64,000 nucleotides of DNA, taken from contig OX597838.1 of assembly GCA_951406725.2 (NCBI GenBank), forward strand, positions 37,262,001 through 37,326,000, given 5' to 3'. This document shows, piece by piece, positions 1-64,000 of the stretch (its first letter is position 1; each line of letters opens with the position of its first letter). A model generated the notes under the pieces. That model saw only the letters and a list, made by a program, of their open reading frames with translations, did no database searches and was not told where the DNA came from. This stretch comes from Octopus vulgaris (lineage: Eukaryota). The translations under genes and the position numbers were made by a program.

Positions 1-1021
1 TGTACTATATTTATTATAATCTATACACATTTATGCTACATACATAGACATATATATGTGCATATATCTATAAGTACATGTATATGCATACATACAGACA
101 TATATATATATTCACACACACACATTATATATATACATATATATACATATATATACACACACACAAACATATGTATGTATATATGGCAGCCTGCATTCAA
201 TGCAGTCGTTCAATAAAGTCAATTAAATGTATGAAAGCGACTAAATTATAGGTCACTTTGTCAAACAAGCTGTCATTGACCAGGGGTTGTTGGGTGGTGA
301 CGGTGGTGGGTGGCAGTGGTAGTAGAACTGGCAATGGAAGTAACAGTGTTAGTAGTGTTAGTAGTTGTTGTTGTGGTGGTGGTGGTGGTGGTGGTGGTGG
401 TGGTTGTTATTTGGTTGGTTGCTCAGTCGGACATTTGGGCTGTCCGCCTGTCGGTCCTGCCTGCCTGTCTGTCTGTCCAGTGAATGGACTGTGTGTATTT
501 GTATTTGGAACTATGTGGTGGTGGTGGTGGTGGTCATCGTTGTCTTCTTGGTGTTGAGGGGTGCTGCTGTTGTTGTTGTTGTTGTTGTGGTGGTGGTGTC
601 GAGGAGTGTTGCTGTTGTTGGTGGTGTCAAGGGATGTTGTTGTTGTTAGTGGTGGTGGTCATAATGGTGACACAAATGGTGACTGTAATGGTAGTGGTAG
701 CCTTGGTGGTGATAGTGTTGGCAGTGGTACATGCAGTAGTGGTGATGGTAGTGGTATAGCTGCTGGTGGTGGTGGGTTGTATAGCTTGTTGGTTAATACT
801 TTTTATGGTAGAGAGAGATAACCATTAGCAAAGATGGTGTTTGTGTGTTAGTTGCTGTTGTGTACATGGTGGTGGTGGTGGTGATGATTGTTGTGGTGTT
901 TGTCTTGTGTTGGGTGCAGTGTTAGCAGCTATACTGGTGATTGTCTTCTACTATAGCCCCAGGCTGACCAAAGTCTCTCATGGGTGGTTTCAGTTGATGA
1001 AAACTAGAAGAAGCCATTATG

Positions 1022-1051
<30 letters not shown>

Positions 1052-1053
<2 letters not shown>

Positions 1054-1460
1054 CTCTTTACTCTTTTACTTGTTTCAGTCATTTGACTGCGGCCATGCTG
1101 GAGCACTGCCTTTAATCGAGCAACTCAACCCTGGGACTTATTCTTTGTAAACCCAGTACTTATTCTATCGGTCTCTTTTGCCGAACTGCTAAGGAACGGG
1201 GACATAAACACACCAGCATCGGTTGTCAAGCAATACTAGGGGGACAAACACAGACACACAAACACACACACACATACACACATATATATATATACATATA
1301 TATGACGGGCTTCTTTCAGTTTCTGTCTACCAAATCCACTCACAAGGCTTTGGTCGGCTCGAGGCTATAGTAGAAGATGCTTGCCCAAGGTGCCATGCAG
1401 TGGGACTGAACCCGGAACCATGTGGTTGGTAAACAAGCTACTTACCACACAGCCACTCAT
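1052..1460 (-). mobile_element. tRNA-derived SINE family A (about 400 bp, internal TA/TG microsatellite)
   Basis: Head gagtggctgtgtggtaagtagcttg..ggttcagtccc (A/B-box-like) and tail gactgaaacaagtaaaagag; many copies in the window. Confidence 0.85.
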
Positions 1461-1706
1461 ACTTACTCATATCGAAGGGAAATGGAAATCAATAGAAATT
1501 TCCATTTCCAGTGGCCTAGCATGTAAAAATTTAGTCCAAAGACTATGTATTAGTCATAAGATACAGTATACATTTAAACACAAAAGGAATCCACACGTGG
1601 GATTCAACACACTAGAAAGAACAGCTAGGTTCTATAACCACAAAATTAGGGATAAAATCCTGACAGGAACATAATGAAAAAATAAAAACTTTTAACCATC
1701 TAGATT

Positions 1707-1779
1707 CCTGGACCGATTGGTTTCTAATTTTAGTTTAGCAAATAAATAATATTCGCTTGGTGAAATCTTCATCATCAGG
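1707..1779 (-). ncRNA. Degenerate hammerhead motif (C3>A)
   Basis: ccug-aUGAUGA-long stem II (agcgaaua/uauuugcu)-GAA-accaaucggu-C-cagg; same family as 27311 (shared ccagtggcctagca flank). Confidence 0.55.
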
Positions 1780-1847
1780 TACACCTTAGATTAAATATAT
1801 AAAACACGAGGCAATCTACTATGTGCCTCTTGTTTAAATGTACACTG

Positions 1848-1889
<42 letters not shown>

Positions 1890-2182
1890 CAAACACTGAG
1901 ATTTGAAATCAGATGTCACTACTGTCCATGTCATCTGTGGATAAATTTAAAAATTGATATCACCACCAGTGACATAGGTGAATCGCAGGGGCAATAGCAT
2001 TAAATAGCTATGAATTATAAATTTATAGGAAGCGTAAGGATGCTTAACAAGCATCCACCTGCTAGAAATAAGAGCTAAAGTCTTAAATTTATCTCCCGTA
2101 CTGCACCAAGATAACAGAGGAAAACAGAAAGGATTAAAACATTTAACAGCACAAATAAAAAATATTATGCAATTAAGGATAT

Positions 2183-2237
2183 CCACAAACCAGGTTTCGA
2201 CTTCTGGGTATTTAAACCCTAAGCTTCATCAGTGTGG
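2183..2237 (-). ncRNA. Minimal type I hammerhead ribozyme motif (intact core)
   Basis: ccaca-CUGAUGA-agcuuaggguuuaaauacccagaaguc-GAA-accuggu-U-ugugg; stem I ccaca/ugugg, near-palindromic stem III, GUU site. Confidence 0.75.
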
Positions 2238-2292
2238 CCTACCGGGTCATAATCCATAACTGTCATGTTAAACTCTGACTGTGCAACATATA

Positions 2293-2361
<69 letters not shown>

Positions 2362-2448
2362 AAAGTTTACAACAAAATCAAAATACGAAGGCAGGTGATG
2401 TACAAAACAAACAAATGTATTAGTATAATGCTCAGGAATAGAAAAAGC

Positions 2449-2484
2449 CTTTTACGTTTCGAGCCTACGCTCTTCTACAGAAAG
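2449..2484 (-). ncRNA. Degenerate minimal hammerhead motif (A6>U)
   Basis: cuuu-CUGuAGA-agagcguaggcuc-GAA-acgu-A-aaag in an approximately 190-bp (TA)n-flanked element. Confidence 0.55.
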
Positions 2485-2570
2485 ATACACAGAAAAAACA
2501 AGGAGAGAAAAAAATGTGTGTAGTGGCTAACGATCTATCATGCGACTGATATATATGTATATATATATGT

Positions 2571-2968
2571 AGGCGCAGGAGTGGTTGTGTGGTAAGTAGC
2601 TTGCTTACCAACCACATGGTTCCAGGTTCAATCCCACTGTGCAGCACCTTGGGTAAGTGTCTTCAGCTATAGCCTCGAGCTGACAAAAGCCTTGTGAGTG
2701 GATTTGGTAGACGGAAACTGAAAGAAGCCTGTCTTATGTATATATATATGTGTGTGTGTATGTGTGTGTGTGTCTGTGTTTGTCCCCCTAGCATTGCTTG
2801 ACATGCTGGTGTGTTTACGTCCCCGTAACTTAGCAGTTCAGCAAAAGAAACCCGAAAGAATAAGTACTAGGCTTACAAAGAATAAGTCTTGGGAGTTGAT
2901 TTGCTCGACTAAAGGCAATGCTCCAGCATGGCCAAAGTCAAATGATTGAAACAAGTAAAAGAATAAAA
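2571..2968 (+). mobile_element. SINE family A
   Basis: Full-length copy, inverted relative to the copies at 1052 and 3647. Confidence 0.85.
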
Positions 2969-3646
2969 GTATATATACACACACACACACACATGCTGGA
3001 ATACTTCATGCAATGTGTCCTGTTTTAAAGATGATATTGAAGGAGTTTGCTTCCTCTTTCTAGCAGGTCAGCAACCACATAGCCACTGTTTTGTTGTTTA
3101 TGGAAAATACTGATGTTAGCACTGGTGGAGGTGGTGGTGGGCATACATAGATTGGTGATGGTGGCAGTGGTAGTGCTGTAATGCTTGTTGTTATGATTGT
3201 GTGCTGGGGGTGGTGGTGGGAGTGGGGTGGAGGTGTGGTGTTGGCAGTGAAGGCATTGCTTGTTATGGTCAGATACGAGAATGAAGATCTTTCATGTAAA
3301 ATGGTCGAAAATAAGGTGGGAGAAGCAGATAGGAATTGTCTGATAAAGGTTAAAGTTTCTAAGACAGACAATCCAAATCTGACCTTATTGTACTAGTTCA
3401 ATAACAGCAACAACAACAACAACAACAACAACAGTAGATGATGTAATTCTTTCAGATGAAAATACTGCTGGCAACAACAACAACAAAAAAAAATGTAAGA
3501 AAGAAAAACAAAAGGAAAAAAAATAAGAAAATATCTCAAAAATATGTTGAATTCAAACTAGAAATATCCAGAAAAACAGGAACTGGTATAGCTGTGTGGA
3601 TAAGCAACTTGCTTTGTAATCATATGGTTTTGGGTTCAGCCCCACT

Positions 3647-4050
3647 TTACTCTTTACCTCTTTTACTTGTTTCAGTCATTTGACTGCGGCCATGCTGGAG
3701 CACCACCTTTAGTCGAGCAAATCGACCCCAGGACTTATTCTTTGTAAGCCCATTGCTTATTCTATCGGTCTCTTTTGCCGAACCGCTAAATGACGGGGAC
3801 GTAAACACACCAGCATCGGTTGTCAAGCAATGCTAGGGGGACAAACACAGACACACAAACACATACACACACACACATATATATATATATACGACAGGCT
3901 TCTTTCAGTTTCCGTCTACCAAATCCACTCACAAGGCATTGGTCGGCTCGGGGCTATAGCAGAAGGCACTTGCCCAAGATTCCACGCTGTGGGACTGAAC
4001 CCGGAACCATGTGGTTGGTTAGCAAGCTACTTACCACACAGCCACTCCTG
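3647..4050 (-). mobile_element. SINE family A
   Basis: Full-length copy. Confidence 0.85.
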
Positions 4051-4312
4051 TGCTTTGTTGCAATCTTGGCTATCTTTTCTTTTACTATACTCCTAGGTTG
4101 ACCTAAGCCTTGTGAGTGAATTTGGTGCCTGGAAAGTGAAATAATAAAAAAAAAAAACATGTTTTTTATTGACCCTGAAAGAATGAAAAGCAAAGTCAGC
4201 CCTGATAGAATTTGAACCCTGAACGTAAAGAGCAGGGAGTGTAGATTTTGTCTGATGTATTAACAATTCAGCCAGCTTGCTACTTTGATGATAATAATAA
4301 TAATAATGATGA

Positions 4313-4346
<34 letters not shown>

Positions 4347-4631
4347 GGCAGTGGCGGCGGTGGCAGTGGCGGCGGTGGCAGTGGCGGCGGCGGCGGCGAG
4401 TAGTAGTAGTAGTAGTTCCAAATTTTGGCAGAGGGCCAGCATGCTTCGGGAGTGGTTAAGTAGATTACATCGACCCCAGTGTTCAACTGGTACTTATTTC
4501 ATTGACTCTGAAGTAATGAGAGGTAAAGTTAGCCTCAGTGGAATTTGAACTCTGAATGTTGAGATTGGAGAAAATGTCACTAAGCCTTTTGCCTAGCATG
4601 GTAATGACTCTGCCAGACCACCACCTGAATA

Positions 4632-4662
<31 letters not shown>

Positions 4663-4664
<2 letters not shown>

Positions 4665-5225
4665 CCCCGATGCAGTACCAGGCAGTGACTCTAATGGCTT
4701 TTGATCTTAACTGACTGAGAGTGTTATCATGTACATTGTTTTGTCTTGGTATAAAAGATGGGCTACAGCAAATATTCTGCTCAATACCACAGATTTGCTT
4801 GTCAGTTGCTTGACCTTAACCAGTTGAGCATGTCCCTTAGTGGCTGACGATATGTGCATCTCTGATCAGGAGCAGAAGTAGTCGGGGAGCATCATAGCCA
4901 TGTGTTGAGAGGAATTCTTTGGGGTTTGGATAATTCACCTTTGGAAACATGGGTGTTTTGTTCAACATCCTTAAACAACCCTTAATCAGGGACCTTTTGA
5001 GAGGGATGGGTTACCCAACCAGAAGAAAATTCTAACTGGGCCCCACCTGCAAGGTCATACACTGTTTATTTTGATATGAGGGCACCGTTTTGCACACATA
5101 TGATTTGTGATGCATGTGCCTGGTGTACCCTTAATCAGACAGGTAGTCATGATGGGTACACAGGGTTTCGTATATTTTCACCCCAGCATCGCAATGATGA
5201 TATGTGCTGCTCTGTTACTCCATAA
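4663..5225. mobile_element. Interspersed repeat family D (inverted partial copy at about 23980-24380)
   Basis: Shared ggtataaaagatgggctacagcaaatattctgctcaataccacagatttgcttgtcag sequence. Confidence 0.7.
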
Positions 5226-6129
5226 TAATAATCATCATCTATTCTACTACAGGCACAAGGTCTGGAATTTGGATGGAGAAGGTTAGTGATTTACATTGAC
5301 TCCAGTATTCCGCTGGTATTTATTTTATTGACTCTGAGAGGATGATAAGTGAAGTCAGTTTGAGCAGGATTCGCTAAGAATATCAACGCACATGTATAAA
5401 GGTCCATCTTTAAACATTTGCAGAAGAGGGGAAATAGCCATGTTGGAGACATTAACTTGAATGAAAAGAAACTGTACAAACGCCTACAAGGGTCCCTTGT
5501 TGAGGTACACACAGCAACAACGGGGACCTTGTGGTGGATGCTTTATGACTGGTATGAGTTTATATTAACTCCCATCTGTTTCTTATTTCTTTGCTGCCCA
5601 CAAGGGGCTAAACACAGAGAGGACAAACAAGGACAGACAAACAGATTAAGTCGATTATATCGACTCCAATGCGTAACTGGTACTTATTTAATCGACCACG
5701 AAAGGATGAAGGGCAAAGTCGACCTCAGTGGAATTTGAACTCAGAACATAGCGGCAGACGAAATGCCGCTAAGCATTTCGCCTGGTGTGCTAACGTTTCT
5801 GCCAGCTCGCCACCTTAAACTCTCATCTGTTTCTGTGAAGGTGTGAAACCTAGTGGTTAGGGAGTCATACTCACAATGTTGGATAGTAGGTTCAATTCCT
5901 AAGCCAGTTGGCATGTTGTGTTCTTGAACAAGACATTTCATTTCATGCTGTAAAAGGTGACTAAAGAGGCTGAGGCAGGAATTGCACCGTGATCACGTAA
6001 AAGCCTCACCAGCAACAGCTACCCTACACAGACACCCATTGCTCGGAGGATTGTTACCTGAGTAAGTTGCAAAGATGTCATCGACAGGAGTGGGAAATCA
6101 CCAACAAAAAGTGGATTATGCAGTATGTC

Positions 6130-6700
6130 CTTTTCTACTCTAGGCGCAAGGCCTGAAACTTTTGGAGAGGGGTCCAGTCAATTAGATTGAGCCCAGTACA
6201 CAACTGGTACCTAAGTTATCGACCCCGAAAGGATGAAAGGCAAAGTCGACCTCAGCAGAATTTGAACTCAGAAGGTAATGACAGACGAAATACCTATTTC
6301 TTTACTACCCATAAGGGGCTAAACATAGAGGGGACAAACAAGGACAGACAAACGGATTAAGTCGATTACATCGACCCCAGTGCGTAACTGGTACTTAATT
6401 TATCGACCCTGAAAGGATGAAAGGCAAAGTCGACCTCGGCGGAATTTGAACTCAGAACGTAGCGGCAGACGAAATGTCTATTTCTTTACTACCCACAAGG
6501 GGCTAAACATAGAGGGGACAAACAAGGACAGACAAACGGATTAAGTCGATTACATCGACCCCAGTGCGTAACTGGTACTTAATTTATCAAACCTGAAAGG
6601 ATGAAAGGCGGAGTCGACCTCAGCGGAATTTGAACTCAGAACATAAAGACAGACAAAATACCGAGCATTTTGCCCGGCATGCTAACGTCTCTGCCAGCTC
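6130..6700 (-). mobile_element. SINE family B head-to-tail multimer (about 184-nt units)
   Basis: Repeated gcctttcatcctttcggggtcgataaattaagtaccag core (on -) with junctions gacgaaa-tacctatttc at about 6290 and 6474. Confidence 0.85.
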
Positions 6701-7158
6701 CACAGCACATGTCGCCACACCACTACAACTACCCCTACCTCTACCGCTACTATTCAGTCTATATCCAAATGTTAATATATTTATTGCCGGAGGACACAGC
6801 TCCAACCACGATCATGTCTCTGAATATTTCCAGACTGATCAAGGACCTGGCAATTGTCATCAATGATGCCACCAACCCACTTAAATGGTGTTCGCAGTTG
6901 TTGTTAGCCGAGTCATTTATCAATTTCATTCCCAATGTACTTTTCCATTCAGCTGTCTCTTACTAAATCAGATCTTTTGTTGCAGCTCGTAGCCAGTAGC
7001 TTTCCTCTTATTGTCGACCTGTCACTCTGTTTGCTTTTGTGGAATATTTACCATAGAGTAGATTCTATTTATTTATTTATTTACTCGTTAAATTCCTTTT
7101 ATTTACAGTTTATTTTTGAAATTCTATTTCAATTTTTTTGTCTTTCTTGGATTTCTAT

Positions 7159-7333
<175 letters not shown>

Positions 7334-7524
7334 TTTAGCTCTTCTGTTCTGTTGTTCTTCTCTGAATGTTTTGTTTTAGTTAAAAAGAAAAACAAAATGA
7401 CCAAGCATTTAGTGTCGTATAAATGGTAACAGAACTACTAGTAAGCAAAGGAGATAAGAGTTCAACTCCAGATAGTGGATCTCAGTTGTCATGGGTTAGA
7501 TAGTAAGCATAAAACAGTAATATA

Positions 7525-8672
7525 CAGGGTGTATAAAGTATTTGAGGACATACATTTTTGGGGTCATTGCTGCATTTTTTGCTAACTCTGTATAATCTTT
7601 GTTTCAAAAAATAATAATGGCAGACCCTCAGCTTACTCACAAAATGAAGAGGTATGCTGTTATTGTGGTTATAAAGGCTGAGCATAGCGATTTAGAAATA
7701 TCTCGATTTTTAAAAGTTGCCAGGTCTTTTGTCTACAAAGTTTGTAAGGAACTAGAGACTGAAGATGGAAATGTATCACCAGTATCAAAGCATAAAATGC
7801 ATTCTAAACACTCTGAAATCATCAGGACACCTGAAGTTATCTAGCAAGTACAATGGTGCCCCATCATGGCCACGGCCTTCGGGCTGAAACATTTTTAAGG
7901 ATTTAAGACCATTGATTACAATCCCAGAAAATCCATGAGGTCAATTGCAAAAGATCTGCATGTGTCAGAAGGAACAGTCAGAAATGTTGTCCATGAAGAC
8001 ATCAGATATAAGTGTTATATGATGAGGAAAGGTCAATTTGTCAGAAAAAGCTAAAGAAAATCACTATGTCAGATCTAAAAGGCTCTTAAACAAACTGAAA
8101 AATCCAGCAGAAGAAGGTTTAGTTTGGTCTTTCTCAAACAAGAAAATCTTTGACCACGATCAAAGAGTTAACAGAAGAAATGACAAACTGTTATGTGCAG
8201 ACCCTTCTGAAGTTCCAAGTGTTATGCATGCAAAACTTCATGTAACTATCATGGTTTTAGGGTTTGTCAGCAATGAAGGACATGTTATGTCTCCTTACTT
8301 CTTTCCGCAAGGCCTTAGATTTAATTCTGCTGCCTCCATTGAGGTCCTGGAAATAATTAAACCCTGGATGGACAGTGAATGCAATGGAAGGCCATATATG
8401 TTTCAGTAAGACTCTGAACTTTCACACATGACTCTAGTAACACGGGAATGAATTGCTGAAAATTTTCATGATCACATGACCCCCTAACATTTGGATCTCA
8501 CATAGAAGCAGTTGTTGAAGCTGAAGGTGACTTTATTGAATAGCATTATAGAAAAGAAATTTTATTTTTTATCCTCATAGCATTTTTTGATAAATAAATT
8601 TATTATCTGTTATTATATATCTGTTTTTTTTTTACAAACATAAATCAGTCCTCAAATATCTTATGCACCCTG
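7525..8672 (+). mobile_element. Decayed Tc1/mariner-superfamily DNA transposon (maT/DD37D-like)
   Basis: TA-flanked TIRs CAGGGTGtataaagtatttgaggac and gtcctcaaatatcttatgCACCCTG. Transposase fragments 7599-7844 (HTH region) and 8038-8409 (WSFSNKKIFDHDQRVNRRND, VLGFVSNEGHVMSPYFFPQGLR, KPWM..CNGRPYMFQ) have stops and frameshifts. Confidence 0.9.
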
Positions 8673-8715
8673 TATTATACACAAAAATTCATGTATAGCT
8701 ATTATATATAATACG

Positions 8716-8747
<32 letters not shown>

Positions 8748-8864
8748 TATATATATGGCCTGCAAGCTTAGCCAGCGGGCTGGCATCATTTGAAGGCTAA
8801 AACAATGCGAAGCACATTGTGACCAGCAATGTGTAACAACATCTGATAACCAGGTCAGTCACGA

Positions 8865-8907
<43 letters not shown>

Positions 8908-8910
8908 TTC

Positions 8911-8958
8911 ATTCAAAGCAATGATCAGTAAATTCACGAAACCGGTATGCTTTTGAAT
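8911..8958 (+). ncRNA. Degenerate minimal hammerhead motif (two core changes)
   Basis: auucaaagca-aUGAUcA-guaaauucac-GAA-accggu-A-ugcuuuugaau. Confidence 0.5.
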
Positions 8959-9156
8959 CTCTTTAACAATTCACTATAATGACTTTTATTACTTTTATTC
9001 CTACCTCAGTTCATCTAATTTTATATATCTATCGTTACTTTTCATAAAAACCCTTTACTTCTTTTAATTTCCAATGTGGATTTTCACTTATTTTTCTTCT
9101 TACTTTCCCCTTACATTTCCACGTGTAGTTTCTATTTTCTTTTTGTAACATATTTC

Positions 9157-9201
<45 letters not shown>

Positions 9202-9262
9202 TATAGAAGGAGCTTCTACAGGACTAGTACTGTTTCATTCAAGAGAAATCTTCAGGAAGCTC

Positions 9263-9319
9263 AGGAGCTTCCTGAAGATTTCTCTTGAATGAAACAGTAC
9301 TAGTCCTGTAGAAGCTCCT
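9263..9319 (+). ncRNA. Type I hammerhead ribozyme motif (intact core; mirror copy on - strand at about 9208-9262)
   Basis: aggagcuuc-CUGAAGA-uuucucuugaau-GAA-acag(uacuaguc)cugu-A-gaagcuccu; 9-bp stem I, GUA site at 9310. Confidence 0.75.
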
Positions 9320-10039
9320 TCTATATAATAAATTAATTTTACTCTGCTATGTATTGAGTACCTTACTTACTGTGGTTTAACCCCGAATCAACCCGGGACC
9401 TACATATATATATATATATATATTTTACATGTATACAAAGTCCAAGGATTGAGGTGCAGGAAGGAATTTAACTTCAAGCAATCCATAGTAAATATAAAAA
9501 CAACTTTCAGAGACAATAGTGGTTTATTGAAATGGAAGGTTGCGGATCTTTTTTTTTATAGTAGGTGACTAGGGTTTCTGGGTATGTGAATAAGAATACA
9601 AGAGTTAAGGAATAGAGTATATAAGATCCAGGCTCCATATGTTTCATAGTGAGCAGAACTTTGGAAGTGGCAAATATCCAAGTGAGGTACATACCACAGG
9701 CTACTCAATAAGTGAAGGGTATCCTGATTAAATGAAAGTTGACCTTGTTGCAAGGAGGTAAACAACCATCCGTCTCAGTAAACCACTCTTGTCCCTGAAA
9801 GTTGTTTTTTATATTTACTATGGATTGCTTGACGCTATCCTTCCCTCTATACCTCAATCCTTGGATCTTATATTCATGTATCACTTGTTCTGAATCTAGT
9901 GAATGCTAACCGTGTGGAAGACACAGAAACGGAGAAAATGAAATTAAACTTGTCACTTAAGGATATCTCACTTATCAACAAAACTGAATTCATGAAACTC
10001 ATTATTCACGCTACAAACGAATTGATTTGACAGATGCGA

Positions 10040-10630
10040 TGGAAAGCCTTCTTCCCCCTCTCCACTCCTACTGTGCACTGCACGATGCTATCTGTGGTAG
10101 TTTTCCTCGACAAAACTTTCATCAGAGAGGGACCAGTGTGCATCAATGGTATATACGAGGTGGCGAGCTGGCAGAAACGTTAGCACGCCGGGCGAAATGC
10201 TTAGCGGTATTTTGTCTGCGTTACGTTGTGAGTTCGAATTCCGCCGAGGTCGACTTTGCCTTTCATCCTTTCGGGGTCGATAAATTAAGTACCAGTTACG
10301 CACTGGGGTCGATGTAATCGACTTAATACCTATGTCTGTCCTTGTTTGTCCCCTCTGTGTTTAGCCCCTTGTGGGTAATAAAGAAATAGGTATATTGAGT
10401 CCCTCCTTGTGGATCAAATGTTGAATAGCTGCAGTTGTTCTGTCATCAAAGTAGGGCAGTTTAGGAAGCATTTTTCCATCTTGGTGTTTAGGGCCTTCTT
10501 ATGCTGTATGCCCACTTTTATGTGTTTCGTGGATGCAATTGTTTAGTTGCAGATGGTGGATAACCATTGTGTGCTAAGTTTCTGAGGAAATATATGGTGT
10601 TGGTAGATTTGTCCACTGCTTCACTGCATT
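10040..10630 (-). mobile_element. Penelope-like element fragment interrupted by a SINE
   Basis: Minus strand [10 protein letters not shown] and KLPYFDDRTTAAIQHLIHKEGLN, continuing HTGPSLMKVLS after the SINE at 10158-10391; NGYP and LPY motifs follow PLE RT domains. Confidence 0.5.
10158..10391 (+). mobile_element. SINE family B (about 235 bp)
   Basis: Head gcgagctggcagaaacgttagcacg..gagttcgaattcc (B-box-like) and tail gggtaataaagaaatagg. Confidence 0.85.
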
Positions 10631-10659
10631 GTATATGTATATATATAGATATATGTATA

Positions 10660-10695
<36 letters not shown>

Positions 10696-11878
10696 TATAT
10701 ACACACATACATGCACACATATATATGAGTGTGTGTATATGTACATATATGGCTACAGATACGTATATATATTGATGTATGTGAACATACATATATGTAT
10801 ATATATATATCTATTTCTTTATTACCCACCACCACAGCCCCTGCCGCTAACTCTTCCTTACACTCTTGAACTCCACTCACATTCTACTACTATACACACA
10901 CATACACATGCATGTGCATACACATAATCACTACAATACCTATTTCTTTACTACCCACAAGGGGCTAAACACAGAGGGGACAAACAAGGACAGACATAGG
11001 TATTAAGTCGATTATATCGACCCCAGTGCGTAACTGGTACTTAATTTATCGACCCCGAAAGGATGAAAGGCAAAGTCAACCTCAGTAGAATTTGAACTCA
11101 CAACATAACACAGACGAAATACCGCTAAGCATTTCACCCGGTGTGCTAACATTTCTGCCAGCTCACTGCCTTATGTATATATATATATATATATATATCA
11201 TCATCATACATCCACATAATATGCTAGCATGGGTTGAACGATTTGACTGAGGACTGGTGAACCAGGCTCTAATCTGATCTGGCAGAGTTTCTACAGCTGG
11301 ATGCCCTTCTTAACGCCAACCACTCCAAGAGTGTAGTGGGTGCTTTTACATGCCACCAGCACAAGAGCCAATCAGGCGGTATTGGCAATGGCCACCCTCA
11401 AATGGTGTTTTTTACATGCCACCTGCACAGGAGCCAGTCCAGCGGCACTGGCAACGACCTTGCTAGAATGTTTTTTCACGTGCCACTGGCACAAGTGCCA
11501 GTAAGGCGACGCTGATAATGATCATGCTTGAATGGTGCTTGTTATATATATATATATATATATATATGTTTGTGTGTGTGTGTATATACATATATGTGTA
11601 TATGTATTTAGGTGTGTATATATGTGTATACATGTCGATACTATATGTGTGTGTACACATGTCTAAGTGTGTATATATACATATATTTATATATATTTTA
11701 TATATATATACACATACACACACACACATATATATATATACTCTTTGTTATTTGCAGGGCAGAGTCCAAATCCTGTGAACTTTATACATCCCAGAGTCGA
11801 AGACTGGATAGTACATCTTCACTGTTTTCATCTATCAAGTAAGTTACTCAACTCAGGTTTTTGATGCCGATTAGGAAA

Positions 11879-12264
11879 TCTTTATATATAAAAGTCAAGT
11901 TGTGTGTCTGTCTCCTACGATTTAGATTCCTAACTACTCCCACATTTTGCAGTGCAGTTTAACCAAAACCGGGTATCTTATAGTCGTGATTCATATCAAG
12001 CCCTTCTGGGTATTAACGCGCGTCTACAATGAGTCTACGATTTAAAAAAAAATTTACCATAATTTTTTTTCCATTTTAATGCATTTTTTCACTATTATAT
12101 AAGGGAAGTAACTCTCTAAAAATGTCTACGATGAGTCAACGATTGATAAAAAATTTACCATCATTTTTTTTCCATTTTTAATGCATTTTTTTGCTATAAC
12201 TCTCTAAAAATGCTTTATAGTTATTTCCCTTACAAACCCGAGCAACACCGGGCGATACTGCTAG
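11879..12264 (+). mobile_element. Non-autonomous Helitron
   Basis: A|TC 5' end, subterminal hairpin cccgagcaacaccggg, CTAG|T 3' end; homologous to 44475-44987 and 50930-51769. Confidence 0.8.
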
Positions 12265-12344
12265 TTAACAATAATAACCATAAGAACAGGCTAATGCTTT
12301 GACATTTGGCAGTTAACTATTTCAGCACTACAAATCTTGTACAA

Positions 12345-12536
12345 ATTATATACTGTTGCTGAAGCATGGAATAAACTGCCTGCGTCAGTTGTTGACTGCC
12401 ATGACACTGCATCCTTTAAGGCCCTCATGCTTTCCGAAATCCGTCGAAACTACACCTGATTATATATGCACTTTAGATGAGTTGTAGTGCACCTGAGCAC
12501 TGTACACAATGTTTATTATTATTATTATTATTATTA
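12345..12536 (+). mobile_element. CR1/L2-type LINE 3' end
   Basis: VAEAWNKLPASVVDCHDTASFKALM followed by a short UTR and (ATT)n tail. Confidence 0.65.
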
Positions 12537-12574
12537 TATTATACACGTGTGTGTATATAAACATTCTTTTTTTT

Positions 12575-12777
12575 TTTTACTTGTTTCAGTCATTTTGACT
12601 GCGGCCATGCTGGTGCACCGCCTTTAATCGAGCAACTCAACCCCGAGACTTATTCTTTGTAAGCCCAGTACTTATTCTATCGGGCTCTTTTGCCGAACCG
12701 CTAAGTGACGGGGACATAAACACACTAGCATCGGTTGTCAAGCAATGCTAGGGGAACAAACACAGACATACAAACAT

Positions 12778-12810
<33 letters not shown>

Positions 12811-12982
12811 CATATATACGACAGGCTTCTTTCAGTTTCCATCTACCAAATCCACTCACAAGGCTTTGGTCGGTCCGAGGCTTTAGTAGAAGACACTTGC
12901 CCAAGGTGCCACGCAGTGGGACTGAACCCAGAACCATGTGGTTGGTAAACAAGCTACTCACCACACAGCCACTCTTGCACCT
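12575..12982 (-). mobile_element. SINE family A
   Basis: Full-length copy. Confidence 0.85.
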
Positions 12983-13238
12983 ACATATATATATATATAA
13001 CAAATGACAGAGATGGAAAATGGAATATACAGGATGCTTTATGCTTGTTGTTAACAATAAAGTGTCTCGTATATTCCATTTCCAATCTCTATCCTTTGTT
13101 ATGTATTCAACAGACATTGAGGAATTCCTGAGGTAGATCCAGTGACAATTGTATAAATACCATAAATGGCGTCAGCCATAAGCAGTGAACGTGCTTTGCC
13201 GGCTAACTACCAGGGACGTACCTAATACTTAAATAATT

Positions 13239-13298
<60 letters not shown>

Positions 13299-13553
13299 AA
13301 TGTAAGATAAAAATTTTTTTTTTCGAAAAAAAATTATTTTCGAAAAAAATTTTATCAATGGCCAGCATATTAAAAAATACCTTTAAAGGTTAAATTTATA
13401 AATAATTCATAAATAAGGGCAAATGAAAAAATTTCTAATGCCAAATATGCCGAAAAATTGGACATATTGTCCATTAACCATATAATTTTTTCACAATACG
13501 CACACTACTCGAAAAAAGGTCGACAGAAATTTCTAAAACAGTTCATTATTACC

Positions 13554-13608
13554 ATATCAGACCGATTTCAGTGTTAGCTCATAACAGCCCTCCCTTCGTC
13601 AGTGATAC
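13554..13608 (-). ncRNA. Minimal type I hammerhead ribozyme motif (intact core)
   Basis: guauca-CUGACGA-agggagggcuguuaugagcuaacacu-GAA-aucggu-C-ugauau; lies in an approximately 320-bp element (13297-13620) flanked by (TA)n on both sides. Confidence 0.72.
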
Positions 13609-13620
13609 AGTGAATTGTTT

Positions 13621-13662
<42 letters not shown>

Positions 13663-13666
13663 TTAA

Positions 13667-13888
13667 CCCTTTTGCATCCAGATTATTCTGTCAATTGAAA
13701 TGCTTATTTATTCACATTGTTTAGAATTAATTTTGCATTATACCATAGCTTTGAGATTTCAATCAGGTGGTTGTTTATTTTAAAAATAGCATTGTAGGGT
13801 AGGTGTGAGAGGTCAGGACTGTCTGATCTGACAACAAATCATGTAGAGAATATTTTGTCCAGATATGGCCAGTTTAAATGCTAAAGGG
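13667..13888. mobile_element. piggyBac-like MITE
   Basis: TTAA|CCCTTTTGCAT...ATGCTAAAGGG|TTAA; related inverted copies at about 38905-39300. Confidence 0.7.
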
Positions 13889-14360
13889 TTAAGGTGAATT
13901 CCATTAGGAATGTAGTAGCGTGCAAAACAGAGCTCATTCAACCTTAGAATTACCAAATAGCTGGTAGTGGTTTATTGAGATAAAAGGTTGTGGAGTTTTT
14001 GCTATCAAAGTATGAGAAACTGAAAAAGGTTCTTTTGATATTTCACGGTAGGTGACTAGAGTTGCCAGATACCATCATCATCATCATTATCATCGTTCAA
14101 TATCTGTTTTCCATGCTGGCAGTGGTTGGATGGTTCGAGTGGGGTCTGGGAAGCCAGGAGGCTGCACCAGGCTCCAGTCTGATCTGGGAGTGTTTCTACA
14201 GCTAGATGCCCTTCCTAACACCAACCACACTGAGAGTGTAGTGGGTGCTTTTTTATGTGTCACTAGCACAGGGGCCAGAGGGGACTGGCATTGACCACGA
14301 TTGGATGGTGCTTTTTACGTGACTGGTTATGCTACACTGGTGTAGGTTACAGCTGTGACC

Positions 14361-14600
14361 TCACTTTATTTGCTGGGTCTTCTCAGTCACAGCATACCTC
14401 CAGATGTCTTGGTCTTTTATCATTGCCTCTGTGAGGCCCAACGTTTGAAGATCATGCTTCACCACCTCATTCCAGGTCTTCCTGGGTCTCCCTCTACCCT
14501 GGATTCCTTCCACTGTTTGGGAGTGGCACTTCCTCACACAGCTCTCCTCATCCATCCATAGCACATGACCACACCAATGCAAACGTCTCTTTTGCATGCC
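14361..14600 (-). mobile_element. RTE-clade LINE 3' fragment
   Basis: RRLHWCGHVLWMDEESCVRK..VEGIQGRGRPRKTWNEVVKHDL..DQDIWR. Confidence 0.8.
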
Positions 14601-14768
14601 ACACGTGAATAAGAATACAAGAGTTAAAGAATAGAGTGTACTTCCAAGTCTAGGTTTAAATCCTGTGTATATTTGGATCTGTGTTGCATCGAAACATGTG
14701 TAGTGTTTATTAAATAGCTCTCTAACCATACTCCTTCATGATTCTATTTTTTCAATTTAAAATATATG

Positions 14769-14820
<52 letters not shown>

Positions 14821-16462
14821 AAAAGATTGCTTGGCAATACTTGGTATATCTTATAAATATGCCTATCATAAAATCATGAAATTCTTTGTAGCTCCTCTGG
14901 TTGTGTATTAAATTGATATATATATATATATATATACATATATACAGGGTGGCCCAAAAGTAGGTTTGCAGTTATCACATAGGCACTTTAAATTTCTTTT
15001 AAAATATTTTATTACATTTAAATTTCTATCTTACGATTAACTACTACTACTAATAATAATAATATTAACAGTACCACATAAACAGCACCGATAGCATCAT
15101 CATCATCATTATCATCAACACCAACATCATGATCACCATCACAACCTCATCACTAAATTTTTGCTCCAGCATGGCCACAGTCAAATGACTGAAACAAGTA
15201 AAAGAATAAAAGAACCACCCTAGCAGGATACCAACAACGCCATCATACCATCGCTCGTATTCATGTCATGGACACTAAATCAGCTGCAACCAACACTACC
15301 ACCACCACAACCACCACCACAACCACTGCCACCAACTCTTCCTTACACTCTTGAACTCCACACACTACTACATACATGCATGTGCACATACACATGCATG
15401 TGCATACACATAATCACTACAATACCTATTTCTTTACTACCCACAAGGGGCTAAACACAAAGGGGACAAACAAGGACAGACATAGGTATTAAGTCGATTA
15501 TATCGACCCCAGTGCGTAACTGGTACTTAATTTATCGACCCCGAAAGGAGGAAAGGCAAAGTCGACCTCGGTGGAATTTGAACTCAGAACGTAACAGCAG
15601 ACGAAATACGGCTACGCATCACTACAATACTGCTACCAATAACAAAAAGAAATTATGACCCCCTCACCACCACCACCAGTAGTAACACCACCACCCTATT
15701 CACACCCGACAATCACATACCACACTCATCACTCCTACCGTCACCATCAGATCTACAACACCAGCATCACTGCTGCCAACAACAACAACAATTGCATGCC
15801 ACTAACACCATCACCACTACCATCACCACCAATTCTACCTCTTCATCATGACCAACAGCAGCACTTGCACCAATACCACCACTGCCTGTACACCACCATG
15901 ACCACAATGGTGACGACCACCACCACCGCCACTGCCATTTCGTCACAACCATCATTACAAATACGACTTAACACTTCACCATCACAACCACAATCACTCC
16001 TGCCTTTACCACTAACCTCACAAACCAACACCACCACTACCACCACCACCACCACCACCACCACCACTACTATCACAACATTAATAGTCATGTATTAGTC
16101 ATAATCAAGATACCTTGCAGAAATTTCCAACCAGTCGGTGTTTTCATTTTTTTATTTTTTGTTTGTTTTTTTACTAATTTTGTAATTTTTATTATTTCTT
16201 TTTTTTTTTTATTAATTCTTATTTTATTTATTTATTTATTTAGTTTCATTCATGCCTTATATTCTTATTTTCTGCAGCAGAAAATTTTTTTGTGTTTTTT
16301 CTTTGTTTTTTTTTGTTTTTTTTGCTCTTATGTATTTTTACAATTTTCATAGGTGGGTGGATGATACGGGGTGTGAGCGATGCAGGGTGGGCAGGCGGTA
16401 CCGTTTTTGATATTCCACATTCTTTCACACTTACCGCTACAGGAATGGTCCTTTTGTATGAT

Positions 16463-16499
<37 letters not shown>

Positions 16500-16683
16500 C
16501 ATATATTACATAAATATACATACACAAGTATTTAAATATACATACATGTAGGCTTTAATATATTTACATATATGCTTAAATATACATACGTACACACATA
16601 TATAAACACACGCATGATTTTGATGATGCAAACCGGAAAACAGAATGCAGAACATGAGTACTTATATATTTTTTATTAATAAT

Positions 16684-17101
16684 AGGCACAGGAGTGGCTG
16701 TGTGCTAAGTAGCTTGCTAACCAACCACATGGTTCCGGGTTCAGTCCCACTGCGTGGCATCTTGGGCAAGTGTCTTCTGCTATAGCCTCGGGCCGACAAA
16801 TGCCTTGTGAGTGGATTTGGTAGACGGAAACTGAAAGAAGCCTGTCGTATATATGTATATATATATATGTATGTGTGTGTGGGTATGTGTTTGTGTGTCT
16901 GTGTTTGTCCCCCTAGCATTGCTTGACAACCGATGCTGGTGTGTTTACATCCCCGTCACTTAGCAGTTCGGCAAAAGAGACCAATAGAATAAGTACTGGG
17001 CTTACAAAAGAATAAGTCCCGGGGTTGATTTGCTCGACTAAAGGTGGTGCTCCAGCATGGCCGCAGTCAAATGACTGAAACAAGTAAAAGAGTAAAAGAG
17101 T
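16684..17101 (+). mobile_element. SINE family A
   Basis: Full-length copy. Confidence 0.85.
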
Positions 17102-17826
17102 AATCTGCAAAAGTTACAGAATGACTCAAGGGCCAAGAGTTTAATGCATTGGCATTTATCTATAACATATATGTATAATGATAAACGACCCCCTTTTCAA
17201 GCCTAGCCATGCTCATGGGCCCGGTTTCCTGGTTTCTGTGGCGTATGTGCCCCCCCCCCCCCATCCAGCTGGACGGGACGCTAGTCCATCGCAGCGTTAC
17301 TCAAGAAACAGGAAGAAAGAGTGAGAGAAAGTTGGGGCAAAAGAGTGCAACAGGGGTCGCTACCACCCCCTGCTGGAGCCTCGTGGAGCTTTTAGGTGCT
17401 TTTGCTCAATAAACACACACAATGCCTGGTCTGGGAATCAAAACCGCAATCCTCCGACCACGAGTTCGCTGCCCTAACTACTGGGCCATTGCACCTCCAT
17501 ATATATCATCATCATCATCATCGTTTAACGTCCGTTTTCCGCGCTAGCATGGGTTGAACGGTTCAACCGGGGTCTGGGAAGCCAGGAGCTGCACCAGGCT
17601 CCAGTCTGATCTGGCAGTGTTTCTACAGCTGGATGCCCTTCCTAACGCCAACCACTCCGTGAGTGCAGTGGGTGCTTTTTACGTGCCACCGGCACGGAAG
17701 CCAGTCAAGGTGGCACTGGCATTGGCCACGTTCGGATGGTGCTTTTTATGTGAAGCCGGCACAGAAGCCAGTCAAGGCGGCGCTGGCATTGGCCACGTTC
17801 GGATGGTACTTTTTATGTGTCATGCG

Positions 17827-17866
<40 letters not shown>

Positions 17867-18079
17867 TGTGTGTATATATTTGTGTGTCTGTGTTTGTCCC
17901 TGCAACATCGCTTGACAACCAATGCTGGTGTGTTTACATCCCCGTAACTTAGCGGTTCGGCAAAAGAGACCAATAGAATAAGTACTAGGCTTACAAAGAA
18001 TAAGTCCTGGGGTCAGTTTGCTCGACTAAAGGCTGTGCTCCAGCATGGCCACAGTCAAATGACTGAAACTAGTAAATGA

Positions 18080-18120
<41 letters not shown>

Positions 18121-18202
18121 CGCCTGGGGCTAAATGCATCAGTAACACCCCCACCACCCCGCCCTGACCCTAGCCACATTCAGATGGCTGATCCCTCTTA
18201 TG

Positions 18203-18243
<41 letters not shown>

Positions 18244-19446
18244 TATTTTATTTTATTTTATCTAGTTTCAGCTCACAAGCTGTGGCCATGCTGGGGCACC
18301 GCCATTTGCTGGGGCAAATATATATATATATATCGGTATAGGCAAAATAGAATTCAAAATATGAGTCTATGTATATTTTTATTAATATTACCAATGCATG
18401 AAACTGTGAGAGCCAGAGTCACTCCGTTACTTCTGTTAAATATCAATAAAATATATATATGTTCTCTTTTACTCTATTTTACTTGTTTCAGTCATTTGAC
18501 TGCGGCCATGCCGGAGCACTGCCTTTAGTTGAACAAATCGACCCCCAGGACTTATTCTTTGTAAGCCTAGTACTTATTCTATCGGACTCTTTTGCCGAAC
18601 TAAGTTATGGGGATGTAAACACACCACCATCGGTTATCAATTGATGTTGGGGTGAGAAACATACACACACACACACATATATACACACATACATACACAC
18701 ATATATATAAATATATACTACGGGCTTCTTCCAGTTTCTGTCTTTCAGTTTCCAAATCCACACACAATGCTTTGGTCTGCCTGAGGCTATAGTGGAAGAC
18801 ACTCTCCCAGGATGCCATGCAGTGGGACTGAACCCGGAACCATGCGGTTCGTAAGTGGGACTGAACCCAGAACCATGCGAGTTTTCCATTAAATTGTATG
18901 TGTGTATACGTGTGTGTGTGTGTGTGTGTGGATGTGTGTGTGTGTGCATTTTTGTATTTGAAGCACTACAGCTTCATAACCAGCAACCAGTGTTAGTTTG
19001 TTTGCATCCTCCATAACTCAGCAGTTCGGCAAAAAAGATTCCCAATGAGAATAAATACCAAACTGGAAAGCAAGTAGAGTAGCAGGGGTTGATTTGAAAG
19101 AGTTTTTAGCCCTTCACAGTGGTGCTGCGGTCTCAGTGATGGAATCAAGCAAAAGAATATGAGAATAAAAGAATAGTGGAATACCGTTCGTTTTATGTTG
19201 AGGAATTTTTCTTCTTTCTTCAAGTTTTTGATTTGGTGGAATGAGATTTCACTGGGTTTTTTTTTGTTTTTTTTTTATTTCTGTATTTTTTAATCATTTG
19301 TTTTTTTTTTGTTTTTCGGCACTTCTGTAATATATATATTTTGTTTTTATTTTTTATTACTTTTTTTGTTTATTAATTTACCTTTTTATTTTGTTTCGGA
19401 CATTTTCATTCATTTATTTACTGGTTTCAATGCCTTTATAGTATAT

Positions 19447-19495
<49 letters not shown>

Positions 19496-19535
19496 CAGTT
19501 ACGCACATATATACATACATATGTATATATATATA

Positions 19536-19568
<33 letters not shown>

Positions 19569-19666
19569 TCACACTTACACACATATATACATACATATGT
19601 GTATATATATATATATATGTACACACTCCTATACATACATATATATATGCACACACTCCTATACAT

Positions 19667-19715
<49 letters not shown>

Positions 19716-19822
19716 CACACTTGCACACACACACACACATGTATGTATATGTATGTATATATTATATATTCACACATATGTGTGTGTGTGTGCGTGTATG
19801 TGATATACATATCTACACATGA

Positions 19823-19855
<33 letters not shown>

Positions 19856-20030
19856 GGTATGTTTTTATTTTTATTATTTTTGTTGCTGCAAGTTTGCAGG
19901 GGGTGGGGGAGGTTCTGTAATTCTTTCATAGTTTTTTTTTGTGTTTTTTTTTGTTAAATTTCTTGGTGTTGATTAGTTTGCGGAAATATGTGTTTTCTTA
20001 CTGTTGTTGTTTCATTATTATTATTATTAC

Positions 20031-20096
<66 letters not shown>

Positions 20097-20867
20097 TACT
20101 ATTAATATTATTATTATTTTTATCATTATTTTTATTATTATCATTATTATTATCATTATTATTATTACTGATTTTTGGTCATTTTTGTTGTTGCTGCTGC
20201 TGTTGTTGTTGCTGGAGTTATTGGTTGTTGCTGGTGGTGGTGGTGGTGCTGGTGGTGGTGATGGTGGCGGTGGTGTTGTTTTCGTTGTGTTTGAAGTCGA
20301 AATGGAAAATTAAGGATCTGGAGACTTCTTTCATTTTGGAGTCAGAGTTTCTTGTGTCGCGTAGCGGTGGCGTGGCGCGGTGCCATATGGTATAGGATAT
20401 ATGTTTATGGTATAGTTTTTTTTTTTTTTCTTGTTTTTTTTTTTGTTTTGTTTCGTTTTGATTTTTTGTGTTTTTTTCTTGTTTGCTCATTTTGTTATTT
20501 TTGTTTTTGCTTCCTTTCCAAAAAAAAAAGAAAAAAATATGCATTTTATTAAACATCATCATGCAATGTTCTTGAAGAAAGAAAACCAAAAGAAAAAATA
20601 AAACAGAAAAAAAAGCAAAATAAATGAAAAAATTACTACCGCATCCCACCACGACCATCACCAAACAAAAGCAAAAAAAGAAACTGACTGCTTAATAAGA
20701 TGCCAAAGGGAGAACAACTCTATGGGTCAAGCAACCTGCTAGAAACTGCAGCCAAAACGCCCTTAACTGCTTTTCATATCAATTTACTCGAAATAACCCT
20801 TGGGTCTGTAATACAAAACTTTCCCTCAAAATTTCATGTTAATTTACATTGAAAATACCAGCTTAAT

Positions 20868-21033
20868 AGGCGCAGGAGTGGCTGTGTGGTAAGTAGCTTG
20901 CTAACCAACCACATGGTTCCGGGTTCAGTCCCACTGCGTGGCATCTTGGGCAAGTGTCTTCTGCTATAGCCCTGGGCCGACCAATGCCTTGTGAGTGGAT
21001 CTGGTTGATGGAAACTGAAAGAAGACCGTTGTA

Positions 21034-21079
<46 letters not shown>

Positions 21080-21298
21080 TGTGTGTGTTTGTGTGTCTGT
21101 GTTTGTCCCCCTAGCATTGCTTGACAATCGATGCTGGTGTGTTTACATCCCCGTCACTTAGCGGTTCGGCAAAAGAGACAGATAGAATAAGCACTGGGCT
21201 TACAAAGAATAAGTCCCGGGGTCGATTTGCTCAACTAAAAGTGGTGCTCCAACATGGCCACAATCAAAATGACTGAAACAAGTAAAAGAGTAAAGAGT
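20868..21298 (+). mobile_element. SINE family A
   Basis: Full-length copy. Confidence 0.85.
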
Positions 21299-21524
21299 TA
21301 ATAATCCTTTCTATTATGGACACAAGGTCTGAAATTTTGGGATAGGGGCACGGACAGTTGATTACATTGACCCCAGTACTCAATTGGTAGTTATTTTGTT
21401 GACCCTGAAAGGATGAAAGGTAAAGTCGACCTCAGCAGAATTTGAACCTGGAGCAGAAAGACAGACAAAATGCTGCTAAGCATCGGTTTTCAAATGATGT
21501 TGGTGGGACAAACACAGACATACA

Positions 21525-21572
<48 letters not shown>

Positions 21573-22084
21573 TAAGAAGGGCTTCTTTCAGTTTCTGTCT
21601 ACGAAATCTACTCACAAGGCTTTGGTCAGCCCGAGGCTATAGTAGAAGACACTTGCCCAAGGTGCCATGCAGTGGGACTGAACCCTGAACCATGTGGCTG
21701 GTAAACAAACTACTTACCACACAGCCATTCCAAACAAAATTATTTTATTAAATTTATTATTTTCTAAATTAAAAGGCAGTGAGCTGGTAGAGTCGTTAGC
21801 ACATTGGGCAAAATGCTTACTGGTATTCTACCCATTGCTGCATTCTGGTTTCAAATTCTGCCGGGGTTGACTTTGCCTTTCATCATTTTGGGGTCAATAA
21901 ATGAAGTACCAGTGAAACACTGGGATCAATATAATCGATTAGTTCCCTCCCTAAAAATTTTGGGCTTTATGCCTCCAGAAGAAAGGATTATTTTCAAAAT
22001 TAATACATACCAACATTTATTTTGTTCCAACATGATGGCCACAGCATGCAGTTGATATTTAATTCTTCTGAATGTCCGTAAGGA

Positions 22085-22092
22085 ACACCACC

Positions 22093-22124
<32 letters not shown>

Positions 22125-22755
22125 CACTACCACCACTGCCTTTACCACCACCAACAAGAACAACAACATCTTGCATCACCTCCACCATCACCATCACATA
22201 TACCTCAAACACCACTACCACCAGCACTGCAACAACCTATCACCTTCACAACTTTTCCATCACCATCCTAATTGTCACCATCATCATCATCATCATCATC
22301 TCCATATCCAGGGCACCACAGCCCTCTCTCGCCTTCACCACCACCATCACCATCAGCATTTTCAGCATCACAACCAACACCACCACCACCATCATCATCA
22401 CCATCATCATCATCACCGTCGTCGTCGTCATCATCATCATCACCATTGTCATCACCGTCATCACTTTCATTATCACAACCACCACCACCACCATTGTCAT
22501 CACTTGTCCCCATGACCACCATCATCATCACCATCATCATCACCGTCATCATCACTTTCATCATCATAACCACCACCACCACCATTGTCATCACTTGTTC
22601 CCATGACCACCATCATCATCACCATAGTCGTCATCACTCTCGTCATCATCACCATCGTCATCACTCATCATAAACACCACCACTACCATCAGCATCACAA
22701 TCACCATCATTATCATCATCATCATCACAACCACCATCATTCTCATCACTCATGT

Positions 22756-22787
<32 letters not shown>

Positions 22788-23359
22788 CTCGTCATTACAA
22801 CCACCACTACCATCATCATCATTATCACATCCACCACCACCACCACCACCACCACTACCATCATCATCATCATCATCACCTCTGAACATCAAGCAACCTT
22901 ATGAATAATTCCGTTGACCAAATTTTCTTTTTTTTTCTTTTTCTTTTACTTTTTTTTTATTTCTTTGGTTCAAGTATGTACGTTTGGGGTGGAGTGTGGG
23001 GGGGGGACGGAGGGAGAGGAGAGGGTTTCCTTTTCTTTTTTTTTTTCATACATACCAGTCTGAACATAATGAAAAACAATGCAGGGGCAGCAGCAGCAGC
23101 AGCAGAGGTAGCAGCAGCAGTAGTAGTAGTAGTAGTAGTAGTAGTAGCAGCACTGATTTGTAACTCTCTCCTGCATGTGGGTTTCTTGAAAGGAATTGTG
23201 ATCAAAAGAGAACTTTGTGTTATTTTTGTTGATGTTGTTGTAGTGGTGCTGATGGTGGTGGTGGTAGCAATGATGATGTTATTCCTGTTGTTTTTGCTGT
23301 TCTTTTTTTTTGTTGTTGGTGGTAATGTACTGGTTGTTTCGGCTCTTGTCACTTGCGAT

Positions 23360-23390
<31 letters not shown>

Positions 23391-23700
23391 CATGATGATG
23401 ATGATGATTGTTGTGGTGGTTGTAGATGGTGGTGGTAGTGATGGTAGTCATGATGATGATGATGGTGGTGGTCATGATGATGATGATTGTTGTGGTGGTT
23501 GTAGATGGTGGTGGTCATGATGATGGTGGTGGTGGTGGTAGCGGTGGTAGTCATGATGATGATGATTGTTGTGGTGGTTGTAGATGGTGGTGGTCATGGT
23601 GGTGGTGGTCATGGTGGTGGTGGTAGTGATGGTAGTCATGATGATGATGATTGTTGTGGTGCTTGTGATGGTGGTGGAGATGATGATGATGATGATAGTG
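22085..23700. repeat. Compound (CAT/CAC)n and (GAT/GGT)n low-complexity tracts
   Basis: CAT/CAC-rich 22085-22880 and complementary GAT/GGT-rich 23360-23700. Confidence 0.85.
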
Positions 23701-25559
23701 GTCTTAAAGTTCGGAGCAAGACTTTCAACTGCAAGGGAGGTGTTTGATATGTTGATTACATCGACCCCAGTACACAACTGGTACTTATTTCATCACCACC
23801 ACCCACCACTGCTGAAAAGATGAAAGACGAAGTCGACCTCAGCAGAATTTGAACTCAGAGCATGAAGACAGATGAAATACCACTTAGCATTTCGTCCAGC
23901 ATGCTAACGATTCTGCCAGCTCACCATCTTGATAGCAATAATAATAATAATAGCAATAATAATAATAATAATAATATCCCGCTCAAAAGGTCCCTGAATA
24001 AGGGTTGTTTAAGGATGTTGAAAGAACCACCCATGTTTCCAGAGGTGAATTATTCAAACCCCAAAGAATTCCTCTCAACACATGGCTATGATGCTCCCCC
24101 ACTACTTCTGCTCGTGATCAGAGATGCACATATCCTCAGCCACTAAGGGACATGCTCAACTGGTTAAGGTCAAACAACTGACAAGCAAATCTGTGGTATT
24201 GAGCAGAATATTTGCTGTAGCCCATCTTTTATACCAAGACAAAACAATGTACATGATTGGAAGTGTTATCATGTACATTGTTTTGTCTTGGTATAAAAGA
24301 TGGGCTACAGCAAATATTCTGCTCAATGCCACAGATTTGCTTGTCAGTTGTTTGACCTTAACCAGTTGAGCATGTCCCTTAGAAACAGCTGTAGAAACAT
24401 CGCCAGATCAAACTGGGCCTGGTGCAGCCTTCTGGCTTCCCAGACCCCAGTTGAACCGTCCAACCCATGCTAGCATGGAAAGCGGACACTAAACGAGGAT
24501 GATGATGATGATGTACATAATTCCTCATCTCTTAAATACAGAACTGAAGTTGTTTTTTTTTTCTATAGAAGACTATCATTTATTGGAAAGGAGTAGTGAT
24601 TAAACTCTAGGGAATTGGTTACTGTAGGAATAGAAATAGAAATGAAATGTTGGCTGACATAATTCTTATGATTTAGAATTTCCTACTCATAACAGGTCTG
24701 TTGGTTAGGGTGTTGCAGTCACAATTGCAAGACCATGGTTTTGACTTCCAGACTGGGTCGGTACATTGTGTTCTTGAGCAAAACACTTCATTTCATATTG
24801 CTTCAGTCAACTCAGCAGTAAATGAGTTACCTTGTGATGGGCTGGCATCTCATCCAGGGGGGGGGATGGGATCTTGGTCACATGTATGCAATGGATAGTG
24901 GGTAACTGGGCCTATGAGCTCTAAGACCTGAAGGCAACACTTACCATATGTGTGAGTGTAAGTGAACATGCATGTGTATGTGAGTGTGTGTGTGTGTGTG
25001 TGAATGTTTGTTTATGTATGCAGTGCTCCAAAAATCATTGAGCAATGTTGTCATTGTTGTCATTTCCCCCATCAACTAATCATTTGAAGAACAGGCAAGG
25101 GTTAGCATCAGGAAGAGCATCCAGCTGTAAAACACTGCCTTAGTATTATATACTCATCTAACCCATGCTATCACAGCAAAAAATAAACAGAGATAAAGAA
25201 ATGAATGAAAAATTGTTCTCTGTTCATATATTAATTTACATAAAACAAGACTGCTAGATATAACAGTCAAATCTTCTCCAAACAGCATCTTACTATTTAA
25301 AAAACAATGAGAAATTGGATAAGACAGTCCTATATAAAAGTATATTCTTTTATCTTTTACTCATTTTGTTCATCAGACTGTGGCTATACTGAAGGGTTTT
25401 AGCCAATAAATCAACCCCAGGACTTTTTTTTTTCTAGACTGATACTTTTTCAAATTGCTGAGTTATGGGGATGTAAACAAACCAATGCAGGTATTCAGGT
25501 GATGGTGGTGGTGGTGGTGGTGGGTATGGACACAGATGCTAAAACATACATATACATAT

Positions 25560-25767
25560 GCTGGGGTGCTGAAAATTTCCTGGATTTAAGTGTACCATAA
25601 CAGGCTTTGTTGGGGGCCCAACCTTCTGAGTTCTTTTGCAGGGCTTAGAAAAACTGAAGGACCGCTGCAATAAGTGTGTGAATCTGGGAGGGAAATATTT
25701 GTAATAATTAACTGATCCTCCTCTATTTATTTTTACCCAAGGCCAGGAACTTTTCAGCAACCCTCAC
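25560..25767. mobile_element. Mariner-like MITE
   Basis: TIRs ggggtgctgaaaatttcctgg / ccaggaacttttcagcaaccc. Confidence 0.6.
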
Positions 25768-26423
25768 ATATGCATGCATGCACCCATATGTATACAATGG
25801 GCTTCTTTCAGTTTCCGTCTTCCAAATTCACTCACAAGGCATTGGTTGACCCAGAGCTGTAATGGAAGATGTCCCAGGTGCCACACAGCAGCTTGACTGT
25901 ACCAGAAACCATGGGAAGTGAAATTCTTGTCACACAGGCATGCTTACATCTATGTCTAGATAAAAAATGAAACGAAAAAAGACGGGAATATCAAGGCTGA
26001 ACTAGCTTTGATCATAGGCCTGTCCCGGGGTTAAATAAGCAACAACAATCAATATAAGTTCAAACAAAATATCAAAACGCATTGGTATTGATCTCGGTTG
26101 TGTTTTATCTATTTAGACTGTTGTTTTCCTCTTTTTGAAATTTGAATAATTTGTTGGGGTGGGCATGTATGGCTGTGTGATTACTCTTACTCTTTTACTT
26201 GTTTCAATCATTTGACTGTAGCCATGCTGGAGCACTGCCTTTAGTCAAGCAAATCGACTCCAGGACTTATTCTTTGTAAGCCTAGTACTTATTCTATCGG
26301 TGTCTTTTGTCGAACCGCTAAGTTACAGGGACGTAAACACACCAGCATTGGTTGTCAAGCGATGTCGGGGGGACAAACATATACACACACACATCCATTT
26401 ATATAAATATATCTATATATATG

Positions 26424-26468
<45 letters not shown>

Positions 26469-27310
26469 TTATTGGAAGGTTTGGAGATGATGTACAGGTA
26501 TTTTAAATTAGAAGAAATGAGGTACTCAGAAAATCGGATGGTTTATATTTACACATATTTATTTGTATATTACATTTTTTATACATCAGATGGAATCAGC
26601 ACTTTCATAGCAACCATGACTATGCCACAAATGAGGAGAAACTGAGAAGAGCAAGGTCGTGGTTGCTATGAAAGTGCTGATTCCATCTCGCTCACCCTGC
26701 ACTCCTATCTAGCCTGGCCCCTTAGGATGGGGAAAGCAGAAGCTGTGTTGCAGCATGTGCATTCCATCTGGTTGGCCTCGAACATGGATACTGATGTGAA
26801 ATTTGTCTGTATAACTTCCATCATTTTGGCTTTTGCAATCCATGTCTGAGACTTGGAAGAGAATGGTAATGACAGATTTTTTTATCCTTTACTTGTTTCA
26901 GTTATCTGACTGTGGCCATGATGTATTACTGCCTTGAAGGGTTTAAGTCAATCAAATCGACCCAGGACTTATTTTTTTTAAGCCTAGTTCTTATTCTATC
27001 AGTCTGTTTTGCCAAACCACTAAGTTAAAGAGAAGTAAACACAACAGCATCTGTTGTGAAGTGGTGGTGGGGGGAGGAAATGCTGCCACAAAGATACACT
27101 CATATATATATAAATATAATAAAATAGGGTAATAATAAATTATTATTACCAGTGGCCTAGCACAAAAGACGAATTAGTCATTAGACTATATATTATTCAT
27201 ATATATATACAATAATAGGCTTCCAAATAGGAAAGTGTTGTGCTAGAACACAAAAAAGGGATAAATTCACGAAAGGAATGAAAATTAAAAACATTTACCC
27301 TCTCAACTAT

Positions 27311-27382
27311 ATCCCAGACCGACGGTTTCTAACTATTTCCAGCAAAAAAATATTTGCTGAAGGCAAGTTTCTTCAGTGAGAC
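27311..27382 (-). ncRNA. Type I hammerhead ribozyme motif (intact core)
   Basis: gucuca-CUGAAGA-aacu..ucagcaaa..uuugcugg..aguua-GAA-accgucggu-C-ugggau. Confidence 0.72.
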
Positions 27383-28379
27383 AGCCTTCATAATCCTGAC
27401 GTAAAGACTGCTAGATCCATATGTAGATTTAACGGTTTGTAAATCCTAATTTTTCAAACCTCTGCACAGATGCAAATCATACCCAGTGACAGGGAGGATG
27501 CCGGTAAAAATTTTGAACAAATTTATCAAACAATATTTAAACATAATATATATATATATATATATGAATATGTGATGGTTTCTTTGAGTTTCCGTCTACC
27601 ACATTCATTCTCAAGGTTTTGGTCAGACTGAGGTTATAGCAGAAGACACTTGTACAAGGTGCCATGCAGTGGGACTGAATCCAGAACGATGGGGCTGAGA
27701 AGCAAGCTGCTTACCACCCATACATCTAGAAAATTCATTCCTTTAAAGGTGCCTCAGAAGGACCCCGAGGTGAAAGGACTGAGTCACAAACACGGAGATT
27801 CTGAGAAGAGAAGGATCGCAACCATTGGGAGAGATTGTAGCAAGCGTGCTGATCCTTCCTGGCTGGGCTCAGTCTCATTCTAGCTGATCAACAGCTCTTG
27901 AAAACTGCCACAACTTGGGTACCACAAATTGGAAGGCGCTTAAGGGGCTTGTGGAAGATCAGTTGGCAGCAGATACTTCAAGATGACCTGAAGACATTCA
28001 ATATTACATGGAATGGAAGGTCAAGAGTAGCTGCTGACAAAAACCTACTGGAGGAATCTTGCTGTCTAACTTGCTGATCATTGCAGGAAAACCTAGCGCT
28101 AAAAAGATATATTTTTACTGAAAATTACTACGGCAATTATCATCAATTTTTCCATAACTTTAATATTTGACAGAATTAATGGAAACAACAGCACTAATTA
28201 AAGAATATGAATTCTGAGAAAGAATCAGGCAGGGGAAAAAAATGGTCAAAGTTATATATATGAGAAACATTATTAACAAATGTTCTGCTAATTCTTCAAA
28301 AGAGTGGAAGTGAAATAAGCAATTTTAACGGCACCATTATATTGAAGAATATATGTGTATGAATACACATGCATCTGTG

Positions 28380-28391
28380 TTTCTACATATG

Positions 28392-28428
<37 letters not shown>

Positions 28429-28911
28429 TCTTAAACACTCACACACACATATAGGTGAATATATATATATATGTACATGTATACATATATATGAACACAC
28501 ACACACATATCAGTACACATATATATGAATCTATGAAGATATCCATATATATGAAATATATGCATACATTCACACATTTATATGGAAAACATAGTGTTTT
28601 TACATGTATATATACACATGCACACATATATACATTATAATATGACAGTATATATAGGGATGTATGTCTGTGGGTGTGCATATAATATATACATACACAC
28701 ACACACACACACATATATATATAATTACATGCATATATACATATATATACATTCATACATATATATATGCATACATATATACATGTATATGCATACATAT
28801 ATACATACATATATGCATACATATATACATACATATATGCATACATATATACATACATATATACATACATATATGCATACATATATACATACATATATAC
28901 ATACATATATG

Positions 28912-28953
<42 letters not shown>

Positions 28954-29056
28954 CATATATACATATATGTACATACATACATATATGTACATACATACAT
29001 ATATATATATATATTCATATACATACATACATACATATATATATATACATACATTC

Positions 29057-29087
<31 letters not shown>

Positions 29088-29562
29088 CATATATATATAT
29101 ATACATTCATATACATATATACATACATTCATATACATATATACATACATTCATATACATATATATACATATATATATATATATACATATATACATATAC
29201 ATATATATATACATACATATATACATACATACATACATATATATACATACATGCATATATATATGGTATATATATTGCTGCAAACACATACAGACATGAA
29301 AGCCTCCACACACACACACATGCATATACACTCACTAATTTTAAAGATTTATCACTTGTTTACGTGTCACTTTTCAATTAATAATATCCGCACCCCACCC
29401 CACACTTCATACCAATGACACATACCTAATAATATAAGAAATACCACAACTCCCTTGTATTACACCCTTCATGCTGACAAGAACATTATTATTATTATTT
29501 CTATCATCATTATTATATCATTATTATTATTGTTATTAGTTGCAGTAGCAGTGTTGTTTGTA

Positions 29563-29609
<47 letters not shown>

Positions 29610-29689
29610 TTTAATATTATTATTATTATTTTTATTATCATTATTATTATCATTATTATTATTCTTCTTCTTCTTATTATTATTTATTT

Positions 29690-29721
<32 letters not shown>

Positions 29722-29800
29722 TTTAATATTATTATTATTATTTTTATTATTATTATTATTATTTTTATTATTATTTTCAATGCCATCCTTGTTATTATTT
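28380..29800. repeat. Compound (TA/TACA)n and (TAT)n microsatellite
   Basis: Direct inspection. Confidence 0.9.
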
Positions 29801-30198
29801 AATCTATATATTTTTTTTTTAGATTATTTTTTTTTCAAATGGAAATCTCTTGTGAGATTATTATCATTATTATTAATTATTGATTAAGATGGTGAGCTGG
29901 CAGAATCATTAGTTCATTAGCATGTGGATGAAATGCTTAGTGGCATTTTGTCCATTGTTATGTTCTGAGCTCAAATTCTACCGAGGTCGACTTTACCTTT
30001 CGTCCTTTCAGGGTCAATAAATTAAGTACCAGTGAAACACTGGGGTCCGATGTAATCGACTTACCCCCTCCCCAACAAATTTCAGGCTGTGTGCCTTTAA
30101 TCAAAAAAATTATTAATTATCAACTAACCTACTACTTTCTGGTAACGGGCCTTGTGCCCAAAGGAATCGCCCTAGGGCAGCTAACTGAGAGGACTGTT

Positions 30199-30606
30199 AA
30201 GGCGGCGAACTGGCAGAAACATTAGCACGCTGGGCGAAATGCTTAGCGGTATTTTGTCTGCCGTTACGTTCTGAGTTCAAATTCCGCCGAGGTCGACTTT
30301 GCCTTTCATCTTTTCGGGGTCGATTAAATAAGTAGCAGTTATGTACTGGGGTCGATATAATCGACTTAATCCGTTTGTCTGTCCTTGTTTATCCTCTCTG
30401 TGTCTAGCCCCTTGTGGGTAGTAAAGAAATAGGTTTTTCGTCTGCCGTTACGTTCTGAGTTCAAATTCCACCGAGGTCAACGTTGCCTTTCATCCTTTTG
30501 GGGTCGATAAATTAAGTACCAGTTGCACACTGAGGTCGATGTAATCGACTTAATCCCTTTGTCTGTCCCCACTATGTTTAGCCCCTTATGGGCTATAAAG
30601 AAATAA
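30199..30606 (+). mobile_element. SINE family B dimer
   Basis: Full copy followed by a headless second unit joined at aaagaaataggtttttcgtctg. Confidence 0.8.
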
Positions 30607-33042
30607 GAACTGTTTGTACCCTGGAAAAACATGTAAATTGACAGGGTTCTTCTAAGGCTGTACTTGTCAGCACAAAGCATGTGGCTGAGTGGTTAGGTAT
30701 CTAGCTTACGATCACAAGGTTACAAGTTCAATTCCTGAAGATGCATTTTGTCCTTAAGTAAGACACTTTATTTCATGTCACTCCAATCCACTCAGCTGGC
30801 AAAACTGTGTAGTACCTGTATTTCAAAGGGGCCAGCCTTGTCACATTCTGTCATGCTGAATCTTCCTGGGAACTGCATTAAGGGTGTGCATGTCTGTGGA
30901 GTACTCAGCCACATGCATGTTAATTTCACAATCTGGCTGTTCCATTGATTGGATCAACTGGAACCCTCGTCGTCGTAACAGAGGGAAGACTTATCAGCTG
31001 AATCTTTTGGATTTCCTTGAGGCTTGATTCTTCTGACATATTGGTCTAAATGTTTCTTATTTCTTTACTGCCCAACTAGGGGCTACACACAGAGGGGACA
31101 AACAAGGACAGACAAATGGATTAAGTCGATAATATCGACCCCAGTGCATAACTGGTACTTATTTTGCCTTTCATCTTTTCGGGGTCGATTAAATAAGTAC
31201 TAGTTACGCACTGGGGTCGACATAATCGACTTAATCTGTTTGTCTGTCATTGTTTGTCCTCTCTGTGTGTAGCCCCTTGTGGGTAGTAAAGAAATAGGTA
31301 CTTATTTAATTGACCTCGAAAGGATGAAAGGCAAATTTGAACTCAGAACGTAAAGGCAGAGGAAATACTGCTAAGCATTTTGCCCGGCGCCCTTATATTT
31401 CTGCCAGCTCGCCGTTGGTCTAAAAGTTTCTGTTGTCCCTTTTTTTTTAATCGTACCTAGGGCACCTACAGTATCAGGATCAACTTCTGCTTTAAGCTGT
31501 CACATCTCTTGTATTTCAATTTCGAGGTCCTTATATTTACTAAGTTTGCCAAATTCCTTCACAAATGTATTTTTATCAATGGAAACACCTACCAGTCAAC
31601 CAGTATTTTCTTCCCTGTCTTTCAATATTATGTCTGGTTGGTTAGCAGGGATCATTCTGTTAGTGTTAGCAGGAAAATCCCAGAGGATGGTAACATTTGT
31701 TACCCTCAACAACTGGCTCAAGATGAGGTTCATACCATTTCATTTAGCTGTAGTACCAAAACTGTACTGCTTCCATATTTTCTAATGTAGATATAGTCTT
31801 GCCCTGCTGTGGTAACTTCTGCGTTCGCTTAGTGTCAGCATGGGACATCTCAAAATGAGATGGATTATTTGAGAAACGGGTCACAGAATCTGCATTTAGG
31901 GTCAGCACTGTCTTGAAGAATGTTAGCCTGGTAATTTCTGGTGAGCAAGCTTTGATCTTGTGCTGCTAGTATGAAACCTTCAATCTCTGCTTTCAATCCT
32001 GAACTCCACAGCCACTCATGGGTCGTTGCTTTGACTACATCAGCATTTTGACTTGGAAGAATATATTGTCCATACAGAGGCTTTTTTTTTTTTTTTTTTT
32101 TTTTTTGTACTTGTTTCAGTCATTTGACTGCGGCCATGCTGGAGCACCGCCTTTAGAGTGGTGAAAGAGTACAGCAGGGATCACCACCTCCTGCCGGAGC
32201 CTCGTGGAGCTTTTAGGTGTTTTTTTCGCTCAATAAACACACACAACGCCCGGTCTGGGAATCGAAACCGCGATCCTCCGACCGCAAGTCCGCTGCCCTA
32301 ACCAGAGGCTTATTATTATTATCATTATTATTATTATTGTTATTATTAATATTATTATCACTATTATTATTATTATTATTATCATTATCACTATTATTAT
32401 TATTGTTATTATTATTATTATCATCACTATTATTATTATTATTTATGGGTTTTTCTTCTTTCAAATTTGCTTCCATTTCTTGCCGAGTGTCTTCCCGACT
32501 CCTAGGGCAAAGAAACTCATAGTATACATTGGTAGGCCATTAAACTAAACTCACTAGTCCGTTCTTTTTTTTTTTTTGATAGAAATAAAGTTAAATTAAA
32601 ATACATGGGTAGTAATACTTCTCACATCGACAATGCTCTTCTCAATACGTGTGATGTACCAGTTAAGACAATCATTTGCACTTCTTGCAGGGATGGTAAG
32701 CCAGGGATCATTCTTCTTCTTATTATTGCTATTGTTATTATTATTATTATTATTATTATTTACTACACTCTCAGAGTGGTTGGTATTAGGAAGGGCATCC
32801 AGCTGTAGAAACTGCCAGATCAAGATTGGAGCCTGTTGCAGCCAGACCTCAGTCATATCGTCCAACCCATGCTAGCATGGAAAGCGGACGTTAAACGATG
32901 ATGATGATGATTATTATTATTATTATTATTATTATCATAATTTTTATCACTAATATTATTATTATTATTATTATTATTATAATTATTATCACTATTATTA
33001 TTATCATTATTATAATTATTATCATCATTATTATCATTATTA

Positions 33043-33073
<31 letters not shown>

Positions 33074-34104
33074 CATCATAATCTATATTTTTTGCTTATG
33101 AAGACTTTGTCTTTTTATTTTATGTTTTGTTTATTTGTTTTTGATGTTTTTGTTGTTATTTTTGTGTGTGCTTCCATGTGTATGAATATATATGTTGGAA
33201 TGTCGTGCATTAATGCATATGTGCATATGTGTGTGTGTGTGTGTGCGTGTGTGTAGTTCATCTCAATATGGGAGAAATAAAAAGCCAGCAAAAACAGCCA
33301 GAAATCAGTCGGGTGTTGGGGTAGCAGTTTTTTTTGGAAGGATAGAATAAAAATAAAAATAAATAAATAAAAAAAATGAAAGATAAAAAAAAAAATTTAC
33401 GAAAAATATTGGTTCCCAGAGAGAAAAATGAAAATAAATAAAACTACAAAAGCCAAAACAAAAAAAGAAAAAGAAAAAAAAATGAAAAAAATCATCAAAC
33501 TCCCCACCCCTGTCTCCCACAAAAAATTCACGCATATGCAGAATAATTTGCAAAATATATCATTATTATTATTGTTTGTTATTATTATTATTATCATTAT
33601 TATTATTATTCATAATAATAGTAATCTACATATGAAACAAGAATAAAAAAAATAGAAATAAAATAATAAAGAAGTAAAATAAAATAACGAGAGACCAAGC
33701 AAAGGAAAGGAAGGCGACTAACAGAATAATTAATTAAGATTTTATTCACACGTCTCGTTAATGAGAAAATCTTTTTCGGCTCTTTGGTAAGGCTGTAATG
33801 CAATAGTGCCAAGTAATGTCTATGACTATTGCAGGAATATTATAATTACCGAAGAGAGGTGCCAGAAGACTGCACCACGTGTGTGTGTGTGTGATGCGAA
33901 ACAGAAAGTAATGTGACTGTGGAGGAGAAACTGAAGGCGGGGTGGGGGGCGAGTTGGAGGCACAGGGGAAAATGTGAAGATGGGGGAAAAATAATTCAAT
34001 ATATATATGCGTGTGCATATATATATATACACACATATATATATAATATACATGTGTGTGTATATTATATATATATGCATGAATATATATTTATTCATAG
34101 TGTG

Positions 34105-34145
<41 letters not shown>

Positions 34146-35384
34146 GCATATATATGATATATGTATATATATATGTGCATATATATATACACATTGATAT
34201 ATGTATATATATGCATATATATGATATATGTATTATATATGTGCATATATATATGTATATATCTGTATATATATATGTGTGTATACATACATACATATAT
34301 AAAACTATGTATATATTTGTGTCTATATGTGTAAATGCACATATAGCTATATAATGTGCATGTATTAATATATAAGCTATATACAGTATATATGTTTGTG
34401 AGTAATGTTATTATTTTGCTTTTCTATATAAGATATTAAATATTCTTTTGTATATTTCTTTTTTTACTAATTAATTTAGTTTGATGGTTTATTTTCAATA
34501 CTTTACCACAGACACACAGACACACACACACACACACAAAGTAAACTCTGAGCAAAAAATCACACAGTCTAACTCAAATAGCATTTGGCGCTCTTGCTGC
34601 TCAGAAGGGGAGTTGCCAATGTAGCTCAATAGCTGTCAGAGGGAGAGAGAAAGAGAGGGGAGAAGAGAGAGAGAAAGAGAACAGAGAGGGAGGAAAAGAG
34701 AGGAAAGGAGAGAGAGAGAGAGAGAGGAGAGAGAAAAGAATGAGTGACATAGAGAGTGTGTAACAGATTCTTATGGAGATGTTCATTTTGGGAAAGGAAA
34801 TCTAACAGGCAAAAAATGGATTATTACCTGTTCTCTCTCTCTCTCTGTCTCTTCGTTTTGGAGGCTCTATTGAATCACTTCTAACAGTAGACTGTTCATG
34901 GAAGATTCCATTTATCTATACCATTTTTGACATGTTGCATTTAGACTCTACCCAGCTATCGTATTTCCAGAACAACTCATTTTTGATGTCACATCATCAT
35001 CATCATTGTTCGACTGTGGTCGAGACAATGGAATTTACCCTGCTACGCCAGACTTCACGGTCCATCATGGCATTATGGAGGTCCTGTTGCTGGATGCCTG
35101 TATCCCTGGAGATTACATCTGGGAGAAGAGTAGAAATTACCTCTTTTTTAGCTCTACAACAATGTCCAGCAAACTGGACTCTCCTACCTGGTTGGATGAT
35201 GCTTCCACGAGAGATTTTGAGCTCTCATAAGGAGGCGAGTGTAGGTTCCATCCAACCGCCTCTCAAGCTATCATTGCACTTTCTTGGAACCATGGTAACC
35301 AGTCCTCTGTCAAACTGTCCAACCCATGCTAGCATGGAAAACTAACATTAAATGATGATGATGATCTGATGGTACATACATCTC

Positions 35385-35600
35385 CTACTCTCTCTCCCTC
35401 TTTCTCCATCTGGCCCTTTTGATGGTTGTGATCAGCACCTGATCCATATTCCCTATCAACTTTCCTCTCTGGTTTTCAACAGTTCTTCTCCAGCTCTTCT
35501 TGGCTCGTCTGCACTTCCTCCTTCCTTCAGGGGCCCAAGTCATAGCTATCATACACTCATCACCAGGATCTTTCCAGCAGATGTCGCCAATGTGCATTTT
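35385..35600 (-). mobile_element. RTE-clade LINE 3' fragment
   Basis: AMTWAPEGRRKCRRAKKSWRRTVE..RARWR. Confidence 0.65.
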
Positions 35601-35744
35601 CTGTGGCACAAGCTCGAAAGAGGTTGCGTAGTCCTTAGTCAGGCAGAACCAAAAGAACTTCACAACTCAACACTTTCTCAGTTCATTTGCCAACCAGTTT
35701 ACACTGTGTCATCATTGTTGTCTTCTCCTCCTCCTTCTCTTTCT

Positions 35745-35932
35745 TCCATTTCTCTTTCTTCTTCTCCTTCAATTTCTTCTTCCATTTCTCTTTCTTCTTC
35801 TCCTTCAATTTCTACTTCCATTTCTCTTTCTTCTTCTCCTTCAATTTCTTCTTCCATTACTTTTTCTTCTTCTCCTTCAATTTCTTCTTCCATTACTTTT
35901 TCTTCTTCTCCTTCAATTTCTTCTTCCATTTC
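35745..35932. repeat. 36-nt polypyrimidine tandem repeat
   Basis: About 5 copies of tccatttctctttcttcttctccttcaatttcttct. Confidence 0.85.
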
Positions 35933-36852
35933 TTCTTATTCTCCTCCTCTTCCTCCTCCTTCCTCCTCCTCTTCCTTCCATTTCTTCTTTTCCTCCTCTT
36001 ACTCCTTCCATTCCTCCTCCTCTTTCTTCCACTTCTTCTTCCACTTCATCTCTTCCATTTCTTCTTCTTCTTCCTCTCTTTCTCCTCCTCCTCCTCCTCT
36101 GGCACATAAGGCTCCTTCCACCCACAAAATCTTTCTCTCTCTCATTCACACCAGCCTGCCTCTGTTTCGCATCACTTCTCCAGTTCTTGGATCTTCTATA
36201 TTTCCCTCCTTTCTTCCTTCCTTCCTTCTTTCTTTCTTTCTGTCACGGAGCCCATGTCATCACTGCCATATCTTTAGATTGACAAGTGGAGTGTGACTGA
36301 CCCTTGAGTTGCCCCTTGACTTCACTCGAGCGCATCTTCATGCTTCCTTCTCTTTCCAGGTCAGGTCAGGTATCATTGGGTCTCCCAGGTGTTGTGGGTT
36401 CTTCTGAGTGTCTGAAATTCTTGTAATCAGAATTTCTTTTCAAGCTCAGGTCTTTGTCCTAATAACCAGCCTTCAAGATCAGAAGGGGACAGGGTTGTTT
36501 CTTTGGTTGGGGTTTCATTCCCTAAGTCAATTTCATTTCTTTTCATCTAATCCAGTGATTCTCAACCAGGGTCTTTATGGCCCTTCAGAACCCATACAAG
36601 ATTTTGATGTTAAAATTTATGGGCAATAAATTGAGACTCCTGGTGGTTTGCTGTGCTTGAGGAGACACTCCAATCTGAATAAAATTGTGGCTGTCCTTGC
36701 ATGCACCCATGTTCCCTGCATTCTTCTCCAGAAGAACATTCCTAATCTTGCAGGCGTGTTGGGGCTGGTGCTATGTGAAAAGCATCTGCATTGGGGCCAC
36801 ATAAAATCCCCCATGCTGGTGCTGTGTAAAAGCCTTCAGTACACCCTTATAG

Positions 36853-37240
36853 ATGCAGGAGTGGCTGTGTGGTAAGTAGTTTGCTTACGAACCACATGGT
36901 TCTGGGATCAGTCCCACTGCATGGCACCTTAGGCAAGTGTCTTCTACTATATTCTCAGGCTGACCAAAACCTTGTGAGTGGATTTGGTAGACGGAAACCG
37001 GAAGAAGCCTGTCGTATATATGTGTGTGTATATGTTTGTGTGTCTGTGTTTGTCCCCCCAAATTCGCTTGACAACCGATGCTGGTGTGTTTACATCCCCG
37101 TAACTTAGCGGTTCAGCAAAAGAGACTGATAGAATAAGTACTGGGCTTACAAAGAATAAGTCCTGGGGTCGATTTGCTTGACTAAAGGCGGTGCTCCAGC
37201 ATGGCCACAGTCAAATGACTGAAACAAGTAAAAGAGTAAA
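36853..37240 (+). mobile_element. SINE family A
   Basis: Full-length copy. Confidence 0.85.
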
Positions 37241-37793
37241 AGAGAAAGTAAGAGTAATAAAGAAGGCTTCCACATGGTCACTCAGCATGCTAGAAATAGC
37301 AGCCATATATCTCACAGTACAATTGTATATGTAAGTCAAAGGCGTGACTGTGTGGTCGAGAAGCTTGCTTTCCAACCATGTGGTCTGGGATTCAGTTTCA
37401 CCACACACCACCTTGAGCAAGTGTCTTCTCCTATGACCCCAGGCCAATCAAAGCCTTGTGAGTGAATCTGGTTGGCACAAACTGAAAGAAGATTGTCCTC
37501 CACAGCAGAAGTATTAATGCCACTCCCCCCTGCTGAAGAGGATGAACCTGCAAGTACCCTATGCTGGTGCAACATGAAAAGCATCCAACCTTAGGGGTCA
37601 AACCAAATCAGACCGGAACCTACTGCAGCTCTCCTGCTTGCCAGCTCTAGTCAAACCATCCAACCCATGCCAGCATGGAAAACGGATGTTAACTGATGAT
37701 TATATATATATATGTATATATATGACCTCGTGTGTACCGTTGGCGATTGTTTTTTTCTCTGTCTTCCCTTCTCTGGATCTTTCCTTCTCCTAT

Positions 37794-37828
37794 GTTTCCG
37801 ACGAAGAGCTCCGCTCGAAACGTTAAAC
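37794..37828 (+). ncRNA. Minimal hammerhead motif with U4>C
   Basis: guuu-CcGACGA-agagcuccgcuc-GAA-acgu-U-aaac in an approximately 200-bp (TA)n-flanked element related to 2360-2548. Confidence 0.55.
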
Positions 37829-37977
37829 CCTCCTTTCCTTCTTTCCTGAGCGTCCAATAATACTATATTTGTTCCACGTCCTCGCGTTGTTGTGTTTTTT
37901 TGTGCTTTCTTGTTTGGATTAACTATATATATATAGATAGATAGATATATAGATAGATAGATATGTATATATATGTG

Positions 37978-38282
37978 AAGGCGCAATGGTCCAGTGGGTA
38001 GGGCAGCAGACTCGTGGTCGGGGCATCACACTTTTGATTCCCAGACCAGGCGTTGTGTGTGTTTATTGAGTGAAAACACCTAAAGCTCCATGAGGCTCCG
38101 GCAGGGGGTGGTGACGATCCCTGTTGTACTCTTGCGCCCCAACTTTCTCTCACTCTTTCTTCCTGTTTCTTGAGTAACGCTGTGATGGACTGGTGTCCTG
38201 ACCAGCTGGGGGGAGCACATATGCCACAGAAACTGGGAAACTGGGCCCATGAGCCTGGCTAGGCTTGAAAAGGGCGCATAAA
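37978..38282 (+). mobile_element. tRNA(Arg)-like SINE family C
   Basis: Family head ggcgcaatggcccagtggttagggcagcggacTCGcggtc..ttcgattccc; other copies at 17190-17498(-), 32160-32303(-), 58210-58505(-) and 63762-63950(+). Confidence 0.8.
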
Positions 38283-38553
38283 TAAAAAAAAAAAATATAT
38301 ATATATATGTATTTACACTTGAGAATACCCTTGTAAATGTGATGGTTGTAAATGAATATCAAATTAGTTTGTTTATTACCAATCTTTCATGAAAAGCACA
38401 TCTAGATAGCAGGAAATATTTCCTTGCTTGAAAACAGACGAGGGTTTGGGACAGGAAAGGTGTCCAACTGTATAATATCTGTCTCAACAAATTCTGTTAT
38501 TATTATAAATAATAACCTGTAAATAATGCATTAATAAACCCAATATCTACATG

Positions 38554-38689
38554 CTAACCTTTAGCACACTGAAGGCTGACCGTGTCACTATATGAGTTTT
38601 CTCCCTTCTCAGCGTGACACAATCTACTTACAGCTACAAGGAACAAAACTCATATGGCGACATCATTTACCTAAGCAGGCTAAAGGTTA
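38554..38689. mobile_element. Short MITE with terminal and internal inverted repeats
   Basis: taacctttagc/gctaaaggtta ends and internal tgtcactatatgagtttt/aaaactcatatggcgaca. Confidence 0.55.
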
Positions 38690-39350
38690 AAAAACAAAAT
38701 ATGTTGAAGACTGCTTTTGACTTTTTCCATCCAAATCCCTTTTTTTAAACCCAATATTCTTCATGTTATTGTTTATAGCTTCATCTAATTTGAGCTACAC
38801 CAATGAAAATGAAATTTTTTGTGTTCTCTGAAAGTTTATGAATTCTTATAACATAAACAATTCTGTGGATTTTTCCCCAGTGCAGCATAGCAAGCGAGCT
38901 TGTTTTAACATTTTAACATTGAAACCAGCCATACCCAGCCAAAATGTTCTACCTATTTTATGTTCAAACTGGTCATATACAGCTTCCCACACCTACCCTA
39001 CAACATCATTTTAAAAATAAACAACCCTACCATCAAAATCTCAATGCTACAACATAATTCATGATTAATTCAAAACTATTTGAATAAATAAGCATTATGT
39101 TTGATAGAGTTATTTGAGCACTACCGGGTTAAACCAGCCATATATGGTTTAAATATTCTGTTTTATGTTCAGACCACCAGGTCGAGCTTCTCACTGCTAT
39201 TCTACAATGTAATTCTTAAACCAAACAATCACATCATTTAAATCTCAAAGCTATGAGATAATCCATGATTAATTCAAAACATTTGACAGAGTAATCTGAA
39301 AGTGAAAGAGTTAATATCATGGCATTTTTCAATTCTTTATCTGCTTCCAG

Positions 39351-39767
39351 GAGCTGTAAACCAAATGGTCTGCTGGCAAGCATCAGTTCAGCGGCAACTT
39401 CTCCGAAACAGAATGGCAAATCAAGTTCTAGTCCCTGTCCAAAAAGTGGTCGCAATCGAAGCCGTTCACTGTCATATTCGTCGACCGAGCGAGCGAAGAA
39501 GGGTGGCTCACCTACCCAGCACAAGTACACAAAGCCCAGATATTCGTCAGACAGCTCACGAAGTCCGTCACCCGTTGCTCACAAGACGTCGTCGCGCACC
39601 TACCGCTCGAGTCAGTCCAAGTCTGGCAGCAAGTCACCACGGCGTCGGCAACAGCGGTCGCGCAGCCGTAGTCGCTCCAGATCGTTTTCTCGTGCCAGGT
39701 CCAGAAAGACGAGGTCACCATCAAGGTCACGGTCAAGGTCATGTTCAAGGTCACGCAGCTATCGAAG
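39351..39767 (+). CDS. Srrm234: Internal coding exon, RS/SP-rich region of Srrm2/3/4 (Srrm234) splicing factor
   Basis: Acceptor ttctttatctgcttccAG (AG 39349-39350) and donor cgaag|GTtaga (GT 39768). The 417-nt open frame SCKPNGLLAS...RSRSRSRSFSRARSRKTRSPSRSRSRSCSRSRSYR is GC-richer than the flanks, phase 2-2, and joins in frame to the 55482 exon. Confidence 0.85.
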
Positions 39768-40599
39768 GTTAGAAGTTTTTTGTTTTTTTATGTTTTGTTC
39801 CTTTTATTCTTTTTCTTCCCTTTTTTACTCTTTTCAATCATCAGGCTGCGGCCATTCTGGAGCACTGCCTTGAGGTGTTTGACATTGGTTGAATCGACCC
39901 CAATACTCTTATTTTTTGAAGCCCAGGACTTATTTTATCAGTCTCTTTTGCCGAACTGCTAAGTTATAGGGACGTAAACATACCAACACACTGGTTGTAA
40001 AGCTGTGGTGGGGCACAGACACAAAAACTCACACACACACCTACACATACACACCTTGACCAAGAGAGGGGAGCATCTGAGAGGGATGCATGCAGGATGT
40101 TGAGACTCTGAAGTATGATAGAGGGACAAGAACAATTGTCTTGCCATAGAAGAAATACATGGCTATCTTACATTCTATATAAGGGTATTTCTTATTTTTT
40201 TATTGTCCACAAGGGGCTAAACATAGAGGGGACAAACAAAGGGATTAAGTCGATTACATCGATCCCCCAGTGCGTAACTAGTACTTAATCTGTTGACCCC
40301 GAAAGGATGAAAGGCAAAGTCGACCTCAGGGGAATTTGAAGTCAGAACGTAACGGAACCCTGATCAAATGATGGATGCAGGGATATGCTATTATGGCACA
40401 TGCCCCCATACTAGTAGCATCATCATTATCATCTAATGTCACTTTTCACTGCTGGTATGGGTTGGACATTTTGACAGGGTCTGGTAAGGCTGGGATCCAT
40501 TGTTTGTTTGGCATGGTATCTACAGTTGAATGCCCTTTCTAATGCCAACCATTTCTAATGCCAACAGAATATAAATATTCTGTAAAAATTTACGATCCT

Positions 40600-41640
40600 G
40601 TAAAAGCTTAAAGCATTTAGCAATCACCGTGCAATGACTAAGGAAAATAGTCTAATAAGGAAAAGCAAAAAATTTAATAGTGAATCTATCAGAATCTCTT
40701 CAGGATGTGAATGTATAAATTGTAATGGCTATAATAATCACCCTAATAAGAAGTGGAATGAGAGGAATATATTGTGGTACAACCCTGAGTTTGGACCCCA
40801 AGTATCCTCTTAACTTGTAAGAATTTTTTCCGAAAAATTTGAACATGAAAATATGCCTAATAATAATATAGAAGAAAATTGCAACAACTCAAAAGCATAG
40901 AGTAGGTGGAATAGGAAACATCAAATAGACGCCACATACTTTTCAGACATATACTGAAGCAATTCTATGCATCTCACATAAGTTGGAATAATTTATTCTT
41001 AAATTTAATAATAGGAAACTTAACCAAATTGATAATAATATCAACAATATGTCTGGTTGTAATGTAAATCCCATAGACAATCATAACAATAGCATTATGG
41101 GGAATGGTTATATTAGCTTGTATAATGGTAATATTAACAACAATAACAACGATAGTAATAATAACAATTATAATAATAATATTGATAATAATGATTATAG
41201 CAATAATAAAAGCAACAAAAATAATAATTATTGCACTAATAATACTGTTGGTAGTAACATGACTAGCACTAATGATGACTAATTATTTTATAAGAAAAAA
41301 ATGCAATTGTAAGAATAAAACTGTATATCCTCTAGGGAATGAGTGTCTCCAATGAAATATTGTATTTAAATGCATAGACTGAACTTAAGATAAAGAATTT
41401 ACATATATAAGTGCTGCAGTTGATTATTTAAATGTAATCACATTCCATCATTTAAAAGTACAAACAAAAGGTACTGCACAACATCTGTTTGTGATAAAAA
41501 CAGTTTACCGGCATCATGTGAACTCCAGATTATGCGATTTTATTTAAAAGCAACAATGTATTTTGCTGTCCAAAGAAGAACTAATTAACAAATACTCAGA
41601 CATTATTATGAGATGTAATATTATGAGATCAGAAGGGAAT
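40600..41640 (+). mobile_element. Degenerate Penelope-like element, RT-linker and GIY-YIG endonuclease region
   Basis: Conceptual translation RNILWYNPEFGPQV (about 40763), Asn-rich stretch, then KCNCKNKTVYPLGNECLQ*NIVFKC (about 41298) and LINKYSDIIMRC; resembles the WxNP / CNC..CPL.G.CL..N.VY motifs of C-terminal-EN PLEs. Confidence 0.65.
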
Positions 41641-42127
41641 ACAGGAAAAAATATTATCGCCAATGGATAATTGTTTTTAATAACATCTTGTATCAATCTT
41701 GGGAAAATTCAAAATGGCATTTTGGAATAAGTATTATTAAAATAATATAATACATAAAGAGATATTGTATTTTGGGAAAATGGACCCCAGTAGATATAAG
41801 ATTGTGTTATATGATTCATATAAATGCTTACATATTGTATGTGTGTGTGTGTGTGTGCATGCATGCAAATGTAAATATTTTTACATACATTTTTACATAT
41901 TCTGGGAGGTTCATGAAGACAGTGACAGGTGACCGAGACCTTTGTTGATACACCGTGCTTGTGTAGACCTGTCAAGTCAAATGGAATTGTAGCCATGGCC
42001 AATACCAGAGTCATGTCAATGGCACCTGTGCCAGTGGCATGTAAAAAGCACCCTCTACACTCTTGGAGTGGTTGGCATTAGGAAGGGTGTCTAACCGTAA
42101 AAACCTTGCCGAATCAGATTGGAACCT

Positions 42128-42539
42128 ATTTCTTTACTGCCCACAAGGGGCTACACACAGAGGGGACAAACAAGGACAGACAAATGGATTAAGTCGATTA
42201 TATCAACCCTAGTGCTTAACTGGTACTTATTTAATCGACCCCGAAAGGATGAAAGGCAAAGTTGACCTCGGTGGAATTTGAACTCAGAATGGCAGACGAA
42301 ATACCTATTTTTTTACTGCCCACAAGGGGCTACACACAAAGGGGACAAACAAAGACAGACAAACGGATTAAGTCGATTATATCGACCCCAGTGCATAACT
42401 GGTACTTATCTAATCGACCCCGAAAGGATGAAAGGCAAAGTCGACCCCGGTGGAATTTGAACTCAGAACGTAGCGGCAGACGAAATACCATTAAGCATTT
42501 CGCCCGGCGTGCTAACGTTTCTGCCAGCTCTCCGTCTTC
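42128..42539 (-). mobile_element. SINE family B dimer with 15-bp TSD
   Basis: Direct repeat atcagattggaacct at 42113-42127 and 42540-42554. Confidence 0.85.
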
Positions 42540-43350
42540 ATCAGATTGGAACCTGGTCCAGCTCCCTGGCTTTCTAGTTTGTGGTAAAACTGTCCAACCC
42601 ATGCCAGCAAGGAAAGTGGACGTCAAATGATGATGATGATAGATATATAGAAAATCTGTGCAAAGGAATACTGTTATGGTTGCATCAATCCATATACAAT
42701 ATATATGTCTTTACCCTTGCACTTCTGTATGGATATAGATATGTGGGTGTATTGATATATGTGTGAATACCTATATATACTGTATCAGTATATATATTCC
42801 TTGAATATCCTACATCATATTAATTAGTTTTATTACCTCAAAAAAAAAAACATTTTCACAAAGAAATAACTTAGTTTTTATTTGCCTAAAAAAATGTATC
42901 TGTCTCTATGTTTGTGACAGTGAGTAAACATCATAAATATTTTTACCAGCAGCCTGCTACTAAATCAGTTGGTGGTGTGAAAAGTCTTAACAATTAATTC
43001 TAGGTGAGAGACAGCAACGTCAAATTACTAAATAGATGCTAAGTTATGCCTTCAGTCAACCAAAAGACTTTGGGGGAAGACACTATCTATTAACAGATGT
43101 ATGAGTCTGGAGACACAAAGGTTCCTTATCTTATATTCTGTATCTGTTTATTTCCTTATTTTATTTATTCATTTTCATTTTATTCTCTTAGATTCCACCT
43201 GTTTCTTGACCGGTTGTTTTGGATTTGTGGCTTATTGTGTATTTGTTTTTTGTTTTAACTATTGATTACCTAATGCAATGATATGAACGACTTCAACGAG
43301 TTTCAAATATGTTTCCGAATGCATTTAGGCCTTTCGATTTATGTACAGAC

Positions 43351-43467
43351 CTGAAGAGTCGTTATTGTCTAGTAATGCCAGAATAATACTGACTCAATGT
43401 ATTATTTCATATATTATATAATAACATTCTAGCAATAAATTGGCAAAGTGTTGATGAAACAATTGTA
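43351..43467 (+). ncRNA. Degenerate hammerhead motif with long stem II, stem I lost
   Basis: CUGAAGA-guc...gau-GAA-acaauugu-A; palindromic stem III but the stem I strands do not pair. Confidence 0.4.
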
Positions 43468-44474
43468 GAATAATGCAATGAAATGTTCACATTTTCCTTG
43501 TTAATGTTTATATAAACTCTGGGGCTCATCAACATCATCATCGTCATCATCATCATCTATCTGTTTTCCATGCTGGCATGGGTTGAATAGTTTGACAGGC
43601 ACTGGCTAGCCAGAAGACTTCAGCAGGCTTCACTGTCCACTTTGGCATGGTTTCTACTGCTGGATGCTCTTCCTTGTGCCAACCACCCTACAGAGTGGAC
43701 TGAGTATATTTTACATGGCGCCAGCAAAGTCAGTTTTGGCATGGTTTCTAAGGCTGGGTGCCCTTCCTAATGCCAACCACTTTACAGAATGGCCTGAATG
43801 CTTTTACATAGCTGGCAAGGTTTACATTAACATGGTTTTTACAACTGAATGCCCTTCCAAACATCAACCACTTTACAGTGTGTGATGGATGCATTTTACA
43901 TGGCACAAGCACCTGTGGGGTCACTAAGTAACTTGCTAGGGGTAGTTATGGATTTTTAGATATGCCATCTGTGCGGGATAATAACATCTACTCTTTTACT
44001 TCTTTCAGTCATTTGACTGTGGCCATGCTGGAGCACCACCTTTAGTTGAGCAAATTGACCCCAGGACTTATTCTTTGTAAGTCTAGTACTTATTCTATCG
44101 GTCTCTTTTGCCGAACCGCTAAGTTACGAAGATGTAAACAGACCACCATCGGTTGTCAAGTGATGTTAGTGGGGGGGTGGACAGACACACACACACACAT
44201 ATACATACATACGATAGGCTTCTTTCAGTTTCTGTCTACGAAATCCACTCACAAGGCTTTGGTCGACCCGAGGCTATAATGGAAGACACTTGCCCAAGGT
44301 GCCACGCAGTGGGACTGAACCTGGAACCAAAATTTAGTGGTTCAGCAAAAAAGACAGATAGAGTAAATACTAGGCTTACAAAGAATAATTCCTGGGGTTG
44401 ATTTGTTCGACCAAAGGCAGTGCTCCAGCATGGCCACAGTCAAATAACTGAAACACACAACACACATATACATA

Positions 44475-44987
44475 TCTATATATATAAAACTGTAGTTGTG
44501 TGAGTGTCTGTCCCCTTCGATTTAGATTCCTAACTACTCACACATTTTGCGGTGCAGTTTAACCAAATTCGGGTATCTTATAGTCGTGATTCATATCGAG
44601 CCCCTCTGCATATTAGTGCGCGTCTACGATGAGTCTACGATTTTAAAAATAATTTAACATCATTTTTTATTCCATTTTAAGGCATAATTTTTCGTGTGTC
44701 GATGGCGGCGGAGTTGGCGTCCATGGTCACACCTGCACCTGTTTGCTTCTCCCCCTTCTTCCCTCCCTCATGAAGCTGTGGGGAAGGGAGTGTAAGGAAA
44801 TCAACGTCGTAATGCGTTGTCAAGGAGACCAGCGTTCTTTTAGAACAACGACTTCATGGCTTGAAGACACCAAAACAGAAATGGCTAAGAAAGCCCGAAT
44901 TGGCATCTATAAGGGAAGTAACTCTCTAAAAATGCTTATATAGTTATTTCCCTTACAAACCCGAGCAATGCCGGGCGATACTGCTAG
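44475..44987 (+). mobile_element. Non-autonomous Helitron
   Basis: TC start, shared gatttagattcctaactact core, cccgagcaatgccggg hairpin, CTAG|T end. Confidence 0.8.
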
Positions 44988-45226
44988 TATGTATATGTAT
45001 GGCTTCAAGTATTGCTATAAGCTTTGAGAAGCTTATTTCCCAACCATGTAGTTCCATATTTAGTTCCACTGTATGATACCTTCGGCAAGTAACTGTTATA
45101 ATAACCCTAGGAAATTGAAAGGAATCCATCATATATATATGTTAGGGGATGTCCTTGTCTGGAAATCACATGAGAACTTACCATTATGCTAATAATGTCA
45201 TTTGTTTCTAGTCTTCTATGATGTCT

Positions 45227-45640
45227 ATACTCTTTTACTCTTTACTCTTTTACTTGTTTCAGTCATTTGACTGTGGCCATGCTGGAGCACCATCTTTAGT
45301 CAAAGCAAATCGAACCCAGGAGTTATTCTTTGTAAGCCTAGTACTTGTTCTATCGGTCTCTTTTGCCGAACCGCTAAGTAACGGGGACATAAACAAACCA
45401 TCATCGGTTGTCAAGCAACGTTGGGGGAACAAACACAGACACACAAACACGCAAACATATACACATATATACATATATACGACGGGCTTCTTCCAGTTTC
45501 CGTCTACCAAATCCACTCACAAGGCTTTGGTCGGCCCGAGGCTATAGTAGAAGACACTTGTCCAAAGTGCCATGCAGTGGGACTGAACCTGGAACCATGT
45601 GGTTGGTAAGCAAGCTACTTACCACACAGCCACTCCTGTG
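45227..45640 (-). mobile_element. SINE family A
   Basis: Full-length copy. Confidence 0.85.
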
Positions 45641-46067
45641 TCTATGGCCATAATGAAATACTATCTTGCTTAGAAATAGGTGAGGGTTACTGACAGAAAT
45701 TGCATCCAGCCTTAGAAGTTCTGCTTTAACAAATTTAAGGTGGTGCTCTAGCATGGCCATAGTAAATTGACTGAAATAAATAAAGGAATTAGCCATACAA
45801 TTATGGAAGAGTCACTGTGAAGACTTTGATGATGAAGCAAATAACGGTATTTTGTCAAATCTTGGGAGAGGAGTTATGCCAATAATAACCACACACGTTT
45901 TTATTATTATTTTATCATTATTAATCAACTAACCATTTAACCAATTAACTAATTGTTTGATTAATCATTCCATTGATTAACCAGTCAGCTAGGTTTGTCA
46001 ATCAGTCAGTTCTGTTCGTTAATTGGTTAAATGTTTAAGCAAAGTAATTATTTATGAAGTGAAGGCA

Positions 46068-46212
46068 ATATCCTGATGAGTACCTAGAAAGGAAAACGAT
46101 GTTATGTAATTATGAGGGAAGAGAGAAAATTCTAAAGACGTATCCTCCAACATCGTTTCACATTTAGGAAGTTCTAGGCTTACAAAGAATGGTGTATAGA
46201 CCATTTAGATAT
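46068..46212 (+). ncRNA. Degenerate hammerhead motif with extended stem II
   Basis: auauc-CUGAUGA-guaccuagaa..aaacgauguu/aacaucguuu..uucuaggcuuac-aaag (GAAA mutated)-aaugg..ccauu-uA-gauau. Confidence 0.5.
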
Positions 46213-46776
46213 ACACTGGTAAATTAATAAGCATGCAACACTTTGCATATGGAAGTAGGCAAATATTCCTTTTTTGGAAAATCATCAGATTACAATTCCC
46301 AAAACTGAAACATTAATGAAAGAGCAGAGATAATGTCTCTATGTCTTCACAAAAACAAATTTTAGCTCTCAAACTTTAATTGTGGAATCAAACTGGGTGA
46401 ATTAAAAGGAACAAGATAGAAATGAACACAGCTTCTCTTTAGATCATACAGAAGTTTTCAATATATATTTCTTTACTACCCACAAGGGGCTAAACGCAGA
46501 GGGGACAAACAAGGACAGACAAAGCGATTAAGTCGATTCCATCTACCCCAGTGCGTAACTGGTACTTAATTTATCGACCCCGAAAGGATGAAAGGCAAAG
46601 TCGACCTCGGCGGAATTTGAACTCAGAACGTAATGGCAGACGAAATACGGCTACGCATTTCGCCCGGCATGCTACCATTTCTGCCAGCTCGCTTCAATAT
46701 ACTCAAGACAGTGCTGTACACCAGCAATTATTCTCTAACCATTTTTCAATTTTTTTTATTAAACTTTTAATTAAGA

Positions 46777-46950
46777 TGGCGCAGGAGTGGCTGTGTGGTA
46801 AGTAGCTTGCTAACAAACCACATGGTTCCGGGTTCAGTCCCACTGCGTGGCATCTTGGGCAAGTGTCTTCTGCTATAGCCCCGGGCTGACCAATGCCTTG
46901 TGAGTGGATTAGGTGGACGGAAACTGAAAGAAGCCTGTCGTATATATGTG

Positions 46951-46981
<31 letters not shown>

Positions 46982-47191
46982 TTGTGTGTCTGTGTTTGTC
47001 CCCCTAGCATTGCTTGAACAACCGATGCTGGTGTGTTTACGTCCCCGTCACTTAGCGGTTCGGCAAAAGAGACCGATAGAATAAGTACTGGGCTTCCAAA
47101 GAATAAGTCCTGGGGTCGATTTGCTCGACTAAAGGCGGTGCTCCAGCATGGTCGCAGTCAAATGACTGAAACAAGTAAAAGAGTAAAGAGT
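46777..47191 (+). mobile_element. SINE family A
   Basis: Full-length copy. Confidence 0.85.
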
Positions 47192-48052
47192 ATGCATCTC
47201 TTGATCAATCACATTAGTGGCTTAAGTTTGAGTTAATGAACATTTCTACAAATGTAACATCGTCATTTATAACATTGACATTTCCATCCTTGCTTAATCA
47301 AAGCAAAGCCGTTGCAGCAGATGTCCTACAGCAGTGTGCTCTTCCTGTTGCCAACACTCACCTGTATCCAAGCAGTTAAAATCCGTTTGTCTGTCCTTTC
47401 TGTGTTTAGCCACTTTTGCGTAGTAAAGAAATACGTGGGTAACAAACACACACACACACACAGAGTGATAATAATCCTTGGATGGAATTTATAAATATTC
47501 TAATGCATCTCCATCCAAGGATGATTGTTATTATTATTATTATATTTATTCTAGATTATATCAGCACAGTTTGGTGCATCCCCCCAAAACTGCTATCACC
47601 TGCTGGCATCATTAAGTTGTGGCTGGCATGATAGAGCTGGAGCATTTATATGCATATTCAAAATGTTTCCCACAAACAAACTTAGAGTATATACCATCAT
47701 CATCATCATGATGTGTTTTACATCTGGGTTTTGCTTACCCCACAACCTCAGTTTCTCAGAAATGAGTGGTCCCAAAACCAAGGCCTCTGCCAAAATTTTT
47801 AAGAAACGTGGTGGAAAACTAGCTCAGGACGGCAGGGATGCTACTCTCTGAGACCCCTTTCAGACCCCCTACCCACACACACAGACAGACAGACAGATAG
47901 ATAGATACTGGTATAAACGATGGGCTTCTTTCAGTTTCTGTCTACACAATCCCCACACAAGGCTTTGATTGGATCGAGAAGCCATTTGCCCCAGGTGTCA
48001 TGAAACTGGAATCATGTGGTTGAGAAGCAAGCTTCTTACCACACAGCCACGT

Positions 48053-48093
<41 letters not shown>

Positions 48094-48094
48094 T

Positions 48095-48712
48095 ATGGCC
48101 CAGTGGTTAGGGCAGCGGACTCGCGGTCGTAGGATCGCAGTTTCGATTCCCAGACCGGGCGTTGTGAATGTTTATTGAGCGAAAACACCAAAAGATCCAC
48201 GAGGCTCCGGCAGTGGGTGGTGGCGATCCCTGATGTACTCTTTCACCACAACTTTCTCTCACTCTTTCTTCTGTTGGCCTACTCGCTTCAGCCAGTGGGG
48301 TGGCGTCATTTGAAGGCTAAAACAATGCGAAGCGCATCGTGACCAGCGATGTGTAGCAACATCTGATAGCCTGGTCGGTCACAGTGATCACGGTGATATA
48401 TATATATATATATGTGTGTGTGTGGAGGCACAATGGCCCAGTGGTGAGGGGAGCGGACTCGCAGTTTCAATTCCCAGACCGAGCGTTGTGAGTGTTTATT
48501 GAGCGAAAACACCTAAAGCACCACGAGGCTCCGGCAGGGGGTGGTGGCGATCCCTGCTGTACTCTTTTGCCACAACTTTCTCTCACTCTTTCTACTGTTG
48601 GCCTGCTCGCTTAGCCAGCAGGGTGGCATCATTTGAGGGCTAAAACAGTGTGAAGTGCATTGTGGCCAGCGATGTGTAACAACATCTGATAGCCTGGTCG
48701 GTCACGGTCACA
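48095..48712 (+). mobile_element. Two adjacent SINE family C copies with an alternative tail
   Basis: Copies at 48095-48390 and 48423-48712, each ending in (TA)n. Confidence 0.8.
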
Positions 48713-49400
48713 GTGATATATATATATATATATATATGAAGATGAAGAGAGATCCAGCAGCATCAAGTGTGTGTGTGTATATGATGTGGAGCAATTCTGA
48801 ATGAACAGGTTACCTGCTATGTATGTCAGAGAACCCAAGGAAATGCTTTCTGTTTCATATTTTAGAATGTATACATAAATTCATGCTTCCTAACCAGTAT
48901 GTATACATGTGTGAATGCATAGACAGCTGCGTCACTTGCATATATACATTCATGCGCAAAGGTATGCATGTATGTGTATCTTTCTTTGGGTATGTAAATG
49001 TATGTGTATATATATATATATGTGTTAAATATACATTTTATGTATAGATATATGTGTGTATGCATTTACTATGAATACATATTTGTGTGTGTGTGTGTGT
49101 ATACACACACACACACACACACACATGTACATATATACCCACACAGACATTTACATACAAGCACAAATTCATGTATATTTTATATATATATATACATATA
49201 TAGACATATATATATATATACACTTATTTACTTATATATACATACATACATATACTTACAAACACATACACACATATAATATCATATATATATATACATA
49301 CGATATATGTGCATAATTATCTAAGTACAATATATATGTAAAATTATGCGTTCAAATATACACACACCCACACATATGTATAAGTGTAGATGTGTATATA

Positions 49401-49432
<32 letters not shown>

Positions 49433-49935
49433 AGATTGAGAATCAGAAAAAGACACAGAAATTTCGAAAGAGAGACAAATATACGTCGTTATTTGAAAAT
49501 GTTATTGCACAAATTTGCAATTTTGTCATAAAAAAGTGAAAAGAAGTTTTATTTTTTGAAAACTAAAACCCAAAAGTGTATTGTAAAAGTTGAAATATAA
49601 CTTGAAATAAAACCATAGCATCGAGCTTGGACTATAAAACAGTTGTGAGATCGAGTCTGTCGGGGGGGGGGCGGGGGATGGGGGCTGGCAGCCATTATGA
49701 CGAGGCTTTCTTCTTGGTGCTCATTAACTTTGCAAACTGCTTCTGGTCTGTTGAATATGTATATATATATATATACACGCATACATACATGTATATATAT
49801 ATATATATGTGTATGTGTATATATATATATGTATGTATATATATGTATATATATATATATGTATGTGTATATATATATATGTATGTATATATATGTATAT
49901 ATATATATATGTACGTATATATATATATATATATG

Positions 49936-49980
<45 letters not shown>

Positions 49981-50279
49981 ATATATATATGCATGTATAT
50001 ATATATGCATGTATATATATACATATGTATGTATATATATATATATGCATGTATATATATATGCATGTATATATATATATGTATGTATATATATATGTAT
50101 GTATATATATATATATATATGTATGTATATATTTATATGTATGTATATATTTATATGTATATATATATGTATGTATATATATGTGTATGAATGTATATAT
50201 ACATACACATATACATACATGTATATATATATATATATATGTGTATGTGTGTATATATATATATGTGTGTGTATATGTA

Positions 50280-50894
50280 TCTCTTATTATAAAAGGCAGA
50301 TTTTATCTGCCTCCCTTTGGGAGTTATAGAAATCTACAATATAGGATTTCTTCAATTACAATTTACCTGGCATTTTTAACAGTACAATGCATCGCGTCAT
50401 GCCAGGTCCAGTTTTTAAAATTTAAACTCCAATTAAGCAAAATTTACAGAAAACTCACATTCTGGTGTGTGTGTCAAATGCTTTTCTTAGTCTGGTTTAC
50501 ACCACACGCAAACGCACACACACACTGGGCAAGGAATAAAATGAAAGTAATTCACTTACTGTAGTGAGTGATTCTTTCACTCTGCTTGCCACTTCCTCTT
50601 TACACACATAGAAAAAACTTTTATTTTTTTACATAAGTAATGAGAGCGAAAGAGACTAAGAGAAAGCGATTGTATGACGAGGGAAGTTCCTTTCAAGTTA
50701 CCGTGCATGGGACTCATTGATGTACATGTGTGTGTGTGTGTGTGTTTGATGGAGTGTGGGAGACAGACAGTATGTTGTGTAAGTGAAGTGCTTCTGTTAG
50801 TGTGTGTGAAGAGACAGAGAGAGTAATGTGTGAAAGAGAGAGATAACTGAAATTTTTTACTCGGTTTATGTGTATATGTATGTATGCATGTATG

Positions 50895-50927
<33 letters not shown>

Positions 50928-51769
50928 TTATATATAAAAGAAAGGTTGTGTGTCTGTCTACTCCGATTTAGATTCCTAACTACTCCCACATTTTGCGATG
51001 CAGTTTAACCAAATTATCTTATAGTATCTTATAGTCGTGATTCATATCGAGCCCTTCTGGGTATTAGCGCGCGTCTACGATGAGTCTATGATTTTACAAA
51101 TAATTTACCATCATTTTTTTCCATTTTAATGCATATTTTTAAAATAAACGGAAGTAACTCTCAAACTTCACACCAATATGCGTGCTCATATGCGACGTAA
51201 TATCACATCACCAGCATTTCCTCACACTCTCCTTGCACTTGGCGAAGGCAAAATACCAGGGGATGAAAATGGTAATATTGCCATCGATTCCATTTGTACC
51301 ATTGTTAAGACGCCTTCTGATCTCAGAGATGCAGTGTTCCCAGATTTACAAGCTAATTATCAGAATATGGATTGGATTGGCAAAAAGGCTGGCCCCGAGG
51401 AATAAAACTGTTCACCATATTAATGATGAAATGCTAAAACTCATTCCTGGGGAAGTCGATGTATATCAGTCTATCGATACAACTCCTGACCCAGAGGACG
51501 TCATCAACTATCCAATAGAGGTACTCAATTCCTTTGAGCACCCCGGACTACCACCACACTTTCTCAAACTTAAAGTTAGTGCCCCTATAATGCTCATCAG
51601 AAATTTGGTTCCCCCAAAACAATGCAATGGCACAGGTTTGGCGTTAAGTCCTTATCTCCCACCGTAAGCTTATTTCAATATTTGCCTGAATAATCATCAT
51701 AATTCAGTGCAATCATTAACAGTACTTTCAAGCAATTCAGCCCCGAGCAACGCCGGGCAATTCTGCTAG
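50280..51769 (+). mobile_element. Composite Helitron with helicase remnant
   Basis: TC start at 50280, second 5'-like module at about 50930, 3' hairpin cccgagcaacgccggg and CTAG|T at 51766-51770. Confidence 0.8.
51160..51660 (+). pseudogene. Frameshifted Helitron Pif1-family helicase fragment
   Basis: NMRAH..LLALGEGKIP, then in another frame LAPRNKTVHHINDEMLKLIPGE...YPIEVLNSFEHPGLPPHFLKLKVSAPIMLIRNL..QCNGT, typical of Helitron RepHel helicases. Confidence 0.9.
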
Positions 51770-51809
51770 TATATATATATATGTACGTATATATATATAT
51801 ATATGTATG

Positions 51810-51858
<49 letters not shown>

Positions 51859-51915
51859 ATATATATATGCATGTATATATATATGCATGTATATATATAT
51901 ATATATGTATGTATG

Positions 51916-51946
<31 letters not shown>

Positions 51947-51969
51947 GTATGTATATATATATATGTATG

Positions 51970-52002
<33 letters not shown>

Positions 52003-52099
52003 ATATATATATATATATGTATGTATATATATATATATATATATGTATGTATATATATATATATATATGTATGTATATATATATATATATATATGTATG

Positions 52100-52131
<32 letters not shown>

Positions 52132-52402
52132 TATGTATGTATATATATATATATATATGTATGTATATATTTATATGTATGTATATATTTATATGTATAT
52201 ATATATGTATGTATATATATGTGTATGAATGTATATATACATACACATATACATACATGTATATATATATATATGTGTGTGTGTGTGTATGTATATATAT
52301 ATATATATGTGTATGTATGTGTATATATTTATATGTATATGCATGTATATGTAGACATATATATATTTATATATATGTACACACACACATATACATACTT
52401 AC

Positions 52403-52450
<48 letters not shown>

Positions 52451-53020
52451 ATATTTATGTATGTATATATACATGTATCCCCTTGCACATTGGCAGAATC
52501 GTTAAAGTTGGACAAAAATGCTTTATGGTAATTCTTCTGTTTCATTAACATTCTGTGTTCAAATCCCACGTAATTCAACCTTGCATTTCTTATTTAGGCA
52601 CAGAAGTGGCTGTGTGGTAAGTAGCTTGCTTACCAACCACATGGTTCTGGGTTCATTCCCACTGCATAGCACACCTTGGGCAAGTGTCTTCTACTATAGC
52701 CTCGGCCCAACCAAAGCCTTGTGAGTGGATTTGGTAGACGGAAACTGAAATGCCCGTCGTATATGTTGATGAATACCACCTATTGATCCCCTCCATTTTC
52801 TTATTGCCGTATAAATTAAGGTTAAAATAACTCTTTACCTTCACTCATTTATTACATTCATTAGTGTAATTGCCATGCAGTGAAAAAACACTTGTGTATT
52901 ACTAATTGGGTATTCTACCAGCAATATATATATCCAATATACATCGGATAGATATTATCCCTTAGTTGGTTGGATTCACAACCTCTAACTCTCTAGGAAT
53001 TATATATATATATATATATA

Positions 53021-53390
53021 GTTGCTCGGGTTTGTTTCGACCCTTTAGAATTGGAATTTTTTAAAAGTAAAAATTCTGCATTTTGTAGCGTGTTATTCTC
53101 TTTAAGTGAACATTTTCCTGGTTGAAATACACCGAAAAGTGGCAACACAGCAGTCAAAAAATCGTTAAAAATAGAGATTTTCATAGAAAAAAATCACCTT
53201 TTTGATGTAAGTAATTTTTGATGTTAACATGGTCTGATTTGAGTTTTTTCTTCAACAGAAGGAAGAGCAAGCCTTCTTCTATCATACTCTCAATTTTGGT
53301 CAACCTGCACCGCAGGGTCTCGGAGGAGATAGTGTTAGTTGTAGGCTTCCAAACCTGCAATACACAAACAACTTCAGCTTTATATATAGA
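53021..53390 (-). mobile_element. Non-autonomous Helitron, 3'-truncated
   Basis: Minus strand starts TCtatatataaagctgaagttg and ends in aaacccgagcaac (half of the family hairpin) before a TA tract. Confidence 0.6.
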
Positions 53391-54236
53391 TATATATATA
53401 TATATATATATGTACACCAGTAGAATATTATCTCGCATAGAAATACATCACAGTAGGCAACTGGAAGAGCATACAGCCATAGACAACTCCGCACCAACAT
53501 ATTCTTGCCTGACCCTTGTAAGCCCGAAGCAGCTGACATGGAAACGATGATGATGATTATGAATACTAAAATAGCACAGAATCAGTTTATGTTAATAATA
53601 GTTTCAAAACCATTAAAAGTCACCTCAAACTAATTGGCTCATTATCATCAGATTTAACTATTAATTATGTCTGCTCCTGTCTGTTTGAGATATAAATATC
53701 TATCTTTCTATATAATCTATCTATATATATATATATATATGTATGTATATTTCATTATATAACTAGAACTTGAAGGAGATAAGGCTATAAATGATAGTAT
53801 GTAAATATTATTTATAGCTTTATCTACTTTGAGTTCTGCATTTATCGAACAAATTATTTCCTGTTCTCTTGAAGTTTCTAAATTCGTATTCTTATGATGT
53901 AAGGACATATAAGATGATGACAGAAACAAGTAAAAAGTAAATAGAAAAAAGAAAATGTATATGTGTGTGTGTATGTGTGTGTGTGTGTGTCTATATATTA
54001 TTTGTGATGGAAGCAATATCAATACCAAGAGATAATCTTTATATCCAACTCACTTCTTAGCAAGTCAAATACTGCATTTTGAGCCCTGAAAGATCCCCCC
54101 ACATAAGCATTTGGTTTCTAAATAAGCACTTGGTTTTTAAATAGGCATCTGGTTTCTATAGGCACTTGGTTTCTAAATAGGCATCTGGTTTCTATACACA
54201 TATCATAGATGAGAACCATCTGCCATAGGTGCTGGA

Positions 54237-54285
54237 ACTCCCATATCATGTGATTTCATTCTACTGGATATCATCAGTGGAGAGC
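54237..54285 (-). ncRNA. Type I hammerhead ribozyme motif (intact core, weak stem II)
   Basis: gcucucca-CUGAUGA-uauccaguagaau-GAA-auca(ca)ugau-A-ugggagu. Confidence 0.6.
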
Positions 54286-54476
54286 ATCCGGTCACTACAT
54301 GCTAGTCAAACCTTGCAGCTAAGGTATATAAAATATCAGCATCTTTTAAGACACTGATATTGCAGATGGCTAGCAGGTTTATTAAAAATTAAGTATTTGT
54401 GATGGAGAAAGTATTTGTACCAAAAGGTAATCATTATATCCAACTTAACATGGATGTTTTGTTAGAATACCAAATA

Positions 54477-54906
54477 GTCTTTTCTACTCTAGGCACAAGG
54501 CCTGAAATTTTGGGGAAGGGGGCCAGTCGATTAGATCGACCCCAGTATGCAATCAGTACTTTATTGACCCCAAAAGGATGAAAGGTAAACTTGACCTCGG
54601 TGGAATTTGAACATAGAACATAATGACAGACGAAATACCTATTTCTTTACTACCCACAAGGGGCTACACACAGAGGGGATAAACAAGGACAGACAAACGG
54701 ATTAAGTCGATTATATCGACCCCAGTGCATAACTGGTACTTATTTAATCGATACCAGTGCATAACTGGTACTTATTTAATCGACCCCGAAAGGATGAACG
54801 GCAAAGTCGACAACAGTGGAATTTGAACTCAGAATGCAGTGGCGGACGAAATACCGCTAACCATTTTGCCCGGTATGCTAACGTTTCTGCCAGTTCCCCG
54901 CCTTAC
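54477..54906 (-). mobile_element. SINE family B dimer with 14-bp TSD
   Basis: Direct repeat tagaataccaaata at 54463-54476 and 54907-54920. Confidence 0.8.
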
Positions 54907-55017
54907 TAGAATACCAAATATTGCAGTATTATCCTTAAAAAATCACATACACACACACACACACACACAAAGCTGTTAATGTTTACTCTGCTTAGAACAA
55001 CAGTTCCCATAACTCTG

Positions 55018-55433
55018 TACTCTTTACTCTTTTACTCTTTTACTTGTTTCAGTCATTTGACTGCGGCCATGCTGGAGCACCGCCTTTAGTCGAGCAAATC
55101 GACCCCGGGACTTATTCTTTGTAAGCCCAGTACTTATTGTATCGGTCTCTTTTGCCGAACCGCTAATGTGACGGGGACGTAAACACACCAGCATCGGTTG
55201 TCAAGCAATGCTAGGGGGACAAACACAGACACACAAACACACACACGCATATATATAAATACATATATACGACAGGCTTCTTTCAGTTTCCGTCTACAAA
55301 ATCCACTCACAAGGCATTGGTCGGCCCGGGGCTATAGCAGAAGACACTTGCCCAAGATGCCACGCAGTGGGACTGAACCCGGAACCATGTGGCTGGTTAG
55401 CAAGCTACTTACCACACAGCCACTCCTGCGCCT
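55018..55433 (-). mobile_element. SINE family A, about 50 nt upstream of the eMIC exon acceptor
   Basis: Full-length, near-consensus copy. Confidence 0.85.
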
Positions 55434-55481
55434 TTTTTTTATTTATATACTGTACGTTTTTTTTTTTTTATATATCAACAG

Positions 55482-55628
55482 GCGCTTAAGTCCGAGCCGA
55501 TCACACAGCCATGGTCGTGATTACAGCCGAAGTCAGAGCCGAGGCTCCAGGAGGAGAGAATCTCGCAGCCCTTCCATTCGACGGCGACCAGGCTCACCAA
55601 GCCATCTTGATAAACGAAGAATCACGAG
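55482..55628 (+). CDS. Srrm234: Coding exon carrying the N-terminal half of the eMIC domain (RLSPSRSHSHGRDYSRSQSRGSRRRESRSPSIRRRPGSPSHLDKRRIT-S)
   Basis: Poly-T tract plus tcaacAG acceptor (55480-55481) and donor atcacgag|GTatgg (55629); 147 nt, phase 2-2. SPSHLDKRRIT closely matches the SRRM3/SRRM4 eMIC motif SPSHLEARRITSARKRPIPYY (recalled from memory). Confidence 0.88.
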
Positions 55629-55995
55629 GTATGGCCCATAACACTTTATATTAAAATTTCCAGTCCATGTTGTTGTTGTCTTTTTTGGCCACTTAACTGT
55701 TGTCATGACAATAGTTGTTGTTGTTGTTGTTGCTGCTTTTGTTGTTTCCATTGTTGTTGTGGTTGTTGTTGTTGTTAGCATAGAAATTTTGAAGAAATCT
55801 ATTTTATTTCACTCTTTTTTTCTGAGATTCTTTATAGGATTCTAGACTTTTCCATTTATTGCCATTTATATTTTCAGGAGTTTCAGTATACACATAAATA
55901 TATGCACATATGTATATAGCTTATATATATATATATATATATATATCCATGTATCTATCTAATTTATGCTTATACATGTATGAATATATGCACAT

Positions 55996-56046
<51 letters not shown>

Positions 56047-58691
56047 ATTATATGCATTTATGTATATAGCTTCTATATACATTAAATATTTGTTTAGATG
56101 TTTATATATATATATATATACATATATTCACACTCAAATATATATATACACACACACACACATGCATGTATATTTATAGTTTCTATGCATATATATACAC
56201 GTGCAAATATGCATATAGATGTTTATAACATATATATATATATATGTATATTCACACACACACACACAGATATATATACAGAAGCCTATGTGTTTAGAGT
56301 TCCTATGCTTATATATATATATACACATGCTCATATATGCATATATGTTTATAGATCATGATCATCAGTTAACAGCCAGCTTCCATGCTGTCATGGGTTG
56401 TATGGCTTGCCAGGAATTGACAAACCAGAGGACTGCAGCATGTTCTGGAGTCTATTTTGACATGGTTCTTCTGACTGGATGTCCTTCATAATGCCAACCA
56501 CTATACAGAGTGGATTCGGTGCTTCTTTACGTGGCACCAGCACTAGTGATGTCTTTTTTGGCATGGGTTTTACAGCTGGATGCCTTTCCAAAGAGCAACC
56601 ACTTTACTGAGTGGATGAGTGAATGTTTTTTTACCAAGCAACTTGCAAGACAAACGTCCTTTGAGAGGGGTGGGTACTGGAGGAAGTGGCTTTGTGCCAG
56701 GAGATGAGTTTGGAGTACAACAGAAGGACAGCAACAGGTGGCGAGTGGAGAGTGTGAGGGAGGGAGCAAAGATGAGAGGAATCGAGAGGGATGGAGGCAA
56801 TGTGCTAGGGAATACTCTCAGGGCTGAGGACACACGAGTAGGGAGTTCATGTGAATGCAAAAAAGTGGGGTGAGAAGTGGGGATGCAGTGACTGGTGAAA
56901 CCTAGGCATAACAGTATTGGAACGATACACTTGGCAGTGCAGGGGGGACAGGATTGGGCAGCAGGAGTGGAGGGGGAGGGATAAGTATAATGCTAGGGAA
57001 AAGGGAACGTGAGGAGGAGGAGGAGGAAGGGAAGAGATGTAGTTTGGTTTATTTGTATGAAAAGTCTTATGTTACCTGTGGGTGTGGCACATTGCACTTC
57101 CAGAACTCAGTTTCACTGAGGTGGGCAGGTGTTGAAGAACCTTGTATCCCCAGAAATCATGGCCCAGTGTCATCTCCTCCATGAGGCCCAAAATCTTGAG
57201 TTGAGTCCTCACTACTTAATCCTATGTCTTCCGAAGTCTCCCTCTTCCACAGGTGTCACCCACTTTAAGCGATCGGCACTTTATACAGCTGTCATCATTC
57301 ATACACATCACATGTCTAAACCAACATAGTATTCTCTTTTACATGTTGTATCTGCTTCCAATATATCATCATCATCATCATCATCATCGTTTAACGTCCG
57401 TTTTCCATGCTAGCATGGGTTGGACAGTTTGACCTGGGTCTGGGAAGCCAGGATGCTGCACCAGGCTCCAGTCTGATCTGGCAGTGTTTCTACAGCTGGA
57501 TGCCCTTCCTAATGCCAACCACAACATGCGTGTAGTGGGTCCATTTTACGTGTCACCAGAATGGAAGCCAGTCAAGGCGGCGCTGGCATTGGCCACGTTC
57601 GGATGGTGCTTTTTACCTGCCACTGGCACAGGTATCACAACTACAATTTCTGTTTGATTTGTATTTTGATGTTGATGTACTTGACTCAATAGGTCTCCTC
57701 AAGCACAGCAGGTCGCCCTACAATCCAAAGTATATATATATATATATATATATATATGGGAAGGTGCATATCTTGGTGGTTAGGGTGTTGCACTTCTGAT
57801 TGTGAGATTGTGGGTTCAATTCCCAGAGCAGGCATTGCATTGTGTTCTTGAGCAAAGCACTCCATTTCACATTGCTCTGCGATCATTTCGACATCTGACA
57901 TGTGGCACCCATTGCACCTGTTGAACCCTCATACAGTGTCTAACAATGGGAGAGTCCCTCATATCACCTTAAAATTTCAAACACAGAAACACATCTAGAC
58001 ACGAGTAAATATTAACTGGGCTAGGAAGCAGTTGAAGGTTGGCAACAGGAAAAGCATCTGCGGATAGAAATACGGCCTCAGTAAACTTCATGTGACCCAT
58101 TATTAAAATGATGATGACAATGGTGATGATGATAAAAAATGTGTATCCTCTTATGTTTTAACCATTTCTCCAAAGAAGCTTCATACATATATATATATAC
58201 ATGTTGTTTGTTCCTTCTCGAGCCGTGCCTGGCTCATAAGGGCCAGTTTCCCGGTTTCCTTGGCATATAGGTTCCCCACCTGGATAGGACGCCAGTCTAT
58301 CGTAGGTGAGCTGCATGATGCAGGAGGAAAGAGTGAGAGAAAGTTGTGGCGAAAGAGTCAGCAGAAGTTTGCCATTACCTTTTGCCGGAGCCGCGTGAAG
58401 CTTAGGTGTTTTGCTCATAAACACATACATCGCCCGGTCTGAGATTTGAACCCGCAATCCCTCGACTGCAAGTCCGCTGCTCTAACCACTAGGCCATGTG
58501 CCTCCACAACACACACACACACACACACACATGAATGTATATATTTATATATGTATGCCTGTATATAAATATGTGTGTGTGTGTGTGTATTTATATATAT
58601 ATATATATACATACACACACACACACACATGAATGTATATATTTATATATGTATGCCTGTTTATATATATGTATGTGTGTGTGTGTGTATT

Positions 58692-58723
<32 letters not shown>

Positions 58724-59433
58724 ATAAATGAATGTGTTTGTGCACAACTTTCTAGCCATGGCAGCAAGGAAAATTGACATTAAATGATAATTATATATAT
58801 AGACATACATATATCTATACACACGCACATCATCATCATTTATACTTATACATATGTATGCACACACAAACACACACACACACACACTTGCACACACTCT
58901 GCCCCTTTATGCAGAAACTCACAAGCACAAATCTATATCTTGGCAATGCTACAGATCTGGCTATAAATCAAAGCATTTTGTACAGCTTATTAAACTATTA
59001 TTGATGTGTCTTTGTAAGTGACCAAAGGTCAGCGGGTCAGATGGCTTATGGGACCTGGTGTCCACTCGTATTCTGGCATGATATATGTATATCTAGTGCA
59101 AAGTTTTGATGCTTATCTGTGCATATATGTGTGTGTGTGTGTGCGTGTTTAGTGATTGATATACACATATTTGTGCGTGTATATGTGTATGTATGCATAA
59201 ATGTGTGTGTGTGTGTTTGTGTTTTTGTATATAGTATACATGTGTGTGTGTGTGTGTTTACTGACTGATGTACACATAATTGTATGCGCATATGTGTGTA
59301 TATATGTGTGTGTGTGTATGCTTAAATGTGTGTGTGTGTGTGTTTGTGTTTTTGTATATAGTATATGTGTGAATGTGTGTGCATGTATATGTTTGTGTTT
59401 TTGATATAATGTGTGCATGTGTATTTCTGTATA

Positions 59434-59477
<44 letters not shown>

Positions 59478-59974
59478 AATGATTGACATATACATAATTG
59501 TGTATGCATGTGTTGGTATATATGTATGCATAAGTATATATGATTGTGTGTGTGTGTGTATGCATGGGTTCATATGTGTATGTGTGTGTGTGCGCTGCGA
59601 TCGTGGCACAGTCCTTTGACCTATCAAATCCTGTTGAGCCTTCCAGTCAATACCATGATGGAAGATGGACATTAAAACATGATGATGATGATTATGATGA
59701 TGATTATGATGTGTGTGTGTGTGTTATGGTATTTCTTGTGGTGCCACCTGGGCCCCTCATCATCCCTATTAGCTTCCTTGCAGCTGCAACTGATTCATTC
59801 TCACACATTCCCCTAAATGCAAGTAGCCACATAACTCCTCTGCAAACAGAGCCTCTTCAGCCTCGCCCTCTCCTCCTCCTCCTCTCATACCGTAACCCTC
59901 GTTTCCAACCATAAAGGTGCACTCCCCTTCTCTTTCATTGTCTTCTGAGTGAGCTGCATGCTGACACTTCTTAT

Positions 59975-60670
59975 GTGTCCAGTAAACCTCTCGTGGGTCG
60001 AGTACACCTCTCGTGGGTCCAGTAAACCTCACGTTTGTCCAGTAAACCTCTCATGGGTCCAGTACAGCTCTCGTATGTCCAGTACACCTCACGTTTGTCC
60101 AGTAAACCTCTTGTGGGTTCAGTAAACCTCTCATGTGTTCAGTGCACCTCTCGTGTGTCCAGTACAGCTCTCGTGTGTCCAGTACACCTCTCATGTGTCC
60201 AGTACACCTCACGTTAGTCAAGTACGCCTGTCATGTGTCCAGCACACTTCTTCTATGTCCAGCACACCTCTTCTGTGTCCAGCACACCTCTCGTGTGTCC
60301 AGCACACCTCTCGTGTGTCCAGTACACCTCACATGAGTCCAGTATACTTCTGTGTCCAGCACACCTCTCGTGTGTCCAGTACACTTCTGTGTCCAGTACA
60401 CCTCTCATGTGTCCAGTACACCTCTCATGTGTCCAGTACACCTCTGTGTCCAGTACACCTCTTCTGTGTCTAGCACACATCTTCTGTGTCCAGTACACCT
60501 CACATGAGTCCAGTACACCTCTGTGTCCAGTACACCTCTTCTGTGTCCAGCACACATCTTCTGTGTCCAGTACACCTCTCATGTGTCCAGTACACCTCTG
60601 TGTCCAGTACACCTCTTCTGTGTCTAGCACACATCTTCTGTGTCCAGTACACCTCTCGTGTGTCCAGTAC
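59975..60670. repeat. Minisatellite, 17-20-nt unit tgtccagtacacctc(tca)tg
   Basis: More than 30 directly abutting variant units. Confidence 0.9.
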
Positions 60671-61053
60671 ATCTCTTATGTATGTTCCAGCGTTACTTTC
60701 CCATGCAAGGAACATATTTGCCAATATAGTTGTAGATATCTAGAGGAAAGCTTACATGTTTGTATGGTTGTATGGGTGGCATGTCCATGATTACACCTAC
60801 ATGGAATCAGGGCTGACCCAGGTCCTTAGTGACATCATCATCACCATCACTGACAACAATAACAACACCAATGCCAAATAATCATCTTCACTAATTATTT
60901 AGAAATTAGAAATGCATAAATATCTCAAAAAATCTCATCAACTGCAAATTATACAGTCTTAATGAATCATTTAATCAACCTCTTAATTATTTATTTATTC
61001 ATTATTAAAATAATTGTTTATTTTCTTGTAGTTGTAAGGAGTTTATTTCAGTA

Positions 61054-61086
<33 letters not shown>

Positions 61087-61844
61087 TTATGAGTATATAT
61101 GTGTACGTGTGTATTTGTGTGTATATGTACACAACTGCATGAGTGTGTGTTTGTGTGTGTGTATGTGTATTTCTGCATGTGTGCATCTTTGTTGACCTTC
61201 AATAATTTGCATTAAAGCGTGTTTGCTTGCATGTGTGTGTGTGTTTACACATGCACACATGTGCATGCACGCACACACACACATTTAGGTACAGTTTTGG
61301 CCGAGTAGTTAAGAAGCTTTGTTTACAGTTATGTAGTTTTGGGTTCAGTCCCACAGCATGGTACCTTGAGCAGGTATCTTCTACTATAGGCCCAGGATGG
61401 CTAATAATGCCTTTGAGCGAATTTGGTAGATGGAAACTGTGCAGAATCCCACTGCCTATATATATATATGTGCACATGTGTGTGTGCATGCGTGTCTTTG
61501 TGATTGTCCCCCCACTGCCACTGTTTGACAACCAGTGTTGGTTTGTTTGCATTCCAATAACTAGGTAGTTCAACTAAAGAAAGTGACAGGATAAGTAACA
61601 GACTTGAAAATATAAGTATTGGGGTTGATCTGTTTGAGTTAACCCAGCAAGGCAGTGCTCCAGTATGGTTGCAATCCAATGACTGAAACCAGTAAAAGAT
61701 AAATGATGTTTGTCTGTGTGTATGTGTGTGTGTGTGTGGGAATTTCATTTTATTTCCATGATTTATTATGCAGGTGTAGACATGTATATACATATAAATA
61801 TACATGTATATACATACAAACATGCACACATTAACACATGTCAG

Positions 61845-61876
<32 letters not shown>

Positions 61877-62471
61877 AATTAACAATTAAGGATAACCTCT
61901 TAATAAGGAATCTTAACAAGAAATTATCAGGTAGTTAGCGTGAAAAACCTCATAAAAGAAAAGAATTCGAAAATAATTTTTTTCTTTTGAACAAATTAAT
62001 TATATCTATATTGTATAGAGGGCATTAATACACATAAATGCCTCACACTAAGAGGGACAAAGTCATTACTACCATTTTGGTAGTAATGACTTTGTCCCTC
62101 TTAGTGTGAGGCATTTATGTGTATTAATGCCCTCTATACAATATATATATATATATATGCATTAACACATGCGTGTGTGTGAGTGTGTATGTATATATGT
62201 GTATGTATATATATATATGTATAGATATGTGTGTGTATGTGTATATATATATATATATGTATAGATATGTGTGTGTATGTGTATATATATATATGTATAG
62301 ATATGTGTGTGTATGTATATATATATATATATGTGTGTGTGTGCATGTATATATATATGTGTTTGTGTATGTATATATATATATGTGTGTGTGTGTATAT
62401 ATAAAAGGCGGTGCTCCAGCATGGCCGCAGTCAAATGACTGAAACAAGTAAAAGAAAAAAAAAAAAGAAAA

Positions 62472-62514
<43 letters not shown>

Positions 62515-63134
62515 TATATATTTGTTTGAATGCGTGTATGTTGGTTTTCTTCAGTAATTTGTTATGAGGATTCATTTATTTGTGTGTGTCACTGAGCATG
62601 TGAGTTTGTGTGTGTGCGTGACTGAGCATGTGTGTGTGACTGAGCATGTGTGTGTTTGTGTGTGTGTGCCTTTCAATCTATATATGTAAATTTATTTTTA
62701 AAAATTTACCTGTGCACTCATGTCTATGTATGTCCATGTGGACAACTGTTTGTTTTCATTTTTAATCATAAAAATCTATATTCACTCATATTTATTTTCT
62801 GTTTTTTTTTTCATTATTCTAATTTGTTTATTTTCTTCCATCCTTATTATTATTTTTAATTTTTTTCTTTTTCTATGTTTTGCTTTAAAATCAAATTTTC
62901 AGTTTTTACATTAATTTTTCAGTTGCTAAAATTCTTATTTTTATTTAATCTATGTATTTTTTATTTTTGAATTTGATTTTGCTGTTTTATGCTTAATCTT
63001 TTATTTTGTTTATTATTTTCATTATGTATCCCCCACCCCTTCCCCTTAAGGAACAAGGGGGATAGGTTTGAACATGCAAAGCAGAGCATTCACTGCTTGT
63101 GAGTCCTTGCTCAATGGTAGCACAACGAGAATAT

Positions 63135-63370
63135 AAGGCGGCGAGCTGGCAGAAACGTTAGCACACCGGGCGAAATTCTTAGCGGTATTTCGTCTGTGGC
63201 TACGTTCTGAGTTCAAATTTCGCCGAGGTCGACTTTGCCTTTCATCCTTTCGGGGTCGATAAAATAAGTACCAGTTATGCACTGGGGTCGATGTAATCGA
63301 CTTAATTCGTTTGTCTGTCCTTGTTTGTCCCCTCTATGTTTAGCCCCTTGTGGGTAGTAAAGAAATAGGT
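63135..63370 (+). mobile_element. SINE family B
   Basis: Full-length copy; further copies at about 5580-5817, 10938-11172, 15423-15618 and 46467-46692. Confidence 0.85.
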
Positions 63371-64000
63371 AGCACAACTGGGAAAACAGAACATAAAAAC
63401 CACACAACGCAACATGTGGCTACATTAAAACTTCTACATGGCTCAATTCGTTTGTACCTGTTTGGACATTTCAGTCAAATATGCTCAACAAACATAAAGA
63501 GGCTTTGTTAACTGTTTAACTGTAGTGGAATTCTATGGGCAATTATTTAATAGACATGACATAAGGGTCTTGTTCAGCTGTGTCCCCTGTGTAAAAATAA
63601 TTTTAGTGAACACCCCTAAACAGCACACAGAGGCGCTATGCTCATGTTGGGTTAGCTCTGAATGCCCAACTCTATGGTTGTGGTCTATGATGCACAGGTG
63701 GTGTCCAGTGGTAGCAGAAGCAATGGCAGTGGCAGGAACAACAGCAACAGCAGCAGCAGTGTGGAGGCGCAATGGTCCAGTGGTTAGGGCAGCGGACTCG
63801 CGGTCATAAGAACGCAGTTTCAATTCCCAGATCAGGCATTGTGAGTGTTTATTGAGCAAAAACACCTCAGCTCCACGAGGCTTCGGCGAGGGGTGGGGGA
63901 TGAACCCTGCTGTACTCTTTCACCACATCTTTCTCTCACTCTTTCTTCCTACTTCTGCCACAAAGCAGAGGAACCATGGTGTGACCCACTATGGTGTGAC

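Follow-up and report, generated by a model that had tools for sequence, protein, structure and literature searches.

Introduction

Non-vertebrate Srrm234, as in Drosophila (CG7971) and abalone (XP_067651386.1, XP_067651420.1), is a single gene that combines an intact N-terminus with a cwf21 domain, an RS region and the eMIC domain, an activator of neural microexons, which a phase-2 intron splits after RRIT and a distal last exon completes. An alternative RS-rich last exon provides a tail without the eMIC, and the abalone gene has both tails. In vertebrates the eMIC is carried by paralogs, SRRM3 and SRRM4 (nSR100), in which it is apparently fixed. SRRM3 keeps cwf21 but has lost the N-terminal peptide of SRRM2. 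In SRRM2 (SRm300), as in yeast Cwc21 and S. pombe Cwf21, the N-terminus has been modelled in spliceosome structures, and metazoan SRRM2 also has a long RS region. Cwf21 is named among the domains of srrm3 and srrm4 (10.1101/2021.09.08.459463), and SRm300/Cwc21 is described as holding the Prp8 Switch loop and the 5' exon (PMC5835773, PMC5934631). According to PMC8797185, the eMIC is restricted transcriptionally in vertebrates, through SRRM3/4, and post-transcriptionally in non-vertebrates, through one Srrm234 gene.

Here we analyze a window of 64,000 nucleotides from Octopus vulgaris (contig OX597838.1, positions 37,262,001 to 37,326,000), for which a preliminary description had proposed two exons of a cephalopod Srrm234 gene. 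Positions without a contig name are those of the window.

Results

Exons for the eMIC domain

The following features were annotated in the window and immediately downstream:

1..39350, + strand: distal stretch of the intron that precedes exon a; nearest candidate exon 46.8 kb 5' of exon a
39351..39767, + strand: exon a, RS-rich coding; 417 nt, phase 2-2, CAG/G...AG/GTTAGA
39768..55481, + strand: intron between exons a and b; 15,714 nt, GT-AG, with abundant simple and interspersed repeats
55482..55628, + strand: exon b, first half of the eMIC (ends RRIT); 147 nt, phase 2-2, CAG/G...AG/GTATGG
55629..55641, + strand: read-through of the exon b donor, RYGP-stop, TAA at 55639-41; would halve the eMIC
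55650..55690, + strand: candidate intronic polyadenylation site, ATTAAA then a GU/U-rich element; no RNA support
55629..64000, + strand: initial 8.4 kb of the last intron (24,152 nt), whose 3' end adjoins exon c beyond the window
G000:C25:37341781-37341955 (window-equivalent 79781-79955), + strand: exon c (ARKRP); completes the eMIC, then RS tail and stop
C25:37342419: AATAAA and a GU-rich element after the exon c stop

The proposal that the phase-2 exons a and b are joined in frame across a 15.7-kb intron was confirmed by the sequence and by contigs assembled from sequencing runs, in which both the a-b and the b-c junctions were present in 4 of the 4 runs examined (4 studies); the RNA status of these four runs is a guess, and no listed run is recorded as RNA. 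In all four, the contig covers only 55480-55628 and its loose ends match exon a at the 3' end and exon c at its start, which supports the 39767-55482 splice. Sampled words of exon a were all present in 19 of the 24 listed runs, and none were present in the other 5; these counts do not bear on expression.

A following exon beginning with T or C and then GCN, and encoding ARKRP, had also been predicted and not seen in the rest of the window, where our motif search likewise returned none. The downstream search matched such an exon at G000:C25:37341781, 24.2 kb downstream of exon b, beyond the window. Exon c starts with T followed by GCA, so that its junction with exon b (AG+T) encodes Ser.

Exon b by itself matches the Pfam family SRRM_C (PF15230) with 33.2 bits, against a cut-off of 27, and the complete eMIC region is identical to that of abalone at 42 of 48 positions (hand count from the alignment block); both results uphold the assignment as a cephalopod Srrm234. 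As in its non-vertebrate relatives, an RS-rich region precedes the eMIC (exons a and b), and the phase-2 intron after RRIT and the distal last exon are retained. The very long, repeat-rich introns that had been noted are borne out as well. Other points stand only in part. The eMIC is encoded in the window, but exon b holds only its first half; and a and b are indeed late coding exons (the third-last and second-last), but exon b does not mark a neural isoform, since it is common to the eMIC and non-eMIC isoforms of abalone.

A predicted 1.55-Mb gene on C25

No exon had been recognised in the first 39 kb of the window, and none is expected there, since the nearest candidate sits 46.8 kb 5' of exon a. 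The search for an upstream cwf21 domain, which the preliminary description had suggested, located collinear cwf21 exons 1.2-1.5 Mb 5' on C25. The upstream exons of the model are:

G000:C25:35789609-35789966, + strand: e1, ATG at 35789635; encodes a decayed N-terminus, a poly-Pro insert and the first half of cwf21
C25:36065940, + strand: e2, 99 nt
C25:36736527, + strand: e3, 168 nt
C25:37035543, + strand: e4, 69 nt
C25:37138430, + strand: e5, 63 nt
C25:37208470, + strand: e5b, 45 nt; tentative
C25:37218172, + strand: e6, 105 nt
C25:37254260, + strand: e7, 282 nt; tentative

All exons are collinear, on the same strand and in phase 2, spread over 1.55 Mb, and the model, built from homology and splice phase, encodes 633 aa without internal stops. 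Exon 3 was missed by the genome search with residues 106-180 of the C27 paralog (see below) and recovered by local tblastn, in which 9 of 13 homolog queries matched it. Read-through of e5 gives RYV-stop, as in two homologous short proteins.

We infer that the cwf21 exons belong to the same transcript as exon a. It is quite improbable that they represent instead a separate gene, a relic or a misjoin, leaving in the window an SRRM4-like gene with only the RS region and the eMIC. Such a separation would fit the extreme introns of the model (276, 670 and 299 kb), the lack of any RNA record joining cwf21 exons to exon a, and the identification of e5b and e7 by composition and splice signals alone. 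Against it stand the single strand, the ancestral order, the matching phase and the 633 codons without a stop, as well as the absence of N gaps in the 1.46 Mb examined beyond the first intron (276 kb). Among the 208 non-repetitive ORFs of this 1.46-Mb stretch, the 150 longest, which were scanned with Pfam, gave mobile-element domains and two weak sub-threshold matches. In addition, contigs of three of the four runs reach 813-1155 nt beyond the 5' end of exon a; the 1155 nt of one contig compare with 1144-1189 nt in the model, a length that other exon sets fit too. An intronic ORF of 773 codons was considered as a nested cellular gene and rejected, as it encodes a reverse transcriptase.

Two cwf21 loci and one eMIC locus

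Genome-wide, SRRM_C matched once, at exon b (25 candidates scored), and cwf21 matched twice, on C25 and on C27. The preliminary description had treated the exons as part of an isoform made by a single Srrm234 gene, the usual arrangement in invertebrates. This picture is incomplete: the genome has two diverged paralogs, and no single O. vulgaris gene combines an intact N-terminal peptide with the eMIC. The second locus is:

G000:C27:11247-12158: intronless paralog; one open frame of 303 aa, stop at codon 304

The C27 copy, on a different contig and unlinked to the C25 gene, carries the intact N-terminal spliceosome peptide and cwf21, and has neither a long RS region nor an eMIC; no RS or eMIC exon was found near it in C27:1-120000. 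When compared with spliceosome structures, its N-terminus matches human SRRM2 with E 7e-39, and one of the matched chains is listed for residues 1-26 only. C25 exon 1, which holds only half of cwf21, gave no match to SRRM2. Identity to abalone in residues 1-26 is 23/26 for C27 and 10/26 for C25; in residues 27-54, 22/28 and 6/28; in cwf21, 35/48 and 39/48; and in residues 103-172, 46/70 and 20/66. At 17 N-terminal positions conserved in at least 90% of 162 homologs, C27 keeps 17 of 17 and C25 7 of 17, a count that leans to C27 because the homologs were found with the C27 query and selected on the core motif.

The C25 gene also departs from the usual Srrm234 in that the alternative RS-rich non-eMIC last exon went undetected among 167 acceptor-like sites in the 24-kb intron and 980 in the next 184 kb, where the best RS-dipeptide score was 3, compared with 7 for exon c. 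A profile of eight RS-rich non-eMIC tails gave a best E of 2.2. Orthologs of C25 in other cephalopods were absent from the 87 candidates of the homolog search, and from 238 candidates for exon 1 at E 1e-15, a too-strict threshold; the N-terminal decay is thus seen in one genome only. In the tree, C25 forms a long branch (2.77). A tree in which it joins the C27 clade has a lnL better by 7.4, and the AU test does not reject it (p-AU 0.76), although a p above 0.05 shows no clade. The tree, which includes no SRRM3/4 sequence, does not place C25.

Origin and age of the C27 copy

The C27 frame runs uninterrupted through the positions at which C25 has introns, including the one after EEQG, where many homologs from unspliced DNA stop, and the copy was likely retroposed. 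Orthologs of 257-289 aa were found in O. sinensis (XP_029656664.1), Sepia pharaonis (CAE1318731.1) and records P0158-P0160. They share the same lysine-rich stop and form one clade (support 94/99), with 86-87% identity over ~180 residues among octopods and a cuttlefish. An assembly error in a homopolymer was rejected as the cause of the C27 stop, since the orthologs end alike. The O. sinensis ortholog has two RefSeq accessions, which bear at most indirectly on the breadth of expression. An exact look-up of four C25 ORFs and the C27 ORF returned no match in the protein collection.

The least probable of the explanations that we considered takes C27 for a dead processed pseudogene. C25 would then be the only Srrm234 with a function, and its N-terminus would work despite its unusual sequence. 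The coding part of C27 is indeed intronless and truncated, and lies 11 kb from the contig end. However, the frame is open, with the stop and the identity just described shared by octopods and a cuttlefish; all 17 conserved N-terminal positions are kept; and 17 of the 33 cwf21 residues shared by C25 and C27 use different codons, which indicates that the copy is old. At such an age, a poly(A) remnant and a target-site duplication are not expected to survive. In size, the C27 protein resembles Cwf21 (293 aa; PMC7671692). Since the RS domain is absent, it can be no more than a minimal protein of the Cwc21 type; it differs from metazoan SRRM2 in this region and in having no coding introns.

Read-through of the exon b donor

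As already noted in the preliminary description, read-through of the 55629 donor gives RYGP-stop and would truncate the eMIC. Contigs over this read-through were found in 0 of 4 runs, a count that cannot show absence, since short tips get dropped from contigs. ATTAAA starts 8 nt past the stop. A polyadenylation hexamer would fall within 30 nt by chance with a probability of 0.043, and a downstream element as good follows 3.4% of 2137 hexamers in the 1.46-Mb region (0.034), both values being post hoc. The candidate signal may retain an off switch for the eMIC, and its good appearance points to retained post-transcriptional control, against the explanation favoured below.

C25 might accordingly be a still broadly expressed Srrm234 in which polyadenylation at 55650 yields the RYGP-stop form outside neurons and splicing to exon c yields the eMIC within them, under ELAV-like control, with C27 as an accessory. 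We regard this as unlikely. Besides the signal itself, it draws on Drosophila, where 3' end processing under Elav/Fne is reported to limit the eMIC (PMC8797185), and on the strong constraint on the C25 cwf21. Yet exon b leads to exon c in contigs of all four runs (short tips would, again, be dropped); UUUNUUU (ELAV) motifs show no significant enrichment past the donor, with 2 in 300 nt, which 15% of windows equal; and the eMIC-less form, too, would be without an intact N-terminal peptide. Such a switch can also coexist with the preferred division of functions between C25 and C27, as a second layer.

Discussion

The best reading of these data is that a retro-duplication in coleoids split Srrm234 in two, one gene for the core role (SRRM2/Cwc21-like) and one for the eMIC, in parallel with SRRM2 and SRRM3/4 of vertebrates. 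Judging from sequence, C25, the sole eMIC-bearing Srrm234 found (with a predicted span of 1.55 Mb), is probably devoted to activating neural microexons, in the manner of SRRM3, while C27 probably does the core SRRM2/Cwc21 job. The retroposed mRNA would have been a short form of Srrm234 that stopped near exon 5, copied before the octopod/decapodiform split; it would have included the N-terminal peptide, cwf21 and the conserved block that follows, with no RS domain and no eMIC. Once the copy supplied the spliceosome-core function, the N-terminal peptide and residues 103-172 of the parent would have been freed from constraint; cwf21 and the eMIC would have stayed in the parent, while its RS-rich last exon without the eMIC disappeared. 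Its eMIC would recruit U2AF/SF1 to the 3' splice sites of microexons, as published for other animals, and its restriction to neurons would now depend mostly on transcription, perhaps with intronic polyadenylation at 55650 as a reinforcement.

We file C25 as an analog of vertebrate SRRM3/SRRM4 and not as a member of that group. The proposed origin differs from that of SRRM3 in being independent and by retroposition, with the eMIC kept by the parent, and the read-through polyadenylation switch may persist. More tentatively, with somewhat less than an even chance in our estimate, coleoids would have repeated the vertebrate solution independently, the retrocopy taking the housekeeping role and the parent becoming a giant (1.55 Mb), putatively neuron-restricted gene with a constitutive eMIC. 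An eMIC in octopus is in itself expected. No cephalopod Srrm duplication was reported in the literature searched, a scope that does not extend to the 2019 eMIC study (Torres-Mendez, Nat Ecol Evol). That study reportedly included an octopus, and the split may already be visible in its text or supplements.

If true, the coleoid split of core and eMIC functions would be an exception to the published rule that separates vertebrates from non-vertebrates. It would also be the second time that isoforms had independently become paralogs, here in a large-brained lineage. The parallel with vertebrates, if real, would date to the stem lineage behind the largest invertebrate brains, and the neural microexon program may have expanded in coleoids. 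Our search of the protein collection did not recover the eMIC gene, which public annotations may therefore overlook or break into fragments. The split, if true, would also make possible an eMIC knockout in squid that leaves the core spliceosomal factor in place.

Srrm234 exons and their transcripts

Two exons, both of phase 2-2, occupy the positions that the preliminary description had assigned to them, and are separated by an intron of 15,714 nt with canonical splice sites at both ends. The further exon that it had predicted, encoding ARKRP, is also present, 24,152 nt 3' of exon b and beginning T-GCA. It lies beyond the window, which covers G000:C25:37262001-37326000.

Features on C25, the contig carrying the window (window coordinates unless stated; L numbers are fetched stretches of the same genome)
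39351-39767: exon a
55482-55628: exon b, ending in RRIT (first eMIC half)
from C25:37341781: exon c, coding for ARKRP and an RS tail, then a stop
51158-51667 (+), in the a-b intron: probable Helitron fragment, an ORF matching the Pif1 2B helicase domain (E 9e-11)
L093:5873-7117, L122:7283-8935, L010:6988-9519 and L019, inside and 3' of the gene: GIY-YIG (Penelope-like), endonuclease or reverse-transcriptase ORFs

In all four sequencing runs examined (four studies), a single contig spans exon b alone, with loose ends that match the 3' edge of exon a and the 5' edge of exon c. The RNA status of these runs is a software guess; the contig is spliced, however, and therefore transcript-derived. Exon b scores above the Pfam SRRM_C cut-off, and the top protein matches are mollusc SRRM2-like proteins. 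The window exons are a real, transcribed feature, and the gene belongs to the eMIC-bearing Srrm2/3/4 family.

An interspersed repeat, likely a SINE, recurs in many copies in the window (e.g., 3794-4096, 20834-21142, 46703-47047); the copy at 55040-55432 stops about 50 nt 5' of the exon b acceptor. A tandem array in the b-c intron (60126-60790) yields long CVQHTS-like open frames.

The gene on C25 and its probable upstream exons

An abalone protein matched the octopus genome (2.80 Gb) at two places, and family searches of the genome gave two cwf21 matches (seven candidates scored) and one SRRM_C match (25 scored). The C25 exons span 35,789,609-37,341,955 (1.55 Mb), with introns of up to 670 kb and no N gaps in the 1.46 Mb fetched. 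Exons 1, 2 and 3 were located by homology (exon 3 was matched by 9 of 13 queries), and exons 4, 5 and 6 by splice signals and composition, the latter three being collinear with abalone. Two more, e5b and e7, are tentative. Every exon of the model is of phase 2-2, and the predicted product has 633 aa with no stop. The cwf21 domain sought upstream does lie on C25, but no RNA record joining exons 1-7 to exon a was found; one contig has 1155 nt 5' of exon a and the model has 1144-1189 nt, which is consistent with the join without proving it.

When 150 of the 208 non-repetitive ORFs of at least 100 codons in the 1.46 Mb were compared with Pfam, the matches were to mobile-element domains, except for two weak sub-threshold ones. 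A weak, sub-threshold match to L_protein_N (E 5e-5; L069:2520-3053, minus strand, C25 ~36.885 Mb) lies 5 kb from a 773-codon ORF that encodes a reverse transcriptase and has a weak PHD-like match; an old viral insertion or the endonuclease of a retroelement may account for the L_protein_N match. Intronic repeat arrays at G000:C25:36320507-36328105 (-) and 36239863-36243141 (+) are open in several reading frames, over as many as 2468 and 1093 codons.

An intronless paralogue on C27

C27:11247-12158: C27 gene, a single open frame of 303 codons

This frame runs unbroken over the C25 intron positions, among them the one following EEQG, at which many homologues derived from unspliced DNA terminate. 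The C-terminus of the protein is a lysine-rich stretch that corresponds to the end of exon 5, and no RS or eMIC exon was found 3' of the gene in C27:1-120000. Orthologues of 257-289 aa with the same ending, from O. sinensis, Sepia pharaonis and further records, form one clade, so that the copy probably predates the octopod-decapodiform split. Ten fetched homologues are proteins of 218-224 aa terminating at the exon boundary equivalent to the C27 end, which suggests a short ancestral Srrm234 isoform as template; internal priming on A-rich lysine codons is the alternative. An acceptor-like site about 50 nt 5' of the ATG (L022:1380-1500) suggests that the copy acquired a 5' UTR exon. GC3 is 0.67 in C27 versus 0.53 in C25 exons 1-2. 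A 1314-aa record (P0008), possibly an artefact, consists of 23 tandem copies of a Cwc21 N-terminal segment.

Complementary retention in the two genes

Identity to abalone (C25; C27)
N-terminal peptide: 10/26; 23/26
residues 27-54: 6/28; 22/28
cwf21: 39/48; 35/48
residues 103-172: 20/66; 46/70

In C25 the N-terminal peptide contains a 4-residue insertion and is followed by a poly-proline insert. The N-terminal peptide is the part visible in spliceosome structures, in which the C27 N-terminus matches human SRRM2 chains (E 7e-39; a 26-residue chain, E 3e-9). SRm300/Cwc21 is in contact with the 5' exon and gives stability to the Prp8 Switch loop (available text of PMC5835773 and PMC5934631), roles that the C25 protein would no longer be able to fill. 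The cwf21 core is better conserved in C25 than in C27, which makes dead upstream exons on C25 unlikely. The C25 branch (length 2.77) is not placeable in the tree; a tree that held it with the C27 clade, the Sepia row excluded for its aberrant first residues, gained 7.4 in likelihood, and the AU test did not reject it (p-AU 0.76).

Beside the observed anatomy of both genes, we infer the order of events, the neural restriction, the activity and the loss of Prp8 binding; the following reading is the most likely one and fairly probable. A short Srrm234 mRNA would have been retroposed in a coleoid ancestor, the retrocopy becoming a minimal Cwc21-like gene for the spliceosome core. The intron-bearing parent would have lost the non-eMIC last exon and the N-terminal peptide while retaining cwf21, RS and eMIC, and would now be the microexon activator.

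Alternative ends after exon b

The eMIC binds U2AF1/2 and SF1; its restriction is transcriptional in vertebrates (Srrm3/4), whereas non-vertebrates restrict it through processing of a single Srrm234 gene; the distal eMIC exon of Drosophila has a competitor in a proximal last exon that lacks eMIC, and Elav/Fne control this competition (available text of PMC8797185 and preprint 10.1101/2021.02.24.432780). Abalone fits this Drosophila-type design: after the same RRIT, isoforms X1/X2 continue to an eMIC end, and X3/X4 carry an RS-rich tail instead, with similar tails in apple snail, sea cucumber and further records. An octopus eMIC exon was therefore expected, and the finding by itself is ordinary. 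Of the initial neural-isoform reading, the eMIC identity stands; exon b does not by itself mark that isoform, as both abalone types share RRIT.

A search of the 24 kb b-c intron and the following 184 kb gave no RS-rich alternative last exon. The main rival reading is a possible off switch by intronic polyadenylation after exon b: 8 nt past the read-through stop (55639-41) lie ATTAAA and a GU/U-rich element (chance frequencies in the region 0.043 and 0.034, post hoc), which counts against a purely constitutive eMIC. No contig of the four runs shows the read-through form, although contigs drop short tips. ELAV motifs are not enriched.

Among the abalone isoforms (P0006/P0007 vs P0001/P0002), X1/X3 have 8 additional residues after the exon-4 equivalent, likely a 24-nt microexon within Srrm234 itself; no counterpart was seen in octopus intron 4 among SR-like phase-2 candidates (two of nine inspected). 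In a Dreissena gene model (P0082), 11 additional residues follow RRIT before the ARKRP exon; they look like the beginning of the non-eMIC tail of abalone, which suggests that in bivalves the proximal exon sits between exons b and c.

Relation to known systems

The C25 gene departs from the canonical single invertebrate Srrm234 in two defining features. It likely functions as vertebrate SRRM3 does, and is probably its analogue rather than its orthologue. No cephalopod Srrm234 split was found in the literature searched. The eMIC-defining paper of 2019 reportedly sampled an octopus, so an earlier mention is possible. The available text of 10.64898/2026.09.05.749416, PMC12992808, PMC7671692 and 10.64898/2026.09.14.751627 mentions no cephalopod case. 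Vertebrates split the family into three genes with dedicated domains (available text of PMC6800468 and PMC10551640), and the two-paralogue setting of the octopus makes it a candidate case of convergent regulatory evolution in large-brained animals.
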